Part shown: one piece after another, positions 1 through 64,000 of the stretch
Position numbering within the stretch: position 1 is the stretch's first letter
How the letters are laid out: every line of letters begins with the position of its first letter
Source: Patescibacteria group bacterium
Lineage (GTDB): Bacteria; Patescibacteriota; Minisyncoccia; Minisyncoccales; UBA5738
DNA: 64,000 bases
Direction: 5' to 3'
NCBI GenBank assembly: GCA_022710775.1
Contig: JAKLGH010000004.1
Coordinates: forward strand, 9,277-73,276
Notes under the pieces: generated by a model
The model's input: only the letters and a program-made list of their open reading frames with translations
Database searches by the model: none
What the model was told of the DNA's origin: nothing
Program-made: the position numbers and the translations under genes

Positions 1-219
1 CGAGAAGTGTTTGGCCTAAAACCCGAAAAACTTACTTATTTTTATTTGGAGAACGCGAAAAAGATTACATTTATCGGCAGCGAATCCGATATTGAAAGAC
101 AAAAAGAGAAGATTGCCGGGCAGATTGAAAAGATAGAAAAAAGCAATTTCTACGCCACTCCCGGCTGGCACTGCGACTGGTGCGATTACAAAGGAATTTG
201 CGAATTCGCGAAAAAATAA
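1..219 (+). CDS. C-terminal fragment of a PD-(D/E)XK / Cas4-AddB-like nuclease (5' end outside window)
   Basis: The frame is open from base 1 to the stop at 217-219. It ends in the Cys cluster WHCDWCDYKGIC (CxxCxxxxxC) typical of Fe-S nuclease domains. Confidence 0.4.
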   Translation, partial: REVFGLKPEKLTYFYLENAKKITFIGSESDIERQKEKIAGQIEKIEKSNFYATPGWHCDWCDYKGICEFAKK

Positions 220-337
220 ATTTTACTCTTAACATGCTTCGCCAGGCAAAACATTCGGAAGATAAAATTGATTAAATATTTTTTGCGGATTTTTTAAATA
301 TGCGGGTAGTGTTATAATTTAAGCAGAATATAATTAT

Positions 338-553
338 ATGAACGGGATAATTAAATTTGTTTTTACTATTTTAGGGGGTGTTTTGATAGGGTTCGGATTG
401 GGAATATTTGTTTATAAAAGCGCTTTGCTGGCGATTAGGCAATATGAGATTGCGATGATCTTAAGCCTTATTTTGGGCGGTTTTTTCATTGCCTTGGGAA
501 TGCCCGGAAGAAAGAGCGTCCAGATCGAGCAAATCCAAAACGGCCAGCAATAA
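338..553 (+). CDS. Small hydrophobic protein (71 aa, about 2 TM helices)
   Basis: ORF track entry with two long hydrophobic stretches. No recognisable family. Confidence 0.35.
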   Translation: MNGIIKFVFTILGGVLIGFGLGIFVYKSALLAIRQYEIAMILSLILGGFFIALGMPGRKSVQIEQIQNGQQ

Positions 554-660
554 GAGCCGGATAGGGGTTTCGAGCTTTTGTTTTTCCGCGCCGGCGGTTT
601 TTTGCGGGTTTAATTGTAGAGGGGTTTTTAAAATTTTTTTGTATTGATGTCTGTAAAGGT

Positions 661-873
661 ATGATGGATTATATCGTATATACTCTTGCTCCGCTGATCG
701 CGGTTTTAGCCATTATTCTTTACGCGATCGGCTTGATGGTGAGCGCAGCCAGGCAGCATCCGGAAGGCATATTAAAATACAAAAAAGCGATCACAGCCGC
801 TATTATCGGTTTAATGATTATTTTTCTGGCAGCGGGCATGGTGAACCTCTTATTCAGAGTTATCAGCCGCTAA
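661..873 (+). CDS. Small hydrophobic protein (70 aa, about 2 TM helices)
   Basis: ORF track entry with a TM-loop-TM layout. No recognisable family. Confidence 0.35.
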   Translation: MMDYIVYTLAPLIAVLAIILYAIGLMVSAARQHPEGILKYKKAITAAIIGLMIIFLAAGMVNLLFRVISR

Positions 874-889
874 AACGAAAAGAGTCATT

Positions 890-1825
890 CTAGTTCTCAA
901 AAGCCCTCATCAAGGGAGGAAGGATCTCTTTTTTTCTGGACATGGCTTTATCGATGTAGACGGAAGCATTTTCCAGAGTCTTTCCGAAGGCTTTTTCCAC
1001 ATAGCCGGTTTCTCCGACGGCGAGGAGTTTCGAGCCTTCTTTGATGATGTCGGTGACCATTAAAACCGCCAGAGCCAGGTTTTCTTTCTGCCTGGCCAGT
1101 TCCATTGCTTCCAATATTTCCTTCTGGCGCTGATCGGCCTCTTGGAGGCCGCAGACTTCGATCTGGCCGACGCCGAATTTTTTTCCGCCGGCAACGAATG
1201 TTTTAAAATCGGAGTAGAGGATCTTATCGGCGCATAAGCCTTTCAAGCCGGCTTTTTGTTTTTTGATCTCGATGCCGAAATCGACCAGTTTTTTAATGCC
1301 AGCCGCGCGCCCGAGTTTTTTGGCGATGTCGATATCTTCGGGCGTGGTAGTTGCTGATTTGAAAAAAACCGTATCGGAAAGAATGGCGGAAAGCAATAGG
1401 CCGGCCGATTTTTTGGTGAGCAAAAAGTTCTTTTTATCGGCCATTAGGATTTTAGCCACTATCGTGGCGGTGGAGCCGACCGGTTTTACAAGAAAGGGTA
1501 TCGGGCTGTCGCAGGCAAAAACTATTTTATGGTGGTCGATGACCTCAACTACGGTTGCGGAATCCATTCCGTCGACGCCTTGGTTTATTTCGTTATGGTC
1601 AACCAGCACCAGCTTTTTGCCGAGGGCGGCGGATAAGAGCTCCGGCGGCGCCGCTTTGAAGCGGTTCAAGACGAATTTTGTTTCAGCATTGAGTTCTCCG
1701 GCCACAGCGGGAACGGCGTTCATTTTTTTTGCTTTTTTCAAATATTCGGCGTAAACAACCGCCGAACAAACCGAGTCGGTATCCGGGGATTTGTGGCCGA
1801 CAACGTAGATTTTTTCTTTTTCCAT
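890..1825 (-). CDS. ppaC: Family II (Mn-dependent) inorganic pyrophosphatase, DHH/DHHA2
   Basis: 311 aa. N-terminal GHKSPDTDSVCS and a DHH motif (VIDHHK). Length and layout match PpaC. Confidence 0.75.
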   Translation of the reverse strand: MEKEKIYVVGHKSPDTDSVCSAVVYAEYLKKAKKMNAVPAVAGELNAETKFVLNRFKAAPPELLSAALGKKLVLVDHNEINQGVDGMDSATVVEVIDHHKIVFACDSPIPFLVKPVGSTATIVAKILMADKKNFLLTKKSAGLLLSAILSDTVFFKSATTTPEDIDIAKKLGRAAGIKKLVDFGIEIKKQKAGLKGLCADKILYSDFKTFVAGGKKFGVGQIEVCGLQEADQRQKEILEAMELARQKENLALAVLMVTDIIKEGSKLLAVGETGYVEKAFGKTLENASVYIDKAMSRKKEILPPLMRAFEN

Positions 1826-2055
1826 GGGCGTAGTTGGTTTTAATTTGATTGTCTTTATATTAAAATAAACGATATTGAATGTAAAATAATTTTTTGATTT
1901 TAAATTTCCAATTTCTAATTTCCAATTTTCATTGAATTTTCAATGTTTCAATGATTAAATAAGCCGTGTCAGTTTGAAAATTGTTTTATCGAATCATTTA
2001 TTGTAAATTTGTAAAATTAAAAATTGAAAATTAAGAAATCATAATAATTGTATTT

Positions 2056-2805
2056 ATGTCTGACTTCATCGTTTATTCGATTTTGGGCGTTCTTCAGGGG
2101 ATCTTCGAGTGGATTCCCATTTCCAGCGAGGGAGTGGTGTCTTTGGCCGCCAATTTTTTAAAAGCGGAAGGTAATCCGGTCGATCTGGCGCTTTTTTTGC
2201 ACATCGGCACTTTAGCCGCGGCGATTTTTTATTACCGGAAGGACTGGATCAGCGTGTTTGCCTTCAAAGATCGCAAATTGCTGTCTTTTATAATGATTGC
2301 GACGATTATTTCCTTGCCGCTGGGGTTTGCGGTCTATAAGCTGATCGAGCAAACTGCGGTAGGGGCCGGGTTGCTGGCGATCACGGGAGCAGGATTGCTT
2401 TTTACCGCGTATTTTGCGAAAAAGAAGGTCTTTTTAAAGATCAGCGATGAAAAATTAGCCGCTATAACCGGCATTATGCAGGGTTTGGCGGTAATTCCGG
2501 GATTTTCGCGTTCCGGTTCCACGATATTCGGTTTATCGTTGGCGAAATCCGAACCCAAGGAAATCTTGCGGCTATCCTATTTGATGTCGGTACCGGCCGT
2601 AGCCGCTTCAACCCTTTATTTTCTGGTTTTTAAAGGAGGAGATTTTTCGATGCAGCTTTGGCCCGGCGTTCTGGCCAGTTTTTTATCGGGGCTGCTGTTT
2701 CTTGATATGCTGACCAAAATGGGGGAGAAGGTGAATTTTTTCAAATTTGCGCTGGCTTTCGCTTTTCTTTGCTTCGCCGGAGCGGCCCTGGAATTTGTTT
2801 TTTAG
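2056..2805 (+). CDS. uppP: Undecaprenyl-diphosphate phosphatase
   Basis: 249-aa polytopic membrane protein with EWIPISSEG and PGFSRSGSTI, the two UppP/BacA signature motifs. Confidence 0.75.
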   Translation: MSDFIVYSILGVLQGIFEWIPISSEGVVSLAANFLKAEGNPVDLALFLHIGTLAAAIFYYRKDWISVFAFKDRKLLSFIMIATIISLPLGFAVYKLIEQTAVGAGLLAITGAGLLFTAYFAKKKVFLKISDEKLAAITGIMQGLAVIPGFSRSGSTIFGLSLAKSEPKEILRLSYLMSVPAVAASTLYFLVFKGGDFSMQLWPGVLASFLSGLLFLDMLTKMGEKVNFFKFALAFAFLCFAGAALEFVF

Positions 2806-3132
2806 GTTTTTTAAAAACGTCCAGGGAGTGTTTTTGGCCGGAGTTTCGCGCAATTTAAGATTGATTGCCCTTGACTATTGTATTTAACTGAATTATTTTA
2901 TATTAAGGATAGTTTAAAGGTCGTATGACTACTATCGCTAAAAGCGCGAAAAAAGTTCCAGGCCGCTAAGGGCAAAAAGAAAATTCACGGTAAGCCGCCC
3001 GGCGGACAATCGGCATGTTTGAAAAAACAGGTCCGGGAATTCTCAATTCAGGCTTTTTGGCTAAGAAGCTTAATTGCCTGAAAGGAGGCAATAAAAATAA
3101 GTAAAAATAAAAATAAATAAATAAAAATTCAT

Positions 3133-3306
3133 ATGGCAACAACAGGATATTGCGTAAGATGCAAAGCTAAGCAAGAAATGAAGAATGAGAAGACTATTGA
3201 GATGAAAGGAAAGGGCGGAGTCAAAAGAGCTGCCGTCACCGGAGAGTGTCCGGTTTGCGGAACGAAGATGTTCAGGATCATGGGAAAAGCGAAACCGGAG
3301 GCTTAA
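3133..3306 (+). CDS. Small zinc-ribbon protein (57 aa), DUF5679-like
   Basis: ATG..TAA ORF below the track cutoff: MATTGYCVRCKAKQEM...GECPVCGTKMFRIMGK, with two CxxC pairs. Confidence 0.5.
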   Translation: MATTGYCVRCKAKQEMKNEKTIEMKGKGGVKRAAVTGECPVCGTKMFRIMGKAKPEA

Positions 3307-3482
3307 GTTTTTTGGCAGGTGATGTTTAGCGCTATTTTTTAATTCGAATTAAAAAATTTAAATCATTCGCGAAAACCGAAAGTTTGGCGCGATGGCTGTT
3401 TTATTCAAAAAAACGTTCCCCGCTTAGCGGGGGCGTTTTTTTGTTCCTTTACTTAAAAATTTTTCTTGGTAGAATCCAAGCC

Positions 3483-4373
3483 ATGAAAGATGATTTAAAG
3501 CCAAAAAAGCGGCGCAGCTTTAAAAAGATCATTGCCGTAACCGTAGTGGCGAATATGCTGGTTTGGCTGGCTTTTTTCGAATTGTCGGCACAAGGGCTGT
3601 TGCGCGTGGAATTTTTCGACGTGGGCCAAGGGGATGCCGCGCTGATAAAAACTCCTTCAGGCGCCGACATACTGATTGATGGCGGCCCTGGCCTCGCGGT
3701 TCTGGAGGGGCTGGGAAGGTCTTTGCCGTTTTGGGACCGCGATATCGATCTCCTGATCCTGACCCATGCCGACCATGACCATTTGGCCGGATTGCTGGAA
3801 GTTTTAAAGCAGTATAAGGTAAAAAGCGTTCTTTGGAACGGCGCGATAAAAGATACTGCCGAATTTGAGGAGTGGGCCAGGCTTATTTTTGAGGAAAAAA
3901 GCGATATTTACATCGCCCGCGCCGGTATGCGGATAACTTTTGACCGGGAACCCGGCCATTTTATTGAAGTGCTTTATCCGGAGCAGGATTTATCGGGGGT
4001 TGCGGTAAAAGACGCGAACAACGGGTCGGTGGTAGTAAAACTGGTTTATGGAGAAAGCGAGTTTCTTTTTACGGGGGACATATACGGTTTTATCGAAGAT
4101 AGTCTGGCGAACGGAGATACCGATTTGGATGCCGACGTTTTAAAAGTTGCGCATCACGGCAGTAAAAATTCCGCGTCCGAACTATTTTTGAGAAAGGTTG
4201 ATCCCGATATTGCGGTTATTTCCGTCGGACGCAACAGCTATGGCCATCCCAGCGAGGAAATCTTGGAAATGATGGAAAAACATGGTATAAAAATATTCAG
4301 GACGGATATGGCCGGAGATATAACATTTACAACCGATGGTCAAAATTTAAGTCTAAAAACCGAAAATCAATAA
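3483..4373 (+). CDS. ComEC/Rec2-related metallo-beta-lactamase domain protein, membrane anchored
   Basis: HADHDH and HHGS motifs and one N-terminal TM. The in-frame ATG at 3483 is preferred over the TTG-extended track ORF starting at 3384. Confidence 0.65.
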   Translation: MKDDLKPKKRRSFKKIIAVTVVANMLVWLAFFELSAQGLLRVEFFDVGQGDAALIKTPSGADILIDGGPGLAVLEGLGRSLPFWDRDIDLLILTHADHDHLAGLLEVLKQYKVKSVLWNGAIKDTAEFEEWARLIFEEKSDIYIARAGMRITFDREPGHFIEVLYPEQDLSGVAVKDANNGSVVVKLVYGESEFLFTGDIYGFIEDSLANGDTDLDADVLKVAHHGSKNSASELFLRKVDPDIAVISVGRNSYGHPSEEILEMMEKHGIKIFRTDMAGDITFTTDGQNLSLKTENQ

Positions 4374-4381
4374 ATCAAAAT

Positions 4382-5449
4382 ATGAAATTCCCAATTTTTA
4401 AAACCAAAATGGAAGGCAAGGACAAGACATTCAATTTAACCGATCCGGTGGAGCGCAACGACTATTTCCATTACAAGGTTGACGAAGAGATCGATAAGCT
4501 CAAAGATTATGTCAGGGAAAATTCTTTCATCGTTTATCTTTTAGGCAAAAAGAATTCCGGAAAGGGGACTTATTCCAAAATGTTTGCCGAGATAATTAAT
4601 CCCGAAAGGATTGACCATTTTTCCGTGGGCGATATGATCCGAGAGGTGAGCAAGGATATTCAGGACGGGACTAAGAAACAGGAAATCGAAGATTATTTGA
4701 AAAAAGAATACCGCGGCTGGGTACCGGCCGAGGATTTGATCAAAGCCATCGAGAACCGCGACACCAAAACGCTTCTTCCCACGGAACTGATATTGGCCTT
4801 GGTTAAGAGGGAAATCGCCAAACGGCCCAAGAAAACCATTTTCATCGACGGTTTTCCCCGGGAAATGGACCAGGTAAGCTATTCACTGTTTTTCCGGGAT
4901 TTGATCGGATTCCGCAACGACCAGGACGTGCTGGCATTCATTGATGTGCCGACCAACGTGATCGAAGAGCGAATCAAGTGGCGCCGGATCTGCCCGGTTT
5001 GCAACACTTCGCGCAGTATTAAGCTTTTGCCGACCGCCAAGATCGGCTACGACGAAGGCTCAAAAGAATTTTATTTGATTTGCGACAATCCAAAATGCCC
5101 GGGCCACAATACCCAAAAACTCGGTCCCAAAGAAGGCGACGAGCTCGGCATCGCTCCCTTGAAAGACCGCTTGGAGCTTGACCAAAAACTGATGGAAAAG
5201 GCCATGACGTTGTACGGCATTCCAAAAGTTTATTTGCGCAACGCCATTCCGGCTGAATTGGCCAAGGACTATGTCGACGACTACGAGCTGACCCCGGAAT
5301 TCGAATTTGCCTGGGACGGCAAAGAGGTGAAAACGACGCAAAAGCCCTGGACAGTCAAAGACGACGAGGGCGTCACTTCCCACAGCCTCATGGCCGCGCC
5401 GGTGGTTGTTTCTTTGATCAAACAGCTTGCCAGCGTGCTTGGATTATAA
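4382..5449 (+). CDS. Divergent adenylate-kinase-family protein with N- and C-terminal extensions
   Basis: 355 aa. P-loop GKKNSGKGT, DGFPR, and a zinc-lid-like CPVC...CDNPKCPG. Confidence 0.55.
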   Translation: MKFPIFKTKMEGKDKTFNLTDPVERNDYFHYKVDEEIDKLKDYVRENSFIVYLLGKKNSGKGTYSKMFAEIINPERIDHFSVGDMIREVSKDIQDGTKKQEIEDYLKKEYRGWVPAEDLIKAIENRDTKTLLPTELILALVKREIAKRPKKTIFIDGFPREMDQVSYSLFFRDLIGFRNDQDVLAFIDVPTNVIEERIKWRRICPVCNTSRSIKLLPTAKIGYDEGSKEFYLICDNPKCPGHNTQKLGPKEGDELGIAPLKDRLELDQKLMEKAMTLYGIPKVYLRNAIPAELAKDYVDDYELTPEFEFAWDGKEVKTTQKPWTVKDDEGVTSHSLMAAPVVVSLIKQLASVLGL

Positions 5450-5482
5450 ATTTTTCAGCGACATCGATTGTTTTTTTGGAAG

Positions 5483-5505
5483 CGCCCGGGTAACCGGGCG
5501 TTTTT
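5483..5505 (+). terminator. Rho-independent terminator after the Adk-like gene
   Basis: cgcccgg-gtaa-ccgggcg stem-loop followed by TTTTT. Confidence 0.7.
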
Positions 5506-5506
5506 G

Positions 5507-5534
5507 TTGACAGCCGACAGCTTTTAAATATAAT
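5507..5534 (+). promoter_or_regulatory. Sigma70-like promoter
   Basis: TTGACA (5507-5512), 16-nt spacer, TATAAT (5529-5534). Confidence 0.55.
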
Positions 5535-5885
5535 GACAGCGGGTGATATTATGTAGGAAGGCCTTCTAGCTTATTGGTCGCAAGAGCAGGTGCAATTCAT
5601 AAGGTGTATTCCAATACTGCTTTGGCTGATGCACGGCTTATTGTTTGGTATTATGGGGATCGCGCTTGGCAGCAAGAAATTGGTAAAAGACGGATTGGCA
5701 ATTTTAGTTACGGTCATGGCCGCGTTTTTATTCCGGCTAATCTGCCCCAAAAAGATTTTTTGACCGCGCTTTGCGTGATTATCGGATATGTTTTTATTGT
5801 CCACGGATATGTTAAGATCAGGCGCGCTAAAGCCGTTCTCGGATAGGGAAAAACGTGCTATATTAGCGCAAAAGGAGGCAGATCT

Positions 5886-6200
5886 TTGAAATATTCGCAA
5901 TATTTAAAGAGGTGCTTGCGGGGAACTTCCGGTTTTATTTGTCAGATATTTGCCGCTATATTGTTCGCGTGCGGCCTTATTGCCGAAGCCGCTGTTTATT
6001 TGATAGCCGGGGGATTGCTGTCGCTGTTTTTTTTGAAAAGTTTGCAGATGCAGACGCCAAGCACCTTTATCGATGTTATTTGGCAGCCGGTAGGAATAGC
6101 GCTGGGAATTATAATCTGGTCTGTCCAGCCCGGCTCGGGAAAAACACTGTTCCGCATTATCGCGGAGGTAAGAAAAATCAAAATACTCAAGAGGGCTTAA
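5886..6200 (+). CDS. Small membrane protein (104 aa, about 3 TM), TTG start
   Basis: GGAGG at 5874-5878, 7 nt before the TTG. Hydrophobic segments throughout. A weak hairpin plus T-run follows the stop. Confidence 0.4.
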   Translation: MKYSQYLKRCLRGTSGFICQIFAAILFACGLIAEAAVYLIAGGLLSLFFLKSLQMQTPSTFIDVIWQPVGIALGIIIWSVQPGSGKTLFRIIAEVRKIKILKRA

Positions 6201-6257
6201 TGCCTTCTTTTTTACGGCCAAATTTAAAAAAAATTGAAAAATTACCCGGGTTTTTGA

Positions 6258-6285
6258 TTGACAGGGCAGGCAATAAGCCTATAAT
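6258..6285 (+). promoter_or_regulatory. Sigma70-like promoter of the candidate sRNA
   Basis: TTGACA (6258-6263), 16-nt spacer, TATAAT (6280-6285), preceded by an A-rich tract. Confidence 0.55.
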
Positions 6286-6291
6286 AAAAGT

Positions 6292-6450
6292 ACCTCGTTT
6301 TGGTTACAAGTTCCAGAATAACTTTTTTTCGGGAGCCGGACATGCTTGCAATCCTCGGATTGCGGCTTGGGCACCCACTTGGGTTTCACCGGACACTTGT
6401 CCTCCAAAACGGGGTATGAAAACCCCTGCGCTTCGAGGCGCGGGTTTTTT
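6292..6450 (+). ncRNA. Candidate structured small RNA of about 160 nt, class unknown
   Basis: No credible ORF. An 11-bp closing helix pairs 6293-6303 with 6403-6413. Perfect 6-bp hairpin GCAATC-CTCG-GATTGC at 6348-6363. Ends in its own terminator at 6425-6450. Confidence 0.3.
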
Positions 6451-6474
6451 CTAAAACATCTTTTATCCTGAAAC

Positions 6475-6501
6475 AAAAAACTCCGTAATACGGAGTTTTT
6501 T
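6475..6501. terminator. Bidirectional terminator hairpin
   Basis: AAAAAA-ctccg-taata-cggag-TTTTTT. Lies between the candidate sRNA (+) and tRNA-Pro (-). Confidence 0.65.
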
Positions 6502-6546
6502 GTTTGTGAATCTACTCATCTGCTCAACACTCATCAACTATCCGAT

Positions 6547-6617
6547 TCGGGCTGCCGGGAATTGAACCCGGGTCGTACCCACCCCAAGGGTATATACTAC
6601 CGTTGTACTACAGCCCG
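6547..6617 (-). tRNA. tRNA-Pro (anticodon GGG)
   Basis: Hand-folded cloverleaf: acceptor CGGGCTG/CAGCCCG, anticodon arm TACCC-TTGGGGT-GGGTA, T arm CCGGG-TTCAATT-CCCGG. No encoded CCA. Confidence 0.8.
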
Positions 6618-6706
6618 TTGCGGCCGGCCGCGTTTTTTTACATAACAAACCCGGTAAACGGGTTTGATGTGATCGCTATTTTGAGCGGACAAAACATGCC
6701 GGAAAA

Positions 6707-6904
6707 TTATTTGACCGCGTTTTTAGCAAGCGTTTTTATGCATTTGGCGCAAGCCAAAATTTTTTCTCCCGAAGGCAAGGTTAAAGATTGCAGATTGGGA
6801 TTCTGTTTCCGTTTACAGGTCGGATTGTATTTTGTCGCCCTGAGCCTTACTCTCCGCCAAACAATTTTTCCGCGTTTTCCGCAGATTTTACATTCTTTTG
6901 ACAT
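6707..6904 (-). CDS. rpmB: 50S ribosomal protein L28 (Cys-containing form)
   Basis: 65 aa: MSKECKICGKRG...NPNLQ...CAKC. L28-like N-terminus and PNLQ motif. Confidence 0.75.
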   Translation of the reverse strand: MSKECKICGKRGKIVWRRVRLRATKYNPTCKRKQNPNLQSLTLPSGEKILACAKCIKTLAKNAVK

Positions 6905-6959
6905 ATCTTTTTTCCGATTATTGATGGCTTAAATCAGCCGAAAAAACCGTAACGCGTTA

Positions 6960-6988
6960 ATTATAAGGCATTTTAACTAAATTGGCAA
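6960..6988 (-). promoter_or_regulatory. Sigma70-like promoter for rpmB/tRNA-Pro
   Basis: On the minus strand: TTGCCA, 17 nt, TATAAT. Confidence 0.5.
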
Positions 6989-7034
6989 GATGCGGCTTCT
7001 GTGATAGGATAAAAAAGGACTAAAACACACTACA

Positions 7035-7691
7035 ATGGCGGACATTATAGGGCTTATCGCTTGGATTTTGATATTAGTTTTTTCGATCGTCATCCATGAA
7101 GTGGCGCATGGCGCGGTGGCTAATTGGCAGGGAGATCCGACGGCCAAATATTCCGGACGATTAACGCTCAATCCTCTGAAACATTTAGATATGTTCGGTT
7201 CTTTTTTGCTGCCGCTCGGCTTATATTTGGCTACAGCCGGAAGCATGGTTTTCGGCTACGCTAAGCCGGTGCCCATAAATCCAAGCAATTTTCGCGACCA
7301 GAAATACGGACCAGCCAAAGTGGCGATTGCCGGACCAGCCGTAAATTTTATTTTAGTGGTTTTGTTCGGCTTGGCATTGAGGTTCTTGCTGGGTTTTGAT
7401 TTTGTCCATCCGGCAATACAGGCTTTGAACAATATGTTTATCGTGGTCGTTTGGATAAACCTCATACTGATGATTTTTAATCTAATTCCGATTCCGCCGC
7501 TGGACGGCTCTCACATTCTGTTCGCTTTTTTGCCGCCTTCACAGGAGGATTTCAAGATTTTTCTGCAAAGATACGGCGGATTTATCCTGATATTTCTGAT
7601 CATTTTCAAAGTGGGGGATTTCAGCTTTGCGGCTTCGCTGCAAGTGATCATGGGTTTTCTTTTTAAAACTATCGTTGGATTTTCGATTTGA
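7035..7691 (+). CDS. Site-2 protease family (peptidase M50) membrane metalloprotease
   Basis: 218 aa. HEVAHG (HExxH) and NLIPIPPLDGSH motifs. Polytopic. Confidence 0.75.
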   Translation: MADIIGLIAWILILVFSIVIHEVAHGAVANWQGDPTAKYSGRLTLNPLKHLDMFGSFLLPLGLYLATAGSMVFGYAKPVPINPSNFRDQKYGPAKVAIAGPAVNFILVVLFGLALRFLLGFDFVHPAIQALNNMFIVVVWINLILMIFNLIPIPPLDGSHILFAFLPPSQEDFKIFLQRYGGFILIFLIIFKVGDFSFAASLQVIMGFLFKTIVGFSI

Positions 7692-7718
7692 TAATGGTCT
7701 CATTTTAAGCCTTTTTTT

Positions 7719-7789
7719 CGCGAATCGGGATGGTGGAAAAAGCGCCGAAAGAGACATGCTGAAAAAAACGGGCAACTTCGGCAGCGGGG
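7719..7789 (+). repeat. Promoter-upstream repeat element, copy a (core CGGCAGCGGG at 7779-7788)
   Basis: cgcgaatcggg...aaagagacatgctg...gcaacttcggcagcgggg. Alignable by eye to the copy at 31143-31216. The core is shared with copies at 46987 and 50925. Confidence 0.6.
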
Positions 7790-7796
7790 CGGCGTG

Positions 7797-7825
7797 TTGA
7801 CATTCTTTCTTTTTTTTGATACATT
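7797..7825 (+). promoter_or_regulatory. Promoter of the rpsL-rpsG-fusA cluster
   Basis: TTGACA (7797-7802), 17 nt, TACATT with an upstream TG (extended -10). Confidence 0.5.
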
Positions 7826-7916
7826 TTTGTTGAGCACAAAATACTCAATTAATTTTTTTGTTTTGATTGATTGAAACAAAGAAAAAATTTCAATAATTTT
7901 TTGTATTGCAACGACC

Positions 7917-8327
7917 ATGCCTACGATTCACCAATTGATTAAAAGAAGGAGAAAAAGCAAAACCAAAGGGAAAAAATCCCCGGCTTTGACGTTTGGTTTC
8001 AATGTGCTGAAGAACCGGCCGAAAGATTATTCGTCGCCGCTGAAACGCGGGATCTGCGTGAAGGTGTTTACCAGTACTCCGAAAAAGCCGAATTCGGCGT
8101 TGCGCAAGGTTGCCAGGGTGAAATTAACTAACGGCATGGAAGTTACCGCTTATATACCGGGCGAAGGACACAATCTCCAGGAACATTCGATCGTTGTTAT
8201 CCGCGGCGGAAGGGTCAAAGATCTTCCGGGTGTTAGGTATCATATCGTCCGCGGGCTGCTTGATACGGCTGGAGTTGATAAAAGAAAGCAGGAAAGGTCA
8301 AAGTACGGAACCAAAAGAAAGAAATAA
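7917..8327 (+). CDS. rpsL: 30S ribosomal protein S12
   Basis: 136 aa: PTIHQLIKR..., [13 protein letters not shown]. First gene of the str-like cluster. Confidence 0.92.
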
Positions 8328-8363
8328 TCCTAGATATCAAATTTAAGATAAGGCAATAAAGAA

Positions 8364-8831
8364 ATGTCTCGCAAAAAAATCACCAAAAGAGAAATAGCCC
8401 CGGATGCCGTTTACGACAACGTTATCATCGCTAAATTCATTAATCAAATAATGAAAAAGGGCAAAAAAAACACAGCCAAAAAGGTTGTGTACGGGGCTTT
8501 GGATATCATTAAAGAAAAAACCCAGAAGGATCCGATCGAAGTTTTTGAGCTGGCATTGAACAATGCGCGGCCTTTATTGGAGGTTAAATCCCAAAGGATC
8601 GGCGGCGCGACCTATCAGGTTCCCAAACCAGTCGTTAAAGAGCGCGGAATGGCTTTGGCGGTAAGATGGCTTCTTGAATCGGCCCGCAAGAAAAAAGGGC
8701 AGCCCATGAGGGAAAAATTGGCCGAAGAATTCATCAACGCCGCTAACAACACCGGCGTGGCGGTAAAGAAGAAAGAAGATACGCACCGTATGGCTGAAGC
8801 CAACAGAGCCTTTGCCCATTTCAAGTTCTAA
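8364..8831 (+). CDS. rpsG: 30S ribosomal protein S7
   Basis: 155 aa with S7-like sequence, positioned between rpsL and fusA. Confidence 0.92.
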
Positions 8832-8842
8832 AATTGAATTCC

Positions 8843-8880
8843 AACGCTAAAGACGCGTAAGGTCTTTAGCGTTTTAGTTT
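8843..8880 (+). terminator. Strong hairpin plus U-tract between rpsG and fusA (terminator or attenuator)
   Basis: 12-bp stem aacgctaaagac/gtctttagcgtt with a 7-nt loop, followed by TTTAGTTT. Confidence 0.5.
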
Positions 8881-9014
8881 CCAGGCCGCGTTAAATGCGG
8901 TTAATGAAACCAAGGATCCAAAGCGTAAGCCTATCAGTCTAGCGCTGCAAAATTATTGAACTTCGAATTTAAAGAACGAATAACCGCAATTATTCCTATA
9001 AATACTATAAATAT

Positions 9015-11123
9015 ATGTCACGTTTAGCCCCAATCGAAAAATATCGCAATTTTGGAGTGATTGCCCATATCGATGCCGGAAAGACAACCACCTCGGAGAG
9101 AATTCTTTTCTATACCGGCCTTTCGCATAAGATCGGCGAAGTTCATGAAGGCGCGGCGATCATGGATTGGATGGAGCAGGAAAGGGAAAGGGGCATAACC
9201 ATTACATCGGCGGCTACGACCTGTTTCTGGTCTCCGGGAGAGTATCTTACCAAGACAAAGACCAACGAGCACCGCATGAATATCATTGATACTCCGGGCC
9301 ACATTGATTTTACGGCCGAGGTACAGCGGTCTTTGCGCGTGTTGGACGGAGCGGTCGTTGTGTTTGACGGAGTGGCGGGCGTCCAGCCGCAATCCGAAAC
9401 AGTTTGGCGCCAAGCGGACAAATTTTTTGTTCCGCGGATGTGTTTCGTCAATAAGATGGACCGGACCGGAGCTAGCTTTGAGAACAGCTTGAATTCAATT
9501 TGGAAAAAACTTACTCCGAATGCCATTGCCGTCAATATACCGATCGGCGAGGAAAGCAACTTGAGCGGCGTTATCGATCTGGTTAAAATGAAGGCGCTGC
9601 GTTTCAACGGCAAGAACGGCGAGGATGTGGCGGAAGAAGAAATTCCAGCCGATCTTCTGGATTTGGCCCAGGAATGGAGGAATAAAATGCTGGATAAGGT
9701 CGCGGCGGAAGACGAACTTTTATTAAACAAATATTTAAGCGGAGAAGAGATCAGCCCGGATGAAATCCGCGCAGTTCTAAGGAAAGCTACTATCGGCAAT
9801 AAGCTGGTTCCGGTATTTTTCGGATCATCGTTAAAGAATACGGGCGTCCAACCGGTTCTTGACGGAGTTTGTTATTACTTGCCCCATCCTTTAGATTTGC
9901 CTCCTGTTGTGGGAACCGATCCTAAAACCGAGGAAAAAATCGAGCGCCGCGCGTCCGATGACGAGCCTTTTACTGCTTTGGCATTCAAAGTGGCTGCCGA
10001 TCCTTATGTTGGGACATTGACTTTCTTCCGCGTTTATTCAGGTACGTTAAATAAAGGATCCTACGTTTTAAACACGACCACCGGAGAAAAGGAAAGGATA
10101 GGACGTATCCTCCGCATGTATTCCAATGACCGTAAGGAAATTGACGATGTATGCGCCGGGGACATTGCCGCAACCGTCGGCTTAAAGAATACTTCAACCG
10201 GCCATACTTTATGCGACGAAACCAAGCCGATCGTATTGGAAAAGATCACTTTCCCGGAACCGGTCATTTCCATCAGGGTCGAGCCTAAAACCAAAGCCGA
10301 TCAGGAAAAAATGGGCCTGGCGCTTAAAAAACTATCCGAAGAGGATCCTACGTTCCGCGTTGAGAGCAATGAGGAAACCAGCGAAACTATCATTTCAGGC
10401 ATGGGCGAACTTCACTTGGACATTCTGTGCGATCGGATGAAACGCGAATTTAAAGTTGAAGCCAACGTGGGACGTCCGCAGGTGGCCTATCGTGAAACTA
10501 TCAAGATTATGGCGGAAGCCCAGGGTAAATTCATCAAGCAATCGGGCGGCCGCGGCCAGTACGGCGACGTTTGGGTTAAGGTTGAGCCTAAAGAGCAGGG
10601 AACCGGTTTTGAATTCGTGGATGAGATTAAAGGCGGCGTGATTCCAAAAGAATACATCAATCCGACCAAGAAAGGAATTGAAGAAGCCTTGGCGAAAGGC
10701 GTTGTTGCCGGATATCCGATGGTGGATGTAAAGGCGACGCTTTACGATGGTTCGTTCCACGAAGTTGATTCGTCGGAAATGGCTTTTAAGATCGCCGGAT
10801 CGATGGCTTTGCAGGCAGCGGCTAAAAAAGCATCTCCGATAATTCTTGAGCCGATCATGAAGTTGGAAGTTACGTGCCCGGAGGAATTCTTTGGCGACGT
10901 TATTGGCGATCTGTCATCGCGGCGCGGGAAGATCGAGGATTCGCTTGACCAGATGGGCATGAAAATCATTAATGTAAAAGTGCCGCTGGCGGAAATGTTC
11001 GGATACGCAACCAACTTGAGGTCGCTTACGGAAGGACGGGGAACGTCAACGATGGAATTTGACCATTATGAGGAAGTTCCCGGGAATATTACCAAAGAGA
11101 TTATTGAAGGAAAAAGAAAATAA
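9015..11123 (+). CDS. fusA: Elongation factor G
   Basis: 702 aa. [10 protein letters not shown]1 motif, DTPGHIDF, and EF-G domain order. Confidence 0.95.
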
Positions 11124-11382
11124 CAAGAAATGAAAATTAGACCGGTGGAAAACAAGGTATTTCGCGGAAGATTGCTACGGATTCCAGATATAAATCCGCG
11201 ATAAACCAGGCAAAGAGTTGACTTTTTTCCAAAAATGAATAATATATATTGTATAATGAATTCTTGTTGTTTTTGATCTTATCAGATTTTATGCTTCGAA
11301 AACATTAGCGTTTAAAAGGATACCGGCGAATTAAATATTAAATTTAAATCGTAATTAAAAAAGTTAAAATAAAAGAAAAAAT

Positions 11383-12582
11383 ATGGCAGAAAAAGAAAAG
11401 TTCGTGAGAGGCAAATCTCACTTAAACATCGGTACCATCGGCCACGTTGACCATGGCAAAACCACGTTGAGCGCGGCTATTTTGCACGCTTTGAAGCTGA
11501 ACGGCATGAAGGCTTCGGAGAAGTCCGTTGACCAGATCGATGCCGCCCCCGAAGAGAAACAACGCGGCATCACCATTAATATTGCCCATTTGGAATACGA
11601 AACGGAAAAAAGGCACTATGCCCATATCGATTGCCCGGGACACGCCGATTATATCAAGAACATGATTACCGGCGCCGCGCAGATGGACGGCGCTATCTTG
11701 GTTGTTTCCGCGCCTGACGGTCCGATGCCGCAGACCCGCGAACACATTCTTTTAGCCTACCAGGTCGGACTTCCGGCTATGGTTGTTTTTCTAAACAAAG
11801 TTGATCAGGTTGACGACCCTGAAATTATTGATTTGGTCGAGTCCGAGGTTCGGGAACTTTTGAAGAAATACAAATTCCCCGGAGACGAAGTGCCTGTTGT
11901 TCGAGGTTCCGCTTTGAAAGCGTTGGAGGGTAAGACAGCCGATGACCCTGCGGTTAAACCGATTTTAGAATTGATGCAGAAAGTTGATGAATATTTCCCC
12001 GAACCCGCCCGCGAGACCGACAAACCGTTCTTGATGGCCGTTGAAGATGTTTTCTCCATTGCCGGCCGCGGCACCGTTGCTACCGGCAGGATTGAAAGAG
12101 GCGTTATTAAATCTAACGAAGAAGTGGAGCTGGTTGGCATCAAGCCCAATACCAAAACTACGGTTGTTTCGATCGAAATGTTCCAGAAAATCCTTGATGA
12201 AGGAAGGGCCGGGGATAACGTCGGTATTTTGTTGCGAGGTTTAAAGAAAGAGGAAGTGGAAAGAGGGCAGGTTTTAGCCAAAACTGGTTCCATAACTCCC
12301 CATACCGAATTCCAATCGGAGGTTTACATTCTTACCAAGGAAGAAGGCGGCCGCCATACACCGTTCTTTACCGGTTATAAGCCCCAGTTTTTCGTCAGGA
12401 CTTGCGATGTTACCGGGGAGGTGACATTAGACGCCGGCGTGGAAATGGTGATGCCGGGAGACACGGTCAAGTTTAATGTCAAATTGATCTCTCCGATCGC
12501 ATTGGAGGAAAAACAAAGATTTGCCATCAGAGAAGGCGGAAAAACCGTAGGCGCCGGCGTGGTAACTAAGATCGTAAAATAA
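11383..12582 (+). CDS. tuf: Elongation factor Tu
   Basis: 399 aa. [21 protein letters not shown]. Confidence 0.95.
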
Positions 12583-12640
12583 TAACGAAAAAAGGAATTA
12601 AATTATTCCAAAAAACGACTAATTGGAATTCTATAGAAAG

Positions 12641-12994
12641 ATGGCACCCACGACAACAAAGAAAAAAAATCAGGATTCAAAAGACGAGGCAAAGCAAAAG
12701 CTCAGGATCAGGTTGCGCGCCTATGATCACAAAGTGATCGACAGCTCGACCAAGCAAATCATCGAAACGATAGCTCGGTATGGCGTAGAAGTACTGGGTC
12801 CGGTTCCGTTGCCGATTGAAATCCATAAATATACCGTAAACCGGTCGTCATTCGTACATAAGGATGCGAGAGAACAATTCGAAATCAGGATACACAAACG
12901 GCTGCTGGATATATTGAACCCCAATCCAAAAGTGATTGAAGCGTTAAGAAATCTTACTTTACCGGCAGGGGTGGATATTGAAATTAAAATGTAG
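12641..12994 (+). CDS. rpsJ: 30S ribosomal protein S10
   Basis: [16 protein letters not shown] core. In-frame ATG at 12641 preferred to the track TTG at 12623. Short K-rich N-terminal extension. Confidence 0.9.
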
Positions 12995-13158
12995 CTTGGT
13001 GCCATCAAAAGAGGCTAGCGGCAAGCGGCGGTATTGCCAAAATTGATAATTTATTGTAAGATATTGATGTTAAAGATAAAAAAATAACATACGCCAATAG
13101 TCATGGTTGAGACCGGGCTATGCCCGGTTTTCAATTGAGTAAAGAAAACTATCCGATC

Positions 13159-13770
13159 ATGAAATTCATATTAGGAAAAAAAATAGGAATGTCGCAGATA
13201 TTCGACGAGAAGGGAAGGGTAGTTCCTGTGACTTTGGTTGAGGCTGGCCCCTGCAAGGTTGCGCAGATCAAGACTAAAGAAAAGGATAGTTACTCGGCCG
13301 TCCAGCTTGCGTTCCAGGAATTGAAGGCTAAGAAGGTTAAGAAGACCCAAAACGGAAAACCTTTCCGTTATTTGAAGGAATACCGCCTTGTTAACGAAGA
13401 TTGCGCACTAAACACCGGAGATAGCATCGATGTGAGCGTTTTTGAAGTCGGTGATATTGTCAAGGTTGCCGGTCTCACCAAAGGCAAAGGCTTTCAAGGA
13501 GCGGTGAAACGGCACGGTTTTGCCGGCAGGGCTTCCGCGACGCATGGCCAGAAACACGAACTTAGAACCATAGGTTCGGTTGGCTGTTCCAACCCGGATC
13601 ATGTAATCAAAGGCAAGAAAATGCCGGGACGCATGGGATTCGAACGCGTAACTGTGAGAAACGCGAAGATTGTCAAGATTGACAAAGATAAAAACATTAT
13701 AGCGATCCGGGGAGCGGTTCCGGGCGGGAAAGGGACATTTGTTGAGATAAAGGGAAAGAAAACCGCATAA
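13159..13770 (+). CDS. rplC: 50S ribosomal protein L3
   Basis: MKFILGKKIGMSQIFDEKG N-terminus. In-frame ATG at 13159 preferred to the track start at 13120. Confidence 0.9.
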   Translation: MKFILGKKIGMSQIFDEKGRVVPVTLVEAGPCKVAQIKTKEKDSYSAVQLAFQELKAKKVKKTQNGKPFRYLKEYRLVNEDCALNTGDSIDVSVFEVGDIVKVAGLTKGKGFQGAVKRHGFAGRASATHGQKHELRTIGSVGCSNPDHVIKGKKMPGRMGFERVTVRNAKIVKIDKDKNIIAIRGAVPGGKGTFVEIKGKKTA

Positions 13771-13811
13771 TCAAACCAATACAGCGCTTAAGCAAGCGAA
13801 ATATTAATAAT

Positions 13812-14495
13812 ATGTTGGCCAAGACTTACAACCAAAAAGGCGAGGAAGTGGGGAAAACACAGTTACCCAAGGCGGTTTTTGAAGTAAAAATAAATCCGGA
13901 TCTTATATATCAGGTTGTAACAAGCCAGCTTTCCAATCAGAGACAAAGTATTGCCCATACCAAAGATCGGAGCGAGGTAAGCGGCGGCGGAAAGAAACCG
14001 TGGAAACAGAAGGGTACGGGCAGAGCGCGCCACGGTTCGACCAGATCGCCCATTTGGCGGCATGGCGGAGTGGCATTTGGACCCAGAAACGAAAAAAACT
14101 TCGAACGCAAGATCAACAAAAAAATGAATCGCTTGGCTTTAAAGATGGTGCTGACAGCTAAGGCGCAGGGTAATTTTCTTTTAGTAGTGGATAATTTTGA
14201 TCTGCCGGAAGTGAAAACCAAGATTTTAGCTGCCAGCCTAAAGGCCATCCGGGAGAAAGCGGAGGGAGCTGCAAAAGGAACTATGCTGATTGCCCTGCCA
14301 AAATACGACCGCAAATTCTATTTGGCAGCGAGGAATCTTAAAGGGGTGAAAACGATCGAGGCCGCGAAATTGAATTCATTGGACTTGTTATCGTCTAAAT
14401 TTTTGATGCTTTCAAAGGATGCGATCGGAACCATCAAGGAAACATTCGCGAAAAACGAAGAAGGATCCGAGGCTGATAAAAAAGAGAAAGAATAA
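13812..14495 (+). CDS. rplD: 50S ribosomal protein L4
   Basis: 227 aa in the S10-operon position, with a GGGKKPWKQKGTGRAR motif. Confidence 0.9.
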   Translation: MLAKTYNQKGEEVGKTQLPKAVFEVKINPDLIYQVVTSQLSNQRQSIAHTKDRSEVSGGGKKPWKQKGTGRARHGSTRSPIWRHGGVAFGPRNEKNFERKINKKMNRLALKMVLTAKAQGNFLLVVDNFDLPEVKTKILAASLKAIREKAEGAAKGTMLIALPKYDRKFYLAARNLKGVKTIEAAKLNSLDLLSSKFLMLSKDAIGTIKETFAKNEEGSEADKKEKE

Positions 14496-14519
14496 CGATC
14501 CGCTTGACGGTTAACGTAT

Positions 14520-14960
14520 ATGGCAATCACTAATATTTTCAACAAAAAGGAAGAAGGAAAGAATACAAATCTTGGATCCAATCCGGCAAAAAGCGCGGCG
14601 AAGGTTAAAAATGCCAAAAAAAAGATGGTGTCCGCGGCTAAAAATCCAGAAAAAACAATCGTTGCCGCCAAAGATAATGCCAGCGTTTACCGGATCATCA
14701 GAAATCCCCATATTACTGAAAAGGCCACTAGGCTTGCCGAGATCAACCAATACGTTTTTAAAGTATTCGATAATATCAATAAAGATATGATCAAGAAGGC
14801 CGTCGAAGATTATTACGGCGTGAAGGTCGTGGCGGTAAGAATGGTCAACATTCATTCAAGGAAAAAGAGGCGCGGGAAAGGGGTTGCGATAAAACAGGGC
14901 TATAAAAAAGCGATTGTGGCCGTTGCCAAAGGACAAACGATCGAGGTTCTTCCCAGGTAG
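14520..14960 (+). CDS. rplW: 50S ribosomal protein L23 (long N-terminal extension)
   Basis: 146 aa. The L23 core begins near RIIRNPHITEK. About 50-aa K/A-rich leader. Confidence 0.85.
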   Translation: MAITNIFNKKEEGKNTNLGSNPAKSAAKVKNAKKKMVSAAKNPEKTIVAAKDNASVYRIIRNPHITEKATRLAEINQYVFKVFDNINKDMIKKAVEDYYGVKVVAVRMVNIHSRKKRRGKGVAIKQGYKKAIVAVAKGQTIEVLPR

Positions 14961-14996
14961 TTAAAATGCCTGCCCAAAAATATTTAGAAATCCAAC

Positions 14997-15767
14997 ATGA
15001 AAACCATATTGTCGAAAAACAAACCGCATAAAGGATTGCTTGCTCCGCTAAAAACCACCGCCGGAAGGAATTTTTCAGGCCGGATTACCGTGCGCCATCG
15101 CGGCGGAGGAGTTAAGAGGATGTACCGGATTGTTGATTTCGGCCAGGAGAAAATGGGCGTTAAAGGCAAGGTTGCGAGATTGGAATACGATCCGAACCGC
15201 ACAGCCTATCTGGCGTTTGTCGAATACGAAGACGGCAGCAAGAGATATATTCTGGCCGCCAATAACATCAAGGCGGGAGATGACATTATTTGCGCTGAAA
15301 GCGGCGAGATCAGAATCGGAAACAGGATGATGCTGAAAAATATTCCTGTCGGTATCGAGGTTTTTAATATTGAACTGGTGCCTAACAAAGGCGGTCAGGT
15401 TGTAAGATCGGCCGGCTCGGTAGCGCGCGTTATGGCGCACGAAGGAAAATTTATTCAATTGGAAATGCCTTCCAAAGAGATTAGGAGAGTTCCAGCTGAA
15501 TGTTTTGCTTCAATTGGCCAGGTTTCGCATCCGGAATACCGTTTCGAGATATTCGGAAAGGCGGGAACCAGCCGCAGGAAGGGCTGGAGGCCGGCGGTGC
15601 GCGGATCAGCAATGAATCCGCCAGACCATCCGCATGGCGGCGGGGAAGGCAGGACCGGAATCGGTTTGAAACATCCCAAGACCCCCTGGGGAAAACCGGC
15701 TATGGGCGTTCGTACCAGGAAGAAGAGGTGGACCGACAAGCTGATAATCAGAAGAAGAAAAAAGTAG
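14997..15767 (+). CDS. rplB: 50S ribosomal protein L2
   Basis: 256 aa. RHRGGGVKR and PPDHPHGGGEG motifs. Confidence 0.92.
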   Translation: MKTILSKNKPHKGLLAPLKTTAGRNFSGRITVRHRGGGVKRMYRIVDFGQEKMGVKGKVARLEYDPNRTAYLAFVEYEDGSKRYILAANNIKAGDDIICAESGEIRIGNRMMLKNIPVGIEVFNIELVPNKGGQVVRSAGSVARVMAHEGKFIQLEMPSKEIRRVPAECFASIGQVSHPEYRFEIFGKAGTSRRKGWRPAVRGSAMNPPDHPHGGGEGRTGIGLKHPKTPWGKPAMGVRTRKKRWTDKLIIRRRKK

Positions 15768-15817
15768 AAACCGGCGGAAAATAATTTAAAAAATTCTTAA
15801 GAAAACAAAGTAAAATT

Positions 15818-16150
15818 ATGGCAAGAAGTCTAAAAAAAGGACCTTTCGTGGACGAAAAATTGATCATAAAAATGAGGAAGGCCGGAAAGACGTTGGTCAA
15901 AACCTGGTCTCGAAGATGCACGATCGTTCCCGAAATGGCCGGCTACACTTTCGGAGTCCATAACGGAAAAGAATTTATTTCCGTCAAAGTGACTGAAGAT
16001 ATGGTTGGACACAAGCTGGGAGAATTTTCTCCGAGCACAAAATTCCATCGCCATGGCGGAAAGATGCAGCGTGATTTAGAAGCTAAGGTAGCGACCGGAG
16101 CGTCTTCGCCCGCGTCAGCGGCAGGAGCGAAGGCGAGACCAGCGAAATAA
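15818..16150 (+). CDS. rpsS: 30S ribosomal protein S19
   Basis: [13 protein letters not shown]-terminus with an A/S-rich C-terminal tail. Confidence 0.92.
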
Positions 16151-16174
16151 TCGGGAAATTTCTAAAGAAAAAAT

Positions 16175-16603
16175 ATGGCAATCAGCGCACAAATTAAATA
16201 CTTGAGGATATCCCCCAGAAAAGTCAGAATGGTGGCGGATTTGATCAGATACAAACCGGTTAGCGAAGCCGAGGCGATTTTGAAATTCACGGCCAAGAAA
16301 GCAAGCAGGCCCATACTGAAATTATTAGAGTCTTCGATTGCCAATGCCAAAAATAATTTTAAAAAAGACGCTTCTAAGTTATATATTTCCAGCATTAAAG
16401 TGGATGGCGGTCCCATATTGAAAAGAAGCATGCCCCGGTTGCGCGGAACTGCCTTTGCTATTCAAAAAAAGACTTCCCATATAACGATTGTTCTGGAAGA
16501 AACGGGCGTAGGAGCCCAGAAAAAGGTTGCAAAAGAGGTGAGGAAGGATGCAGGAACGAGCCCGAAAAAAACCAAGAAATCGGAGGTTCCGATCGCAAAA
16601 TAA
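16175..16603 (+). CDS. rplV: 50S ribosomal protein L22
   Basis: 142 aa. LRISPRKVRMVADLIR motif and a K-rich C-terminal tail. Confidence 0.9.
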   Translation: MAISAQIKYLRISPRKVRMVADLIRYKPVSEAEAILKFTAKKASRPILKLLESSIANAKNNFKKDASKLYISSIKVDGGPILKRSMPRLRGTAFAIQKKTSHITIVLEETGVGAQKKVAKEVRKDAGTSPKKTKKSEVPIAK

Positions 16604-16615
16604 TTCAATAAGACC

Positions 16616-17263
16616 ATGGCACACAAGGTTCATCCCAAAGCATTTCGGATCAAAGGCATAGCGAACTGGTATTCGCGCGGTTTTTACGAAAAAAATTTCC
16701 CCAGCATGCTGGAGGAAGATTATAAGATCCGGACTTTTTTGCAGAAAAGGCTGGCCAAGATCGGAATATCGGAGATTGAGATCGAAAGATACGCCAACAA
16801 GCTGAATATCCTTATTTTCTGCGTCAGGCCCGGTTTGATCATCGGCCGCCAAGGGCAGGGTATAGAAGAGCTGAAGAAAAAACTTGAAAAAGAGATTTTT
16901 AAAGGTAAAAAAACAGGACACGACTTGCGCGTAGAAATCCGGGAGATCACGAACCCTTGGGCATCAGCGGAATACGTCGGCCAATCGGTTGCCGTCCAGA
17001 TCGAAAAGAGAATGCCATATTTGAAGATTTTAAAACAAAGTTTGGAAAAGATCATGGCTTCCAAAGAGGTTGGAGGGGCAAGGATTCAGGTTTCAGGCAG
17101 GCTTAATGGCGTAGAAATTGCCAGAACCGCTTGGCTGTCGAAAGGAAGATTGCCGCGCCAGACGATCAGAGCCGATATCAATTACGCTCTTACGGAAGCG
17201 CATTGCACTTATGGAAAGATCGGCATCAAGGTTTGGATATTCAAAGGGGAAAAAATATCCTAG
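16616..17263 (+). CDS. rpsC: 30S ribosomal protein S3
   Basis: MAHKVHPKAFR N-terminus. KH and S3-C layout. Confidence 0.92.
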   Translation: MAHKVHPKAFRIKGIANWYSRGFYEKNFPSMLEEDYKIRTFLQKRLAKIGISEIEIERYANKLNILIFCVRPGLIIGRQGQGIEELKKKLEKEIFKGKKTGHDLRVEIREITNPWASAEYVGQSVAVQIEKRMPYLKILKQSLEKIMASKEVGGARIQVSGRLNGVEIARTAWLSKGRLPRQTIRADINYALTEAHCTYGKIGIKVWIFKGEKIS

Positions 17264-17291
17264 AAATCGAGTCAGACACTAAAACAAATCC

Positions 17292-17708
17292 ATGTCAATT
17301 TTAATGCCAAAAAAAGTAAAGCACCGGAAATGGCAACGGGGCAAGAACAAGGGAACAGAATCAAGAGGAACGGAACTGAACTTCGGAAGTTACGGTTTGA
17401 AATCGCTTGATTACTACCGGATATCTTCTCGCCAGATTGAAGCGGCCAGAAGGGCTATTTTGAGATATCTGAAGAAGGGTGGAAAGCTTTGGATCAGGGT
17501 TTTTCCTGATCGGCCGGTTACCAAAAAAGGCGATGAAGTTCCTTTGGGCGGAGGCAAGGGATATGTCGACCATTATGTGTTCCAAGCTCGTCCCGGCAGA
17601 GTATTATTCGAACTGGAAGGCGTAAAGGAAGAGTTGGCCAAGGAAGCTTTGGAGAAAGCCGGAGACAAGCTTGGGCTGAAAACGAAATTTGTCACAAAAG
17701 ATATTTAG
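17292..17708 (+). CDS. rplP: 50S ribosomal protein L16
   Basis: LMPKKVKHRKWQRG N-terminus. 138 aa. Confidence 0.92.
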   Translation: MSILMPKKVKHRKWQRGKNKGTESRGTELNFGSYGLKSLDYYRISSRQIEAARRAILRYLKKGGKLWIRVFPDRPVTKKGDEVPLGGGKGYVDHYVFQARPGRVLFELEGVKEELAKEALEKAGDKLGLKTKFVTKDI

Positions 17709-17746
17709 CATTCGAAGTCATTGACATTGATTTAGATACAAAAAAA

Positions 17747-17959
17747 ATGAAAACGAAAGAGATCAGGCAAACAAACATATCGGAATTGCAAAAACTTTTA
17801 AAGGACAAGAAAAGCAAGCTGGGAAGTTTGAATTTTGACCTGGTTGGCGGGAAGGTCAAAAACATCAAAGAAATGCGCGAAGCGAGAAAAGACATAGCCA
17901 AGATCTTAACGGTTTTAAAAGAAAACGAGACCTCTTCGTCTAAAGCGAAGCAGAAATAA
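17747..17959 (+). CDS. rpmC: 50S ribosomal protein L29
   Basis: 70 aa between rplP and rpsQ. KELRQ-like N-terminus. Confidence 0.85.
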   Translation: MKTKEIRQTNISELQKLLKDKKSKLGSLNFDLVGGKVKNIKEMREARKDIAKILTVLKENETSSSKAKQK

Positions 17960-18011
17960 GAACGGCCGACGCAAAAAACCAACCTAAATTTATATAAGAA
18001 ACAAGAATTTT

Positions 18012-18263
18012 ATGAAAAACCAATTAATCGGAAAAGTCGTATCGGACAAAATGCAAAAAACGGTGGTTGTTTGCGTCCAAAGGCTGAAACAGCATCCTAA
18101 ATATTTCAAACGGTTTAAGATAAACAAGAATTACAAAGCGCACGATGAAAAAAAGGAATATAAGGTCGGAGACGTCGTCATGATCGAAGAGTGCAAGCCG
18201 ATTTCGAAAGATAAGACTTGGAAAGTTTTGAAAAAGATTACGGAAAACAAAACGGAGAAATAG
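18012..18263 (+). CDS. rpsQ: 30S ribosomal protein S17
   Basis: 83 aa: GKVVSDKMQKTVVV...HPKY. Confidence 0.9.
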   Translation: MKNQLIGKVVSDKMQKTVVVCVQRLKQHPKYFKRFKINKNYKAHDEKKEYKVGDVVMIEECKPISKDKTWKVLKKITENKTEK

Positions 18264-18289
18264 CCGTTAAGGAAATTTATTTCATTCAT

Positions 18290-18661
18290 ATGATCCAATT
18301 GAGAACAATGTTAAAAGTGGCCGATAACAGCGGAGCGAAAACAGTCCAGTGTTTTCACGTTCTTCACGGAATAAGAAGGCGGTATGCCAGGGTGGGCGAT
18401 GTTGTTAACGCCGCGGTTAAGGAGGCTGAACCCAGGAAATTGGTCAAAAAACACGAAAAGGTCCGCGTGGTGATAATCAGGCAAAGGAAGGAATTTAAGC
18501 GAGCTGACGGCACTTATGTGCGTTTTGACGACAACGCGTGCGTGGTTTTGGAAGGAAAGACCATGGAACCGAAGGGCGGAAGGATATTCGGTCCGGTCGC
18601 CAAAGAATTGAAAGAAAAAGGTTTTGACAAGGTCGCGGCTTTGGCGGAAGAATTGGTATAG
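18290..18661 (+). CDS. rplN: 50S ribosomal protein L14
   Basis: MIQLRTMLKVADNSGAK N-terminus. In-frame ATG at 18290 gives 123 aa. The track ORF is 5'-extended. Confidence 0.92.
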   Translation: MIQLRTMLKVADNSGAKTVQCFHVLHGIRRRYARVGDVVNAAVKEAEPRKLVKKHEKVRVVIIRQRKEFKRADGTYVRFDDNACVVLEGKTMEPKGGRIFGPVAKELKEKGFDKVAALAEELV

Positions 18662-18674
18662 TAATCTTAAGAAT

Positions 18675-18992
18675 ATGAAAATCAAAAAAGGCGACAAAGT
18701 TTTAATCATTGCCGGAAAGGACCGCAACAAAACGGGCAAAGTGATCAAGGTTAACCCGGATAAGGGGCAGGTTGTAGTGGAAAACGTCAATATAGCGAAA
18801 AAGCACCAGCGCTCGCGCAAACAAGGCCAAAAAGGGCAGATTGTAAGTTTGCCGAAACCGTTAGACGCGTCAAACGTCAAGATCATCTGTACCAAATGCG
18901 GCAAGGCTACCCGCGTCGGTCATGAAATATCCGTTAAAGAAGGAGCGCGCCAGAGTTTCAGGGTATGCAAGAAATGCCAGGCGGAAATTTAA
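18675..18992 (+). CDS. rplX: 50S ribosomal protein L24 (C-terminal CxxC...CxxC)
   Basis: MKIKKGDKVLIIAGKDRNKTGKV KOW N-terminus. In-frame ATG at 18675 gives 105 aa. Confidence 0.9.
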   Translation: MKIKKGDKVLIIAGKDRNKTGKVIKVNPDKGQVVVENVNIAKKHQRSRKQGQKGQIVSLPKPLDASNVKIICTKCGKATRVGHEISVKEGARQSFRVCKKCQAEI

Positions 18993-19000
18993 TCAATGCT

Positions 19001-19558
19001 ATGTCATATCTCAACGAAAAATACAATAAGGAAGTCGTTCCGGCCATGATTAAGAAGTTTTCTTATAAAAGCAGAATGGCTGTTCCAAAGATCGACAAAG
19101 TAATGATCAATTGCGGATACGGACGGCTGATCGCCGGGAAGACTAAAGATGAAGCAAAGAAGATCCAGGAAGCAATAGCGCGCGACATTGCTTTGATCGC
19201 CGGCCAGAAAGCTGTTCTGACCAAATCGCGCCAGTCTATTTCAAGCTTTAAGATCCGCGAAGGGCAGGAAATAGGATGCAAGACGACTCTGAGAAGGAAA
19301 AAGATGGTTGATTTCTTAGAGAGGGTCATTAATGTAACCTTGCCTCGATCCCGTGATTTTCAGGGTTTGAGCGCTGAAGGAATGGATAAATTCGGGAATT
19401 ACAGCTTTGGGATCAAGGAGCACATCGCTTTTCCGGAAGTATCGCCTGAGAAAGTGAATTTCATTTTCGGCTTTCAAATAACTATTGTTACTACTGCCGA
19501 AAGCAAAGAAGAAGGCTTGGAGCTTTTAAAATTGATCGGGGTTCCGATAAAATCTTAA
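19001..19558 (+). CDS. rplE: 50S ribosomal protein L5
   Basis: In-frame ATG at 19001 gives 185 aa in the spc-operon position. Confidence 0.9.
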   Translation: MSYLNEKYNKEVVPAMIKKFSYKSRMAVPKIDKVMINCGYGRLIAGKTKDEAKKIQEAIARDIALIAGQKAVLTKSRQSISSFKIREGQEIGCKTTLRRKKMVDFLERVINVTLPRSRDFQGLSAEGMDKFGNYSFGIKEHIAFPEVSPEKVNFIFGFQITIVTTAESKEEGLELLKLIGVPIKS

Positions 19559-19570
19559 ACGAATATTCTT

Positions 19571-19756
19571 ATGGCAACACAAGCGCAAATAGCCAAATCA
19601 AATAAGAAACCGAAATTTAAAGCAAGAATTACCCGCCGGTGTTTTAAATGCGGCCGGAAAAACGGTTATATGAGAAAGTTCGGGCTTTGCCGCATCTGTT
19701 TCCGCGAAGCGGCCAACAAGGGTTTGATTCCGGGCATTAAGAAAAGCAGCTGGTAA
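19571..19756 (+). CDS. rpsN: 30S ribosomal protein S14 type Z (zinc form)
   Basis: 61 aa with CFKCGR...CRIC. Confidence 0.9.
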
Positions 19757-19761
19757 ACGGG

Positions 19762-19832
19762 CTATTCGCCTGAGCTATTCAAAGGGAAGGAGTTTTAAAG
19801 CTAAGATCCCTTTTCATAGCCCAAGCGAATAG
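19762..19832 (+). promoter_or_regulatory. Long imperfect hairpin immediately 3' of rpsN
   Basis: Outer 8 bp pair 19762-19769 with 19825-19832. Inner 5 bp + 2x2 loop + 7 bp pair 19774-19787 with 19807-19820. Followed by three CGGGAG repeats. Confidence 0.45.
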
Positions 19833-19878
19833 AACGGGAGTTTGCCGGGAGCGAAAGAGTGACGACCATGCGGGAGAC

Positions 19879-19906
19879 TTGAAAAAAATATTTTTTGTTA
19901 TATAAT
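19879..19906 (+). promoter_or_regulatory. Internal sigma70-like promoter upstream of rpsH
   Basis: TTGAAA, 16 nt, TATAAT, located 12 nt before the rpsH ATG region. Confidence 0.45.
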
Positions 19907-19918
19907 TAAATTCTTCTT

Positions 19919-20323
19919 ATGGATACAGTTTCAAACATGTTAGCGGTGATCAAAAATGGCGAGGCGGTGGAACGGCCGGCGGTTTCCGTTCCTTATTCCA
20001 ATTTAAAGCATGAAATCGCGAAGATTCTAGCTCAGAAAGGTTTTATCGCAAAGGTGGAAAAGAAGAGCCGCAAGATCAGCAAGAGCGCGAAGGTCAAACC
20101 TTGCCTGGAGATTACGCTGAAATATGATAATCGGACGCCGGCGATCACGGGATTCAAGAGGATTTCGACCCAGGGCCAAAGGATTTATCTTCCCTTCAAC
20201 AAGATCAGAAAAGTCAAGCAAGGCTTCGGAATCAGCATAATTTCAACTTCGAAAGGATTAATGACCAACGTGGAGGCCAGAAGAAAGAAGATAGGCGGAG
20301 AGATGCTGTGCGAGGTTTGGTAA
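19919..20323 (+). CDS. rpsH: 30S ribosomal protein S8
   Basis: 134 aa. DTVSNMLAVIKNG N-terminus. Confidence 0.92.
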   Translation: MDTVSNMLAVIKNGEAVERPAVSVPYSNLKHEIAKILAQKGFIAKVEKKSRKISKSAKVKPCLEITLKYDNRTPAITGFKRISTQGQRIYLPFNKIRKVKQGFGISIISTSKGLMTNVEARRKKIGGEMLCEVW

Positions 20324-20360
20324 TCGGTATGCCGTCCTTAAAGAAACAGATAATAAAATT

Positions 20361-20903
20361 ATGAGCCGAATAGGAAAAAAACCAATAACAATACCTGATG
20401 GCGTCGAGGTGAAGCTTGACCAAAGGATTCTTACGGTTAAAGGGCCGAAGGGCCAATTATCGCGCGAAATTCCTGCTACTATCGCAATTGAAATCGCGGA
20501 AAAGGAAGTTAATGTAACTGCCAGCGGGGAAGATAAATTCTCAAGGTCTTTGTGGGGAACGATGAGGATGCATGTCAGCAACATGGTTGAAGGAGTGAGT
20601 AAAGGCTTTATTAAGCAATTACAGATAGAAGGTATCGGATACCGCGCCAGCGTGGAAGGGGAAAACTTGGTTTTGCAGGTTGGATATACCCATCCGGTAA
20701 AGATCTCCGCGGAAAAGGATATTAAATTCACTGTGGAAAAAAATATCGTTACGGTATCAGGAATCAATAAAGAAATTGTTACTAAAATTGCCGCCCTGAC
20801 CAAACGCGTACGCCCTCCCGAACCTTATAAAGGCAAGGGGATTCGGTACGTCGGAGAGAAGATAAGAAGGAAAGTAGGCAAAAAGACGGCAGCTGGCAAA
20901 TAA
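20361..20903 (+). CDS. rplF: 50S ribosomal protein L6
   Basis: MSRIGKKPITIPDGVEV N-terminus. 180 aa. Confidence 0.92.
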   Translation: MSRIGKKPITIPDGVEVKLDQRILTVKGPKGQLSREIPATIAIEIAEKEVNVTASGEDKFSRSLWGTMRMHVSNMVEGVSKGFIKQLQIEGIGYRASVEGENLVLQVGYTHPVKISAEKDIKFTVEKNIVTVSGINKEIVTKIAALTKRVRPPEPYKGKGIRYVGEKIRRKVGKKTAAGK

Positions 20904-20968
20904 TGCCGTTCAGCTTCTTATTTATCCACAATGAAGCAAAGCGGCCTGGAAATTAATTAGACATCAAC

Positions 20969-21388
20969 ATGAACACGAGAAATAGGACAATCACCAAAAT
21001 AGCTAAAAGAGGAAGACGCCACGCGCGAGTGAGGGCGAGAGTGGCAGGAATTACCGCAAAACCCCGATTGTATGTTTTTCGTTCGAACCAGCATATTTAT
21101 GCGCAAGTCATCGATGACCAAAAGAACAAGACTTTAATCGTTGTTAGCGATAAAGGGATAAAGACTACGAAAACAAAACCGGCGGAATTAAATAAAAACC
21201 CTAAAAAAGGAGCCGATAAGGAATTGTCCGGAAAACAGGCAGTCGCATTCGAGGTTGGCAGGCAAGTTGCCGAAAAAGCGAAAGAGATGAAGATTGCCGA
21301 GGTTGTTTTTGACCGCGGAGGATATCTTTACCACGGACGCGTCAAAAGCTTAGCCGATGGAGCCAGACAGGGAGGGCTTAAGTTCTAA
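20969..21388 (+). CDS. rplR: 50S ribosomal protein L18
   Basis: 139 aa with [18 protein letters not shown] and a K-rich internal insertion. Confidence 0.9.
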
Positions 21389-21426
21389 ATTAAGGAACAG
21401 CCAAGGAAAAATTAAACGTAAAAACA

Positions 21427-22107
21427 ATGGAAGAAAAAAACCAAGCAACCAATACAGAAGCTCCGGTCCAAGCTACTGCCGCCGCCGTTCAAAAACCACA
21501 GGATGCGTTCCAGGCGAGACCGGAGAGGCGAGGGTTTAATCCTCAACAAAGAGGAAGATTTTCCGGCCGTCCGCAAGGAGATCAAAGGGGATTTCGGAGA
21601 GATTCCCGGGAAAAGAAAGATGATATGGAGTCCAAACTTCTGGATCTGGCCAGGGTTTCACATACCAGGGCCGGGGGCAGGCGTTTGCGTTTCCGCGCGA
21701 TCGTGGTTTGCGGGAATAGGGCCGGCAGGGTAGGATTTGGGGTTGCGTCCGGTTTAGATGTGGCCCAGGCAGTTGAAAAGGCGACTTATCAGTCCAAGAA
21801 GAATATGATCGATGTTCCGATCATGAACGAAACGATTGCCCACGAGATTACCGCCAAGGTTGGTCCCGCCAAGGTTTTGCTTAAGCCCCAACAGAAAGGC
21901 AGGGGATTGATAGCTGGCGGAGTTGTGCGCTTGATCTGCCAATTGGCGGGAATAAAGAACATTTCTTCAAAACTTCTGGGTACTACCAAGAATAAATTAA
22001 ATAACGGCCGCGCGACAATTCTGGCATTTAAAAAATTAAAGGCTCAGGGAGAAACAAAGGCAGCCGCAGTATCCGTGAAAGAGGAAATTAAACAGGCCGC
22101 CCAATAG
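21427..22107 (+). CDS. rpsE: 30S ribosomal protein S5 (long Q/R/G-rich N-terminal extension)
   Basis: 226 aa. The S5 core starts near LLDLARVSHTRAGGRRLRFRA. Confidence 0.9.
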   Translation: MEEKNQATNTEAPVQATAAAVQKPQDAFQARPERRGFNPQQRGRFSGRPQGDQRGFRRDSREKKDDMESKLLDLARVSHTRAGGRRLRFRAIVVCGNRAGRVGFGVASGLDVAQAVEKATYQSKKNMIDVPIMNETIAHEITAKVGPAKVLLKPQQKGRGLIAGGVVRLICQLAGIKNISSKLLGTTKNKLNNGRATILAFKKLKAQGETKAAAVSVKEEIKQAAQ

Positions 22108-22128
22108 AGCCGGGGTGAACACAAAAAT

Positions 22129-22560
22129 ATGCAGTTAAACCAAATTATCACAATTAACAAGCCCAAGAAATCGAAAAGGATTGGGCGCGGCGGAAAACGC
22201 GGCACTTATTCGGGTCATGGCGGCAAAGGGCAAACAGCAAGATCCGGAAGGAAAATGCGCCCCATCGTCCGCGACATCATCAAAAAATATCCCAAATTAA
22301 GAGGGTATAAGAACCACGCGGTAAGCGTTAAACCTCAAATTATGAATGTTTCAGAGTTAGAGAAGAAATTCCAGAAAGGCGATACCGTGAGCCCCAAAGT
22401 GCTCTATGAGAAAAATCTGACTACTCGCGCCGGAGGCGTATTGAGCGAAGTTAAAATTCTAGGATCGGGAGAGCTGAAGAAAGAACTGCATATCAAAGGA
22501 TGCGTTGTTTCAAAAACCGCCAGAGAAAAAATAGTTAAAGCCGGAGGAACCGTCAAGTAG
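22129..22560 (+). CDS. rplO: 50S ribosomal protein L15
   Basis: 143 aa with RIGRGGKRGTYSGHGGKGQ. Follows rpsE directly, with no rpmD between them. Confidence 0.9.
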   Translation: MQLNQIITINKPKKSKRIGRGGKRGTYSGHGGKGQTARSGRKMRPIVRDIIKKYPKLRGYKNHAVSVKPQIMNVSELEKKFQKGDTVSPKVLYEKNLTTRAGGVLSEVKILGSGELKKELHIKGCVVSKTAREKIVKAGGTVK

Positions 22561-22631
22561 ATCGAGCACGGTTCGCATCTGTTTGGGGCTTTAACCGCCG
22601 CCAGATAAAAAAAATTCGAAAAATCAAAACA

Positions 22632-22687
22632 CGAATGTTTAAAACAAATTCAATGTTTTAAACATTCGGATTTCGGTATTCGGATTT
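22632..22687 (+). repeat. Hairpin + (A/T)TTCGG heptad element, copy 1
   Basis: Perfect 15-bp stem cgaatgtttaaaaca/tgttttaaacattcg (22632-22668), then ATTCGG-ATTTCGG-TATTCGG-ATTT. Ends 6 nt before the secY ATG. Confidence 0.6.
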
Positions 22688-22693
22688 ATTGCC

Positions 22694-23971
22694 ATGTGGT
22701 ACCAACGATTAACTCAAATTTTTAAGATTAAAGACTTGCGAAGCAGGATTCTTTTCATTTTTGGGATATTCGCGCTGGCGCGTTTGATGGCCAATATTCC
22801 CATACCCGGCATTGATTTAGAGAGGCTGCGCATGTTTATGGACCAGTTTCAAAGTTTTAAGCTGCTGGGCGCTTTTACCGGCGGCTCAATGGATAATATG
22901 TCGGTAGCCATGCTTGGTTTGGGGCCGTATATCACCGCGATCATCATTTTACAGCTGCTCACAATGATTTTTCCGTCTTTAGAAAGGATGTATAAGGAAG
23001 AAGGCGAAGCGGGACGCAGTAAATTCAACCAATACGCGAGGATCGCGAGCATTCCTCTCGCGGCCTTGCAAGGATATGCCATGCTGGTTTTGCTTACGCG
23101 TCAAAACGTTGCTCATTTCGATTCACCGATTATTTTATTCGCGGCGCTTGCGACCGTAACGTCCGCGTCCCTGCTTTTGATGTGGCTGGGAGAACTTATC
23201 TCAGAAAAAGGGATCGGGAACGGAGTATCGCTGCTGATCTTTGCCGGCATTATTTCAAGTTTTCCAACCAGTTTGCGCCAGATCATATTTGACTGGGATC
23301 CGACCAAAACCCTTAGCTACATCCTGTTTATGATAGCTTCGGTGGCTATTATTGCCGGGGTTGTTTTGATCAACGAAAGTCGGCGGAACATCCCGGTTTC
23401 TTATGCCAAGCGCGTGAGAGGAAATAAAATGTTCGGAGGAGTTTCCACTTATTTGCCTTTAAATATTAATCCTGCCGGGGTTATACCGATTATTTTCGCT
23501 TTATCGATTTTGCTTTTTCCTTCAATGATAGCCAGTTTCTTGGGCGGATACTCTGGATTTGTGGGGCAGGCGGCAACCGCGGTCAACAATTTTTTCAATA
23601 ACCAGCTTTTTTACGGAATTGCTTACTTTATTCTTGTTGTTTTGTTCACGTATTTCTATACGGCAGTGACTTTTGATCCGAAAAACATTGCCTCAAACCT
23701 CCAGAAAATGGGAGGATTTGTGCCGGGCATCAGGCCGGGAACGCCGACAGCAACCTATATGTACTATATTTTAAACCGGGTTTTGCTGGTAGGCGCCGTG
23801 TTTCTTGGCTTGATTGCCGTTATGCCTTCGATCATCGGTGCCGCTACCCAGGTCAACACATTCTCGTTTATGGTGGGCGGTACTTCGTTATTGATCGCGG
23901 TGAGTGTGATTTTGGAAACAGCACGCCAAATTAACGCCCAATTGCAAATGCGCGAATATGAAACTTTCTAA
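22694..23971 (+). CDS. secY: Preprotein translocase subunit SecY
   Basis: 425 aa, 10-TM pattern, in the canonical position after rplO. Confidence 0.92.
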   Translation: MWYQRLTQIFKIKDLRSRILFIFGIFALARLMANIPIPGIDLERLRMFMDQFQSFKLLGAFTGGSMDNMSVAMLGLGPYITAIIILQLLTMIFPSLERMYKEEGEAGRSKFNQYARIASIPLAALQGYAMLVLLTRQNVAHFDSPIILFAALATVTSASLLLMWLGELISEKGIGNGVSLLIFAGIISSFPTSLRQIIFDWDPTKTLSYILFMIASVAIIAGVVLINESRRNIPVSYAKRVRGNKMFGGVSTYLPLNINPAGVIPIIFALSILLFPSMIASFLGGYSGFVGQAATAVNNFFNNQLFYGIAYFILVVLFTYFYTAVTFDPKNIASNLQKMGGFVPGIRPGTPTATYMYYILNRVLLVGAVFLGLIAVMPSIIGAATQVNTFSFMVGGTSLLIAVSVILETARQINAQLQMREYETF

Positions 23972-24752
23972 CAACACTAACTTGGAATCTCAAAAAAAAA
24001 GTGCGGATCTTTCAAATAACAACGGAAATGGGAATCAAAAGCAGAAAGTGATAATCATTTTCGGGCCTCCGGGATCAGGCAAGGGAAGCCAGGCCGATCT
24101 TTTGTCGAAAAAATTCTATTTTTATAATCTTGAAACAAGCAAGGTCCTTGAGGAGAAGTTTAAAAAGGCGCGCTCCAACGAATCTATCGAAGTTGACGGT
24201 AAGAAATATCTGATTGCCGATGAAGCTAAGCTTTGGAGGGAAGGAATTCTTTGCAGCCCGACGATGGTCACTTATCTGATCAAGAAACAGATCGAGGAAA
24301 TTTACTCGATGAGGAAATCTTTGATCATGACCGGATCGCCCCGGACGCTTTACGAGGCCCAGCAATTAATGCCATACCTTAAGGAGAAATTCGGCAAAGA
24401 AAACATCTCCGTGATCTTCTTGAAGCTTACGGCCAAGCAGACGATTTTCCGTAACACCAACCGCCGCATCTGCGAGTTGATGAGGCATCCTATTCTTTAT
24501 ACCAAGGAAAACGCTCATCTTACGCGCTGTCCTCTGGATGGATCAAAGCTGTTGCGGCGGAAAGGCTTGGACAGTCCGGAAACCATCAAGGTGAGATTAA
24601 AGGAATACGAACAAAGGACCCTCCCCCTGCTCAATTACTTTAAAGAACAGGGCTTGGAAATCAAAACGATCAATGCGGGACAGCTTGTGGAGAAAGTTTT
24701 GAAAGACGTTCTCAAAGCTCTCGGAAAAGACTATAAAAATTACGAACTTTAA
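23958..24752 (+). CDS. adk: Adenylate kinase (N-terminal N/Q-rich extension)
   Basis: IIIFGPPGSGKGSQ P-loop. Position after secY. Overlaps the secY stop. Confidence 0.85.
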   Translation: MKLSNNTNLESQKKSADLSNNNGNGNQKQKVIIIFGPPGSGKGSQADLLSKKFYFYNLETSKVLEEKFKKARSNESIEVDGKKYLIADEAKLWREGILCSPTMVTYLIKKQIEEIYSMRKSLIMTGSPRTLYEAQQLMPYLKEKFGKENISVIFLKLTAKQTIFRNTNRRICELMRHPILYTKENAHLTRCPLDGSKLLRRKGLDSPETIKVRLKEYEQRTLPLLNYFKEQGLEIKTINAGQLVEKVLKDVLKALGKDYKNYEL

Positions 24753-24808
24753 ACGAAAAATTGGCTACCCCGGGTTTCTCCCCTGGGTAGTCTACTAAAG
24801 AAACCAAA

Positions 24809-25600
24809 ATGATCTCGATAAAAAGTCCGAATGATTTGGAATTGATGCGCCAAGGAGGCCGGATTTTGGCTGTAATTTTGTATCAAGTTTCAAAAGAGGT
24901 CAAACCGGGGGTTGCAACCAGGGATCTGGACCGGCTGGCTGAAAGCCTGATCTTTGAACTGGGCGGAAGTCCGTCTTTCAAGGGATATAACCGCTTTCCC
25001 GCGGCTATGTGTATTTCCGTTAACGAGGAAATCGTCCACGGCATACCCTCGGACCGGGTTCTTAAAGAAGGCGAGGTGGTAACACTCGATTTGGGAATAT
25101 TGTATAAGGGTTTTCACAGCGATATGGCTATAACAGTTGGAGTGGGGAGCATTGAGCCCGAGATCCAGCGATTAATCCGCGTTACGCGCAAAGCGTTAAA
25201 GCGGGGGATAAAAAAGGCTCGGGTTGGCAATACATTCGGGGATATTGGCAACACGATCGAAAGATATGTCGAAGGCCAGGGTTTTGGCGTGGTTCGAGAG
25301 CTTTGCGGGCATGGTATTGGAAAACGCCTGCATGAAGACCCTCAGATTATGAATTTCGGAAAACGACGCAGCGGCCCTGCTATTAAAGCCGGAATGACTT
25401 TTTGCATTGAACCGATGGTAACCATTGGAGACTGGCACGCTAAGATTGCGAAAGACGGCTTAAGCTACGTAACTAAAGACAAAAGCTGGGCTGCCCACTT
25501 CGAACATACGATCGCGGTTTTGCCCGAAGGTCCGGAAATTCTTACCCGTTTGGAAGGAGAATCCGAGAACCGAGAACTTGATGAAGAAGAACCGGAATAG
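24809..25600 (+). CDS. map: Type I methionine aminopeptidase
   Basis: 263 aa. Metal ligands in DLG..Y.G.HSDMA, HGIG and FCIEP/EHT context. Confidence 0.9.
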   Translation: MISIKSPNDLELMRQGGRILAVILYQVSKEVKPGVATRDLDRLAESLIFELGGSPSFKGYNRFPAAMCISVNEEIVHGIPSDRVLKEGEVVTLDLGILYKGFHSDMAITVGVGSIEPEIQRLIRVTRKALKRGIKKARVGNTFGDIGNTIERYVEGQGFGVVRELCGHGIGKRLHEDPQIMNFGKRRSGPAIKAGMTFCIEPMVTIGDWHAKIAKDGLSYVTKDKSWAAHFEHTIAVLPEGPEILTRLEGESENRELDEEEPE

Positions 25601-25606
25601 GCTTAG

Positions 25607-25633
25607 CGCCGCAGAAATGCGGCGTTTGTCTTT
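25607..25633 (+). terminator. Rho-independent terminator after map
   Basis: cgccgca-gaaa-tgcggcg followed by TTTGTCTTT. Confidence 0.65.
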
Positions 25634-25733
25634 GATAAATCAGCCCGTTGTGATAAATTTAAATAACAATAATGCTGCGCGCGGATTGTCGCAGTATTTC
25701 TTAGGATATCAATTATATATTAATTAAAAGATC

Positions 25734-26471
25734 ATGGTTAATCCACGCTTATCCGTCATCGTGCCTTCGTATAACGAAAGCCAGAGGATACTCCAAACCC
25801 TTGAAGCCCTTGATTCTTACTTAAAAAAACAGAATTATTCTTATGAGATCATTGTCGTAAGCGACGGCTCCAAGGATGATACAGCCAAGGTAGTCGAAAG
25901 CCTTAAATCAAAGGTGGCCAATTTACGCCTGATTGCGAATACGGATAATCACGGCAAAGGATATGTTGTCCGCCAAGGAATGCTGGAAGCGCGCGGGGAA
26001 TATCGTTTATTTACCGACTCGGATAATTCTACGCCCATTGAACAGGTTGAGAAGCTATGGCCGTATTTTGATCAGGGTTTTGACGTGGTGATCGGTTCCC
26101 GAGATGCCAAAGGAGCGGTTCTTGATCCGCCCCAGCCCATGCTTCGCCGTTTTTTGGGAGAGATGTTCGGCTTTCTTACCAATCTTATCGTTGGGACATG
26201 GGGCATTGCCGATACGCAATGCGGGTTCAAGGCGCTGACCGCTAAAGCAACGGTTGAAATCATGCCGTTATGCAAGATTGAGAGATTCGCTTTCGATCCG
26301 GAGATCCTGGCCATTGCCAAAATGAAGAAAAAAAAGATCAAGGAGGTGGGGATCTTGTGGAAGAACGATACGCGCAGCACCGTGAAATTCAAGTCGATGG
26401 TAAAAATGTTTTTCGATCTGTTTAAGATCCGTTTAAACATGGTCAACGGAGTTTATGGAAGAAACAAATAA
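25734..26471 (+). CDS. Family 2 glycosyltransferase (dolichyl/polyprenyl-phosphate glycosyltransferase-like)
   Basis: VIVPSYNE N-terminus and a DSD (DxD) motif. 245 aa. Confidence 0.7.
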   Translation: MVNPRLSVIVPSYNESQRILQTLEALDSYLKKQNYSYEIIVVSDGSKDDTAKVVESLKSKVANLRLIANTDNHGKGYVVRQGMLEARGEYRLFTDSDNSTPIEQVEKLWPYFDQGFDVVIGSRDAKGAVLDPPQPMLRRFLGEMFGFLTNLIVGTWGIADTQCGFKALTAKATVEIMPLCKIERFAFDPEILAIAKMKKKKIKEVGILWKNDTRSTVKFKSMVKMFFDLFKIRLNMVNGVYGRNK

Positions 26472-27495
26472 TAATTATTGCCAGTTTCCGTCGCAGTTTC
26501 GTTATGATCCGGTTTCCCAGGATTGGGTGATTGTTGCGGTTGGCCGCGGCAAGCGGCCCGAAGCGTTCAAAAGCAACCGCGCCAAGATCATGGTACCTCC
26601 GCAGAATTGCGTTTTTTGCAACCAAAAAAACGAAGATCCCAGAAAGTTGGTGATGGTTAGCGGAAAGGTTTTTAAAGGGTCTGGTTTGCCGGCGGATTGG
26701 ACCTTGATCGTTATTCCCAATAAGTTCCCGGCATTCTGCCCAGCCGAGAAGATTGAGAAGGTCAAGATCGGAAAATTTTATCAAATAATGACCGCGGCCG
26801 GTTTTTGCGAAGTGGTTATAACCCGGGGCCATGACAATCATATCTTTCAAATGGAAACGGCTCAGGTTAAGGAGCTGATCGATGCTTATCAGATCAGGTA
26901 TCTGGCTTTAAAAAAAGAGAAGTTTGTCAAGTTTATTTCCATTTTCCACAATTACGGCCCTGAAGCCGGCGCTTCCCAGCCGCATCCCCATTCGCAGATA
27001 ATCACCAGTCCGTTCGTTGATGCCGATTTTAACCGATCGCTTACTATGGCTAAACGTTATAAAGCCAAGAACGGAAAATGCATTTATTGCGAAATGAACA
27101 AATTGGAGAAAAAAGAAAAAAGCCGGATCGTTTTCGAGAACGACCACTTTTTGGCGGTTTGCCCGTTTGCTTCCAAGACGGCGTTCGAAACCATCATCAG
27201 CCCCAAAAAGCATTTTTCCCGGTTCGAGGAAATAAGCGAAGAGATGAAGTTGAGTTTAGCCGAAGCGTTCCGGACGGTTTTGGGGAAGATCAAGAATGGC
27301 TTAAACGACCCATCGTTTAATTATTATCTTCATACCTCTCCGTCCGATGGAAAACTTCACCCGTATTATCACTGGCATTGGACGATTTTTCCGAGGATCG
27401 GAATCCAGGCCGGTTTCGAGATCGGAACGAAAATGGAGATATCAACCATCGAGCCGGAAGCGGCAGCCGATTATTTGCGCAACCAAAACGCTTGA
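26455..27495 (+). CDS. galT: Galactose-1-phosphate uridylyltransferase-like (HIT superfamily)
   Basis: 346 aa. CVFC zinc motif and the HPHSQ active-site motif. Confidence 0.7.
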   Translation: MEETNNNYCQFPSQFRYDPVSQDWVIVAVGRGKRPEAFKSNRAKIMVPPQNCVFCNQKNEDPRKLVMVSGKVFKGSGLPADWTLIVIPNKFPAFCPAEKIEKVKIGKFYQIMTAAGFCEVVITRGHDNHIFQMETAQVKELIDAYQIRYLALKKEKFVKFISIFHNYGPEAGASQPHPHSQIITSPFVDADFNRSLTMAKRYKAKNGKCIYCEMNKLEKKEKSRIVFENDHFLAVCPFASKTAFETIISPKKHFSRFEEISEEMKLSLAEAFRTVLGKIKNGLNDPSFNYYLHTSPSDGKLHPYYHWHWTIFPRIGIQAGFEIGTKMEISTIEPEAAADYLRNQNA

Positions 27496-27690
27496 TGCGA
27501 GTTTCTTTATATAATAGACCTACTGCTCAAAGATTTCCTACTGCGCCAATCCTCTTTAAGCTACGAAAAATTCATCAGTCGGCGGCAGGCTTTAAGCTAA
27601 GCATGCCTTTTCCTTCTTCATTTTTCTCGCTCAGAAGATGCTTTGCTCGCTACGAGAATCTTTAAGCATTAGGCCTAAAAAACAAACAAG

Positions 27691-28416
27691 ATGAAATATT
27701 ATTTATTTGGAAATTGGAAATGCAATCCGGTCAGCGCTCAGGAGGCAAAAAAACTGATTTCAGATACCGCCAAAAGCGTTAAAAGAACGGAAAAAGTTGA
27801 AGTCGCTGTTTTTCCGCCTTTTTGCTATCTTTACGAGGTTGTCGGCAAAAAGAAGGAAGTAGCGGTTGGCGCGCAGAATTGCTGCTTTAAGGAAGCCGGC
27901 GCGTTTACCGGAGAAGTGTCGCCTAGGCAGATTGCCGATCTTGAATGCAAATACGTTTTGATCGGCCATTCGGAACGCCGGAAAATATTTTCCGAGACCG
28001 ACAGTTTCGTGAATGATAAAACAAAACTGGCCTTGGCTTGCGGCCTGGTTCCGGTCGTGTGCGTGGGGGAGACTGACGAAGAAAGGACGGCCGGGAGAGC
28101 TGTTGAGATCGTTACGGGCCAGATCGAGGCTGGTCTGAAAGACGTCGATGCCAAGCAGGTTTTGGTCGCTTACGAGCCGGTTTGGGCCATCGGAACAGGT
28201 AAGGCTTGCGGTCTCGCCGAGGCCCGGGAGATAAGCCGAATGATCAAAGAGGCGCTTGGTTCGGAAACCCCGGTTTTATACGGAGGCAGCGCCAACGCCA
28301 AAAACGGAGCGGTTTATTTGAAGGAAGCAGGCTACGACGGTTTATTGGTCGGCGGGGCATCGCTGAAAGCCGATGAGTTTGCCAAAATGTTTGAAGAGAT
28401 CGAAGGTTTGGATTGA
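27691..28416 (+). CDS. tpiA: Triosephosphate isomerase
   Basis: NWKCN, IGHSERR, AYEPVWAIGTG and YGGS motifs. Confidence 0.92.
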   Translation: MKYYLFGNWKCNPVSAQEAKKLISDTAKSVKRTEKVEVAVFPPFCYLYEVVGKKKEVAVGAQNCCFKEAGAFTGEVSPRQIADLECKYVLIGHSERRKIFSETDSFVNDKTKLALACGLVPVVCVGETDEERTAGRAVEIVTGQIEAGLKDVDAKQVLVAYEPVWAIGTGKACGLAEAREISRMIKEALGSETPVLYGGSANAKNGAVYLKEAGYDGLLVGGASLKADEFAKMFEEIEGLD

Positions 28417-28447
28417 TGTTATGGCTATAATTTCTTCGTTTTTTACA

Positions 28448-28474
28448 AACTGCCGTATCATGCCGGCAGTTTTT
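28448..28474 (+). terminator. Rho-independent terminator after tpiA
   Basis: ctgccg-N8-cggcag followed by TTTTT. Confidence 0.6.
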
Positions 28475-28658
28475 GGCATTAGCGCGAAGAGGGTTTTTAG
28501 GCCGCGCTTTTTTTGAGCCGCGCAAAACGCGACTAATTAGAATAGACCAAATTAAAATTGGTTTTTTGTTGTTGCGCCTGATTGACCGACTTTGGCCGAT
28601 TTGTTAGCATTTTTATATACGGTAAAACCTTTTTGTCCTTCTCGGCCAAGGAACAAGG

Positions 28659-29192
28659 GTGGCGGAGCAAGTAAAAACCATGGCAAGGTTCGACGAGGGT
28701 TATTTCTACAACCCCACTAAAGGCAACTTAACATTGGATGGGACGCTGGAAGAAATGATGAATTACATGCTGGAGAAACCAGACATCAACTACGAAATCG
28801 TGGTCGGTTGTGATTCGTCTTCCGACGAAGAACCTCATTTTCCCGCGGCGATAGTTATTTTAAGGAAAGGAGCTGGCGGCCGGTTTTTTCTAAAAAAGAT
28901 CACTTATTCAAAAGAAAGGAAATTTTATAACTTCCGCCAGAGGATCCTGGAAGAAACCTTGCTATCTTGCGAGCTGGCCTTGGTTTTAAAAGAGATGCTC
29001 GAAAAAAAGAGAACGGTATGGCCAAAAAATCTTAAATGGAAATTCATCAATATTCATGCCGATGTGGGTGAGCGCGGCTCAACCAAGGAAATGATCAAAG
29101 AAGTGACCGGTTTGATACGAGGCAGCGGTTTTATTCCGATCATTAAACCGTTTTCTTTTGCCGCATCGGCCATTTCGGACCGGTATACCTAA
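28659..29192 (+). CDS. YkuK/DUF458-like RNase H-fold protein
   Basis: FYNPTKG...VVGCDSS...KGAGGRFF...RQRILEET pattern resembles DUF458. The start may be GTG 28659 or ATG 28680. Confidence 0.5.
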   Translation: MAEQVKTMARFDEGYFYNPTKGNLTLDGTLEEMMNYMLEKPDINYEIVVGCDSSSDEEPHFPAAIVILRKGAGGRFFLKKITYSKERKFYNFRQRILEETLLSCELALVLKEMLEKKRTVWPKNLKWKFINIHADVGERGSTKEMIKEVTGLIRGSGFIPIIKPFSFAASAISDRYT

Positions 29193-29319
29193 TCAAGACT
29201 TACGCAGTCGCCCCATCTTCTGCGTTAAAGTGTTCGGGTGCTAGTTGCCAAGCCTTGGCTGGGTTCCGGCGCGCCCGCGCGCTTTGCCTTGAACCTGTGC
29301 CAACTGCGCAAGTCTTGAT
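29192..29319 (+). promoter_or_regulatory. 17-bp inverted repeat enclosing a G+C-rich segment of about 95 nt, directly upstream of alaS
   Basis: atcaagacttAcgcagt (29192-29208) pairs with actgcgCaagtcttgat (29303-19319 region, i.e. 29303-29319), with one mismatch. Spans from the upstream stop codon to 2 nt before ATG 29321. Confidence 0.45.
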
Positions 29320-29320
29320 A

Positions 29321-31093
29321 ATGTATCCTGATAAACAAATGACATCAAAAGACCTTCGTAAAAATTTCTTGGATTATTTCGCGAAACGGGGACACAAGAT
29401 AGTGCCGTCTTCGTCTTTGGTCACAAACGATCCAAGCGTTTTGTTCGCGACGGCCGGCATGCAGCAGTTCAAGCCGTATTATCTGGGCCAGGAGTCGCCA
29501 TACGGTTTGAATGTGGCGAGCTGCCAGAAATGCGTCCGGACTTCGGATATCGATGAAGTCGGAGATCACAGCCATCTGACTTTTTTCGAGATGCTTGGTA
29601 ATTTTTCTTTCGGAGGATACGGCTCAAACTTCAAAGAGGAAGCGATAAAGCTGGCTTACAATTTTATTTTCGCAGAACTGAAATTGCCCCTCCAGGACTC
29701 TTTTTTCACGGTATTCGAGGGAGATGCCGTTGTACCGGCGGATAAAGAATCTGAAGCCATCTGGACTCGAATGGCGGGCAATAGGGCAACGATCCAGCGT
29801 TTCGGCCGGGCTGATAATTTTTGGGGGCCCACCGGGGAATTCGGGCCTTGCGGTCCGACTACGGAAATCCATTACCGGAACACGGAAATCTGGAACATCG
29901 TCTTCAACGAGTATTACCAGGACAAGGACAAGTCTTTGAAACCGCTGCCAAAAAAAGGCATTGATACGGGTATGGGTTTTGAGCGCCTTTTAATGATGGT
30001 TCAGGATAAGCAAACGGTTTATGACACCGATTTGTTTGTGCCGATCATGGAAAAGATACCCGGTACCGACCTGAAGGCGAGAAGAATAGTGGCCGATCAC
30101 ATTAAAAGCGCGGTTTTTCTGATAAGCGACGGCGTTTTGCCTTCCAATCTGGAAAGAGGCTATGTTCTACGGCGTATTTTAAGGAGGGCGATCCGGTATG
30201 GACGGATTTTAGGCCTGACCGGCGATTTTTTGATGCCATTGGCCCAAACGGTAATCTCGATATACCGGGAGGCGTATCTTGACCTAGCCGTCAATGAAGA
30301 CGGCATTCTGACCGCCATTCATGCCGAACAGGAAAAATTCGATAGAGTTATTGATGAAGGGTTACGGGAAGTCAAAGCGCTGGAAAAAGTTTTAACGGAG
30401 GCTGGCGCGGCTTCGATAAAACCGGAGGGTCTTGCGGAGCTTTCGGCCAGCGATATTATGATCAACCGTCTTTTTGATCTTTACCAAAGCAAGGGAATGC
30501 CGCTGGAGCTTGTTTTTGAAGAATTCGACAATGACTCGGTGAAATGCGATAAAGCCGCAATCCAGGCAAGATTTAATGAAAAACTGAAACATCATCAAGA
30601 GATTTCCCGCGCCGGCGCCGAAAAAAAATTCGGGGGCATCGGCGGAACCGCGACCGAGGAAGCGAAAAAATTACATACTGCCGCCCATCTTCTGCATGCG
30701 GCATTAAGAAGAGTGCTGGGAACGCATGTCAAACAAATGGGTTCCGATATCACTTCGGAGCGTTTGCGCTTTGATTTTTCCCATCCGGCAAAAATGACAG
30801 CCGGGGAACTTGCCAAGGTTGAAGACCTGGTTAATTATGCGATCAAAGACAATATCCCGGTCATAAAGGAATTAATGTCCTATGAGGAAGCGATTGCCGG
30901 AGGGGCGCTGGCTTTTTTTAAGGAAAAATATCCCGCCCAGGTTAATGTTTATACCATTAAGGATTATTCCAAAGAGATTTGCGCCGGCCCTCATGCGGAA
31001 CGGACAGGGAGCCTGGGACAATTCCGGATTGTAAAAGAAGAATCATCGGGTGCCGGCGTGAGGCGGATCAAAGCGGTTTTGTCGCCCCGATGA
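29321..31093 (+). CDS. alaS: Alanine--tRNA ligase, short form (no C-Ala domain)
   Basis: TSKDLRKNFLDYFAKRGH N-terminus. Editing-domain HTAAHLLH and CAGPH motifs. Ends just after the editing domain. ATG at 29321 or 29339; the track start 29255 runs through the inverted repeat. Confidence 0.85.
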   Translation: MYPDKQMTSKDLRKNFLDYFAKRGHKIVPSSSLVTNDPSVLFATAGMQQFKPYYLGQESPYGLNVASCQKCVRTSDIDEVGDHSHLTFFEMLGNFSFGGYGSNFKEEAIKLAYNFIFAELKLPLQDSFFTVFEGDAVVPADKESEAIWTRMAGNRATIQRFGRADNFWGPTGEFGPCGPTTEIHYRNTEIWNIVFNEYYQDKDKSLKPLPKKGIDTGMGFERLLMMVQDKQTVYDTDLFVPIMEKIPGTDLKARRIVADHIKSAVFLISDGVLPSNLERGYVLRRILRRAIRYGRILGLTGDFLMPLAQTVISIYREAYLDLAVNEDGILTAIHAEQEKFDRVIDEGLREVKALEKVLTEAGAASIKPEGLAELSASDIMINRLFDLYQSKGMPLELVFEEFDNDSVKCDKAAIQARFNEKLKHHQEISRAGAEKKFGGIGGTATEEAKKLHTAAHLLHAALRRVLGTHVKQMGSDITSERLRFDFSHPAKMTAGELAKVEDLVNYAIKDNIPVIKELMSYEEAIAGGALAFFKEKYPAQVNVYTIKDYSKEICAGPHAERTGSLGQFRIVKEESSGAGVRRIKAVLSPR

Positions 31094-31142
31094 CGGAATT
31101 GAAACCGGCTTTTTGGCCTAGTCTCAATTTAAACCTTTTTCT

Positions 31143-31216
31143 CTGCGAAACGGAAATTTGGAACGGAGCAGCAAAAGAGACATGCTGCCAAAGGCAAGGC
31201 AACGTCGGCAGCGGGT
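31143..31216 (+). repeat. Promoter-upstream repeat element, copy b (core CGGCAGCGGG at 31206-31215)
   Basis: ctgcgaaacgg...aaagagacatgctg...gcaacgtcggcagcgggt. Followed by TGgTATAAT at 31240-31248. Confidence 0.6.
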
Positions 31217-31341
31217 CGTTAGGTATTAAACCCGTTTTTTGGTATAATTTAGCTAGCGTTCAATCGCGCGGCGGGGTTCTCTGCATTTTGCGGAAGAATC
31301 AAGCAAAAATCATTAAAGCGTAAGTCAACCATAATATCCAC

Positions 31342-32712
31342 ATGGTGAAAAAAGTATTAGATATCATACCTCCTAAAAAACAGGAAGCATCGAAAGAAAA
31401 TGCTTCGCGGATCGGTAAAGAAAAGGCGGAAATAAAGCCGGCTCCTAAACCGAAGATAACTTATATCCCGAAGAAAATTCCCGCTCCGGTTTTTAAGCCA
31501 AGCGGGATGAAATTGCCGTCAGGAATGGTTTTTTCGCCGAAAACGCTGCTTGCTTCGAAAATCGCGATAGTTTTAATTGTGGTTTTGGGCGCATTTATTT
31601 TCCTGGACAATAAACTGGCCAAAGCGACAATCACGATTTGGCCTGAAACCGAGGATTTAAGATCGGAAGTTCAGCTGACTGTAGATTCGTCGCTGAAAGA
31701 GCCGGACCTGGCCAAAAAAGCCATTCCGGGAACCGTGATCACGGCGGAAAAAACCTATTCCGACGATTTTGCGGCTACCGGAAAGAAAAACAGCCAGAAC
31801 AAAGCGCAAGGAACGGTTAAAATCTATAATAATTTTTCCATTGCCCAACGCTTGATTAAAGGTACGCGTTTGCAGGCTCCTCTGGAAAAATTTCAGCCTG
31901 CTTTATCGAAAGATGAAACTCCGTGGTTCCGGACGGCCGCTGATGCGACCATTGGCGCCAAAGCTTCCGCCGATGTTCTGGTCGTGGCTGACGGGACAGG
32001 GGAGAAATATAATATCGAACCGTCTATTTTTTCCATTCCCGGTTTAGTCGGGACGCCGCAATATACTTTTATCTACGGGCAGTCTTTTGAAAAATTCCGG
32101 GGCGGGGAAAAAGGCGCTTTACCCGAAATCAAACAGGAAGATCTCGACGGGGCGAAAGACGCTTTAACCAAAAAAGCCGAAACCGAGATCAAAAAAGACA
32201 TGGAAATCATGGTTCCGGAAAACCACGTTCTGATCGCGGAAACCGTGAAGTTTGAGGTTTTGGACGCTTCGCCGGCCGCCGTTGCCGGGACCAATGTGGA
32301 AAAATTTACTTATCAAGTCAAAGTTAAAGCTACTGGCCTGGTTATTGATAAAAAAGAGCTCGACGCGATTGCCAAAGAACATCTTTTAAGCCAGGTCGAA
32401 GATAATTTCGGGATTTACGAAAAAAGTTTTTTTGTAAAATATACCTATGTTCCTTTTGCGGCATCAACGCCGCCTGTCTCAACCGGCGTATCGGTTGCCG
32501 ATATAAAAGTGGAAGCGGGCGCGCGTGTTTACCAGCCGATAGACGAAGTTTTCGTGAAGAAGGGCCTGGCTGAAAAGAAAGTAGAAGTGGCCAAGTTTTT
32601 TTTAATGAACCAATCCAAGGTTAAAAACATAGAAATGGATGTTTCTCCGTTCTGGCGGACAAATATTCCCAGGGACTTGGAGAAAATCCAAGTAAACATG
32701 AATTTCGATTGA
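31342..32712 (+). CDS. Hypothetical single-pass membrane protein (456 aa)
   Basis: K/P-rich N-terminus, one TM (IAIVLIVVLGAFIFL), and a large extracytoplasmic domain. No family recognised. Confidence 0.6.
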   Translation: MVKKVLDIIPPKKQEASKENASRIGKEKAEIKPAPKPKITYIPKKIPAPVFKPSGMKLPSGMVFSPKTLLASKIAIVLIVVLGAFIFLDNKLAKATITIWPETEDLRSEVQLTVDSSLKEPDLAKKAIPGTVITAEKTYSDDFAATGKKNSQNKAQGTVKIYNNFSIAQRLIKGTRLQAPLEKFQPALSKDETPWFRTAADATIGAKASADVLVVADGTGEKYNIEPSIFSIPGLVGTPQYTFIYGQSFEKFRGGEKGALPEIKQEDLDGAKDALTKKAETEIKKDMEIMVPENHVLIAETVKFEVLDASPAAVAGTNVEKFTYQVKVKATGLVIDKKELDAIAKEHLLSQVEDNFGIYEKSFFVKYTYVPFAASTPPVSTGVSVADIKVEAGARVYQPIDEVFVKKGLAEKKVEVAKFFLMNQSKVKNIEMDVSPFWRTNIPRDLEKIQVNMNFD

Positions 32713-32796
32713 TTTTTGTTCGTTTTGGCGGTTATTTAAATTATAGGTAAAACCAGCTTAAATTAGCTTTAAATAGTCGGGAAATAACGAATGGGG

Positions 32797-32825
32797 TTGA
32801 CTAGTTTGAGGCAATCTGATATATT
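32797..32825 (+). promoter_or_regulatory. Sigma70-like promoter for the infA-rpmJ-alpha operon
   Basis: TTGACT, 17 nt, TATATT. Confidence 0.55.
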
Positions 32826-32924
32826 AAGAAATTGTTTAATCTTTAGTTTTTAACTTAGGCCAAAACGCGGCAAAAGGCTGGCGGGCGGCAGAAAACATAA
32901 GGATTGCAACCGAAGGCCGTTTAC

Positions 32925-33143
32925 ATGTCAAACAAAAAAATATTGAGATTCCAAGGGCAAGTTTACGAATCTTTGCCTGATGCCAACTTTCGAGTGAGGC
33001 TGTCTGACGGGCGGGAATTATTGTGCCACTTGGCTGGAAAGCTGCGGATGTACCGGATTAAGATCCTGCCAGGCGATACGGTCACAGTTGAAATGAGCCC
33101 GTACGACGAAAAAAGGGGAAGAATAGTTTATCGAGGAAGATAA
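32925..33143 (+). CDS. infA: Translation initiation factor IF-1
   Basis: 72 aa from the in-frame ATG at 32925. S1-like sequence [25 protein letters not shown]. Confidence 0.9.
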
Positions 33144-33153
33144 TAATTACCTT

Positions 33154-33270
33154 ATGAAGATAAGAGCATCAGTAAAAAAAATTTGCAAAGATTGCCAGAT
33201 TGTCAAAAGGCAAAGAAAGATATACGTAATTTGTAAAAAGAATCCCAAGCATAAGCAAAGGCAGGGTTAA
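33154..33270 (+). CDS. rpmJ: 50S ribosomal protein L36
   Basis: 38-aa ORF below the track cutoff: [38 protein letters not shown]. Confidence 0.9.
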
Positions 33271-33415
33271 TTAAATATACCCGCGTTTGACCATACAATA
33301 TAATTAAGTTAAGCTAGAAATCCAAGTTCCAAAAAAATTGGGTTTCCGGATCCACTAAAAAACAAAAAATGGATTTTGGTTTTAGTGTTGCTGTTAATTC
33401 AATAAATACAACAAT

Positions 33416-33805
33416 ATGCCACGTCTTCTCGGAGTAAACATTCCAGACAACAAACCTATATTGATTTCTTTGGGTTATATTTACGGAATAGGCCGGCGAT
33501 CGGCTGAACTTGTGTTAAAGGAAGCCAAGATCGATCCTCAAGCCAGGGCGAAAACGCTTACCAGCGAACAGCTGAACAGCCTGCAGGAAATTGTTAAAAA
33601 GAATTACCGCGTTGAAGGAGATTTAAAAAGGGACATCATGATGAATGTAAAGCGCCTGAAGGATATTATGAGCTGGAGGGGAATGCGCCACATGAGAGGG
33701 CTGCCTTGCCGCGGACAAAGGACGAAGACCAATAACCGTACGGTGCGCGGAAATGTCAGAAAGACCGTTGGTTCGGGCAGGAAGCCGGCAGCTACTCCCA
33801 CCTAG
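33416..33805 (+). CDS. rpsM: 30S ribosomal protein S13
   Basis: MPRLLGVNIPDNK N-terminus. 129 aa. Confidence 0.92.
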   Translation: MPRLLGVNIPDNKPILISLGYIYGIGRRSAELVLKEAKIDPQARAKTLTSEQLNSLQEIVKKNYRVEGDLKRDIMMNVKRLKDIMSWRGMRHMRGLPCRGQRTKTNNRTVRGNVRKTVGSGRKPAATPT

Positions 33806-33830
33806 AAATAAATGTTCGAAGCACGAAGCT

Positions 33831-33893
33831 CGAATGTTCGAAACAATTTTTGGAGGAACTTGTTTCGAATATTCGGATTTCGGACATTCGGTT
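33831..33893 (+). repeat. Hairpin + (A/T)TTCGG heptad element, copy 2
   Basis: 16-bp stem cgaatgttcgaaacaa/ttgtttcgaatattcg with a loop containing GGAGG, then ATTCGG-ATTTCGG-ACATTCGG-TTT. A half-copy aatgttcgaagc lies at about 33810. Confidence 0.6.
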
Positions 33894-33959
33894 TAAGCAA
33901 AGAGAAATGAAATGGAGCTAGAATTATCAATTAATCAATTATAATTAGTTTTCAAAGAA

Positions 33960-34412
33960 ATGGGTAAAAAGCACGTAGCTACCAAAACAAAAGAAGAGCT
34001 GCTCAAGGAGAGAGATGTGATCGAGGAAAAGACCAAAAAGGAGGTCAAGATCAAAACCCCGTCGCGCATGCGCGAAGGGAGGGTTTACATTTCTTCGTCC
34101 TATAACAATACGATCGTTTCGCTTACCGATGACTTAGGAAACATCCTTTGCTGGAGATCGGCAGGAAGCATCGGTTTCAAGGGTACCAAAAAAGGAACGC
34201 CGTTCGCGGCTTCAAAAGTAGCGGAAGCGGTAGCGGAAGCGTTAAAGAAGATGAATATCGAGAAAGTCCAGGTTTTTGTGCGGGGCATAGGTTCCGGACG
34301 CGATTCGGCCGTTCGTTCATTGGCGGCGCGCGGAGTGGATATTGTTTCAATAAAGGACATTACGCCTATACCGCATAACGGCTGCCGGCCTCGGAAAGTA
34401 AGACGCGTATAA
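33960..34412 (+). CDS. rpsK: 30S ribosomal protein S11
   Basis: 150 aa. RVYISSSYNNTIVSLTD and PHNGCRPRKVRRV. Confidence 0.92.
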   Translation: MGKKHVATKTKEELLKERDVIEEKTKKEVKIKTPSRMREGRVYISSSYNNTIVSLTDDLGNILCWRSAGSIGFKGTKKGTPFAASKVAEAVAEALKKMNIEKVQVFVRGIGSGRDSAVRSLAARGVDIVSIKDITPIPHNGCRPRKVRRV

Positions 34413-34445
34413 TACGCCGAGCAATAAAGCAATAACATCCTAAAG

Positions 34446-35075
34446 ATGAACAACGATAAATGTAAAATTTGCCGAAGGTCGGGACAAAAACTTTTTCTAA
34501 AGGGGGAGCGTTGCTTTGGCCAAAAATGCGCCATTGTAAGAAGGCCTTATGCCCCGGGAAAGAAAGGCAAGAGAAGGACGAAAAACCTATCAGAATACGG
34601 ACGCGAACTTCGAGAAAAGCAAAGTTTAAGGAATTGGTACGGGTTGCGCGAACAGCAGTTCAAAAATTACGTGCGCAAAACTTTGGCTAAAAAGGGCCAG
34701 GCGGAAAATCTTGGCCTGATATTGATGAAATCCCTGGAGAGCCGGCTTGATTCCGTGGTATTCCGCCTTGGCTTTGCGGCGTCTCGGGTTTTGGCACGCC
34801 AATTGGTGAGCCATAATAATTTTCTCGTCAACGGCAAGCCGGTAAATATCCCGTCTTACCAAGTTAAGAAAGGGGATGTAGTTTCAGTAGCTCCCAGAAA
34901 GATGAAGAAAGTATATTTTCAGGGCATTCTTCCCGGATTGAAGAAACATAAAGCGCCGACCTGGCTGGTCTTGGATGCCGATAAAATGGAAGGAAAGATG
35001 GCTGATGAAATGAAGATGGAAGAGATAAATCCTCCGGGCGAGATTGAATCGATTTTCGAATATTACGCCCGCTAA
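34446..35075 (+). CDS. rpsD: 30S ribosomal protein S4
   Basis: 209 aa. N-terminal CKICRR...C..KC zinc motif and an S4 domain. Confidence 0.92.
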   Translation: MNNDKCKICRRSGQKLFLKGERCFGQKCAIVRRPYAPGKKGKRRTKNLSEYGRELREKQSLRNWYGLREQQFKNYVRKTLAKKGQAENLGLILMKSLESRLDSVVFRLGFAASRVLARQLVSHNNFLVNGKPVNIPSYQVKKGDVVSVAPRKMKKVYFQGILPGLKKHKAPTWLVLDADKMEGKMADEMKMEEINPPGEIESIFEYYAR

Positions 35076-35228
35076 TCAAATTTAAAAATAATTGCGATCT
35101 GTGAAGGGTTGGAAATAATTCCGGCCCGCGCGGACGAAAACCGTTGAGGCTCTGGGCGCGAAGATTGATTGCGAACGCTCGAGGGCTTACGGTTAACAGT
35201 TCAGGCCTATGGCTTGGCAAAAAAGACA

Positions 35229-35915
35229 ATGATTCCCTTACCGCTTAAACCAAAAGTAATCGAAGGAAAAGGCAATTGGGCAATAATCGAGATTGAGGCT
35301 CTTTATCCGGGATACGGCGTTACCGTGGGAAACGCTTTGAGACGGGTGCTTCTTTCATCGTTGGAAGGGGCGGCAGCGACCAAGATCAAGATTAAAGGCG
35401 TGCCTCACGAATTTTCAACGATCACAGGGGTGTCGGAAGACGTGATTACGATAATGCTCAACGTCAAACAGCTTAGGTTTAAAATGACCGGCGAGGAACC
35501 GCAAGTTTGCGTATTGAAGGGGAAAGGAGAGAAAGATATTTCCGGCAAAGATTTCGATATTCCCAGCCAATTGGAATTGATTAATCCTGATGCCCATGTC
35601 GCGACAATGACGGCGAAGACCGCCAAACTTGATATGGAGATCACGGTGGAAAAAGGCATCGGATACACATCGAAAGAAACGAAAAAGAAAGAAAAGCTCG
35701 AAATCGGCGTGATACCTCTGGATGCCATCTATACCCCGATCAAGAAGGTGGGATTCAAGGTCCAGAATATGAGGGTGGGAGACAGGACCGATTACGATAA
35801 GATCATGCTGGAGCTTGAAACCGACGGAACAATCAGCCCCGAAGACGCGTTTATGAAAGCGTCGGAAATTATCATTAACCACTTTTCATTATTTAAAGAA
35901 GCTTTCGTAAAGTAA
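35229..35915 (+). CDS. rpoA: DNA-directed RNA polymerase alpha subunit, N-terminal domain only (228 aa)
   Basis: GNALRRVLLSS motif. Alignable by eye to the E. coli alpha NTD up to its end. The stop comes 23 nt before rplQ, and no CTD-like sequence follows. Confidence 0.85.
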   Translation: MIPLPLKPKVIEGKGNWAIIEIEALYPGYGVTVGNALRRVLLSSLEGAAATKIKIKGVPHEFSTITGVSEDVITIMLNVKQLRFKMTGEEPQVCVLKGKGEKDISGKDFDIPSQLELINPDAHVATMTAKTAKLDMEITVEKGIGYTSKETKKKEKLEIGVIPLDAIYTPIKKVGFKVQNMRVGDRTDYDKIMLELETDGTISPEDAFMKASEIIINHFSLFKEAFVK

Positions 35916-35938
35916 AGCGAGGCCAATAATTAATCGAT

Positions 35939-36442
35939 ATGTACAAGCGGATAAAAGGTAAAAAATTCAGCAGAAAAACCGATCAAAGGAGGGCTTTTCT
36001 AAGGAATTTGGCGGTTAATCTGATAATGGAAGAAAGGATAACCACCACGAAAACCCGGGCAAAAGCGGCCTCTTCTTTGGTTGAAAAAATGATTACCAAA
36101 GCAAAGAAAGGCAATCTTGCGGCAATAAAACGGCTTTCCAGCATGCTTCCCCAACTGGCCGTAAAAAAGCTGATGGCTAATGTTGCGCCGCGTTTTATGC
36201 AAAGAAACGGCGGATATACCCGGATTATGAAATTGGGCCAACGCTATAAAGACGGATCAGAAATGGCCATAGTTGAGTTTATCGACCATGACGAGGTGCA
36301 TGCCGCCGAACTGGCGGAAAAAGCGAAAAAAATTACCGAAAAGAAAAAGGGTGTAAAGAAAGAAAAGGCTGCCAAGAAAGAGACGAAGAAAGCGGCAAAA
36401 ACAGCTAAGCCCGAAATTGTGGCGGAAAGCGATGGAAAATAG
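35939..36442 (+). CDS. rplQ: 50S ribosomal protein L17 (K-rich C-terminal tail)
   Basis: 167 aa. RAFLRNLAVNLI...RITTT motif. Confidence 0.9.
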   Translation: MYKRIKGKKFSRKTDQRRAFLRNLAVNLIMEERITTTKTRAKAASSLVEKMITKAKKGNLAAIKRLSSMLPQLAVKKLMANVAPRFMQRNGGYTRIMKLGQRYKDGSEMAIVEFIDHDEVHAAELAEKAKKITEKKKGVKKEKAAKKETKKAAKTAKPEIVAESDGK

Positions 36443-36478
36443 CTATCGATAAAAATATTTTTTAGTAACACTAGTAAT

Positions 36479-36829
36479 ATGAATCGAGAAAAATACACAA
36501 TCGACGCATCGGGAAAAGTCCTGGGTAGGCTGGCTGCCGAGATTGCTTTGCTGTTACGCGGAAAAAACAAACAAGGCTTCGTTCCTTATAAAGATGAAGG
36601 CGATTTTGTAACCGTGAAAAACGCGAAGGACGTCAAGGTTTCCGGCAGGAAAATGGACCAAAAAATTTATTACCATTATACCGGTTATACCGGAGGCTTG
36701 CGCAGAACGCCGATTAAGCGGATGCTGCAGAACAAGCCGACGGAAATTTTAAAAAAGGCCGTTTATAGAATGCTTCCAGATAATAAGTTGCGCGACAAAA
36801 TGATCAAACGGCTTAAGTTTGAAGATTAA
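36479..36829 (+). CDS. rplM: 50S ribosomal protein L13
   Basis: 116 aa: GKVLGRLAAEIALLLRGK. Confidence 0.9.
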   Translation: MNREKYTIDASGKVLGRLAAEIALLLRGKNKQGFVPYKDEGDFVTVKNAKDVKVSGRKMDQKIYYHYTGYTGGLRRTPIKRMLQNKPTEILKKAVYRMLPDNKLRDKMIKRLKFED

Positions 36830-36833
36830 TTAC

Positions 36834-37445
36834 ATGACTACTAAAGAAATTAAACCAAAGACCGCGCCGAAGGTGCGCAAGGCGCCTGCCAAGGTTAAAA
36901 AGGAAGCGGAAATAAAAGGACAAGAGCAAAAAGCAATGGCCGAAACGGAAGAAACAAAAAAAACAGCGATGGGGGAGAAGGTTTCTGCCGTCGAGCCTGT
37001 TTCTGCGGAAGAAACCGGCGACTTGGCTGATGAGAACGGAAAAACCCCTAAATCAAACCGCTACTATGAAGCTGTCGGCCGCCGCAAGACCGCAACCGCG
37101 CGCGTGAGGCTTTTTACCAGGGGCGACAAATCTTTTGTTATCAACGACAAACCGCTGGAAAAATATTTTCCGGGTGCGATTTTCAAATCCGTCATTGAAG
37201 CTCCTTTGGTGAAAATGAATATTGTAGATCGCTTCAAGATAACCGCTGTTGTCAAAGGGGGAGGGATCAATGCTCAGGCGGAAGCGATCAGGCACGGAAT
37301 TGCCCGGGCCTTGGTGATGTTTAATCTTGATTTTAAGAAACGCTTGAAAAAATCCGGATACCTGACGCGAGATTCAAGGATGAAGGAAAGGAAAAAGCCC
37401 GGTTTGCGCAAAGCCCGCCGAGCGCCCCAATGGGCCAAACGTTAG
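36834..37445 (+). CDS. rpsI: 30S ribosomal protein S9 (K/E/A-rich N-terminal extension of about 75 aa)
   Basis: C-terminal GGGINAQAEAIRHGIARAL...KARRAPQWAKR. In-frame ATG at 36834. Confidence 0.9.
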   Translation: MTTKEIKPKTAPKVRKAPAKVKKEAEIKGQEQKAMAETEETKKTAMGEKVSAVEPVSAEETGDLADENGKTPKSNRYYEAVGRRKTATARVRLFTRGDKSFVINDKPLEKYFPGAIFKSVIEAPLVKMNIVDRFKITAVVKGGGINAQAEAIRHGIARALVMFNLDFKKRLKKSGYLTRDSRMKERKKPGLRKARRAPQWAKR

Positions 37446-37575
37446 CGAACGTTTGGTACTGAGCCCAGCAGGGCGAATGTGCCGAAAACAGCGAACGTTT
37501 GGTACTGAGCCCAGCAGGGCGAATGTGCCGAAAACAGCGAACGTCTGGTACTGAGCCCAGCAGGGCGAATGTGCC
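37444..37575 (+). repeat. Tandem direct repeat, 3 x 46 nt (third copy truncated or diverged)
   Basis: Units start at 37444, 37490 and 37536: agcgaacgtttggtactgagcccagcagggcgaatgtgccgaaaac. Each can fold as GGUAC-UGA-GCCC-AGCA-GGGC-GAAU-GUGCC. Confidence 0.85.
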
Positions 37576-37595
37576 AAGTGCTAATTTTAAATTAA

Positions 37596-37627
37596 AACCA
37601 CTCCGGAATACGGGGTGGTTTTGTTTT
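37596..37627 (+). terminator. Rho-independent terminator of the rplM-rpsI unit
   Basis: ccactccg-gaata-cggggtgg followed by TTTTGTTTT. Confidence 0.7.
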
Positions 37628-37920
37628 AATTTTTTACCGAAATTTTCTTTCGGTATCGCTGTTATCAATAAAAAATTAGTCGCATGCGCAACTAATCTTC
37701 GCTTGTCCAGCAATTGTTATCATCGGGGAAAGCGCCAAGCGCAATAGCCACAATGATCGCTAATATCAATATCGCTATTATTCCATAAGCGAACCACATC
37801 GATCCCTGATGAATGGCTCCTCCCAAAGCTAAAAGAACTGAAATAAATTCACCTCCCGCAATTTGGAGCGTACCACAATAGACTTAAAAATCGATTGTTA
37901 AAGTATTGCCGTTTTGCATT

Positions 37921-37946
37921 AAAAAAAACGGATGTTTTTCATCCGT
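37921..37946 (-). terminator. Rho-independent terminator (minus strand)
   Basis: Minus strand reads acggatg-aaaaa-catccgt followed by T8, 14 nt after the stop of the 128-aa ORF. Confidence 0.7.
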
Positions 37947-37959
37947 ATCGGGCTAGCGG

Positions 37960-38346
37960 TTATTTGTTCCAAAGATAGGTTCTGGCTTTAATGAGCAAAT
38001 TCGATATCAGTGCCGCGATCATTTCCCGCTTGTTTACGCGGAACGCTTTGTTCGCATCTTTGATCCAGCCGCCGCGGTTTAAGCGGACGTGGGTTTGCCA
38101 GTCGCTGTCGTATCTTGAGCGATAGTATTCCACGATTTTCCCGTCAAAAAAACTCTTGACAAACACCAATGATCCGGCAAAAACAATGTAAAGGATAGAC
38201 CCGCCTAAAAGCGCGTTAGGATTTTTAACCATCAGGAAAATTCCAAAAAGGACCATTCCGGCGAACAAAATATTCATTAGCTTTTTTGTCATTCTGTCGC
38301 ACGATTCAACGTAAAGCCGCAACAGGTTTAGCGCGCGATCGTCCAT
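37960..38346 (-). CDS. Hypothetical membrane protein (128 aa, 2 TM)
   Basis: GGAGG precedes the ATG. Has its own terminator. No family recognised. Confidence 0.55.
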   Translation of the reverse strand: MDDRALNLLRLYVESCDRMTKKLMNILFAGMVLFGIFLMVKNPNALLGGSILYIVFAGSLVFVKSFFDGKIVEYYRSRYDSDWQTHVRLNRGGWIKDANKAFRVNKREMIAALISNLLIKARTYLWNK

Positions 38347-38357
38347 GCTGTTCCTCC

Positions 38358-38399
38358 TTATAAACGAACTAAGCCTAGTTATAAACGAACTAAGCCCAG
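38358..38399 (-). repeat. Tandem 21-nt duplication abutting the Shine-Dalgarno of the 128-aa ORF
   Basis: ttataaacgaactaagcc(t/c)ag x2 on the plus strand. On the coding strand: ..ggcttagttcgtttataa x2, then ggaggaacagcATG. Confidence 0.8.
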
Positions 38400-38479
38400 T
38401 TTATTGAAAAGCGCTGAAAAATCAAGCAAGCGGGCGAGACTGGCCGGTTTTCACGAAAAAATGATGCCGTTTAAAAGCA

Positions 38480-38929
38480 TCATTTGGTCCATACCAGTAC
38501 CCTGTAGTCATTTAATCTGGTTCCGGTTTGGGGCTGGAAGGCTTCGCTTAGGCAGAGCGGCTGGATGCCGAGTTCTGTTTCTCGCCTGATCCAGGGGTCG
38601 GTTGGATGGAGTAAAAGCCTAGGTTGCCAGCCTTCTTTTTTTAGCCGGCGGTAACTGTTTTCGCCCTTAGTCCAAACCAAGGCTCGGCGGTCGTCAAGCC
38701 TTATCCCGGTTTTAGGGTCGAAGGCCTTTCCTACAAATACTTTCTGGCCGCCTAACTTTCTAATTTGTTCGATCCGGGGGTCGTTTTCATTGGCCAAGAA
38801 TTCCGGGGTCCAGCCTAGCCTCTGAAGCCGTTGGAATTCGCTCTCGCCGATCTTTGGCGCTGTTCTTCTCGCGTTGCCCTGGGCTTTTGATCCCAGGTTA
38901 TGCAATATTCTCCCTACCATTATTACCAC
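38480..38929 (-). CDS. Hypothetical soluble protein (149 aa) built from two homologous repeats of about 55 aa
   Basis: Repeat 1 is LGWTPEFL..DPRI...FDPKTGIRLDDRRALVWTK. Repeat 2 is EGWQPRLL..DPWI...FQPQTGTRLNDYRVLVWTK. Has its own promoter and terminator. Confidence 0.6.
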   Translation of the reverse strand: MVIMVGRILHNLGSKAQGNARRTAPKIGESEFQRLQRLGWTPEFLANENDPRIEQIRKLGGQKVFVGKAFDPKTGIRLDDRRALVWTKGENSYRRLKKEGWQPRLLLHPTDPWIRRETELGIQPLCLSEAFQPQTGTRLNDYRVLVWTK

Positions 38930-38948
38930 TCACCAAATTTATTATAAT

Positions 38949-38976
38949 TATTATAACAGAAATATAATTTATGTCA
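38949..38976 (-). promoter_or_regulatory. Sigma70-like promoter of the 149-aa ORF
   Basis: Minus strand: TTGACA, 16 nt, TATAAT. Confidence 0.55.
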
Positions 38977-39023
38977 AGGCGCAAAAGGACAAAAAAAGCG
39001 ATGGGTCATCGCTTGTATTAAAA

Positions 39024-39227
39024 TTACACTTGCCCGTCTTTTGAAATTGTTTGGTTTGCGGCGGGCAGTTTTAACTCGCGGAAAGCGATTATAACACACC
39101 CTCCCAGCTGTATGTAAAGCGCCCAAAAACCGAAACTGTCAGGCAGAAAACCCAGACCATAGATGATGAATTCCGCCAGGAGAATTCCTGAAACAATGCC
39201 GATGAACAGTGCCGAACGGTCGTTCAT
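39024..39227 (-). CDS. Small membrane protein (67 aa, 2 TM)
   Basis: Start overlaps the stop of the upstream 65-aa ORF (ATGA-type overlap). A hairpin plus T-run lies downstream. Confidence 0.45.
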   Translation of the reverse strand: MNDRSALFIGIVSGILLAEFIIYGLGFLPDSFGFWALYIQLGGCVIIAFRELKLPAANQTISKDGQV

Positions 39228-39421
39228 ATCAGCCTCCCGGCCGGGATTACTGCTGTTTTTCGTTCACAATGGAACACCAATGCCGGAAAAGCCGCCAGCT
39301 GGAAAATTAGCATAAAAATGACGGAACCGTCGTTTAGAGGGATTCCAGCTACGAGCAATAAAATCGTCTCTGCGATAACTCCGTAAAGCGTACCTAATAT
39401 TACCCATATGATAAAGTTCAT
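39224..39421 (-). CDS. Small membrane protein (65 aa, 2 TM)
   Basis: Translationally coupled to the 67-aa ORF. TTGACT-17-TAAATA lies upstream on the minus strand. Confidence 0.45.
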   Translation of the reverse strand: MNFIIWVILGTLYGVIAETILLLVAGIPLNDGSVIFMLIFQLAAFPALVFHCERKTAVIPAGRLI

Positions 39422-39568
39422 CGCAATACCTCAAACTTAATGCTTAATATTATTTAACATCAATTATTTAAAAAGTCAATTTTGGCTTGGTGATATATTT
39501 TTGGCGGAATTTTTTTTGGATGTTTAGCCGGTCCAGGAAAAAAGAAAATAAAAACCCTTTTTAAAGGG

Positions 39569-39856
39569 TTATCCGAATTCATCGTTGCGGCCTTTTTGTT
39601 TTTTAAGTTGTTTGTTTGTCCAAGGCTCCAGTACGAACTTAGTAAAAATCGCAACGCATATCGCAAGGCTGTATATCCAGCCGTAATCAATGAAAAGAGC
39701 CAGGAAAGCTATCATCAAGGCTAGCAGGCAAACGAACACATTTTTCAAGAACCTTTTCTTGGCGGCCGCTTCCCAGGCTAGTTTGTTTTCTTGAATGTAA
39801 GCTTCGATCTTTTCGTCCAATTTCGTCACCGTCCCGCGCTTAGGAAAAAATATCAT
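39569..39856 (-). CDS. Small membrane protein (95 aa, 2 TM)
   Basis: Amphipathic N-terminus followed by two TM segments. Terminator hairpin accctt/aagggt lies at its stop. Confidence 0.45.
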   Translation of the reverse strand: MIFFPKRGTVTKLDEKIEAYIQENKLAWEAAAKKRFLKNVFVCLLALMIAFLALFIDYGWIYSLAICVAIFTKFVLEPWTNKQLKKQKGRNDEFG

Positions 39857-39975
39857 TTTTTTCGGTTTTACGCAATATTTAAATAACTGTTTGTACGGTA
39901 AAGGCCGTTGCTTGCAATTGCCCCGCGAAAGATTAAAATGGTAATACTCCCAATCGCTTTAATGACGAAAATAAA

Positions 39976-40653
39976 ATGTTGTCCGAACTGATCGATAAAT
40001 TTTATCTTGATAAGGAAAAAGACCATGAGCGCCACCGTTTTTACGTTACCGACGCGGGAAAATGCCCCCGCTCCGTTTTTTACAAATTCAAAAACGCGCC
40101 GGGAAAAGACATGACTCCGGAAATTTTGAGGCTTCTGGACCACGGCGATTACATTCAGATGCATATGATGAGCAATTTGTTCTCCTTGGGCATTGTCCGG
40201 GCCTCCGAGGTGCGCATACCGCCCCAGGAGATCGTTTCCGGCCGGGCCGACGCGATCGTGACCCTGGATAACGAATTGTATGTCATTGACGTGAAGGGAA
40301 TCAACAGCAATACTTTTAAAACCCTGGTTGAGGCCAAGCCCGATAACGTCAACCAGATCCAGCTCTACCTCCATTTTTTTAAAATTCCGCGAGGCATTCT
40401 TTTATACGTTAATAAGAACACGCTGGAGTTAAAAGAGTTCTTGGTTGATTATGATAAAGACCGGTGCGAAAATTTGATGGCGGAATTGGCTGCCCTTAAG
40501 GCTAAGATCGGCCAAAACATCATTCCGGCCAGGATCGGCGGATATCCGGGCGATTATCAGTGCCGGTATTGCCAGTTTAAAGAAGTTTGCCAGATATCGG
40601 GCCAGGGAGAGATTGACTGGGGCGCGTTCCGGAAGAAAATCGAAACCGCTTGA
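39976..40653 (+). CDS. Cas4-like PD-(D/E)XK nuclease with Fe-S cysteine cluster (stand-alone)
   Basis: 225 aa. N-terminal Cys (DAGKCPR), D...IDVKG (DxK), QIQLY (QxxxY), and C-terminal CRYCQFKEVC. Confidence 0.65.
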   Translation: MLSELIDKFYLDKEKDHERHRFYVTDAGKCPRSVFYKFKNAPGKDMTPEILRLLDHGDYIQMHMMSNLFSLGIVRASEVRIPPQEIVSGRADAIVTLDNELYVIDVKGINSNTFKTLVEAKPDNVNQIQLYLHFFKIPRGILLYVNKNTLELKEFLVDYDKDRCENLMAELAALKAKIGQNIIPARIGGYPGDYQCRYCQFKEVCQISGQGEIDWGAFRKKIETA

Positions 40654-40654
40654 A

Positions 40655-40682
40655 CAAAAAAAGGGCTTTTGCCCTTTTTTTT
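40655..40682. terminator. Bidirectional terminator hairpin
   Basis: AAAAAA-aagggc-tttt-gccctt-TTTTTT. Confidence 0.7.
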
Positions 40683-40781
40683 GTTTGAACCCCCGCCGGT
40701 TTCGCGGTAAAATTAAAAAACAACGTAAAACATATTTGAAGCGCCGCGACGCGCTGATAACGATTACGCTTAACAACGATT

Positions 40782-41945
40782 ATGGAAGAACAACAGAAAA
40801 AAAAGACGGTTAAAACATTGACTCTGGCATCTTTTTTAAATGATTTCGGTTCCGACGTTATTTATCCCGTCTGGCCGATGTTTGTTACCACGTTCCTCGG
40901 CGCCAATATGGCGGTGCTCGGTTTTATTGACGGTCTCGGCGACGCGATCGTTTCGATTTCCCAGGCGATATCGGGATATTATTCCGACCGCATAAAAAAG
41001 CGCAAGATTTTCGTATCGACAGGCTATTTTTTCGGCGGACTTTCCCGGATCGGGTACGCCGTGGCCAGCACATGGCAGCTATTGATACCTTTCAAGATCC
41101 TGGATCGGGCAGGGAAGATGCGAGGCGCGCCGCGGGACGCCATGGTCGCGGATGCTTCAACCGCTTTAAACCGCGGAAAGAATTTTGGGATATTGTCGAC
41201 CTTTGACAATCTGGGGGCGGTTTGCGGGATTATTTTTTGCATAGCTTTGTTTCCGCTGCTGGGCTACCGCAACTTGTTTCTGTTGGCGGCCATACCGTCG
41301 CTGATCGGCGCGCTCATGATCACGCTAGCCATCAAAGAACAAAAAAAAGCCGAAGGCAGGATCTTCAAAGGATTCCGTTTTGCCAACCTAGACCGGAATT
41401 TCAAGCTTTTTTTGCTTTTATCCGGGATTTTCGCTTTGGGTTCTTTCAGTTATTCTTTTCTGCTGGTATTCGCGAATAAATACGGCTATTCCGAAACTTT
41501 TCTGCCGGTGCTGTATTTAATATTCACTTTCGCATCTTCTTTGGCTTCTTTGCCGTTCGGACGGTATTCCGACCGGCTGAAGAGCCGGAAAAAACTGCTT
41601 TTTTTATCCTATTTTTTCTGGTTCCTCGTTTGCGGGATACTGATTTACAGCCAGAGCCAGGCGGCAATTATCGCAGCTTTCGTGCTATACGGCATCCATA
41701 AAGGGGGGATAAACGTGGTGCAGAAAGCCTTCGTTTCCGATTTGTGCGCGACGGAAGTGCGGGCGTCCAGCTTGGGGGCTTTCCAGCTGGTTGTCGGGTT
41801 CTGCGCGCTGCCCGCTTCGCTGGTCGCCGGTTTGTTGTGGGATGCCGTCAATCCCATGGTGCCGTTTTTCCTTTCCCTGGCTTTGACCGCGGTTTCGGGA
41901 ATTTTACTGATGTTCGTAAAAGAAGATTTTTCCGCCGCCGCTTAA
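40782..41945 (+). CDS. MFS transporter
   Basis: 387 aa, about 12 TM. GYYSDRIKKRK loop resembles MFS motif A. Confidence 0.75.
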   Translation: MEEQQKKKTVKTLTLASFLNDFGSDVIYPVWPMFVTTFLGANMAVLGFIDGLGDAIVSISQAISGYYSDRIKKRKIFVSTGYFFGGLSRIGYAVASTWQLLIPFKILDRAGKMRGAPRDAMVADASTALNRGKNFGILSTFDNLGAVCGIIFCIALFPLLGYRNLFLLAAIPSLIGALMITLAIKEQKKAEGRIFKGFRFANLDRNFKLFLLLSGIFALGSFSYSFLLVFANKYGYSETFLPVLYLIFTFASSLASLPFGRYSDRLKSRKKLLFLSYFFWFLVCGILIYSQSQAAIIAAFVLYGIHKGGINVVQKAFVSDLCATEVRASSLGAFQLVVGFCALPASLVAGLLWDAVNPMVPFFLSLALTAVSGILLMFVKEDFSAAA

Positions 41946-41966
41946 AACTTTCTATCGAAAAAGAAA

Positions 41967-41986
41967 AAGGCCGCGTTAGCGGCCTT
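41967..41986. terminator. Bidirectional terminator between convergent genes
   Basis: aaggccgc-gtta-gcggcctt, flanked by A- and T-runs. Confidence 0.7.
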
Positions 41987-42007
41987 TTGAGATTTTAAGC
42001 TTGTTCG

Positions 42008-42640
42008 CTATCCGGCGTATTTTTTAAAAAGATCTTTAACGGTCATTATCTTTGCTCCTTTAGATTCCAGCTCCGACAAAATCTTTTTCTTGTTTTCTTC
42101 GGTTCCGGTTTTTCCGGGGCCGAAAGCGGGCGCGGTTACGTCTCGCAAAACAATCAAATCGAAATTTTCCTCTAATAGTTGCAGGCAGGCAAGACGCATA
42201 CAGCAGTCAAAACCATTTCCGAAGACAACCCATTTTTTAATTTTCAGTTTTTTAAATAATTTTAACGCGTTTTTATTATATTTGAAAAAATTATAGGCAC
42301 TGCGCTCGGAATTTATCCGCGGACAGCCATATTGTTGTTTTTCAATGTAAAAATAACGGTACTCTTCCAAGTCTTTTGCCCAGGAACAGCCTTTTTCGTT
42401 TATGGGGATGTAAAGAACATAATCCAAGGAATCTTTTTTTAGAAAAGTTCCGGAACAGCAAGTTGAAAATACAAACATCAGCTGGTGTTCGTAGGCGAAA
42501 TCATACAAAAGATTGAGTTTATCCGCTATCGGCTTAACTCTTTCCCGAAGCTCCAAACCAAGGCCGTCTTGGCTTAGTTCGCGGCTGTCAACATCGAAGA
42601 ATCCTATTTCCCCGTTCAGGGGCTGCTTTTTTCTGGCCAT
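42008..42640 (-). CDS. Hypothetical hydrolase, possibly isochorismatase-like (cysteine hydrolase fold)
   Basis: 210 aa. WVVFGNGFDCCMRLACLQLLEENFDLIVLRDVTAP resembles the isochorismatase-family G-x-x-x-D-x-C strand-helix. Lies 11 nt downstream of the ABC ATPase. Confidence 0.3.
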   Translation of the reverse strand: MARKKQPLNGEIGFFDVDSRELSQDGLGLELRERVKPIADKLNLLYDFAYEHQLMFVFSTCCSGTFLKKDSLDYVLYIPINEKGCSWAKDLEEYRYFYIEKQQYGCPRINSERSAYNFFKYNKNALKLFKKLKIKKWVVFGNGFDCCMRLACLQLLEENFDLIVLRDVTAPAFGPGKTGTEENKKKILSELESKGAKIMTVKDLFKKYAG

Positions 42641-42651
42641 GTGTTTTTAAT

Positions 42652-43419
42652 CTATAAAACGGAGGAATCGCAGCTTGCTTTAGGCAAAATATACCTTCCT
42701 TCTCCGTCTTTGATTATTTTAGCTTTAATGCCGTAAACTTCTTCGAGCATTGATTCGGTAACTATATTTTCCGGTTTTCCGGAAGCGTATATTTTGCCGT
42801 TCTTAACCACATGCAGGGCGTTGGCGTATCGGACAGCCAAGTTTAAGTCATGGAGGACGATTAGCGCGCTGGCTTGGTTTTTCCGGGCGTACCGGCTGAT
42901 TTTATCCATGATTTCAAGCTGGTTCTTCAGGTCCAGATTATTGGTCGGTTCGTCTATCAGCAGGTACTTAGGGTTTTTCATCAATGCCTGGGCGATAAAG
43001 ACTTCCTGAAGCTGTCCTCCGCTTATCTCGTTAATTTTTTTTTGGGCCAGGTAGCGGATATTGAATTCGTCCATAACCTTTTCCACTTGTTCCAGGTTTT
43101 TTCTTCCGATATGCCAGGACAGCTGTTCCATGTTGCCTAAAAGCATTATTTCAAAAACATTTAAAGCGGCATTAACAGATATTTGCTGAGGGAGATAGCT
43201 TAGTTTTTGATATAGATTTTTGTGTTCGTTGATTTCTTTCCCTTCAAAAAAAACACTGTCTTTTGTTTTTAAAACCCCGGCCAGGCATTTTAAAATTGTA
43301 GATTTACCGGAAGCGTTTGGGCCGATAATGATATTTATGCCCTTGCCAAATTCAAAGTCGATATGGTCCAAGACACGTTTTTGTGCGTGATATTCGAATG
43401 TCAGTTGCCGAGCTATCAT
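42652..43419 (-). CDS. ABC transporter ATP-binding protein (FepC/BtuD-like)
   Basis: Walker A GPNASGKST, signature ISGGQLQ, Walker B LLIDEPT. Confidence 0.85.
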   Translation of the reverse strand: MIARQLTFEYHAQKRVLDHIDFEFGKGINIIIGPNASGKSTILKCLAGVLKTKDSVFFEGKEINEHKNLYQKLSYLPQQISVNAALNVFEIMLLGNMEQLSWHIGRKNLEQVEKVMDEFNIRYLAQKKINEISGGQLQEVFIAQALMKNPKYLLIDEPTNNLDLKNQLEIMDKISRYARKNQASALIVLHDLNLAVRYANALHVVKNGKIYASGKPENIVTESMLEEVYGIKAKIIKDGEGRYILPKASCDSSVL

Positions 43420-43425
43420 AGTTTT

Positions 43426-44481
43426 TTACCAGTAGTTTTGTTTTTTCCCGACGACTATGGCTAAAAAGAACGGAATGCCGATCAATGAAGTTATGATGCC
43501 GATAGGGAAGATGACCCCGGGGAGGATAGATTTGCATAATATCGAGGCGCCTGACAAGATAAATGCTCCGCATAGAGCCGATAAGGGCATAAAAAAGCGC
43601 TGGTCTTCTCCCACTATCATTCGCGCAATGTGAGGCGCTACAATACCGATAAAGCCGACGGTTCCCACGAAACAAACCGCCGTAGCCGTTAGAATTGAAA
43701 TATAAACAAGCATAGTAAGACGGAGCTTTTCCACGTTAATACCCAGGCTTTTTGCTTTTTCGTCCCCAAGCCTCATTGCGGTCAATTTCCAGGCATTGGA
43801 CGCGATCAGCGGGATAATGACGGCAAGTACGGCGGCCAAAATGCCGACTTTAGGCCAGGTTGCTTGCATTAAGCTGCCAAACAGCCAGAAAACTATGGCT
43901 TGAAGCTCATCGGAAGTTGAGAAAAATTGGATCAGAGACAGCAGGGAATTAAACAAAAAAGCAAGGGCTACTCCCGCCAAGATGATGGTTTCGGTGGATC
44001 CTCTTTTCATTTTTCCGATGCCATAGATCAAGAGCATTGAAAGGAACGCAGTTAGAAAAGCGCATATTGGAACGATATAGCTTTCAATTCCCGGCAAAAA
44101 ACGATATCCGAAAACGATGGCTAGCGAAGCTCCAAATCCGGCTGCCGCGGATACGCCAAGCGTAAACGGGCTAGCAAGAGGATTGTTAAGGATTGTTTGC
44201 ATTTGCGATCCTGCAATGGCGAGCGCCGCTCCGACAAGCAAAGCCATAATCGCGATAGGCAGGCGGTAAACCCAGACGATCACTTTGCTTACGGCGTTGA
44301 CGCTATCGGGGTAAAATATGGCTTGCAATACTTCTTTGGCGGTAAGGCCGGATGAACCGGTAAAAACATCTATCAGGAAGGCTGTTATTAACAACGAAAC
44401 CAGGCTTGCGATAACCAGTAATTTGCGGCGAACCAGTTTTCCATACAAAACAACGATTTTTGGGTTATTCTTAGATTCCAT
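43426..44481 (-). CDS. FecCD-family ABC permease (iron-chelate/cobalamin type)
   Basis: 351 aa, about 10 TM. Size and hydrophobic pattern match BtuC/FepD. Sits between the binding protein and the ATPase. Confidence 0.8.
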   Translation of the reverse strand: MESKNNPKIVVLYGKLVRRKLLVIASLVSLLITAFLIDVFTGSSGLTAKEVLQAIFYPDSVNAVSKVIVWVYRLPIAIMALLVGAALAIAGSQMQTILNNPLASPFTLGVSAAAGFGASLAIVFGYRFLPGIESYIVPICAFLTAFLSMLLIYGIGKMKRGSTETIILAGVALAFLFNSLLSLIQFFSTSDELQAIVFWLFGSLMQATWPKVGILAAVLAVIIPLIASNAWKLTAMRLGDEKAKSLGINVEKLRLTMLVYISILTATAVCFVGTVGFIGIVAPHIARMIVGEDQRFFMPLSALCGAFILSGASILCKSILPGVIFPIGIITSLIGIPFFLAIVVGKKQNYW

Positions 44482-44487
44482 TTGCCT

Positions 44488-45642
44488 TTACCGGTTTAAT
44501 TGCGCAGACCATATTCCGCTGTATTCCACCGGCATGAACCGGCGGTAAAACTCCTTTAGATTTTCAACAGGATCGACATCCGCGAATTCCTCGGGATAGA
44601 ACCACTTAGCCATCTGCTGGAGGGCGAAAAAATTAAAAAAATGGCCAACGCAACCGCTGTGGATCGCGTAAAACCGGCCGTTCTTTACCGCTTTGAGGTC
44701 TTGCCAGCCGGGGCGGCTGGTGTAGCTTTGCAATAATTTTTGCGTTTCTTCTTCGGAAGCGTAAAAACCTGTTCGCATCGAGCCCTCGGTTGCCGGCCAG
44801 TTTCCGCCGGTAATAATGATGATGTCGGGGTCTTTTTTGAAAAGGAATTCCGGATCGATATAGATGCTTTCACCCAGTTTGTAATCGATGATATTTTTTC
44901 CTCCAGCCAGAAGTATTTGCGCGCCCCAATTGTGGAGTTTGTGTACGCCGTCCTCGCCGTAAGTTTGTCCGTATTTTTGCGCTCCGCTGTTTCCTGATTC
45001 GATGTAGACTACCGGTTTTTCCTTGTCGATTATAGCAAGCCTGGATGTTACAATTTCCACTTGCGCGTCTATATAATCATTAATCTCTTTGGTCCTTTCT
45101 TCTTTATTGAACAACTGGCCCAAGACCGAAATTCCTTTTTGCGGGTTTTCCAGGGCGTCGTAGGCCGCGTTGAGAAAAACCATGGGTGCGTTCGCGGCTT
45201 TCAATTTATCAACGATTTTCAACTGCCGCCTAATCATATAGCTGTCCATCAGGACCAAGTCGGGTTTGTATGAGAGTACATCTTCGGGGTTCGTCGCGTC
45301 TTTGGCAATATCGCCTAAAACCGGTTTTTCTTTGAGTGCCGGGAATTTTTCCGTAAATTTTTCATAAGCGTCAAGATCGGAATTTTTAAGATCCGGCCCC
45401 CAGGCCGCGATTTTTCCGGGCGCGTCTTCGCCCAATATCAAAGATAATTCGTAAATATCGGAACTTTTCATCAATACGGTTCTTTGGCAGGGAGTTATGA
45501 AAACGGTTTTGCGGCCTTCCAGGTCAATGATCGATTTTCCGCTATCCGCTATTTGAACCGGTTTTTCGGAAATTTGCGTAAAATATATTGCTCCGCCAAT
45601 GATCAAAAAAATAGAAACTAATGCTACGATTTTTTTGGACAT
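44488..45642 (-). CDS. ABC substrate-binding protein, cluster A (Peripla_BP_2-like), paralog 1
   Basis: N-terminal anchor. PCQRTVLMKSSDIYELSLILG, KPDLVLMD, PGWQDLKAVKNGRFYAI. Confidence 0.75.
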   Translation of the reverse strand: MSKKIVALVSIFLIIGGAIYFTQISEKPVQIADSGKSIIDLEGRKTVFITPCQRTVLMKSSDIYELSLILGEDAPGKIAAWGPDLKNSDLDAYEKFTEKFPALKEKPVLGDIAKDATNPEDVLSYKPDLVLMDSYMIRRQLKIVDKLKAANAPMVFLNAAYDALENPQKGISVLGQLFNKEERTKEINDYIDAQVEIVTSRLAIIDKEKPVVYIESGNSGAQKYGQTYGEDGVHKLHNWGAQILLAGGKNIIDYKLGESIYIDPEFLFKKDPDIIIITGGNWPATEGSMRTGFYASEEETQKLLQSYTSRPGWQDLKAVKNGRFYAIHSGCVGHFFNFFALQQMAKWFYPEEFADVDPVENLKEFYRRFMPVEYSGIWSAQLNR

Positions 45643-45652
45643 ATTATGCGTA

Positions 45653-46813
45653 TTATTTAGAGATTTCGGTGAACCAAGTTCCGCTGTATTCGATGGGCAT
45701 AAAGCGGTTATGGAATTCCTTCAAATTAGCCTCCGGGTTGATATCCGCGAATTCCTCGGGATAGAACCACTTAGCCATCTGCTGGAGGGCGGCGAAAGCG
45801 AAAATATGCATTGTCATGCCGTGATGGATCGCGTAAACCCGGCCGTTCTTTACCGCTTCGAGGTCTTGCCAGCCGGGGCGGTTGGTAAAGCTTTTCAACA
45901 GCTGTTGGGCTTCATCTCCGGACGTGTAATATCCCATTCTCATCGAGTCTTCTACTGTCGGCCAATTGGCCCCGGTGATAATGATCACATCGGGGTTTGA
46001 TTTCAGCAAGTATTCAGGATCAATGGAAAATAATTCACCAGGCAGATCTCCGACGATATTTTTTCCTCCGGCATACTGGATCATTGCTCCCCAACTGGTA
46101 TATTGTCCGTTGACGTCTACTCCCCAAGTGCTGCCATATTGCTTGGCCCCCAAATCTCCGGTTTCCATATATACAACCGGCGCGGTTTTTTCGATCTTGG
46201 CCAGGCGGGATGTCACGATATTTATCTGTCCGTCGACAAAATCGGCAATTTCTTCGGCCCGTTCTTCCTTATTGAACAGCTGGCCCAGGACTGTGATTCC
46301 TTTTTGCTGGTTGGTCAGAATGTCATTGGTTTGGTCCATGAACGCCATTGGCATACCGGCTTCCTTAAGCCGGTCGACGCTTTTGTATTGTCTACGCGTC
46401 ATGAAATTGTCCATTACGATCAGGTCGGGGTTGTAGGACAGAACGTTTTCAGGGTCAAGGGAATCGTTATAGATGCTGCCGACCAAAGGTTTATCCGCCA
46501 AAGAAGGGAATTTTTCGGAATATTTTTTATAAGCGTCGGTATCGGAAGTTTTAATATCTTCTCCCCAGGCCACGATCTTGTCGGCGGTTTGTCCGCCAAG
46601 GACTGCTGAAAGCTCATAGATATCCCGGCTGCGGGGCAGAATAACCTTTTCGCACGGCGTCTTGAAGGTTTTTGTTTCTCCGGAAAGGTCGGTTATCTGT
46701 TTGTTCTGACTTGAAATTTCCGGTGTTGGTTCCGGAGTTTTCGAAGTTGATAAATAAAATAGTCCGGCTGCCGCGGCAGCCAAAACCAAAACAAACGGTA
46801 TTTTTCTGTTCAT
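45653..46813 (-). CDS. ABC substrate-binding protein, cluster A, paralog 2
   Basis: Same architecture as paralog 1. The C-terminal part is nearly identical to it even at nucleotide level. Confidence 0.75.
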   Translation of the reverse strand: MNRKIPFVLVLAAAAAGLFYLSTSKTPEPTPEISSQNKQITDLSGETKTFKTPCEKVILPRSRDIYELSAVLGGQTADKIVAWGEDIKTSDTDAYKKYSEKFPSLADKPLVGSIYNDSLDPENVLSYNPDLIVMDNFMTRRQYKSVDRLKEAGMPMAFMDQTNDILTNQQKGITVLGQLFNKEERAEEIADFVDGQINIVTSRLAKIEKTAPVVYMETGDLGAKQYGSTWGVDVNGQYTSWGAMIQYAGGKNIVGDLPGELFSIDPEYLLKSNPDVIIITGANWPTVEDSMRMGYYTSGDEAQQLLKSFTNRPGWQDLEAVKNGRVYAIHHGMTMHIFAFAALQQMAKWFYPEEFADINPEANLKEFHNRFMPIEYSGTWFTEISK

Positions 46814-46960
46814 TGATATCTTTTAAATATTTCTTTATTGTATCTTAATTATATCAATAATTCAAAAAACATTTTTTTATCGCCGAAATTGAAACCATGG
46901 TTTCATTCGCGATTTGTTTTGAATATTGTTTGAAAATGGGTTCTTGGGTGTTTATTGTTC

Positions 46961-46997
46961 TTAGCTCAAAGATTAGGCGGCAATATCGGCAGCGGGG
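46961..46997 (+). repeat. Promoter-upstream repeat element, copy c (core CGGCAGCGGG at 46987-46996)
   Basis: ttagctcaaagattaggcggcaatatcggcagcgggg. Followed by TGTATTATAAT at 47024-47034. Confidence 0.55.
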
Positions 46998-47080
46998 CAG
47001 CCTGGCAGATATTTTTCAAATATTGTATTATAATTCAAAGAGATCAATATCTTGAATTTAATTTAATCCAATCAAAAAAA

Positions 47081-47884
47081 ATGGAAACAGAGGATAAACT
47101 TATCGTGTTCGGGATCTCATTAGTTCTTTTAATCGTTGCCGTTCTGATCCTTAATCCCTTCGTTATCGTTAACGCCGGAGAAAAGGGGGTAGTGATGAAT
47201 TGGGGGGCGGTTTCGGACAAAGTGGTGGGGGAAGGTCTTCATGTTTTGATACCGATACAGCAATCGGTTAAAAAGATCAACGTAAAAACGGTTAAATACG
47301 AAACCGAAGTGGCCGCTTATTCCAACGACGCCCAAGTGGTAACCGGCAAGCTGGCTTTAAACTATCATTTGCAGGGCGATAAGGCTAACCGTATTTACCA
47401 GGAGATCGGGGATAACGGAATGGTCCAGGACACGATTGTTAATCCGGCAATTCAGGAGGCTTTTAAATCCGCGGCGGCGCGGTTTTCAGCCGCCGACCTG
47501 CTGGGAAAAAGAACATTGATGGCCGAAGATATGAAAGCCGGACTTTCCGACAGGCTTAAGGATAATTTTATTACCGTTGACGCGTTATCGCTGGTTAATT
47601 TCTCTTTCAGCTTTGACTACGAGCACGCCGTGGAAGCCAAACTGATCGCCCAGCAGAACGCATTGAAAGCGGAGAACGATTTGCAGAAAGCGAAAGCGGA
47701 GGCGGCCGCGCAGGTTGCCAAAGCGGAAGCCGAAGCTTCTTCAATCAAAATGCAGGCCGAGGCCATTAAGGAACAAGGCGGCAAAGATTATATCCAGCTG
47801 AAGGCCATCGATAAGTGGGATGGTTCACTGCCTTCGCAAATGGTTCCCGGCGGTTCGGTTCCGTTCCTGGATCTGTCTAATTAA
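47081..47884 (+). CDS. SPFH/band-7 (prohibitin-like) membrane protein
   Basis: In-frame ATG at 47081 gives 267 aa. N-terminal TM, SPFH core, and a coiled-coil AKAEAAAQVAKAEAEA. Confidence 0.75.
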   Translation: METEDKLIVFGISLVLLIVAVLILNPFVIVNAGEKGVVMNWGAVSDKVVGEGLHVLIPIQQSVKKINVKTVKYETEVAAYSNDAQVVTGKLALNYHLQGDKANRIYQEIGDNGMVQDTIVNPAIQEAFKSAAARFSAADLLGKRTLMAEDMKAGLSDRLKDNFITVDALSLVNFSFSFDYEHAVEAKLIAQQNALKAENDLQKAKAEAAAQVAKAEAEASSIKMQAEAIKEQGGKDYIQLKAIDKWDGSLPSQMVPGGSVPFLDLSN

Positions 47885-47906
47885 CTCAACGCTTAAGATA
47901 CGAAAA

Positions 47907-47931
47907 CGGCGCTTGATAGCGCCGCTTTTTT
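47907..47931 (+). terminator. Rho-independent terminator after the SPFH gene
   Basis: cggcgc-ttgata-gcgccg followed by CTTTTTT. Confidence 0.65.
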
Positions 47932-47997
47932 GATATTAATTATCGTTTTAATTATTGCCGCCGGTCGCCGGCATCATCCGCTTTGAACCCTTTTTGG

Positions 47998-49335
47998 CTA
48001 TTTAATTTCGGCTTTGTACAAATCGGTTCCGTCCAGGACGTAGAAGTTATTTTTGCTATTTTCCCAAAAAAGGTTCTGGCTTGATCCGGTCCGGCCGTCC
48101 CCGGAGAATTTAACGAGATCGATCACATTCAGCTTGTCGCGGTCATCCATTTCGGCGATCTTTACGTTCCCGCCGCTTGAGAAGGCCAGGTAATCGGAGC
48201 TGATCCAGGCGGAATCCTGGATTTTTTCGGAGAGGCGGACAACGAACAATTTGTCGCCGGCAGCTTTTTTAGGTTCGTCGGTTTTTTCCTTAAGGTAGTA
48301 AACCCAAAGTTCGGAGTTTGAAAAATAAGCGATTTTCGTACCATCGGGAGCGATTTCCAAGTCAGACGCCAGGCCATCGAAGATCTTTTGGAATTCCTGG
48401 GATTTGCCGTCGAAAACATATAGATTCTGGCCATCGGAAAGAAAAATAAATCCGTTAATATTCCAGATCTTATGGGCCGCCTTTTCGTCAATCGGCAGAG
48501 GCTTTTCGTTGATCTTTTCGATCTGGCCGGCGACGGTGTCTTTTTTAAATAAAAAGCCGGATTTGTCTAAATAAAAAAGGGTATTGTCCGATAATTTATC
48601 GGCCACCGATCCTTCGGGTGCCAAAACAGAGTTGTCTTCCCGGATTAATTGGGGAGAAAGGCGGTCAACGCTTAAAGAATAATACCTTTGTTCATCATGA
48701 AGGCCGGCTGTGATGGTGATCTTCTTGTTATCTTGCGACCATTCCAGGCTTTCTAGTTTGGCTCCATCGGCGGAAATATCGCTTTCTTCCGCCAGCTGGC
48801 TTTTTAAACCGTTCTCGACGTTAAAAAGCTTGATTGACCAGCCGTCGGTTGCTTCGCTGTACAGGATGATCTTGGTTCCGTCGGGACTGGGCCAGAATCT
48901 GTTAACGTCCTCGGCCGCGACGGCGAAAGACGGGTTTTGAGGGAAGAGCGTCACATATTTTATTTCCGTTACTTGCTTTTCCCGGATTTCCAGCTGTTTT
49001 TTCCAAGAATGGTAACCTTCTTTTCTGATCTCGATATCGTATTTTTTGGGCATTAGGTTCTCGATCAGGCTGGAACCGAAGAAAATATCCGTTTTTTTGG
49101 ACAGACCGCCGTTAACGTAAATATCAGCTTGTTTGGGAGTCGCTTTGACGAAAAGCCCCCCGGTTTTAACGAGGATTTTGCCGTTCTGCGGCGGGATGCT
49201 TAAACGATAACCTTGGGAATAAAGGATGATCGTAGGCGCCGCCATTAAAAAAAGGCAGAAAAAGGTCAAAAACAAAATTTTCCGGCTTGAAGCGGTCATT
49301 GGATATAGCGTGATTGTTGAAACTGACAAATCCAT
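47998..49335 (-). CDS. PEGA-domain plus TolB-like beta-propeller protein, membrane anchored
   Basis: 445 aa. N-terminal TM, a PEGA-like ADIYVNG...YDIEIRKEGYHSW, then SPDGTKI/APDGTKIAY repeats. Confidence 0.6.
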   Translation of the reverse strand: MDLSVSTITLYPMTASSRKILFLTFFCLFLMAAPTIILYSQGYRLSIPPQNGKILVKTGGLFVKATPKQADIYVNGGLSKKTDIFFGSSLIENLMPKKYDIEIRKEGYHSWKKQLEIREKQVTEIKYVTLFPQNPSFAVAAEDVNRFWPSPDGTKIILYSEATDGWSIKLFNVENGLKSQLAEESDISADGAKLESLEWSQDNKKITITAGLHDEQRYYSLSVDRLSPQLIREDNSVLAPEGSVADKLSDNTLFYLDKSGFLFKKDTVAGQIEKINEKPLPIDEKAAHKIWNINGFIFLSDGQNLYVFDGKSQEFQKIFDGLASDLEIAPDGTKIAYFSNSELWVYYLKEKTDEPKKAAGDKLFVVRLSEKIQDSAWISSDYLAFSSGGNVKIAEMDDRDKLNVIDLVKFSGDGRTGSSQNLFWENSKNNFYVLDGTDLYKAEIK

Positions 49336-49371
49336 TATACCGCATTAATCCGCCGCAATCAATCCGAAAAA

Positions 49372-49399
49372 TTGACAAAATACTATTTTGTTATATGAT
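49372..49399 (+). promoter_or_regulatory. Sigma70-like promoter of the Nudix gene
   Basis: TTGACA, 16 nt, TATGAT. Confidence 0.5.
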
Positions 49400-49435
49400 T
49401 AAAGGGTTCCTTGATAATCGGAGCGGAGTGATATA

Positions 49436-49987
49436 TTGGCTGAAGTAAAAGGAGAAGAAGCCCCAAAAAAGACATCGAGCACGGCCAAGCCTGCGATGGG
49501 TTTGTTTGCCGCCATTTCTGATGGCCAAGGCCGGTTACTGGTTAAACGGAGGCAGCCTTGGGAATCTTTCCCCGGCGACTGGGATTTGCCGGGCGGCGCT
49601 TTCGATCTTGAAGAAGCGGAGCGGGCACTTGACGAAAGTGTCATTGGCAGGGCGCTGTGCCGGGAAGTTCTCGAGGAAACCGGGATCGATATAGAACCTT
49701 GGGATATCGAGAATATGCCGGCCATGTTTCCGGCTTTGCTAAAAGGCGGTAAAGATATCGGTTATCTGATAATCATCGGCCGATACGATGTAGAACCGAT
49801 ATTGGGCGAATGGCGGTATGTAAACACCAAGGAGCTTTTGGAACTCTGCGCCAATCCAAAAGGCAATCAGTTGGTGAGCGGTTTTGGGAAGCGAATGTGC
49901 CGTCTGTGCCTGAAGGCTTTAACCCTCAGTTCGGATGCCGAATCGGCCGCTTTGGCCAGAAGCAAGTTAGCCGAATGCTACGAGTAA
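49436..49987 (+). CDS. Nudix hydrolase
   Basis: Nudix box GGAFDLEE...ALCREVLEETGI. TTG start with GGAG 8 nt upstream; alternative ATG at 49496. Confidence 0.75.
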   Translation: MAEVKGEEAPKKTSSTAKPAMGLFAAISDGQGRLLVKRRQPWESFPGDWDLPGGAFDLEEAERALDESVIGRALCREVLEETGIDIEPWDIENMPAMFPALLKGGKDIGYLIIIGRYDVEPILGEWRYVNTKELLELCANPKGNQLVSGFGKRMCRLCLKALTLSSDAESAALARSKLAECYE

Positions 49988-50233
49988 GCAGCTAATAGCC
50001 GCGATTAAACGCGGTTTTTTATTACGACAGCGCCAAAGTCGATACAAACCCGGCAATAACGGTGAAATTAATCATAATGGAAGGCAAGAATAAAAAAATC
50101 AAGGAACTGTTAGCCAATCTTGACGAAACCCAAAAAAAAGATTAAGGAAAATCCAGTTCTTATAAATTGCCTAGATGCCGTAACAATACCGCGGCAAATA
50201 GCCGAAAAATGCGTTAAAAAGGAGGAATACGAA

Positions 50234-50785
50234 ATGGATGTTAGATATTGGAGAAAGACGCCGCCGGTGAGCCAGATTACGGTCTATACCATCATTGCCG
50301 GCGACGATGACCCGCAATCTCAAGGGAAAGAAAAGATTTTGTTGTTTCCCCAGAATCGGAAAAATGAACCGCTCTCGCTGGGAAACCTGAATGCGAGCAT
50401 CGAGCCGAAGGCTTTGAAAGATTCCTTGGTTTCGGCCAAACTGGGAAATTATGTCCAGCCGCTGATTGACCGGGCCGTGGTACCGTTGGTCATGCAATCG
50501 CTGGGAAAGCAACTATCGGCCAGCGCGATCGGCATCGATCCTTCGGAAACCACATTCCTGTGCGTGCCGTCCGGAGGTGCTCCGAAGCAGAGGACTTTTC
50601 ATTTAAAGATCGGCTGCGTTATTCCGATCGCGTTTTTGCCCTTTCCTCTCAACGTGTGGATGAACTCCGTGGATGAATTGCATTGGGTTAGGATCAGCAA
50701 TATCCTGGACGGTTACCGCCTTGATGGCGGCGAGGACGAAGAGTTTTTGGCGAAAACGGCGCTTCGCGCTTATTTAAGAGACTAG
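50234..50785 (+). CDS. Hypothetical protein (183 aa from the ATG with a strong RBS)
   Basis: AGGAGG lies 8 nt before ATG 50234. The track ORF (50120, TTG) is probably 5'-extended. No family recognised. Confidence 0.5.
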   Translation: MDVRYWRKTPPVSQITVYTIIAGDDDPQSQGKEKILLFPQNRKNEPLSLGNLNASIEPKALKDSLVSAKLGNYVQPLIDRAVVPLVMQSLGKQLSASAIGIDPSETTFLCVPSGGAPKQRTFHLKIGCVIPIAFLPFPLNVWMNSVDELHWVRISNILDGYRLDGGEDEEFLAKTALRAYLRD

Positions 50786-50897
50786 CTGTAACAATAGTCT
50801 CTTTTTTTTGCGCGGCTCCGGGCCGAAGTTGCAACCCCGCCTTTCGGCCTAGGCTCATTCGCTGTTTTTGTTTCCGTGGAATGGGGAGGGCGTAAAG

Positions 50898-50935
50898 GAG
50901 CAGGCTCCTAATAACGCACAATACCGGCAGCGGGA
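50898..50935 (+). repeat. Promoter-upstream repeat element, copy d (core CGGCAGCGGG at 50925-50934)
   Basis: gagcaggctcctaataacgcacaataccggcagcggga. Followed by TTGCCA...TAGTATAGA. Confidence 0.55.
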
Positions 50936-51065
50936 CGCTTTGCCATTTTTTTTTAAATAGTATAGAGTGAAATCGTGAAAGGGTTTAAGGCGCCGTGAAG
51001 GGAAAATCGTGAAGCTAGCGCCGGGTTTGGGATTTTTATCCAACATTCAAGATTACTAACATAAT

Positions 51066-52064
51066 ATGAAAATAGGCATTGATCTGGGCACAAGAAACAC
51101 AGTGGTTTTTGTACCAAAAAAAGGGGTTGTTCTGCAGGAGCCTTCGGTGGTCGCTGTTGATTTGGACGAGAACAAGATCTTAGCCGTGGGAAAGGAAGCG
51201 AATGAAATGATGGGCCGGACTCCCGATGCCATCAGGGTATACCGCCCGATGCGCGAAGGCGTGATCGCCGATTTTCGCGTAACCCAGGCAATGCTTCATT
51301 ATTTGATCAATAAAGTGGTGGGCCCGGTTAAATTCTTCAAACCCGAGCTTGTGATCAGCGTGCCGGCCGGGATAACTTCAACGGAACGCCGCGCCGTGAT
51401 CGAGGCCGGATTGAACGCCGGAGCCAAAGCGGTTTATCTTTGCAAAGAGCCTATTCTGGCCGCGGTTGGGGCGGGGATTCCCATCCATTCCTGTTCCGGG
51501 AACATGATCGTGGACATCGGCGGCGGCACGGCTGAAGTGGCGGTGATCTCGCTGGGCGGGATTGTCAACTTCCAGTCGCTTCGCGTGGCCGGAGATAAAA
51601 TGGATTCGGCCATTGCCGACTATGTTAAAAGAAAGCACAACTTGGCCGTTGGCGACCAGACTACCGAAGAGATAAAGATCAACATTGGAACGGCTTCTCC
51701 CGATAAAGAGCCTAAGATTTTAGAAATCCGGGGCCGCGACCTGATCAGCGGTTTGCCGCGAAACATAAAAATAAATTCCAACGAAGTGAGCGAATCGATT
51801 TCCGACGTGCTGTTTGAGATCGTCCAAACCATCAAAAATGTTTTGCGCGACACTCCTCCGGAGCTTTCCGCGGACATTATGGATAAGGGCATGGTTTTGT
51901 CCGGAGGAAGCAGCTTGCTGCGGAATTTGCCGGAACTGGTGACTCAATCCATCGGCGTGCCCTGTACTGTGGCCGACAACTCTCTTTTATGCGTAGCCAA
52001 AGGTACGGGAGCGGTTCTTGAGAACCTTGAGTTTTACAAGAAGAGCATCATGAACAAGAAATAG
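51066..52064 (+). CDS. mreB: Rod-shape protein MreB (paralog 1)
   Basis: IGIDLGTRNTVVF...EPSVVAV, actin-fold phosphate motifs (DIGGGTAEVAV). 332 aa. Confidence 0.88.
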   Translation: MKIGIDLGTRNTVVFVPKKGVVLQEPSVVAVDLDENKILAVGKEANEMMGRTPDAIRVYRPMREGVIADFRVTQAMLHYLINKVVGPVKFFKPELVISVPAGITSTERRAVIEAGLNAGAKAVYLCKEPILAAVGAGIPIHSCSGNMIVDIGGGTAEVAVISLGGIVNFQSLRVAGDKMDSAIADYVKRKHNLAVGDQTTEEIKINIGTASPDKEPKILEIRGRDLISGLPRNIKINSNEVSESISDVLFEIVQTIKNVLRDTPPELSADIMDKGMVLSGGSSLLRNLPELVTQSIGVPCTVADNSLLCVAKGTGAVLENLEFYKKSIMNKK

Positions 52065-52100
52065 AAACGCCGGTTTTTCGCCGCGCGATACGACGTTTAA

Positions 52101-53039
52101 ATGATCGGCCACCAAAAACAACTCAATTTGCTGAATAACGCGGTCTTGGCTAAAAAACTGTCCCATGCTTATTTGTTCTGCGGTCCCAATAGAGTTGGAA
52201 AAAAAATCGCAGCTATGGAATGGATTTCCCGCCTTTTCAAATCGGAGATCCGTGAAGGACAGGCCCATCCGGATTTTGTTTTCGTTAAAGCGGATGAAAA
52301 AACAAACAATATCAAAATAGAGCAGATTCGGGATCTGATCTGGAAGCTGTCTCTTAAGCCGGCAGCAGCGCCTTTGAAGGCGGCTGTGATCGACGGTTCG
52401 CATTTGATGACCGCCGACAGCCAGAACTGCCTTTTAAAAACCTTAGAAGAACCGGGCGGCCGGACTCTGATAATTCTGATTGCGCAAAATCAGCGGTTGT
52501 TGCTTCCAACCATTGTTTCAAGATGCGAAACGGTCAAGTTTAATTTTGTTCCGGATAGCGAGATCAGCGATTTTTTAAAAAAAGAATACAGCTCAAAATC
52601 CGGTATTGCGGATATTGATGAAATAACCAGGCTGTCTTTTGGCCGTCCGGGACGGGCCGTAGGATTCATTTCGGACCCGGCTGAGTTCGACAACTGGAAA
52701 AACGAGATTCAACACTTGGCATGCGCGGTATCCGGCGGCATGGGGGAGCGTTTCAAGTATGTCAAAAACATATCCGAGCAGAAGAATATCGAAGAGATCC
52801 TCGAGATCTGGTCGTTTTATTTCCGAAGCTTGATGCTGCAGGAGCTGAAGCCGAATAAAGCCCTTAAACCTGCGGCGGAAGCGCCGAAAACGTTTCAGTT
52901 TTCGAGGCCGGCGGCAAGCCAAAGCCGTTTGGCCAAGATCGTCGGGACTTTAAAAAAGATCCAGGAATTGGATTATATCCTGTCGGCGACCAACGTTAAC
53001 GAAAAGCTGGCGTTGGAAAGCCTGATGCTTGAGATTTGA
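52101..53039 (+). CDS. holB: DNA polymerase III delta' subunit
   Basis: HAYLFCGPNRVGK and LLKTLEEPG motifs. 312 aa. Confidence 0.75.
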   Translation: MIGHQKQLNLLNNAVLAKKLSHAYLFCGPNRVGKKIAAMEWISRLFKSEIREGQAHPDFVFVKADEKTNNIKIEQIRDLIWKLSLKPAAAPLKAAVIDGSHLMTADSQNCLLKTLEEPGGRTLIILIAQNQRLLLPTIVSRCETVKFNFVPDSEISDFLKKEYSSKSGIADIDEITRLSFGRPGRAVGFISDPAEFDNWKNEIQHLACAVSGGMGERFKYVKNISEQKNIEEILEIWSFYFRSLMLQELKPNKALKPAAEAPKTFQFSRPAASQSRLAKIVGTLKKIQELDYILSATNVNEKLALESLMLEI

Positions 53040-53054
53040 TGTTTCTTCCGGCGC

Positions 53055-53699
53055 TTAAGGAAGTATCAGCGATAGCAAGATGATAGGAATAACGAAGAAG
53101 TAAACGAATTGGGCCAAGATCAGCAACAGAGCGCTGACGACAAGGAATTTATTCCACCCTTTTTTTCTGATAACACCATAGAAGATTAGCGAAAGGAATA
53201 CAGCCAAAGCAGTTTCAAGGATCAGCATGGAGAAATTGGCAGGCAGGTCCAAAAAAGAGTCAAAACTGCTGCCATTATATAAAATATCGATACAGCCGGA
53301 TGAAGGCTTGGCATTGTACAAATCCGTTTCGATCTGATTGCTGACGATGCTTCCCCCTAAAGCAAAGGCCAGGAGAATCGCAGATGTCGCCAAGGGAGCG
53401 GTTAAAAAAGCCCATTTCCTGTCTTTAAATAATTTTGTTTCCACTAGCCAGAAAAAAGCCAATATGGCCGCCGAGGCTGCCGCGCAAAAAGCGATACTGC
53501 CGGCCGGGTAGTCGCCCAGGGACCAAAGAACAAAAATCAATCCGCGGAAATATAGATTTTCAACATTGCCGATGAAACCATTGGTTTGCTCTTGGAGAGA
53601 AAATAAATTGTAATATTGGAGCCAATAAACCGCAGTTCCCAGCATTATGACGGCTAAGGTAAGTACCGCGTAAATGGCGTATTTTATTGATTTTTCCAT
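53055..53699 (-). CDS. Hypothetical polytopic membrane protein (214 aa)
   Basis: About 6 hydrophobic segments. No family recognised. Confidence 0.5.
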   Translation of the reverse strand: MEKSIKYAIYAVLTLAVIMLGTAVYWLQYYNLFSLQEQTNGFIGNVENLYFRGLIFVLWSLGDYPAGSIAFCAAASAAILAFFWLVETKLFKDRKWAFLTAPLATSAILLAFALGGSIVSNQIETDLYNAKPSSGCIDILYNGSSFDSFLDLPANFSMLILETALAVFLSLIFYGVIRKKGWNKFLVVSALLLILAQFVYFFVIPIILLSLILP

Positions 53700-53840
53700 A
53701 ATTATTAAATATATTATAATAACTTTCCGTTAATAAGGCTATCTGTTTTCCGGCGGGATAACTCGACAAGCCGGGGTAATTTTGTTAGATAATTAGTGTG
53801 AGGCTTCCGTAAAAGCGAGGTTTGAGAAAGCTAAAAAACC

Positions 53841-54398
53841 ATGGAATACAAAGAAATAATAAAAAGGAGCACGCCTGAAATGGATAAGGCTATTGCTTAC
53901 TTTGAGCGGGAATTATCAAAGATCCATACGGGGAGAGCAAGCGCGGCGATTGTCGAAGATTTGGTTGTCGATTGTTTCGGGCAAAAAATGCCGTTGAAGC
54001 AATTGGCGATGATCTCGATCCCTGAACCGCGCCAAATCGTCATCCAGCCATGGGATAAATCATATTTCGAAGGGATACAGAACGCGATAAAGCAATCGCA
54101 GCTCGGATTGGCGCCCATCGCGGACCAGAATGTCATCCGTATTTCGATGCCTGATCTGACCAGCGATTACCGCCAAGGTTTGGCAAAGGTTATATCGAAG
54201 ACCCAGGAAGAAGCGCGGCAGGCGATAAGGCGCTTGAGGGATCAAGCTTGGTCGGAAATCCAAAAAAGGGAAAGGGATGGCGAGGTTCGCGAAGATGACA
54301 AATTCAAAGCCAAGGATGAATTGCAAAAGATTATCGATGAATACGGAAAAAAGATCGAGGCAAGCGGCGAGCGCAAGAAAAAAGAAATCGCCCAATAA
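53841..54398 (+). CDS. frr: Ribosome recycling factor
   Basis: 185 aa. RTGRASAAIVEDL and IPEPR..VIQPWD motifs. Confidence 0.9.
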   Translation: MEYKEIIKRSTPEMDKAIAYFERELSKIHTGRASAAIVEDLVVDCFGQKMPLKQLAMISIPEPRQIVIQPWDKSYFEGIQNAIKQSQLGLAPIADQNVIRISMPDLTSDYRQGLAKVISKTQEEARQAIRRLRDQAWSEIQKRERDGEVREDDKFKAKDELQKIIDEYGKKIEASGERKKKEIAQ

Positions 54399-54485
54399 TA
54401 ACTTTAAACTTTAGCTGCTGGCTATAAGCTTTTTGACGCAACGCTTTTAATAATGGTCAAAGACCGACAGTAAGCGGTTAATCAT

Positions 54486-55577
54486 TTGATGGCAATATCT
54501 ATCATTGTCGTTTTTCTCAGCCTGATCGGATTGATCACGCTTCATGAGTTCGGCCATTTCATTCTGGCGCGGCTTTTTAAGGTAAAAGTGGAGGAATTTG
54601 GAATTTTTCTGCCGCCAAGAATCTTCGGAAAACAAATAGGGGAAACAATCTGGTCGCTGAACGCTTTACCATTGGGCGCTTTTGTCAAACTTTACGGCGA
54701 GGATGGACGGATGGAGGATTCCAGAAGCTTTGCGAGCAAGCCTGTTTGGCAGAGGGCGTTAATCGTCGCAGGCGGCGTAATCTCTTTCTGGCTGATAGCG
54801 GTTGTTATTTTCGCTTATGTTTATACGACCGGATCGGTCCAGCCTGTTCTTGATACGGACGAAGTTTTTGATGCTAAGGTGCAGGTTACGGGTATTTCTC
54901 CCAATTCCCCGGCCAGCCAGGCCGATGTCCGGCCCGGCGATTTTATCAAAAAACTGAACCTTGCTTCCGATCCAGTCCAAACCTCCGTTATTGATAAAGT
55001 AACTCAAGTCCAGGATTTCACCAGCGTCCATAAAGGACAGCCGGTCGTAATGGAGGTTCAAAGGGGCAACGAAACGCTATTTCTGAATTTAACGCCCAGA
55101 GTTGATCCTCCTGACGGGGAGGGAGCGGTGGGCATTTCTTTAGCCAGAACGGCTTACGTATCTTACGGCCTTTCACAAGCGGCCGTGAAAAGCGTTACGA
55201 CAACCTGGGATATAACCGTTAATTTCTTCTCGGGTTGGAGCCAGATCATCAAACGTTTGGCAAGCGGGCAAGGCATGCCGCCGGGAACGCAGTTTGTCGG
55301 GCCGATCGGCATCGGAAATATGATGAACCAGGCGGCTCAAATGGGATTGAACTATTATCTTCAATTCGTTGCCGTAATTTCGGTTTATCTGGCGATTTTC
55401 AACGCCCTTCCGATACCGGCTTTAGACGGCGGAAAGCTGGTTTTTCTGGGAATTGAAGCGTTGAGGCGGAGACCGGTATCGGAAAGGATCGAACAAACCA
55501 TAACCGCTGTTTTCTTTTTCATTTTGATCGCGCTCTCGATATTTGCCACTATTGGAGATATTTCCCGGCTTTTCTAA
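54486..55577 (+). CDS. rseP: RIP metalloprotease RseP (M50 with PDZ domain)
   Basis: HEFGHF (HExxH), a PDZ-like middle region, and NALPIPALDGG. 363 aa. Confidence 0.85.
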   Translation: MMAISIIVVFLSLIGLITLHEFGHFILARLFKVKVEEFGIFLPPRIFGKQIGETIWSLNALPLGAFVKLYGEDGRMEDSRSFASKPVWQRALIVAGGVISFWLIAVVIFAYVYTTGSVQPVLDTDEVFDAKVQVTGISPNSPASQADVRPGDFIKKLNLASDPVQTSVIDKVTQVQDFTSVHKGQPVVMEVQRGNETLFLNLTPRVDPPDGEGAVGISLARTAYVSYGLSQAAVKSVTTTWDITVNFFSGWSQIIKRLASGQGMPPGTQFVGPIGIGNMMNQAAQMGLNYYLQFVAVISVYLAIFNALPIPALDGGKLVFLGIEALRRRPVSERIEQTITAVFFFILIALSIFATIGDISRLF

Positions 55578-55593
55578 TGTTTTTTAAAGAGCC

Positions 55594-56850
55594 ATGAAAC
55601 AAAGCAATCTATTCAGCAAAACAAGAAAAGAAGCGCCTAACGACGAGGCCAGCGCTTCCGCCCGGTTTTTGATCCGGGGCGGTTTTGTTGAAAAGATCGG
55701 AGCCGGGATTTACGCTATGCTTCCCTTGGGTTTGCGCGTTTTAAACAAAATAGAAAAGATTATCGCCCAGGAAATGGATGCCATCGGAGGCCAGCGCATC
55801 CTGATGACGGCGTTAATGCCCAAAAAGAATTGGGAGACGACCGGACGCTGGTCAAGCCTGGATGTTTTATTTAAGATCGAACGCGAAAAAGGCGAGTCTT
55901 ATGCTTTGGGTGCGACCCACGAGGAAGAGGTTGTTCCTTTAGTTCAGAAATTCGTTTATTCCTACAAAGACCTGCCGTTTTCCGTTTACCAGATCCAAAC
56001 CAAATTTCGCGACGAGCTGCGCGCCAAATCAGGCCTTCTTAGATTGCGGGAGTTTTCGATGAAAGACTTGTATTCCTTCCATGCCGATGAAGCCGGATTG
56101 GATGTTTTTTACGAAAAAGCCAAGGACGCTTATTTTAAAGTTTATGAACGGACGGGAATAAAAGACAAGACTTTTCTCACTTTTGCCAGCGGCGGTTCTT
56201 TCGCCAAATTTTCCCATGAGTTCCAAATGATTACGGACGCGGGAGAAGATATTATCCATATCTGCAAGAAATGCGGTTTGGCGATCAATAAGGAAATTAA
56301 AGAAGAATATCCTGTTTGTCCGGAGTGCCAATGCGCTGAATTCGAAGAAAAGAAAGCTATTGAGGTTGGTAACATCTTCAAGTTGAAAACCAAATATTCG
56401 GATCCGTTCAATCTCCAGTTTACCGATAAGGACGGGCAGAAAAAATTGGTGATCATGGGAACCTACGGAATCGGCCTGACCCGTTTGATGGGCGCCGTGG
56501 CGGAAGCGCACCATGACGAATCCGGGATTATCTGGCCCAGGGAGATAGCGCCTTTCGATGTTCATTTGATCGCGCTTAATTCTACCGACGAAGCGGTTTA
56601 CGGCAAGGTTAAAAACGCTGCCGATAAATTATACTTTGATTTACAAAAAGCGGGTTTGGAAGTATTATACGACGACAGAGCTGAAAAATCGGCAGGAGAA
56701 AAATTCAAAGACAGCGATCTTTTGGGGATACCTTCCAGGATCGTGGTCAGCGAAAAAACCCTGCAAAAAGACAGCGTGGAGCAAAAAAACAGGAATTCAA
56801 AAGACCAAAAGCTTATTTTGCTGAGCGAGGCGGATCCGCGAAACTTATAA
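55594..56850 (+). CDS. proS: Proline--tRNA ligase, short form (Zn-ribbon insert instead of the INS editing domain)
   Basis: MKQSNLFSKTRKEAP...FLIRGGF N-terminus, class II motifs, CKKCG...CPECQC, and a C-terminal anticodon-binding domain. 418 aa. Confidence 0.85.
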   Translation: MKQSNLFSKTRKEAPNDEASASARFLIRGGFVEKIGAGIYAMLPLGLRVLNKIEKIIAQEMDAIGGQRILMTALMPKKNWETTGRWSSLDVLFKIEREKGESYALGATHEEEVVPLVQKFVYSYKDLPFSVYQIQTKFRDELRAKSGLLRLREFSMKDLYSFHADEAGLDVFYEKAKDAYFKVYERTGIKDKTFLTFASGGSFAKFSHEFQMITDAGEDIIHICKKCGLAINKEIKEEYPVCPECQCAEFEEKKAIEVGNIFKLKTKYSDPFNLQFTDKDGQKKLVIMGTYGIGLTRLMGAVAEAHHDESGIIWPREIAPFDVHLIALNSTDEAVYGKVKNAADKLYFDLQKAGLEVLYDDRAEKSAGEKFKDSDLLGIPSRIVVSEKTLQKDSVEQKNRNSKDQKLILLSEADPRNL

Positions 56851-56859
56851 TCAACTTCA

Positions 56860-57966
56860 ATGCTTAAATTCTGGGATAATTTCAAGAAACTGTTTTCCGA
56901 GGATATGGCGATCGATTTGGGTACGGCCAATTCCAGGGTTTATGTCCGCGGCCGCGGAATCGTGATCCAAGAACCGTCGGTGGTAGCCGTCAACCAAAAA
57001 ACCGGGCAAATACTGGCCGTCGGCGAAGAAGCGAAAAAAATGGTGGGACGCACTCCGTCCCATATCGTGGCAGTAAGGCCTCTGCGCTCCGGAGTTATCT
57101 CGGACTTTGAAGTGACGGAACAGATGCTCCGGTATTTCATTGAGAAAGCCCGGAAGAAAAAATTAATATTCAATATCCGGCCGCGGATAATCGTTGGTGT
57201 TCCTTTCGGAGTCACCGAAGTGGAAAAGAAAGCGGTAATCGATGCCGGCATATCGGCCGGGGCGCGCGAGGTTTTTTTGATCGACGAACCGATGGCTTCG
57301 GCTATCGGAACCCGTTTGCCGGTACAGGAAGCAGTTGGGAATTTCGTTGTCAATATCGGCGGCGGTACGGCTGAAATCGCGGTTATTTCGCTGGGCGGCA
57401 TCGTTTTGGGGAAGAGTTTGCGCGTCGCGGGCGACAAACTTTGCGAAGATATTATCCAATTTGTTCAGGAAGAATACAAGCTGCTGATCGGGGAGAGAAT
57501 GGCCGAGAACATCAAAATAGGCATAGGATTGGCTTACCAGGTTGACCAAAGCGGGCCGGTTCAAAAAGGCGTTGTTGGCGCGAAGAAACCTCCGAGGCGC
57601 GATTTTAAGATGCGGGGGCGCAATCTGGTGACCGGTTTGCCCGAAGAGATTGTGATTTCCGAGGATGAGATCAGGCGCGCCATCGAGAAGTCGGTTAAGC
57701 AGATCGTATCCGAAATTAAAATGGCCATTGAGGAAACACCGCCCGAATTGATAGCCGATATCATGTCCAACGGCATCTACTTGGCCGGCGGGGGGAGCCA
57801 GCTGCGGGGACTGGATGTATTGATAGAGAAAGAAACCCGTATTCCGGTCAAGGTCGTGGAAGATCCGATGACTTCGGTTGTCCGCGGCGCAGGAATGGTG
57901 CTGGAAAACCTGGACAAATTGCGCGAGGTCCTGATCGAAACCAAGGAACTGGAACCGCCGAAGTAG
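56860..57966 (+). CDS. mreB: Rod-shape protein MreB (paralog 2, with an internal insertion)
   Basis: MAIDLGTANSRVYV...EPSVVAV and NIGGGTAEIAV. 368 aa. Confidence 0.85.
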   Translation: MLKFWDNFKKLFSEDMAIDLGTANSRVYVRGRGIVIQEPSVVAVNQKTGQILAVGEEAKKMVGRTPSHIVAVRPLRSGVISDFEVTEQMLRYFIEKARKKKLIFNIRPRIIVGVPFGVTEVEKKAVIDAGISAGAREVFLIDEPMASAIGTRLPVQEAVGNFVVNIGGGTAEIAVISLGGIVLGKSLRVAGDKLCEDIIQFVQEEYKLLIGERMAENIKIGIGLAYQVDQSGPVQKGVVGAKKPPRRDFKMRGRNLVTGLPEEIVISEDEIRRAIEKSVKQIVSEIKMAIEETPPELIADIMSNGIYLAGGGSQLRGLDVLIEKETRIPVKVVEDPMTSVVRGAGMVLENLDKLREVLIETKELEPPK

Positions 57967-58023
57967 GGAGGACAGCTGATTAAGTCCATTAAGCTTATTA
58001 AGCAAAAGCCAAGAACAATAAAC

Positions 58024-58045
58024 CCGCGTAAACCCGCGGTTTTTT
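58024..58045 (+). terminator. Rho-independent terminator after mreB paralog 2
   Basis: ccgcg-N6-cgcgg followed by TTTTTT. Confidence 0.6.
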
Positions 58046-58065
58046 GTAAAAGAAAATGACGGTTT

Positions 58066-58593
58066 TTATCCGTCATATCGTACAAAATTTTCTGCCGGCT
58101 GCCAACCGTAAGAGCTTCCCTGCAGGCCATAGATATGGACTTCTTTTACCGATACGTCCGGCAGGCCTTCGCAAACAAAGCATGGGTCGTTGCCGCACTC
58201 ATGTCCTATGGGCGCCAAGGAACTGTCTTTTCGCAGCGACGTTCTTTCTTCGATCACCCAGAAGACTTGTCCAACTTGAGGCTGTCGTCCGCGGGTTCCC
58301 GGATAGAGCTGGCCGATCTTGATGGCTTTAACTTTGTAATTTGTTTCTTTAACTGTTTTTTTGGCCGTTTGTATCGCGATTAAATAAATATTTGTCGCAA
58401 CGATTCCAGCCGCTTCGGCGTAGATGAATGGCCAAACCGCCATAGCCTTGAAGGGCCAGCCGAAAAACAAATAGACCAAAAGAACAATTGAGGGTAGAAT
58501 TATCCATCGATTTCTTGTCGTACCAATTATAAACCCTCCAACCGCTAGCAAGGCGCCGAACAGGAACGCGGCGATCATGGTAAATATTTCCAC
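58066..58593 (-). CDS. Hypothetical membrane protein (175 aa: 3 TM plus a Cys-containing C-terminal domain)
   Basis: GTG start preceded by AAGGAGG. Has its own TTGACA-17-TAATGT promoter. C-terminal GHECGNDPCFVCEG. Confidence 0.55.
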   Translation of the reverse strand: MEIFTMIAAFLFGALLAVGGFIIGTTRNRWIILPSIVLLVYLFFGWPFKAMAVWPFIYAEAAGIVATNIYLIAIQTAKKTVKETNYKVKAIKIGQLYPGTRGRQPQVGQVFWVIEERTSLRKDSSLAPIGHECGNDPCFVCEGLPDVSVKEVHIYGLQGSSYGWQPAENFVRYDG

Positions 58594-58616
58594 TTCCGTA
58601 CCTCCTTATTATTTAC

Positions 58617-58645
58617 ACATTAACACTTTATTTTATTTTTGTCAA
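58617..58645 (-). promoter_or_regulatory. Sigma70-like promoter of the 175-aa ORF
   Basis: Minus strand: TTGACA, 17 nt, TAATGT. Confidence 0.5.
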
Positions 58646-58669
58646 CAAAAAAACTGCGTTGGCCGCAGT
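58646..58669 (-). terminator. Rho-independent terminator after the 55-aa ORF
   Basis: Minus strand: actgcg-gccaa-cgcagt followed by T7. Confidence 0.65.
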
Positions 58670-58690
58670 TCAATTCAAACGAAGCATTGT

Positions 58691-58858
58691 TTACTTTAGC
58701 TCCACTGCCAGTATTTTTCCCGGACAATCGGGAGATACCGCGGCATGGGCCGACTCGATCTTTTCCAGCTGACGCGAAGCTTCTCCGAACAAGTATATAT
58801 CAACGGTTCCGGTTTTTCCGCAATCTTCGCATTTCCATATTGCATTTGCCCGATTCAT
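58691..58858 (-). CDS. Small Cys-containing protein (55 aa, zinc-ribbon-like)
   Basis: Below the track cutoff: MNRANAIWKCEDCGKTGTVDIYLF...SPDCPGKILAVELK. GGAGG lies 7 nt before the ATG. Confidence 0.5.
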   Translation of the reverse strand: MNRANAIWKCEDCGKTGTVDIYLFGEASRQLEKIESAHAAVSPDCPGKILAVELK

Positions 58859-58906
58859 TTTCTTGCCTCCATTACTTGTCTATTTGTAGCATAAAAAAAC
58901 GCAGCG

Positions 58907-59275
58907 TCAATTTTCCGGGGGTAAATATGATGAAAAGCTAGTCCGTGTTGGATCTAGCTTTCTTGATTTTTCCTCGCAGTCCGGGTGGGGAAGACACAAC
59001 GGTCTTTTATCCACCGGCAAGGCGCCGTCTATCGCCCAGCCGCATACGGGGCAGACTTCGTAGCCCATCTGGTCGGCTAACTCTTTTTGCAGGTCGCCGG
59101 CCGCGAGATAGCGGGCCGTGCTGTCCGTTAAGGCCCATCGCGCCAGCAGGGCGGAAAGGTCGCTATTCAGTTCACCGTGGAATACCTTGGTATTCCGTTC
59201 GAGCCAGAATCCGGAGCGAAATAGCATTACGAGGATCATGGCGTAAATATTCCATCCAACATTCATTTCAATCAA
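58907..59275 (-). CDS. Hypothetical protein (122 aa: N-terminal TM plus a CPVC...C...C region)
   Basis: ORF track entry, visibly more G+C-rich than its surroundings. No family recognised. Confidence 0.45.
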   Translation of the reverse strand: MIEMNVGWNIYAMILVMLFRSGFWLERNTKVFHGELNSDLSALLARWALTDSTARYLAAGDLQKELADQMGYEVCPVCGWAIDGALPVDKRPLCLPHPDCEEKSRKLDPTRTSFSSYLPPEN

Positions 59276-59475
59276 CCCTTAAGTTTAATTTAATAATTAT
59301 AGAATAAATATTATCTTATGTCAAGATTAACAAACTTTCTGGTTTGGGTTAAACTGAATTTGTGAACGCGTTTAAAAACGTGCATTTTAACTTAAAAAGC
59401 TTAAAAAACTTAATAGGCTTAATGAGCTTAAAAGCTTGATTAACTTAGTAAGCTTGCTTATTGGCTATTCTTAAT

Positions 59476-59766
59476 ATGCTTTCCAAAGAAGAAACAAAAC
59501 ATATTGCCAAGCTGGCCCGTTTGGGGCTAAGCGAAACCGAAATAGAAAGGTACCAAAAGGATCTGTCCTCGATTTTGGATTACATTGAAAAACTAAAAGA
59601 GGTTGATATCAAAGGAACCAAACCATTTACGCATCCGATCGAAATATCCAACATAACCCGGATTGATAAGGCTAAGCCCCAGCCGACTGAAATCGCAAAA
59701 AAGCTTATCGATCTTATGCCCGGCCAAAAGGACGGTTATTTGAAAGTTAAATCAGTATTCGAATGA
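59476..59766 (+). CDS. gatC: Glu/Asp-tRNA amidotransferase subunit C
   Basis: In-frame ATG at 59476 gives 96 aa. HIAKLARLGLSETE motif. Overlaps the gatA start. Confidence 0.88.
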   Translation: MLSKEETKHIAKLARLGLSETEIERYQKDLSSILDYIEKLKEVDIKGTKPFTHPIEISNITRIDKAKPQPTEIAKKLIDLMPGQKDGYLKVKSVFE

Positions 59767-61184
59767 ACATGAAAAACTTTCCGCAAACGATCAAAAAAAT
59801 ACAAGAGGGTTTGAAAAAAAAGGATTTTACCGCAAGCGAACTGGCCAATTCTTACCTGGAAGCGATCAAAGAAGAGAATGAAAAAATTTTCGCCTTTTTG
59901 AACATAACCGAAGATTTGGCTTTAAGCCAAGCCAAAGCGGTTGACGAATCGATTGCCAAAGGGGAGGATCTGCCGTTACTTGCCGGAGTGCCTTGCGCTA
60001 TTAAGGACAATATGCTGGTCGAGGGCGTAAAATGCACGTCCGCGTCCAGGATTTTGGAAAACTACGTTGCGCCTTACGACGCTACGGTAGTTAAAAAATT
60101 GAAAGACCGGAAAGCGGTGATCCTTGGCAAGACCAATATGGATGAATTTGCCATGGGAAGTTCCACGGAGAATTCGGCTTACGGCGTAACCCGTAATCCG
60201 CGGGATCTGGAGCGCGTTCCCGGGGGATCGTCGGGCGGTTCGGCTGCGGCGGTCGCATCCGGCCAGGCTGTTTTTGCCTTGGGATCCGATACCGGCGGAT
60301 CGATCCGCCAGCCTGCTTTTTGCTGCGGGATTGCGGGATTGAAACCGACCTACGGATCGGTTTCGCGCTATGGCCTTATGGCTTACGCTTCTTCGCTGGA
60401 CCAGATTGGTCCGCTTGCGAATAACGTTGAAGATGCCAGGATCGTGTTTGAAGCGATCTCGGGCCGCGATCCATTGGATAGCACTTCCTGCGAATTGAAA
60501 CCTTTTTTGGAAACGCAAGGAAAAAAATTTACCGTTGGAGTTCCCAAGGAATATTTTATCAAGGGAATTGATCCGGAGATTGAGAAAATCGTGAAGGGAA
60601 AGATCGAACAATACCTTGCCCTAGGCCACAAGATCGAAGAAATAAGCCTGCCCCACACTGAATACGCTTTGGCGTGCTATTACATTATAGCCACTTCGGA
60701 GGCCAGCGCGAATCTTGCGCGCTTTGACGGGATCAGGTACGGTTATTCTTCGAAGGAAGCCAAAAGCCTGTTGGAAATATATATGCAGAGCCGAGCCGAG
60801 GGATTCGGGGCGGAAGTCCGCCGCCGCGTCATGCTGGGCACTTACGTGCTTTCGGCCGGATATTACGACGCTTATTATCTGCGCGCCCAGAAAGTACGCG
60901 CGCTTATCAAGCAGGATTTCGATAAAGCGTTTGAAAAAGTTGACGCCATTTTTACCCCAACTTCCCCAAGCCTGGCTTTTAAGATCGGGGAGAGAACCCA
61001 GGATCCGCTGCAGATGTATCTGTCTGATATTTTTACCGTATCCGTCAATTTGGCGGGTGTGCCCGCGATTTCGGTTCCTTGCGGAAAGATCGGTGACCTG
61101 CCCGTCGGTTTGCAGGTTATCGGTAAACCGTTCGAAGAAGCAACGCTTTTCGCGATAGCCAAGGATCTCGAAGATCAAATATAA
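59763..61184 (+). CDS. gatA: Glu/Asp-tRNA amidotransferase subunit A
   Basis: Amidase signature GGSSGGSAAAVA...GSDTGGSIRQPA. 473 aa. Confidence 0.92.
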   Translation: MNMKNFPQTIKKIQEGLKKKDFTASELANSYLEAIKEENEKIFAFLNITEDLALSQAKAVDESIAKGEDLPLLAGVPCAIKDNMLVEGVKCTSASRILENYVAPYDATVVKKLKDRKAVILGKTNMDEFAMGSSTENSAYGVTRNPRDLERVPGGSSGGSAAAVASGQAVFALGSDTGGSIRQPAFCCGIAGLKPTYGSVSRYGLMAYASSLDQIGPLANNVEDARIVFEAISGRDPLDSTSCELKPFLETQGKKFTVGVPKEYFIKGIDPEIEKIVKGKIEQYLALGHKIEEISLPHTEYALACYYIIATSEASANLARFDGIRYGYSSKEAKSLLEIYMQSRAEGFGAEVRRRVMLGTYVLSAGYYDAYYLRAQKVRALIKQDFDKAFEKVDAIFTPTSPSLAFKIGERTQDPLQMYLSDIFTVSVNLAGVPAISVPCGKIGDLPVGLQVIGKPFEEATLFAIAKDLEDQI

Positions 61185-61705
61185 TGAATCAGCTTTCCCA
61201 AACCGAGATTGACGCAATATTGTTTCCTCCGATAGCCGGCTGGTTTCTAGCGGCCAAGATTTTTTGTATTTTGATTTCCGTTTCCATTATTATTTTTATC
61301 ATTTACGTTTGGTTTACGACTCCCTGGTTAAAAAGGCTGGTTATCTGGGATTTGATGGAATTTTTCACTTTCCGGCCCTACGTTATTAAAAAAATAGACA
61401 AGCAATGGATGAAGATCCTCCAGCGTTTGGAAAGCGAGTTGGAAACCGAATACAAACTGTCGGTGATAGAGGCTGATCTCTTGCTGAACGACGTGATGAA
61501 GCGCCTGGGCAATGAAGGAAAAAACCTGAACGAAAAATTGGAACGGGTGAAACCCGGCGTCTTTTCCCAGCTCCAAACCTTAAAAGAAGCCGATCAGGTC
61601 TATCAGAATCTGGTTTACGATACGAGCTATCATTTAACTCAGTCCGATGCCAAAAGAATAGTGGCGGAGTTTGAGCGCGCGCTTTCGGAATTGGAAGCTT
61701 TTTAG
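61184..61705 (+). CDS. Hypothetical membrane-anchored protein (173 aa)
   Basis: Start overlaps the gatA stop. One or two N-terminal TM segments. No gatB follows. Confidence 0.5.
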   Translation: MNQLSQTEIDAILFPPIAGWFLAAKIFCILISVSIIIFIIYVWFTTPWLKRLVIWDLMEFFTFRPYVIKKIDKQWMKILQRLESELETEYKLSVIEADLLLNDVMKRLGNEGKNLNEKLERVKPGVFSQLQTLKEADQVYQNLVYDTSYHLTQSDAKRIVAEFERALSELEAF

Positions 61706-61834
61706 CGAAACATTTGACAAGCTGCTGAATTTTGGCTAAGACTAAAACGTGATAAAGGGTCAACGGATAGCCCGTTCTGGTTTTTTTTGTTGAATTGCTG
61801 TATACTAAGTACGTTCGTATTTTCTTTCTTTTAT

Positions 61835-61905
61835 CGCGGGGTAGAGAAGTAGTATCTCACCAGTCTCATAAGCTGGAGGCCCTGGTGCAATTCCAGGCCC
61901 CGCAA
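61835..61905 (+). tRNA. tRNA with anticodon CAT (atypical; possible initiator)
   Basis: Hand fold: acceptor CGCGGGG/CCCCGCA gives a C1-A72 mismatch, anticodon loop CTCATAA, T loop TGCAATT, and D loop AGTAGTA with no GG. Confidence 0.6.
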
Positions 61906-61921
61906 CAAGGCAAGCATGAAA

Positions 61922-61993
61922 GCCGGCGTAGCTCAGCGGTAGAGCGAGGTCTTCATAAGGCCGAGGTCGCTGGTTCGATCCCAGCCGTCGGCA
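61922..61993 (+). tRNA. tRNA with anticodon CAT (canonical elongator Met or Ile2-type)
   Basis: Acceptor GCCGGCG/CGTCGGC, D arm GCTC-AGCGGTA-GAGC, anticodon loop TTCATAA, T arm GCTGG-TTCGATC-CCAGC. Confidence 0.8.
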
Positions 61994-62092
61994 CGGCGGA
62001 TTTTATTGGCGTGTTGCGGCGGAGCATAGACCAAAATAAGTTGCAATTAAAAGGATTTTGAGGTAACTGATGATTGCCGTTAAAAATTGTTT

Positions 62093-62167
62093 GGACTCGT
62101 AGTGTAGCCCGGTTAACACGCCTCCCTGTCACGGAGGAGATCACGGGTTCAAATCCCGTCGGGTCCG
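62093..62167 (+). tRNA. tRNA-Asp (anticodon GTC)
   Basis: Acceptor GGACTCG/CGGGTCC, anticodon arm CCTCC-CTGTCAC-GGAGG, T arm ACGGG-TTCAAAT-CCCGT. Confidence 0.85.
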
Positions 62168-62181
62168 CAAAATGGATAAAA

Positions 62182-62208
62182 AAACCAGCCTAAAATGGGT
62201 GGTTTTTT
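62182..62208 (+). terminator. Terminator after the tRNA cluster
   Basis: aaccagcc-N6-gggtggtt (one mismatch) followed by T7. Confidence 0.55.
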
Positions 62209-62306
62209 TGATTCCTGATTAAGGGTGATTCCAAGGTTCTGGACTTTGGCGTAATAATTGACAAATTGGCCTTTTTTGCTATTCATTATCCAGTAGTTTA
62301 AAAAAG

Positions 62307-62795
62307 GTGTCAGAAATGAAAATGGCTTGCGGTAAGAAGAAAAATCCAATTCCGGAGCTTAAGTTTTTTATTACGGAAGCGCTGGGACCGGATGCGGGCA
62401 TCGAAGAAATAAAATTGTCGCATGAAAACTGCGGCGGAGGGAAAGCCCGAATCTCTCTGGCAAAAAAGGAAGAATTTATCATTCATCAAAGTTATTACGG
62501 TGAAATATTGGAAACATCGTTTGGTGTTCCATTGCCGCCAGATTTTATGAGCAGAGTTGTGGGCGATTATCGTAAAAGGTATTTGGTGGGGAATGAACCG
62601 GTTTTAACGATTACCTGTGCTTGCGGTTTTAACACAAACCTGATTCTGGCCAATGGGGGCAGGGAAGCGTTAGTAAATTTGGCCAGATGGGCGACTGAAA
62701 AGCCCAACGCGATCATCGTATCAAGTGCTGATTTGCCTTCATTTTACGGCGGAGAGGTGTTTTTTGGCAGGATGAAGGATGGAAAGGTTTTTTAA
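62307..62795 (+). CDS. Hypothetical protein (162 aa)
   Basis: ORF track entry. AAGGTG precedes the ATG. No family recognised. Confidence 0.45.
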   Translation: MSEMKMACGKKKNPIPELKFFITEALGPDAGIEEIKLSHENCGGGKARISLAKKEEFIIHQSYYGEILETSFGVPLPPDFMSRVVGDYRKRYLVGNEPVLTITCACGFNTNLILANGGREALVNLARWATEKPNAIIVSSADLPSFYGGEVFFGRMKDGKVF

Positions 62796-63113
62796 CAGCA
62801 GATCAAGAGAGCGATAGCTCATTTTTTAAAACTCATTATTGCCGTGCCAACCCTTTTCCACCGGTTTTAAGAAAGCCGTTTCCCAAAAGAGGCGGTTTTT
62901 ATTTTGCTAATTAAACATTTAGGATGGGTGAGAACGGAGTCGAAAATCGGAAATCCCAAGATTTGGCCGGAGCGCCGTCCGAATTTTTTTAAAGATAACC
63001 TCCAAGGCTTTTAGCCGCTGAGGATTTTTTTATCAGCCGTAACGGCCCCCCGGTTTTTCCGCCGGGTTGCATTTTTGGCGTAAAAGTGGCTAGTATGGGT
63101 TACGCGTATCAAT

Positions 63114-63629
63114 ATGAATATTACTTTGATAGGTATGCCCGGATCGGGAAAAACAGCCGTCGGGAAAGAGCTGGCCGCCATGCTTGATTACAAGCTTATC
63201 GATCCGGACCGGCTGATGGAGAAGAAATATTCCTGCCTGTTGCAGGCGTTTTTGGACAAGAACGGGGAAGAAAAATTTTTAAAAAAAGAAGAAGAGATCG
63301 CTATTGCGGCTGCAAAAGGAAAAAACAATTTGGTAATTTCTCCGGGAGGCAGTATTGTCTATTGCCCTAAAGCCATGGAATATTTTCAGGAAATCTCAAC
63401 CATTTTTTACCTTAAAACGCCTCTGGCGGTTATAGAAAAACGCATAGGAAACAGGGAGCGCGCGATAGTTGGTTTAAAGGAAAAAACGCTCGGATGCCTT
63501 TATGCCGAAAGGTCTCCCTTGTACGAGAAATGGGCCGAAGCGGCGATAGACGCGAATCGTGACGCAAAGTCGGTCGCGTTAGAGATTCTTGAGAAACTAA
63601 GATCAATTCATGGAGCTCAAAGGTTTTAA
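63114..63629 (+). CDS. aroK: Shikimate kinase
   Basis: MNITLIGMPGSGKTAVGKELA Walker A. 171 aa. Confidence 0.8.
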   Translation: MNITLIGMPGSGKTAVGKELAAMLDYKLIDPDRLMEKKYSCLLQAFLDKNGEEKFLKKEEEIAIAAAKGKNNLVISPGGSIVYCPKAMEYFQEISTIFYLKTPLAVIEKRIGNRERAIVGLKEKTLGCLYAERSPLYEKWAEAAIDANRDAKSVALEILEKLRSIHGAQRF

Positions 63630-64000
63630 CGAAAAAAAAATTCAAGAACGCGCGATCGCGATCCTTAGCTCCGGCCGGCCGGGCTGGGACATACCTCATA
63701 CCTTAGCTACGGTTTATTGGATGAAAGAGCTGTTGGCTGGCGAGGGCGGGGATGGCCCGGTCTTAATCTGTGCCGCTTACTTGCACGATATCGGATATTC
63801 CCAGGTTGAATTTGCCAACAATTGGGACGGAATCCATCAGGCTAAGAATGACCATATGGCTAAAGGAGCGGCAATGGCCGCCGGGCTCATCAAGGATCTT
63901 CCGCTAACCGAAGGACAGCAAAAAGAAATCGTCCATCTGGTCGAAGTGCATGACAAATTGGATATGCTTTCAACTAAAAACGAGATCCTTTTATTCGAGG
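63610..64000 (+). CDS. HD-domain phosphohydrolase (3' end outside window)
   Basis: ATG at 63610 overlaps the aroK end. AAYLHDIGY HD motif. Frame is open to the end of the window. Confidence 0.6.
   Translation, partial: MELKGFNEKKIQERAIAILSSGRPGWDIPHTLATVYWMKELLAGEGGDGPVLICAAYLHDIGYSQVEFANNWDGIHQAKNDHMAKGAAMAAGLIKDLPLTEGQQKEIVHLVEVHDKLDMLSTKNEILLFE

What the first reader, a model, noticed from the sequence alone, without database searches (positions are those of the whole stretch)
22632..22687. Conserved hairpin plus (A/T)TTCGG heptad-repeat element inside the r-protein operon (copy 1, rplO-secY spacer)
The element is a perfect 15-bp stem (cgaatgtttaaaaca / tgttttaaacattcg) followed by ATTCGG-ATTTCGG-TATTCGG-ATTT. 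It ends 6 nt before the secY start. A second copy with the same stem start (CGAATGTT), the same 3' junction (ATTCGGATTTCGG) and a third ATTCGG lies between rpsM and rpsK (33831-33893). Two homologous structured elements inside otherwise tightly packed operons suggest a REP/MITE-like repeat, a processing or attenuation signal, or an RNA-binding-protein site.
Basis: seen in the sequence. Interest (0 to 1): 0.55.

Follow-up and report, generated by a model that had tools for sequence, protein, structure and literature searches.

The report
Mobile hairpin repeats inside ribosomal operons
Two ~75-base hairpin-forming inserts between genes of the ribosomal-protein operons are gene-less miniature copies of a widespread, little-described selfish element. 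[quoted passage not shown] They are therefore probably cut by RNase III in the mRNA and are not regulators specific to this operon.

Summary
The "heptads" are not a separate module, though. They are the outer 3' arm of a longer imperfect hairpin (copy 1 at 22612-22687, copy 2 at 33816-33891) and pair with degenerate CGAA heptads upstream.

A covariance model built only from foreign copies finds exactly these two sites in the 64-kb window (E about 5e-7 and 1e-4; next best hit E=0.5).

The elements are not syntenic in relatives. The closest species (92% SecY identity) has an unrelated rplO-secY spacer. The same family sits in other spacers of other Minisyncoccales genomes, in Verrucomicrobiota operons, and in the late operons of 55-66% GC phage contigs.

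In 53 of 78 relatives' loci, spacers hold long hairpins, up to 15 per 21 kb. Where the arms are tandem-periodic, the period is 7 nt.

In all 5 CGAA-family cases examined, the same kind of arms flank a PF05635 ("23S rRNA IVS protein", four-helix-bundle) gene. In 3 distant phage cases that were eyeballed, other heptad units do the same.

The Coxiella 23S IVS has an inverted-repeat stem, heptamer repeats and RNase III excision, and is the closest known relative.

Best reading: these are ORF-less IVS-like palindromic elements co-transcribed within the operons. RNase III cleavage is inferred, not shown. No Rfam family or paper describing them outside rRNA was found.

The parts
22612..22687 (+). Copy 1, full imperfect hairpin. 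The 5' arm is 22612-22646, the loop 22647-22653 and the 3' arm 22654-22687. There are about 30 bp, including G:U pairs. Weak outer pairs (22600-22610 with 22689-22700) would also engage the secY AUG.
   Evidence: MFE fold -32.1 kcal/mol, z = -6.1. Longest local inverted repeat in the window (I1). CM R1 hit of 32.3/29.8 bits.
22632..22668 (+). Copy 1, apical perfect 15-bp stem and 7-nt loop.
   Evidence: Read from the sequence. Fold.
22664..22687 (+). Copy 1, 3' outer arm: ATTCGG ATTTCGG TATTCGG ATTT, with TTCGG units spaced 7 and 8 nt apart. It pairs with the degenerate 5' units at 22612-22631 (aaaTTCGAAaaATCaAAAca).
   Evidence: The arm matches the family consensus ...TTCGGATTTCGGATTTCGGATTT (alignment A3).
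33816..33891 (+). Copy 2, full imperfect hairpin. The 5' arm is 33816-33846 (TCGAAGcaCGAAGcTCGAATGTTCGAAACAA), the apex 33847-33859 and the 3' arm 33860-33891 (TTGTTTCGAATATTCGGaTTTCGgaCaTTCGG).
   Evidence: MFE -31.5 kcal/mol on the + strand against -24.9 on the - strand, z = -4.8. I3. CM R1 hit of 43.7 bits, E = 4.7e-7. It shares the irregular motif CGAAGCACGAA and the core GAAACAA/TTGTTTC with copies in CPR and phage contigs.
22129..22560 (+). rplO (L15), the gene upstream of copy 1. Its stop codon lies 51 nt before the hairpin base.
   Evidence: Pfam PF00828.
22694..23971 (+). secY, the gene downstream of copy 1. Its ATG lies 6 nt after the hairpin. No Shine-Dalgarno sequence is present, as for all genes of this operon.
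   Evidence: Pfam PF00344. The conserved MWYQ start is seen in relatives. Upstream regions are listed.
33416..33805 (+). rpsM (S13), the gene upstream of copy 2. Its stop codon lies 10 nt before the hairpin base.
   Evidence: Pfam PF00416.
33960..34412 (+). rpsK (S11), the gene downstream of copy 2. A 68-nt A/U-rich leader lies between the hairpin and the ATG.
   Evidence: Pfam PF00411. Sequence.
25605..25626 (+). Canonical intrinsic terminator just after map. It marks the end of the S10-spc-secY-adk-map unit, so copy 1 is internal to a transcription unit.
   Evidence: Terminator scan.
37593..37623 (+). Canonical intrinsic terminator after rpsI. Together with the promoter-like site at 32797-32825 before infA, it brackets the unit that contains copy 2.

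Best explanation
Both sites are ORF-less, miniature members of a widespread family of palindromic insertion elements. The arms of these elements are arrays of about 7-nt tandem units. Here the units are (N)CGAA(N2-3) in the 5' arm and their complement TTCG(G/A)... in the 3' arm.

Full-length members carry a PF05635 gene between the same arms. PF05635 is the four-helix-bundle protein also called '23S rRNA intervening-sequence protein' or S23p. This is the architecture of the S23p-type intervening sequences (IVS) known from 23S rRNA.

The elements settle in transcribed spacers of long, densely packed operons. They turn over quickly between species and also occur on phage-like contigs.

In this window they are co-transcribed with rplO-secY and with rpsM-rpsK. 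In the mRNA each folds into a hairpin of about 30 bp with periodic internal loops.

Inferred, not shown: as for rRNA IVSs, the stem is a substrate for RNase III, so the polycistronic mRNA would be cut at these two junctions. If the stem is not cut, it would act as a barrier to 3' exonucleases.

For copy 1 there is a side effect to expect. The hairpin ends 6 nt before the secY AUG in a genome that uses no Shine-Dalgarno sequences, so it should lower independent initiation on secY.

The element is most likely selfish or near-neutral, and is tolerated because it is self-contained. It is not an evolved regulator of these operons.
For: SHOWN
1. Structure and significance of the two copies.
2. Family membership.
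- A CM built from 15 non-window copies hits only these two window sites. It also hits several other Minisyncoccales loci in different spacers (L012 S5|L15, L070 adk|map, L037, L006 after galT, weaker L073/L051/L032/L015), besides the two that were in its training set (L071 alaS|unk, L075 S19|L22).
- Alignment A3 shows the shared consensus AAATCCGAAGCACGAAA.TCGAAATCCGAAACAAAT...ATTTGTTTCGAATTTCGGATTTCGGATTT. It includes the irregular CGAAGCACGAA, and it holds across CPR copies and phage contigs of 59-64% GC.
3. Not syntenic, with fast turnover.
- The 92%-SecY species L005 has an unrelated rplO-secY spacer.
- L020 (10-nt spacer) and L023 (~120-nt hairpin) differ at 91% secY nucleotide identity.
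- Multiple full-length copies, loop included, occur within one genome (alignment A2).
4. Class statistics in relatives.
- 168 hairpins of at least 18 bp in 53 of 78 loci.
- Median start 4 nt after the stop codon and median end 11 nt before the start codon.
- Arm period is 7 nt in 48 of 56 and 47 of 56 periodic arms.
5. Niche.
- Flanking genes are co-directional in 53 cases, convergent in 13 and divergent in 4.
- Contexts include phage portal/capsid/adaptor/tail operons and Verrucomicrobiota BMC, murB-ddl and birA-coaX operons.
6. Link to PF05635.
- In L313, L317, L324, L325 and L327, CGAA-type heptad arms pairing over 39-69 bp flank a 420-490-nt insert that encodes a PF05635 protein.
- L327 (Ca. 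Angelobacter, Verrucomicrobiota) has one ORF-bearing element and three ORF-less array pairs in one BMC operon.
- Distant PF05635 genes on phage contigs (32-37% identity) are flanked by inverted tandem arrays of about 7 nt with other unit sequences: GATTTTT, AAATCGN, GATTGCG. This was read by eye; the automatic arm extraction there did not isolate them.
7. Strand evidence.
- Both window copies fold better as sense RNA.
- There is a modest excess of G:U pairs on the sense strand: 495 against 432, and 191 against 144.

FROM LITERATURE
- The Coxiella IVS is a 428-nt selfish element with an S23p ORF. [quoted passage not shown] It has variable tandem heptamers next to the cleavage site, and it is excised by RNase III in vitro (PMC4990558).
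- CPR rRNA genes carry 23S_rRNA_IVP ORFs and many short non-intron insertions at known IVS sites (PMC11270868).
Against: - No PF05635 gene, and no ORF-bearing element with matching arms, was found in the window or in any of the 80 Minisyncoccales loci. The link between miniature and full-length forms therefore rests on Verrucomicrobiota and metagenome contigs.
- The arms are low-complexity tandem units, so part of the similarity could be convergent.
- No target-site duplication or nucleotide-exact empty site was recovered.
- The copy number in this genome is unknown.
- RNase III cleavage is untested, and no rnc gene lies in the window.
- The G:U strand asymmetry is weak. Pooling my two counts gives z of about 3; this is hand arithmetic, not a tool result. 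Across the class, sense RNA is not more stable than antisense (82 against 91).
- PF05635 is not a known transposase, so the mobility mechanism is unexplained.
Confidence: 0.6

Rival explanations
1. Domesticated translational-coupling device. The hairpin bridges the upstream stop codon and the downstream start codon. A ribosome terminating upstream melts the base of the stem and frees the otherwise sequestered, Shine-Dalgarno-less initiation region of the next gene. This would keep expression equimolar in operons without overlapping stop and start codons.
For: - In relatives the hairpins typically start at or within 3 nt of the stop codon (72 of 168) and end within 12 nt of the start codon (90 of 168). 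Both hold in 46 cases.
- In the TAACAATTGAC family, the first three bases of most aligned copies (6 of 8) are TAA. For the rplO-secY copy this TAA is the upstream gene's stop codon, and the element ends 4-8 nt before the ATG.
- This genome has no SD sequences.
- The niche is long operons that need fixed stoichiometry.
Against: - The two window copies fit poorly. Copy 1 starts 51 nt after the rplO stop, and copy 2 ends 68 nt before the rpsK start.
- Many relatives manage with 0-10-nt spacers.
- The same geometry is expected if selection simply trims any spare spacer around a selfish insert.
Confidence: 0.12
2. Transcription attenuator or (bidirectional) terminator. The A-rich 5' arm and U-rich 3' arm, with a GC clamp every 7 nt, would offer a series of 'stem + UUU' registers that terminate a fraction of transcripts. 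This would lower secY-adk-map relative to r-proteins. In phages it would lower the genes downstream of the capsid gene.
For: - The arms are A-rich then T-rich on both strands (A 0.39/0.29, T 0.27/0.38; AC-rich arm first in 113 cases against 29). This arrangement is otherwise typical of bidirectional terminators.
- Contexts are almost never divergent, 4 of 70.
- 13 cases lie between convergent genes.
- The inner stem of copy 1 is flagged as terminator-like on the minus strand.
Against: - On the sense strand neither copy passes the stem + T-run test.
- The genome has ordinary terminators at its operon ends: 25605-25626, 37593-37623, 6471-6505.
- Relatives carry up to 15 such hairpins inside one r-protein operon. 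This is incompatible with appreciable termination at each.
- Copy 2 separates S13 and S11, which are needed in equal amounts.
Confidence: 0.08
3. Operon-specific cis-regulatory RNA: an r-protein autoregulation site or the binding site of an RNA-binding protein (such as a CsrA-like protein on the GGA motifs of the 3' arm) that controls secY and rpsK.
For: - The elements lie inside r-protein operons directly upstream of, or between, cistrons.
- The 3' arms contain repeated GGA.
- Heptamer arrays just upstream of start codons have been proposed as binding sites for post-transcriptional regulators in Beggiatoaceae (PMC4679880).
Against: - Copy 1's element is absent from the syntenic spacer of the nearest relative, and none of the family copies found in other relatives sits at either of these two junctions.
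- The same family occurs in unrelated operons and in phages.
- Other families of the class have entirely different units without GGA.
- No Rfam leader family matches.
Confidence: 0.04
4. Not mobile at all. AT-rich spacers would generate tandem heptads by replication slippage. Template switching (quasi-palindrome correction) would then mirror them into palindromes in situ. The similarity between genomes would be convergence of simple sequence.
For: - The arms are simple tandem units whose number varies between copies.
- The number of heptamers varies between Coxiella strains (PMC4990558).
- Periodic mismatches persist in the arms.
Against: - Full-length similarity, including loops, between 6 copies in one genome and 2 in another.
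- Shared irregular motifs (CGAAGCACGAA, GAAAGAAATCC, GAAACAA/TTGTTTC) across genomes of 26-66% GC.
- The elements have about 40% GC inside hosts of 55-66% GC.
- The specific association with PF05635 cassettes.
Confidence: 0.06

Closest known systems
S23p/PF05635-type intervening sequences (IVS) of 23S rRNA (Coxiella burnetii, Leptospira, others)
   Same: - The element is bordered by inverted repeats that form a long stem.
- There are tandem heptameric repeats of variable number in the stem region.
- The insert carries a PF05635 four-helix-bundle ORF co-oriented with the host transcript. This is true of the full-length family members found here.
- The elements sit in very highly transcribed units.
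- The distribution is sporadic, as if horizontally transferred.
- IVSs are regarded as selfish, and are excised by RNase III (PMC4990558; PMC11270868).
   Different: - The window copies lie in mRNA intercistronic spacers, not in rRNA helices.
- They have no ORF (75 nt against about 430 nt).
- The unit sequence differs (CGAAAT-type against GACAGAT).
- RNase III cleavage has not been shown for them.
- No paper was found describing IVS-like elements or their miniatures in protein-coding operons.
REP / REPIN elements (RAYT-mobilised repetitive extragenic palindromes)
   Same: They are dispersed extragenic palindromes. They lie mostly downstream of genes in co-directional or convergent spacers, are transcribed as hairpins, and are species-variable (PMC3733652; contexts).
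   Different: - REPs are 20-40 bp, are tagged by GTAG or CGTC, and are linked to RAYT transposases.
- These elements are 70-140 nt and carry no GTAG or CGTC tag.
- Their arms are made of tandem heptads, and they are linked to PF05635, not to a RAYT.
Co-transcribed bacterial MITEs such as Neisseria Correia elements and enterobacterial ERIC (own knowledge, not checked here)
   Same: They are non-autonomous palindromic inserts in transcribed intergenic regions. Their RNA hairpins are processed (Correia elements by RNase III) or alter the stability of neighbouring cistrons.
   Different: - Those elements derive from, or are mobilised by, transposases and make target-site duplications. Neither could be shown here.
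- They have no sequence similarity to these elements, and no heptad architecture.
Intercistronic RNase III sites of phage T7 polycistronic mRNAs (own knowledge)
   Same: They are imperfect hairpins with internal loops between cistrons of long, highly expressed operons. Cleavage leaves stabilising 3' hairpins. The phage copies found here lie in late structural operons.
   Different: The T7 sites are unique, conserved, functional sites. They are not members of a dispersed repeat family shared across phyla.
Intergenic TAACTGA heptamer direct repeats of Beggiatoaceae, Cyanobacteria and Bacteroidetes (PMC4679880)
   Same: They are tandem heptamers lying a few nucleotides upstream of start codons, including in r-protein operons. 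They occur in genomes with few canonical ribosome-binding sites, and their distribution suggests horizontal spread.
   Different: Those are direct repeats without a mirrored arm, so they form no hairpin. The unit is different, and no PF05635 link has been reported.

Membership tests
S23p-type rRNA intervening sequence (IVS) | Element bordered by inverted repeats that form a long stem | tested here: met
   About 30-bp imperfect stems, z = -6.1 and -4.8. Full-length relatives pair over 39-69 bp between their arms.
S23p-type rRNA intervening sequence (IVS) | Inserted at the tip of a 23S (or 16S) rRNA helix | tested here: not met
   Both copies lie between protein-coding genes: rplO|secY and rpsM|rpsK. 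There is no rRNA in the window.
S23p-type rRNA intervening sequence (IVS) | PF05635 (23S_rRNA_IVP) ORF inside the element | tested here: not met
   The window copies have 7- and 13-nt apical loops and no ORF. The feature is met only by full-length members with the same arms: L313, L317, L324, L325, L327.
S23p-type rRNA intervening sequence (IVS) | Excision or cleavage of the stem by RNase III | not testable with these tools
   This needs transcript end mapping or an in vitro assay. It has been shown for the Coxiella IVS (PMC4990558).
S23p-type rRNA intervening sequence (IVS) | Tandem heptameric repeats in the stem region (described for Coxiella) | tested here: met
   The units are spaced 7-8 nt apart in both window copies. 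The class-wide arm period is 7 nt in 48 of 56 and 47 of 56 periodic arms.
CGAA/TTCG heptad-armed hairpin family (defined here, model R1) | Significant match to a covariance model built from copies in other genomes | tested here: met
   Copy 2 scores 43.7 bits (E = 4.7e-7) and copy 1 scores 32.3 bits (E = 8.7e-5). The next window hit has E = 0.5.
REP (GTAG/CGTC-tagged repetitive extragenic palindromes) | Palindrome of 20-40 bp with a terminal GTAG or CGTC tag | tested here: not met
   The elements are about 75 nt long, and neither end carries such a tag. The definition is from PMC3733652.
MITE | Terminal inverted repeats shared with a longer, ORF-bearing element | tested here: met
   The same arms flank 420-490-nt inserts with a PF05635 ORF. 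That ORF is not a known transposase.
MITE | Target-site duplication; filled and empty sites | tested here: inconclusive
   Filled and empty spacers exist: L023 against L020, and the window against L005. The whole spacer differs in each case, and no duplication could be read.
Intrinsic (rho-independent) terminator | GC-rich stem directly followed by a T-run on the transcribed strand | tested here: not met
   Neither copy is reported on the + strand. The inner stem of copy 1 is reported on the - strand only.
Ribosomal-protein autoregulatory leader / any Rfam family | Match to a curated RNA family; conservation at the syntenic position | tested here: not met
   The Rfam gathering and E-value scans give only spurious microRNA-precursor hits. 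The syntenic spacer of the nearest species is unrelated.
TIGR (tandem interspaced guide RNA) array | 36-nt units with box C/D-like motifs next to a tas gene | tested here: not met
   The period here is 7 nt, there is a single hairpin, and there is no Nop-domain gene nearby. The array description is from PMC12045711.

The most novel reading that the evidence does not exclude
Heptad-armed hairpins would be a cross-phylum class of IVS-like elements, found in Patescibacteria, Verrucomicrobiota and their phages. They would colonise not only rRNA but also the intercistronic spacers of the most heavily transcribed operons. Their 7-nt-periodic arms would be the recognition array for the pentameric PF05635 (Avd-like) protein during mobility. 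Their stems would serve as RNase III 'punctuation' that hosts lacking Shine-Dalgarno sequences have come to depend on, both for cutting and for translationally coupling r-protein cistrons. That would give a function to PF05635/S23p and a mobility model for IVSs, both open since 1990.
Probability: 0.25. Interest if true: 0.8.

Novelty: new variant of a known kind. Interest (0 to 1): 0.6.

Why it matters
- Intervening sequences of rRNA and their 'S23p' four-helix-bundle protein have lacked both a function and a mobility mechanism for decades.
- These data suggest they are one face of a much larger element family. That family also lives in mRNA spacers, has abundant ORF-less miniatures, and has a diagnostic 7-nt arm periodicity. 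This makes it tractable by comparative genomics and by simple RNase III and binding assays.
- Some ultra-small CPR genomes carry 10-15 such hairpins inside the universal r-protein operon. This affects how these operons are transcribed, cut and translated in organisms without Shine-Dalgarno sequences.
- It also affects annotation. Gene callers translate the heptads into spurious N-terminal extensions. Hairpin-rich spacers can also be mistaken for regulatory RNAs or microRNA-like hairpins.

Tried and rejected
- A raw sliding-window MFE scan of the window was dominated by GC content and was useless. I replaced it with inverted-repeat finders.
- Rfam at gathering threshold and at E-value threshold returned only tRNAs and spurious miRNA-precursor hits. 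No r-protein leader and no Mu-gpT-DE-like family matched.
- BLAST of hairpins against cultured phages and PLSDB plasmids gave one weak Vibrio phage hit and nothing else.
- A full-text search for the repeat strings found only unrelated primers. Keyword searches on CPR, Planctomycetes or Verrucomicrobia hairpin repeats found no description.
- TIGR-Tas arrays were considered because they occur in CPR. They were rejected on unit length and motifs.
- REP/RAYT was rejected on size and tag.
- Integron attC sites were considered because they sit between co-directional ORFs. I rejected them by inspection: there are no RYYYAAC/GTTRRRY core sites, and the hosts are essential operons.
- parS and Noc-site resemblance of the inner palindrome was rejected by inspection, because the half-site order is reversed.
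Genome-wide copy number therefore remains unknown.
- The best-matching metagenome locus, L260 (a 26-nt perfect match), turned out to be a different, high-GC organism.
- A search for ORF-bearing elements or PF05635 genes in the 80 Minisyncoccales loci found none.
- No transposase or RNase III gene lies in the window.
- The hosts of the phage contigs could not be named.
Full report
**1. What is in the window**

The window comes from a Patescibacteria (CPR) genome of the Minisyncoccales. It is 100% identical to MAG contig DAOTDI010000004.1 (GCA_035453565.1) and to JGI and Logan contigs. Its SecY relatives are Nealson-, Staskawicz- and Wildermuthbacteria MAGs.

Pfam confirms the gene order:
- ...S5-L15-SecY-Adk-Map.
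- Then a block GT2-GalT-TIM-YqgF-AlaRS-unknown.
- Then IF1-L36-S13-S11-S4-RpoA-L17-L13-S9.

Canonical terminators follow map (25605-25626) and rpsI (37593-37623), and a promoter-like site precedes infA. Both elements are therefore internal to transcription units.

**2.

The 15-bp perfect stem, the ATTCGG/ATTTCGG/TATTCGG tail and the 6-nt gap to the secY ATG are as described. So are the shared CGAATGTT and ATTCGGATTTCGG of the second copy.

Folding shows that the 3' 'heptads' are not a tail. They pair with degenerate CGAA-containing units upstream. This gives hairpins at 22612-22687 and 33816-33891 of about 30 bp with periodic internal loops:
- Copy 1: -32.1 kcal/mol, z = -6.1.
- Copy 2: -31.5 kcal/mol, z = -4.8.
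- No shuffle folds as well as either.

Both fold better as sense RNA than as antisense because of G:U pairs: -32.1 against -29.8, and -31.5 against -24.9.

Between the two copies the inner stem differs by TA to CG in the 5' arm. The complementary change occurs in the 3' arm, so pairing is kept.

They are the longest and third-longest local inverted repeats of the window. The other strong local hairpins are ordinary terminators.

**3. Relatives: not a syntenic regulatory element**

I fetched 80 loci around secY from related genomes and annotated them by tblastn.

The nearest species (L005, 92% SecY identity) has an rplO-secY spacer of similar length but unrelated sequence. Many relatives have essentially no spacer there.

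Yet long hairpins are common in these operons:
- Of 413 spacers of 40-260 nt, 174 hold an unbranched hairpin of at least 18 bp.
- Of these, 168 lie outside the window, in 53 of 78 loci, with up to 15 per 21-kb locus.
- They occur in every spacer of the S10-spc-alpha cluster, and at similar rates in the non-ribosomal spacers next to it.
- They typically fill the spacer. The median start is 4 nt after the stop codon and the median end is 11 nt before the start codon.
- Their sequences fall into several families per genome, and some families are shared between genomes.
- Copies align over their full length, including the loop (alignment A2).
- Where the arms are detectably tandem-periodic, the period is 7 nt in 48 of 56 (5' arms) and 47 of 56 (3' arms), whatever the unit sequence.
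- Two genomes with 91% identical secY DNA differ by presence or absence of such a hairpin (L023 against L020).

**4. The family of the window copies**

CGAA/TTCG-type hairpins occur in other spacers of other Minisyncoccales genomes:
- S5|L15.
- adk|map.
- L22|S3.
- alaS|unknown.
- S19|L22.
- After galT.
- L15|secY of L066.

A covariance model built from 15 copies, none from the window, was run with filters off. It finds exactly two sites in the 64-kb window. Copy 2 scores 43.7 bits (E = 5e-7), copy 1 scores about 32 bits (E about 1e-4), and the next hit has E = 0.5. Besides its two training loci (L071, L075), the model also finds family members at E of about 1e-4 or better in eight further loci among the 80.

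**5. The family is much wider than CPR**

Chance alone would give many matches. However, 44 of 133 and 63 of 124 matches are the 3' arm of a long hairpin of the same design. Most of these lie on contigs of 50-66% GC, where the element itself is only about 40% GC.

Alignment A3 shows a common consensus between the window copies, CPR copies and phage contigs of 59-64% GC. It includes the irregular CGAAGCACGAA and the GAAACAA/TTGTTTC core.

Flanking genes are co-directional in 53 cases, convergent in 13 and divergent in only 4.

Contexts are of two kinds:
- Phage late operons: portal, capsid, head-tail adaptor, tail.
- Ordinary operons: the Planctomycete/Verrucomicrobia-type microcompartment operon, murB-ddl, birA-coaX, cmk-plsC.

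**6. The key link**

I looked for arm arrays separated by more than a loop. [quoted passage not shown]

All three PF05635 genes present in the held loci are flanked this way. So are two more fetched through homologs. One of these is from a 'Candidatus Angelobacter' (Verrucomicrobiota) assembly. Its microcompartment operon holds one ORF-bearing element and three ORF-less array pairs.

The arms pair over 39-69 bp.

Distant PF05635 genes on phage contigs (32-37% identity) are flanked by inverted tandem arrays of about 7 nt with quite different units. I read these arrays by eye from the flanks printed.

The literature supplies the match:
- The Coxiella 23S IVS is a 428-nt selfish element with an S23p (PF05635) ORF.
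- It has a strain-variable number of tandem heptamers beside the processing site.
- It is excised by RNase III in vitro (PMC4990558).

**7. Interpretation**

Shown:
- The two window elements are homologous members of a dispersed, fast-turning-over hairpin family.
- The family is shared across very different genomes.
- It resides in transcribed spacers.
- Its full-length relatives are PF05635 cassettes of the IVS type.

Inferred:
- The window copies are internal-deletion (miniature) derivatives of such cassettes.
- Their RNA stems are RNase III substrates, as in rRNA IVSs, so the operon mRNAs would be cut at rplO|secY and rpsM|rpsK.
- The elements are selfish or near-neutral.

One local consequence is likely for copy 1. 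This genome has no Shine-Dalgarno sequences and uses A-rich, unstructured leaders. A -32 kcal/mol hairpin ending 6 nt before the secY AUG should depress independent initiation. Copy 2 leaves a 68-nt A/U-rich leader before rpsK.

The sense-strand G:U excess is modest: 495 against 432 in CPR and 191 against 144 in the high-GC set. Across the class, sense RNA is not more stable than antisense. RNA-level selection is therefore suggested, not proven.

The rule 'A-rich arm first, T-rich arm second' is a property of the palindrome on both strands, not an orientation. It is the one feature that favours a terminator-like logic. Against that logic:
- Neither copy passes the sense-strand terminator test.
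- The genome uses ordinary terminators at its operon ends.
- Relatives pack up to 15 hairpins into one operon.

The stop-to-start bridging geometry in relatives keeps a translational-coupling role alive as the most interesting functional alternative. The two window copies fit it poorly.

**8. What is known and what is new**

I found no Rfam family. I also found no paper describing heptad-armed hairpins or IVS-like elements in protein-coding operons. The searchable library is incomplete, so prior description cannot be excluded.

The element fails the defining tests for several known kinds:
- REP: size and tag.
- Intrinsic terminator.
- TIGR array.
- r-protein leader: synteny and Rfam.

It shares the inverted-repeat stem and the heptamers with rRNA IVSs, and through its full-length relatives the PF05635 cargo. 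It differs in location (mRNA spacers) and in lacking the ORF.

I therefore file it as a new variant of a known kind: a miniature, mRNA-resident IVS-like palindromic element.

**9. Limits**

- The copy number in the source genome is unknown.
- No PF05635 cassette was seen in any Minisyncoccales locus.
- No target duplication was found.
- The mobility mechanism is unknown.
- RNase III cleavage is untested.
- The arms are low-complexity, so some of the similarity may be convergent.

Noticed in passing
window 19762-19832 (S14/rpsN-S8/rpsH spacer, 19757-19918): A 26-bp-stem hairpin that is not of the heptad type. It is conserved with compensatory changes in the 92%-SecY species L005. It is followed by a strong promoter-like site (TTGAAA-16-TATAAT, 19879-19906) just before rpsH. 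S14|S8 is one of the spacers that most often bears a hairpin in relatives (13 of 61). This is possibly a conserved cis-regulatory RNA, such as an S8 autoregulation site. There is no Rfam match.
   Followed up: partly
window 37444-37581: Three tandem copies of a 46-nt unit (AGCGAACGTTTGGTACTGAGCCCAGCAGGGCGAATGTGCCGAAAAC; 100%, 100% and 89% identical). They start at the stop codon of rpsI (S9, 36819-37445) and are followed by the terminator at 37593-37623.
   Followed up: no
window 29181-29330: A long-range inverted repeat (28-nt arms, 94 nt apart) spanning the end of the YqgF-like gene and the alaS leader. The whole 128-nt spacer folds into a 46-bp domain (z = -4.1). It may be an alaS leader structure.
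   Followed up: no
window 13000-36500, upstream of all genes of the r-protein operons: No Shine-Dalgarno-like sequences are present. Start codons are preceded by A-rich, G-poor leaders. rpmD (L30) is absent between S5 and L15. A block GT2-GalT-TIM-YqgF-AlaRS-unknown (456 aa, no Pfam hit) sits between map and infA. The TIM-YqgF-AlaRS-unknown part of this block keeps the same position and order in the relatives checked (L005, L046, L048, L071).
   Followed up: partly
L015, L066, L071, L082 (cttttgcRRAgcaaaag) and L023, L038, L044, L063, L077 (agcgaagcgc), 0-4 nt before start codons: Many hairpin elements in relatives end with a small extra stem-loop that has a GNRA-like loop and abuts the downstream ATG. 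In L023 the same 3' module precedes two different genes (L15 and secY). It looks like a conserved terminal module of the elements that is integrated with the start codon.
   Followed up: partly
L071:2871-18303 and L048 (alignment A2): In the TAACAATTGAC family, 6 of the 8 aligned copies begin with TAA. For the L15|secY copy this was checked to be the upstream gene's stop codon. It pairs with TTA a few nt before the downstream ATG. Every 9-nt unit keeps one mismatch (A.A or C.T), so the palindromes are never perfect.
   Followed up: partly
L324:250-735, L313:1050-1580, L325:10001-10522 (PF05635 ORFs): ORF calls run through the heptad arrays, giving spurious N-terminal extensions such as ...RNPKSEIRNPK... 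The called lengths of 'four helix bundle proteins' in databases (150-176 aa) probably include translated arm repeats.
   Followed up: no
L014:7165-8996: 91-nt inverted repeats (90% identical) flank about 1.65 kb in a Paceibacter single-cell genome near the r-protein operon. This is probably an unrelated insertion sequence.
   Followed up: no
L260:9480-9680: A high-GC metagenome contig has a composite hairpin. CGAA/TTCG heptads are nested inside a second pair of arms made of GAGCTAT/ATAGCTC-type heptads. Nesting of different heptad families is also seen in L012, L037 and L070.
   Followed up: no
window 44488-46813: Two tandem paralogous periplasmic-binding-protein genes (71-78% DNA identity over the aligned segments) lie upstream of FecCD/ABC transporter genes.
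   Followed up: no

Follow-up and report, generated by a model that had tools for sequence, protein, structure and literature searches.

A probable MITE-like interspersed repeat lies upstream of four promoters in a Minisyncoccales-type bacterium

The stretch of DNA at 31094-31219, immediately downstream of alaS, is on balance probably a copy of a lineage-specific, MITE-like interspersed repeat that sits close to promoters and in a single orientation. The repeat is present in four copies in the window (the entire 64-kb stretch of DNA that was analysed), and comparison with orthologous loci shows that it was inserted in the common ancestor of the window population and a sister population, after their split from the next relatives. 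The window has a G+C content of 45.6%, carries a ribosomal-protein gene cluster, and derives from a Paceibacterota/Minisyncoccales-type CPR bacterium. Matches to it are found in contig DAOTDI010000004.1 (assembly GCA_035453565.1) and in several metagenomes from anaerobic digesters. For the tiny, dense genomes of CPR/Patescibacteria, there are hardly any descriptions of interspersed repeats or of promoter architecture, and a search of the literature on MITEs and repeat elements in CPR returned nothing relevant.

Copies and structure of the repeat

The sequence CAAYNNCGGCAGCGGGNC has four matches in the window, all on the plus strand, against an expectation of zero; this extended block was absent from all 100 of 100 dinucleotide shuffles. 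The 10-mer CGGCAGCGGG occurs exactly four times, again always on the plus strand (at 7779, 31206, 46987 and 50925), while AAAGAGACATGCTG occurs exactly twice (7748-7761 and 31174-31187) and is common to copies a and b only. The original prediction—that these sequences recur as an element, with copy a the close partner of copy b—is borne out by the exact counts of two and four.

Alignment of the four regions places CAAYNNCGGCAGCGGGNC at the right end of a non-coding, four-copy repeat of about 105-128 nt (Table 1). Profiles built from the copies and searched with nhmmer recovered the same four sites in the window and none besides, and detected no further copy in 8 kb more of the source contig (~72 kb in total). 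Evolutionary and structural statements are based on the four paralogues and their four orthologues. Paralogous copies share 54-65% pairwise identity, versus 47-49% for shuffles. All four are intergenic, and each lies ahead of a plus-strand gene. No shared ORF is possible among the copies, which differ by indels; public gene callers have already annotated spurious ORFs over them.

Table 1. Positions of the repeat copies, the blocks of copy b and the neighbouring promoters in the window, with nucleotide identities to the sister population.
Feature	Position	Strand	Sequence	Context	Identity to sister copy (flanks)
Copy a	7695-7796	+		lacks the left-end block; starts 3 nt past the M50 peptidase stop	95% (98.4%)
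Copy b	31094-31219	+		full length, 126 nt, from the alaS stop (31091-31093) to the next -35; end-to-end match to the 8-sequence nhmmer profile	65% to b', L193 9755-9879 (about 95%)
Copy c	46882-47002	+		in a divergent intergenic region, ahead of the Band7 gene (47081)	99%, 1 difference in 121 nt (96.6%)
Copy d	50822-50938	+		between the upstream gene's terminator-like hairpin plus T8 (about 50777-50809) and the mreB promoter	about 83% (92.3%)
Left-end block, copy b	31094-31106	+	CGGAATTGAAACC	consensus GCCGAARTTGMAACC; first 10 nt form the inverted repeat with the right block	
Block 2, copy b	31120-31128	+	AGTCTCAAT	family RGKYTCAWT; roughly complementary to the left-end block	
Inner block, copy b	31174-31187	+	AAAGAGACATGCTG	exact in copy a; AAAAGAGGATGCTC in the sister copy of d	
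Right-end block, copy b	31200-31217	+	CAACGTCGGCAGCGGGTC		
Promoter after copy a	7797-7825	+	TTGACA-17-TACATT	rpsL	
Promoter after copy b	31220-31248	+	TAGGTA-17-(TGG)TATAAT	read from sequence; not part of the repeat	
Promoter after copy c	47002-47031	+	CTGGCA-18-TATTAT	Band7/SPFH gene	
Promoter after copy d	50940-50968	+	TTGCCA-17-TAGAGT	mreB	
Gene downstream of copy b	31342-32712	+		456-aa protein, no Pfam match; homologues limited to Paceibacterota/Minisyncoccales	

The alignment gives a consistent order of blocks: the left block GCCGAARTTGMAACC, a loop of 2-15 nt, RGKYTCAWT and a T-run, followed by GCGAA or GGAA, then GAGNCATGCTS, and finally the right block. The GAGNCATGCTS block is shared by copy a, copy b and d' (the sister copy of d); the right-end block is the sole block that is exact in all four copies. 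The spacing from GCT to the 10-mer is constant across copies, at 21-23 nt. The ends of the repeat form an imperfect 10-bp inverted repeat (GCCGAARTTG / CAAYNYCGGC), in which 77.5% of cells are complementary, versus 20-50% once the partners are slid; compensatory changes are not seen. On the right, the inverted repeat is subterminal: a conserved 8-10 nt, AGCGGGNC(R), lies beyond it. The original prediction had flagged 31143-31248 as the element. The unit instead runs from 31094 to 31219; the remainder of the flagged span (31220-31248) does hold a promoter, with the predicted extended -10 confirmed in place, but one that is separate and older.

The interior of copy c (GGGTTCTTGGGTGTTTATTGTTCTTAGCT, 46938-46966) is 79% complementary to 58007-58035, just downstream of a minus-strand gene (58066-58593). 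The latter stretch adjoins a CCGCGGGTTTACGCGG hairpin, and its likeness to the copy c interior may be due to chance or to a shared terminator-like fragment.

It had also been proposed that copy b could act as an RNA or DNA hairpin, through the pairing of GCTGCC with GGCAGC. The second arm lies at 31207-31212 as given, while the first is at 31184-31189, one base off the predicted 31183-31188. The proposed 6-bp stem is complete in copy b only, the other copies keeping 3-4 bp of it (GCT/AGC). Single-sequence fold z-scores for the four copies range from -0.9 to +0.7, no better than shuffles. Covariation, the analysis suggested for telling an RNA structure from a DNA motif, likewise speaks against the former: RNAalifold on five copies returned -4.8 kcal/mol with a positive, and hence penalising, covariation term and with GCU/AGC alone kept throughout. 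Rfam searches of the window and of 31060-31345, at both gathering and permissive (E<=5) thresholds, gave tRNAs and noise only. Locally, the left block and block 2 could form a hairpin in copies b and c, and an alternative one is possible in d; no right-end hairpin is conserved among the copies.

A structured RNA or single-stranded DNA hairpin—whether a 3'-UTR stabiliser or terminator, a small RNA, or a leader—is very improbable as an explanation of the repeat. In its favour are the complete GCUGCC/GGCAGC stem of copy b, the hairpin of left block and block 2 followed by T-rich sequence in b and c, and the position of three copies directly 3' of the stop codon of a co-oriented gene. Set against these are the folding and covariation results above, and the complementarity of the ends, which without compensatory change has the look of terminal inverted repeats and not of an RNA helix. 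Further, divergent promoters flank copy c, which leaves it without a co-oriented gene upstream, and the gene upstream of site d has its own hairpin and T8; a role as a terminator or in the 3'-UTR is therefore not general. The conserved promoters are 3' of the repeat, so it falls outside any leader. Neither a covariation-supported structure nor a match to a curated family was found for the repeat, which forms no conserved RNA or DNA hairpin. Other candidates were set aside on sequence grounds: a sigma-54 or ECF-type promoter inside the repeat, an integron attC site, a diversity-generating retroelement (DGR), a DNA uptake sequence and a CRISPR repeat (ATTGAAAC-like).

Occupied and empty sites in relatives

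Orthologous loci were retrieved via the 456-aa protein and the PEGA protein. In relatives whose neighbouring proteins are 67-86% identical, the promoters are kept at sites b, c and d and the repeat is absent. The expectation that the element would be conserved in relatives with the same gene order is thus contradicted at these three sites.

Site b is empty in two loci, L013 (downstream protein 81% identical) and L011 (67%), which keep ...TAGGTATTAAgctCGTTTTTTGGTATAAT / ...TTTTTTGGTATAAT immediately 3' of the alaS stop. The site reads ...AAATAGGCCTAATC followed directly by TAGGTATTAAGCTCGTTTTTTGGTATAAT in L013, and ...TAGGCGTTAGCTATGTTTTTTGGTATAAT in L011; the promoter common to the window and these relatives is TAGGTATTAA...TTTTTTGGTATAAT. 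At site d, L200 and L201 read ...TTTTTTTGCCGCGTTCGGGGT followed directly by TTTGCCATTTTTTTTCAAATAGTATAGAGTG, with the flanks joining as ...CGGGGT and TTTGCCA, and the window carries 116-117 nt extra at the point of junction. At site c, the same two loci keep TGGCAGATATTTTTCAAATATTGTAT..., with unrelated sequence further upstream. No repeat copy was found with the nhmmer profile in ~66 kb of the empty-site relatives, and nhmmer detected no significant repeat remnants in L013 or L201. A 92-nt insertion with its left junction at GGCCTAATCT of L013 was considered and dropped: GGCCTAG(K)CTC belongs to the repeat. The start of the unit is GCCGAARTTG, as shown by site d and the other copies.

Since promoters b, c and d are present in relatives without the repeat, the repeat is an insertion beside pre-existing promoters. 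The promoter at site b has a weak -35 (TAGGTA, 31220-31225), a 17-nt T-rich spacer and an extended -10 (TGGTATAAT, 31240-31248), and was not called by a consensus scan because of the weak -35. The original prediction saw no good -35 here, and suggested that the element may substitute for one. Use of the repeat as a -35 substitute, or as an UP-like element of the downstream promoter, would fit the weak hexamer, the missing scan call and the abutment of repeat and hexamer. However, the same weak -35 and extended -10 occur in L013 and L011 without the repeat; copies a, c and d precede recognisable -35 hexamers (TTGACA, CTGGCA and TTGCCA); and the adjacent block, being rich in G+C, is the reverse of an UP element. 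We regard this explanation as extremely improbable. A part of the core promoter would be both needed by, and conserved with, the orthologous promoter; neither holds for the repeat or for its adjacent block CGGCAGCGGG. Promoter b is conserved in L193 (sister population), L013 and L011, repeat present or not. To judge by these sequences, it predates the repeat and would work without needing it.

The sister population, drawn from runs ERR7850082/84/85, has 92-98% nucleotide identity to the window and carries the repeat at the same four of four sites. The copies have diverged from their orthologues to very different degrees (Table 1), while four-fold sites differ by 10.7% between window and sister, both in alaS and in the gene downstream of b. 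The promoter and leader beside d are 100% identical to those of the sister, and those beside b are 96% identical. Summed over the four copies, the repeat seems to evolve ~3x faster than its mostly coding flanks, at a roughly neutral rate. These comparisons show that constraint on the repeat in place is weak or none, and that the repeat is dispensable for the adjoining promoters.

Copy b resembles its orthologue b' (65%) no more closely than it does its paralogue d (65%). Between b and b', short conserved blocks alternate with unrelated-looking stretches. Given 65% identity to the orthologue against a four-fold divergence of 10.7%, drift by point mutation is insufficient to account for the difference, and replacement or gene conversion is suspected.

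The insertion also remodelled the 3' end of alaS (window 31081-31093). The window protein ends ...AVLSPR; the sister product (L193 9740-9765) reads into the repeat and ends ...AVLSSQCRN; that of the repeat-free L013 ends ...AVLAQK.

Several other differences and small repeats were seen in the window and related loci. At 37444-37581, starting from the stop codon of rpsI (S9), a 46-nt unit, AGCGAACGTTTGGTACTGAGCCCAGCAGGGCGAATGTGCCGAAAAC, occurs three times in tandem (identities 100/100/89%). L193 16007-16134 aligns with window 37536-37660, which includes the last unit only; copy number seems variable. The 84-86% relatives carry a different small repeat, built on a CCGGGCTTGCCCGG-type hairpin; in L200 it is at 247-283, 4974-5010 and 8898-8934, on the reverse strand relative to the genes. 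The M50 peptidase, mreB and Band7 genes each have it between start codon and promoter; the copy in the leader of Band7 is within a ~110-nt G+C-rich insert that is missing from the window and L201. The CCGGGCTTGCCCGG repeat has no Rfam match. Small promoter-proximal repeats may be recurring in this clade. With regard to genes, the sister contigs L205 and L206 lack a NUDIX hydrolase gene (49436-49987) together with the sequence around it, and run straight from window position 49422 to 50111. Small, unknown minus-strand genes (128, 149 and 95 aa) at 37910-39236 are 83% identical to the sister, versus 93-96% around them. Finally, infA (IF-1-like, 79-aa ORF; 32904-33143) and rpmJ (L36, 38 aa; 33154-33270) are uncalled in the public gene lists of related loci.

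Placement beside promoters and a possible regulatory role

At all four sites, 4-8 nt separate the end of the 10-mer from the -35 hexamer that follows, and the orientation is always the same. The space for such an insertion is small: in the empty-site relatives, ~8 nt is free at site b and ~14 nt at site d, and at the latter the insertion was placed at the -35 edge of the space. By a crude ORF map, the window contains ~7.3 kb of non-coding DNA; as a rough estimate, random insertion filtered by coding constraint alone would give the observed placement with p<=1e-4. The four-site placement points either to targeted integration at the upstream edge of promoters, or to retention because the G+C-rich block acts.

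The second of these leads to the main rival of the mobile-repeat reading: a cis-regulatory module, which we consider possible but doubtful. A protein would recognise CGGCAGCGGG (perhaps together with GCTG ~21-23 bp upstream) and modulate the promoter from about -45, linking the rpsL operon, the 456-aa protein, the Band7 protein and mreB in one response. Several observations favour such a module: the 10-mer is exact in the four paralogues despite 35-46% overall divergence, its orientation and proximity to the -35 are uniform, the GCT-to-motif spacing is constant, the blocks kept between b and the diverged b' are those kept among paralogues, and copy c is nearly unchanged in the sister population. 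On the other side, relatives have the same promoters without the repeat. The 10-mer is altered in two of the four sister copies (b', CGGCAaCGGa, CGGCAACGGA; d', CGGCAGCGGa, CGGCAGCGGA), with the neighbouring promoters intact; its spacing from the -35 ranges over 4 nt, which shifts the helical phase; and no candidate regulator was identified.

The same observations bear on the favoured reading of a MITE-like repeat. The 99% conservation of copy c in the sister population counts against it, as does the closeness to the -35, which a functional promoter module would also show. Similarly, the intactness of the 10-mer in four otherwise divergent paralogues could reflect host-level selection, and not transposition competence.

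Searches for the repeat beyond the window used both patterns and alignment. Among at least 120 matches listed for a loose pattern in viral contigs, all were chance matches. A two-block pattern gave 50 matches in genome contigs; every one lay in an unrelated phylum, and nhmmer confirmed none of them. The source species was missing from these matches, although the pattern matches all four window copies. A stricter pattern gave eight chance matches in metagenome contigs, and this species' JGI contigs were not returned, although the pattern again matches four of four window copies. No Paceibacteria contig came back from either collection, so that both negatives carry little weight. Copies b and c had no blastn match in phage and plasmid collections.

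Mobility and comparison with known systems

Several features of the repeat are those of a MITE. It is short (well within ~500 bp) and has no coding capacity; it is dispersed and multicopy, with four copies in 64 kb and unrelated flanks; and it is present or absent at orthologous sites, with b, c and d empty in L013, L011, L200 and L201. The terminal inverted repeats, in turn, are imperfect, missing from copy a, and subterminal on the right. No target-site duplication was found on comparing the junctions with the empty sites b and d and the flanks of all copies, and no gene for a transposase or recombinase was found in the window or in the further 8 kb of its contig.

We propose that the repeat is MITE-like and non-autonomous, and would depend for its movement on an enzyme acting in trans, whose gene lies elsewhere. 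This enzyme would use the conserved ends (left GCCGAARTTGMAACC, right CAAYNYCGGCAGCGGGNC) as cis sites. Either that enzyme or strong selection would set the right end a few bases 5' of the -35, in one orientation, and the inserted copy would then be largely dispensable and drift. A more specific possibility, which we think rather unlikely, is a promoter-targeting CPR mobile element: the enzyme would recognise promoter DNA, or RNA polymerase bound to it, and integrate the repeat a few bases 5' of the -35, always in one orientation and without target duplication, and could thereby deliver the candidate protein-binding block CGGCAGCGGG to unrelated housekeeping promoters.

The absence of a target duplication and of a nearby transposase, together with copies that are few and old (54-65% identity), would also be in keeping with an intergenic cassette copied by local recombination or segmental duplication, with neither dedicated mobility nor function. 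This is nonetheless an improbable account: the copies are separated by 4-23 kb and have wholly unrelated surroundings, sites b and d show precise junctions, and the copies have inverted-repeat ends in common and occupy the same place with respect to four different promoters.

The series of empty, occupied and diverging occupied sites indicates that ~120-nt insertions are either tolerated at, or targeted to, the boundary between gene end and -35. Should placement prove targeted, the repeat would provide a bacterial counterpart to promoter-directed integration; should a regulator bind the block, it would exemplify the wiring of a regulon by a mobile repeat; failing both, it serves as a warning for annotation that the motif does not belong to the promoter.

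Among known systems, the repeat is readily compared with bacterial MITEs, such as the Correia elements of Neisseria, RUP of Streptococcus, and ERIC/IRU of enterobacteria. MITEs are often found beside promoters, and some (Correia) change expression. The repeat resembles them in being small (~120 nt), non-coding, intergenic and dispersed, in its ends, which form an imperfect inverted repeat, and in its presence or absence among close relatives. It differs in that it has no target duplication, a conserved 8-10 nt past the right inverted repeat, copies that are just 54-65% identical, and no known cognate transposase or autonomous parent; its -35-proximal, single-orientation placement at four of four sites is also tighter than MITEs described so far typically show.

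REP/BIME and IS200/IS605-derived elements are similar to the repeat in being extragenic and just past stop codons, in the absence of target duplication, and in having a local hairpin near one end. Unlike them, the repeat has no GTAG-type REP head, no conserved right-end hairpin and no conserved 4-5 nt left target (flanks ATGA, TATC and CCGG), and copy c lies between divergent promoters. Membership of the IS200/IS605/REP group would entail a subterminal hairpin at each end together with a conserved left target, a combination that the repeat does not display. Upstream activator sites and UP elements share with the repeat a location of about -40 to -55 from the start implied by the -10; unlike these, the block is G+C-rich and not A/T-rich, varies by 4 nt in its spacing to the -35, and is absent from orthologous promoters.

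IS900, IS901 and IS902 (IS110 family) insert between the ribosome-binding site and the start codon, in one orientation. They are full-length and recombinase-encoding, with a target 3' of the promoter, whereas the repeat is ~120 nt, non-coding and 5' of the -35. What they have in common with it is orientation-specific insertion, without target duplication, at a fixed spot relative to an expression signal.

Follow-up and report, generated by a model that had tools for sequence, protein, structure and literature searches.

Introduction

The C-terminal domain (CTD) of the alpha subunit is textbook core equipment of bacterial RNA polymerase, as it reads UP elements, boosts rRNA promoters, and docks many activators, and it is essential in Escherichia coli. 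The rpoA gene examined here, in a stretch of 64,000 nucleotides of contig JAKLGH010000004.1 from a Patescibacteria group bacterium of the order Minisyncoccales (this whole stretch is called the window below), encodes only the N-terminal domain (NTD). This raises the questions of whether the truncation is genuine, whether the CTD is encoded elsewhere, how such alphas are distributed among related lineages, and how a polymerase without the CTD would recognize its promoters.

The alpha-NTD is enough for polymerase assembly and basal transcription (PMC8321222, citing Igarashi & Ishihama 1991, Hayward 1991, Ross 1993), and the alpha-CTD is required for UP elements and many activators (PMC8321222; for UP elements also PMC12641261). 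CTD-less alphas are found in Hodgkinia and Tremblaya, which are extremely reduced endosymbionts (PMC8321222, PLoS One 2021), and one sentence of that paper states that the alpha-CTD was lost in Parcubacteria, with Euglena chloroplasts being another case. In the reference behind the Parcubacteria sentence, Nelson & Stegen 2015, rpoA merely occurs in the core-gene list, in the paper and its supplement. In the literature search, PMC8321222 was the single paper found to mention the Parcubacterial loss, without analysis; since it already states the loss, the novelty implied by an earlier note, which had described the truncated gene from the letters of this DNA, was overstated. What appears to be new here is the mosaic distribution of the loss, the repeated deletions despite the DNA-binding surface being kept in CTD-bearing sisters, and the basic tails.

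Results

The window rpoA encodes the alpha N-terminal domain only

The gene lies in the canonical order rpsM-rpsK-rpsD-rpoA-rplQ-rplM-rpsI, of which rpsM-rpsK-rpsD-rpoA-rplQ is common to the related loci examined. The features of the operon that bear on the question are the following.

33416..33805, + strand: rpsM (S13), from the ORF translation; as a marker it retrieved S13 orthologues in 74 loci
33960..34412, + strand: rpsK (S11), PF00411 at 7.6e-38
34446..35075, + strand: rpsD (S4), upstream neighbour of rpoA, PF00163 and PF01479
35076..35228, + strand: rpsD-rpoA spacer, GC-rich, 153 nt, with a predicted stable fold (folding)
35229..35915, + strand: rpoA, alpha subunit, N-terminal domain only (dimerisation and insert domains), from Pfam, NCBIfam and PDB alignment
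35916..35938, + strand: rpoA-rplQ spacer, 23 nt, with a GAGG ribosome-binding site (sequence)
35939..36442, + strand: rplQ (L17), 167 aa, PF01196 at 3.9e-31 over residues 21-115

The rpoA ORF starts with ATG, encodes 228 aa with the C-terminal end ...EIIINHFSLFKEAFVK, and stops with TAA at 35913-35915. A 248-aa reading from the in-frame TTG at 35169 was rejected and the 228-aa reading preferred, because the homologues begin with MIPLPLKPK. Pfam placed the Rpb3/Rpb11-type dimerisation domain (PF01193, 7e-22) at residues 26-219, split by the Rpb3/RpoA insert domain (PF01000, 2.8e-29) at residues 53-169, and PF03118 was not found in the scan of the 228-aa protein, which is without linker, without CTD, and without basic tail. 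The NCBIfam rpoA equivalog TIGR02027 (298 positions, cutoff 227.8 bits) was matched from position 3 to 210 with a score of 250.9 bits, and the PRK05182 sub-models scored below their cutoffs because the C-terminal third of the protein is missing. Against the solved bacterial alphas in the PDB the E-values ranged from 1e-44 to 1e-58, with the Clostridioides difficile alpha as the top match (1.3e-57), and residues 14-222 aligned to residues 20-231 of the 329-residue E. coli alpha; therefore, the end of the protein corresponds to about E. coli residue 237, the boundary between NTD and linker. These results bear out what had been read from the letters, namely a 228-aa alpha of NTD only, ending at about the end of the E. 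coli NTD, with rplQ following 23 nt downstream (rplQ ATG at 35939, rpoA stop ending at 35915).

The truncation is shared by independent assemblies and close homologues

The same RpoA is present in at least nine independent assemblies: its 90%-identity cluster has nine members, from NCBI (HOX30123.1, HRZ50980.1, HSA36701.1), JGI, ENA, and Logan, on contigs of up to 78 kb and labelled Candidatus Paceibacterota. Comparison of rpoA across related lineages, which the earlier note had proposed, found the truncation conserved, as the best 120 homologue clusters (67-99% identity; names among them include Nealsonbacteria DGGOD1a, on a 1.16-Mb contig, Minisyncoccales, and Paceibacterota) are without a CTD in 120/120 cases, with lengths of 210-269 aa and PF01000 and PF01193 only. 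In the relative L086, whose alpha is 88% identical, rpoA stops at the same point, as do the other homologues, and the comparison of the two genes gave dN 0.076, dS about 2.0, and dN/dS 0.04. The GNALRR assembly motif and other NTD residues are invariant across 28 CTD-less sequences, and from its sequence the protein is predicted to join beta and beta' in an active core enzyme.

A premature stop in a normal rpoA could also stem from faulty sequencing or assembly or from recent decay, and error-prone assemblies do hold frameshifted rpoA genes, the one of L081 being in three pieces and the one of L084 being frameshifted inside CTD helix 1. For the window gene, however, no downstream frame contains CTD-coding sequence, the 23-nt spacer before rplQ is much too small for a CTD remnant, and neither the recurrence of the identical architecture in the assemblies and clusters above nor the dN/dS of 0.04 agrees with an artefact or a pseudogene, the probability of which we regard as negligible. 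The sequencing error at the stop codon that the earlier note had named is thereby excluded. Judged from these comparisons, the truncation of the window alpha is conserved and under purifying selection.

Search for a CTD encoded separately

An alpha cut to its NTD could be served by a CTD from another gene. The six-frame translation of the window gave 1254 stop-to-stop fragments with a minimum length of 30 aa, among which four seed CTDs found no match (best E 0.57), a 58-column CTD HMM built from 91 full-length alphas found nothing, and a lineage-tuned HMM, rebuilt with 59 Parcubacterial CTDs, found no match even at E<=50. The Pfam scan of 43 further ORFs of the window likewise identified neither PF03118 nor any helix-hairpin-helix domain, and with all these scans negative the earlier observation that the window holds no helix-hairpin-helix CTD-like ORF stands.

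Beyond the window, the CTD HMM was run in all frames over the 10 kb on either side of rpoA in 20 CTD-less GTDB genomes and found no CTD. Among 5.8 billion proteins, a CTD-profile search picked out 44 short ones with PF03118 alone, of which six were inspected: five are contig-edge pieces or frameshifted forms of canonical rpoA, sitting upstream of rplQ wherever the contig extends that far, and the sixth, P0333, is a weak match in a gene context that is unrelated and probably non-CPR. The inspected short proteins therefore give no evidence for a split gene. JGI metagenome contigs scanned with Parcubacterial CTDs yielded 58 loci, 57 of which passed the CTD HMM; of these, 53 encode CTD and NTD together in a single ORF, and the other four are cut within the CTD by the contig start. 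Across these searches of proteins, metagenome contigs, and loci, nothing pointed to a family of stand-alone CTD genes in the group.

The sequence of the present organism that was inspected amounts to about 64 kb of a genome of likely 0.6-1.2 Mb, and two arrangements that would supply a CTD from elsewhere have to be weighed against this scope. In the first, the CTD would be a separate small gene acting in trans or bound non-covalently, for which the partial view of the genome and the existence of short PF03118-only proteins in the protein database could be adduced; the fate of the six inspected proteins, the 57 Parcubacteria-like metagenome CTDs that are all fused or edge-cut, and the empty surroundings of rpoA in the window and the 20 genomes speak against it, and we consider it improbable. 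In the second, a full-length rpoA elsewhere would provide the CTD, as in Francisella, whose two alpha genes give a heterodimer (PDB 6wmp, chains A and B), and again only 64 kb of the genome are visible. However, it is the CTD-less gene that fills the canonical rpsD-rpoA-rplQ slot, under strong purifying selection, and neither the window nor any 20-kb locus contains a second alpha-like ORF. Core-gene paralogues are, as general knowledge, rarely kept by reduced CPR genomes. We regard such a second rpoA as very improbable, and a diverged separate CTD and a second rpoA elsewhere in the genome have together a small but appreciable probability.

Distribution of CTD-less alphas and number of losses

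A HMMER search over 1.84 billion representatives was conducted, and in the 150 closest 50%-identity clusters the CTD is present in 91 and absent in 59, some of the 59 being chimeras or frameshifts. A GTDB scan with one genome per species returned 80 loci, the nearest species, all bearing Parcubacteria-type names (Nealson-, Staskawicz-, Gribaldo-, Azam-, Taylor-, Zambryski-, Nomura-, Kaiser-, Harrison-, and Moranbacteria), and the label 'uncultured Saccharibacteria', carried by the binchicken MAGs, appears to be a placeholder. A normal fused CTD is encoded in 60 of the 80 loci, in one of them, L032, interrupted by a masked run, and the following 20 have no CTD.

First ten CTD-less GTDB loci: L002-L006, L009, L010, L013, L016, L017
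Other ten CTD-less GTDB loci: L026, L042, L045, L054, L055, L057, L063, L065, L075, L076

Both genes were located in 78 loci, with or without the CTD, and in each of them rplQ directly follows rpoA; the CTD deletions are therefore clean.

In a tree of the NTD only, the window RpoA falls within a clade of 124 members that is entirely CTD-less. Seven proteins were concatenated (1007 columns, 72 taxa) for a neighbour-joining tree with 100 bootstraps, which recovered the CTD-less members of the window's clade as a single group in 0/100 bootstraps, united the CTD-less L010 of the Staskawiczbacteria with the CTD-bearing L011 as sisters in 100/100, and contained a separate CTD-less clade of seven members, including Harrisonbacteria, with 96% support. 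The Staskawiczbacteria thus contain both CTD-bearing and CTD-less species. A loss-only count on the seven-protein tree gave 8-12 events with a median of 10; because this tree has short internal branches and was built by a simple method, only three to four independent losses are taken as firm on these sequences, while the higher number of 8-12 is likely.

The CTD-bearing relatives retain the residues equivalent to E. coli R265, N268, G296, and K298, which make up the DNA-binding '265 determinant' of the E. coli alpha, and therefore the CTD is not obviously dispensable group-wide. As a separate observation, the rpoA of L084 (613-1549; Candidatus Staskawiczbacteria, JAPLZB010000214.1) is frameshifted into a 265-aa ORF and an overlapping 49-aa CTD ORF, and the frameshift in CTD helix 1 may be either a sequencing error or CTD decay under way.

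Basic tails on CTD-less alphas

After the NTD, 18 of the 20 CTD-less GTDB loci carry a Lys/Arg-rich tail of 13-45 aa (median 27) with a K+R fraction of 0.26-0.53; the linkers of the CTD-bearing relatives are acidic (K+R 0.14, D+E 0.30, median 29 aa). Three CTD-less Patescibacteria representatives, P0134, P0176, and P0180, have an acidic stretch followed by a terminal KKRGRPKK, an AT-hook-like sequence, that is, one resembling a minor-groove-binding motif, which occupies the place of the missing CTD. The window alpha and L003 have no such tail, and in the best 120 clusters 62 are tail-less and 33 bear an 11-aa tail of the HEEKEKRKKTK type.

It is conceivable from these compositions that basic tails still touch upstream DNA non-specifically. 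More generally, the lost CTD may have been functionally replaced, with another element keeping the upstream DNA contact, namely the Lys-rich tails in the relatives, and another basic protein or an unrecognized subunit in the tail-less lineage of the window; upstream promoter recognition would then be changed, not lost. The frequency and composition of the tails next to the acidic linkers, and the three representative clusters that terminate in RGRPKK, favor this idea. However, the tail is missing from the very alpha of the window, from L003, and from about half of the closest clusters (the 62 above), and Lys-rich tails are common on CPR proteins, so that those of alpha may be compositional drift; since Lys-rich extensions are widespread here, for example on L17 and S9, the functional reading of the alpha tails is weakened. 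Such a replacement is accordingly held to be possible and rather doubtful.

A recurrent upstream element is younger than the CTD loss

The earlier note had suggested relating the loss of the CTD to a recurrent upstream motif. Counts of 9-mers for such a motif gave only A/T-rich words, and the sole recurrent upstream element found came from reading the intergenic regions. It is about 120 nt long, has the invariant core CAAyNyCGGCAGCGGGnC, and occurs in four copies.

7668-7860, + strand, core at 7779: element copy 1, before rpsL
31092-31287, + strand, core at 31206: element copy 2, before the ORF at 31342 (456 aa)
46886-47068, + strand, core at 46987: element copy 3, before the Band-7 gene
50818-51006, + strand, core at 50925: element copy 4, before mreB

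Each copy ends 5-25 nt upstream of -35/-10-like hexamers, and neither a consensus RNA structure nor an Rfam match was found for the element. It is absent from all 85 of the 85 other loci examined and from relatives whose CTD-less alphas are 88% and 75% identical, and the alaS-ORF spacer holding one of the copies is 248 nt in the window versus 43 nt in L086, an insertion of about 200 nt. Being absent from the relatives and inserted relative to L086, the element is far younger than the CTD loss, and there is consequently no basis for linking the two. By this comparison of sequences the element was inserted recently, at the level of the species, and it may be a repeat carrying a promoter or a site where a regulator binds.

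Other features of the operon and its surroundings

The rpsD-rpoA spacer is predicted to form three hairpins, the stretch 35076-35235 having an MFE of -52.8 kcal/mol (z = -3.3 versus shuffles), and it matched no Rfam family; on this folding prediction it may be a candidate leader or regulatory RNA. Around rpoA, predicted promoters and terminators were no more numerous than in shuffled sequence.

Downstream, L17 (35939-36442) has a C-terminal Lys/Ala/Glu-rich tail of about 50 aa and S9 (36819-37445) has an N-terminal Lys/Glu-rich extension of about 80 aa. At 37444-37581, starting from the rpsI stop codon, a 46-nt unit is repeated three times in tandem (identity 100%, 100%, and 89%), and a terminator-like hairpin comes next at 37593-37623. 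Upstream, between secY and infA (23958-32712), the ribosomal-protein supercluster is broken by about 8 kb of unrelated genes, comprising map, a GT2 glycosyltransferase, a galT-like gene, tpiA, an RNaseH-like gene, alaS, and a 456-aa ORF. L086 shares largely the same arrangement without the RNaseH-like gene, and its counterpart of the 264-aa ORF at 23958-24752 matches the ADK family. The 456-aa ORF (31342-32712), located between alaS and infA, has no Pfam match, and its position is kept in relatives (470 aa in L086 and 464 aa in L088). Further along the window, two tandem periplasmic-binding-protein paralogues at 44488-46813 on the - strand, 71-78% identical in DNA over repeat segments, adjoin FecCD/ABC transporter genes, and two mreB paralogues at 51066-52064 and 56860-57966 lie about 5.8 kb apart.

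Discussion

Based on these findings, we consider it probable that the window rpoA encodes a functional alpha that was cut to its NTD by a clean deletion, and that the polymerase of this organism works without a tethered alpha-CTD. The proposed origin is that the coding region for linker and CTD between the NTD and rplQ was cleanly deleted, that the CTD-less state became fixed in a large clade of Minisyncoccales-like Parcubacteria, and that neighbouring lineages repeatedly underwent similar deletions. What follows for promoter recognition is inferred, and so is the lack of a CTD in the rest of the genome.

In such a polymerase, the NTD dimer would still nucleate assembly through alpha2, alpha2-beta, and alpha2-beta-beta'. 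Without a flexibly tethered alpha-CTD, A/T-rich UP elements would not be readable through alpha, and activators that touch the alpha-CTD could not recruit the polymerase; contacts with UP elements and those of the class-I type would be impossible, as follows from E. coli biochemistry. Promoter strength would then come from the contacts of sigma with the -35, -10, and extended -10 elements, and any regulation would have to work through sigma, beta/beta', the alpha-NTD, or repression. Most likely, therefore, the alpha dimer would be an assembly platform only, with promoter recognition left to sigma. The absence from CPR bacteria of CRP/FNR-type activators with a ligand-binding domain (PMC12531629) fits this reading of a CTD-less polymerase.

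Several known systems resemble the alpha described here in part. The canonical RpoA (TIGR02027; 329 aa in E. coli, with NTD, linker, and CTD) has an orthologous NTD and occupies the same operon slot, but also has a linker and a helix-hairpin-helix CTD of about 85 aa (PF03118), both of which are absent from the window RpoA. An E. coli alpha consisting of residues 1-235 is not known to be viable there as the sole alpha. In reconstituted polymerase, this alpha(1-235), which has nearly the same end point as the window RpoA, gives a core enzyme that carries out basal, factor-independent transcription (Igarashi & Ishihama 1991; Ross et al. 1993; per PMC8321222), and it serves as a functional model, although it is a laboratory construct and the window RpoA is natural and apparently the only alpha. 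In Hodgkinia, Tremblaya, and the Euglena plastid, with their reduced genomes, the alpha likewise has naturally lost its CTD and kept the assembly NTD, and for the present organism the lack of a CTD in the whole genome is probable. However, the NTD is here intact and under strong purifying selection, not eroded; close relatives differ in whether they have lost the CTD, and a Lys-rich tail often goes with the loss. The archaeal Rpo3 (RpoD) and the eukaryotic Rpb3 and AC40 are assembly platforms homologous to the alpha NTD alone, without CTD (PMC13257274), whereas the window RpoA is bacterial by sequence and synteny and is presumably a homodimer. An assignment to the archaeal Rpo3 type was rejected, as NF001988 scored 16.8 bits against a cutoff of 153 and matched the last 46 residues only.

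We tentatively suggest, at somewhat less than even confidence, that many independent CTD deletions occurred in one order-level group and were usually followed by the convergent acquisition of a Lys-rich, sometimes AT-hook, tail. If so, a generic basic tail could stand in for the upstream DNA contact of the alpha-CTD, the polymerase of a tail-less lineage would work without any alpha-DNA contact, and these bacteria would be a natural experiment on the purpose of the alpha-CTD. CTD-bearing and CTD-less sisters such as L011 and L010 provide matched pairs for promoter change upon CTD loss.

For annotation, as the NCBI sub-family models miss their cutoffs here, a 'short rpoA' in these taxa should not be called a fragment. 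For the biology of the group, the CTD-less lineages match the sparse regulator repertoire of CPR bacteria, and lineages thriving without the alpha-CTD would mark the minimum that a bacterial polymerase requires.
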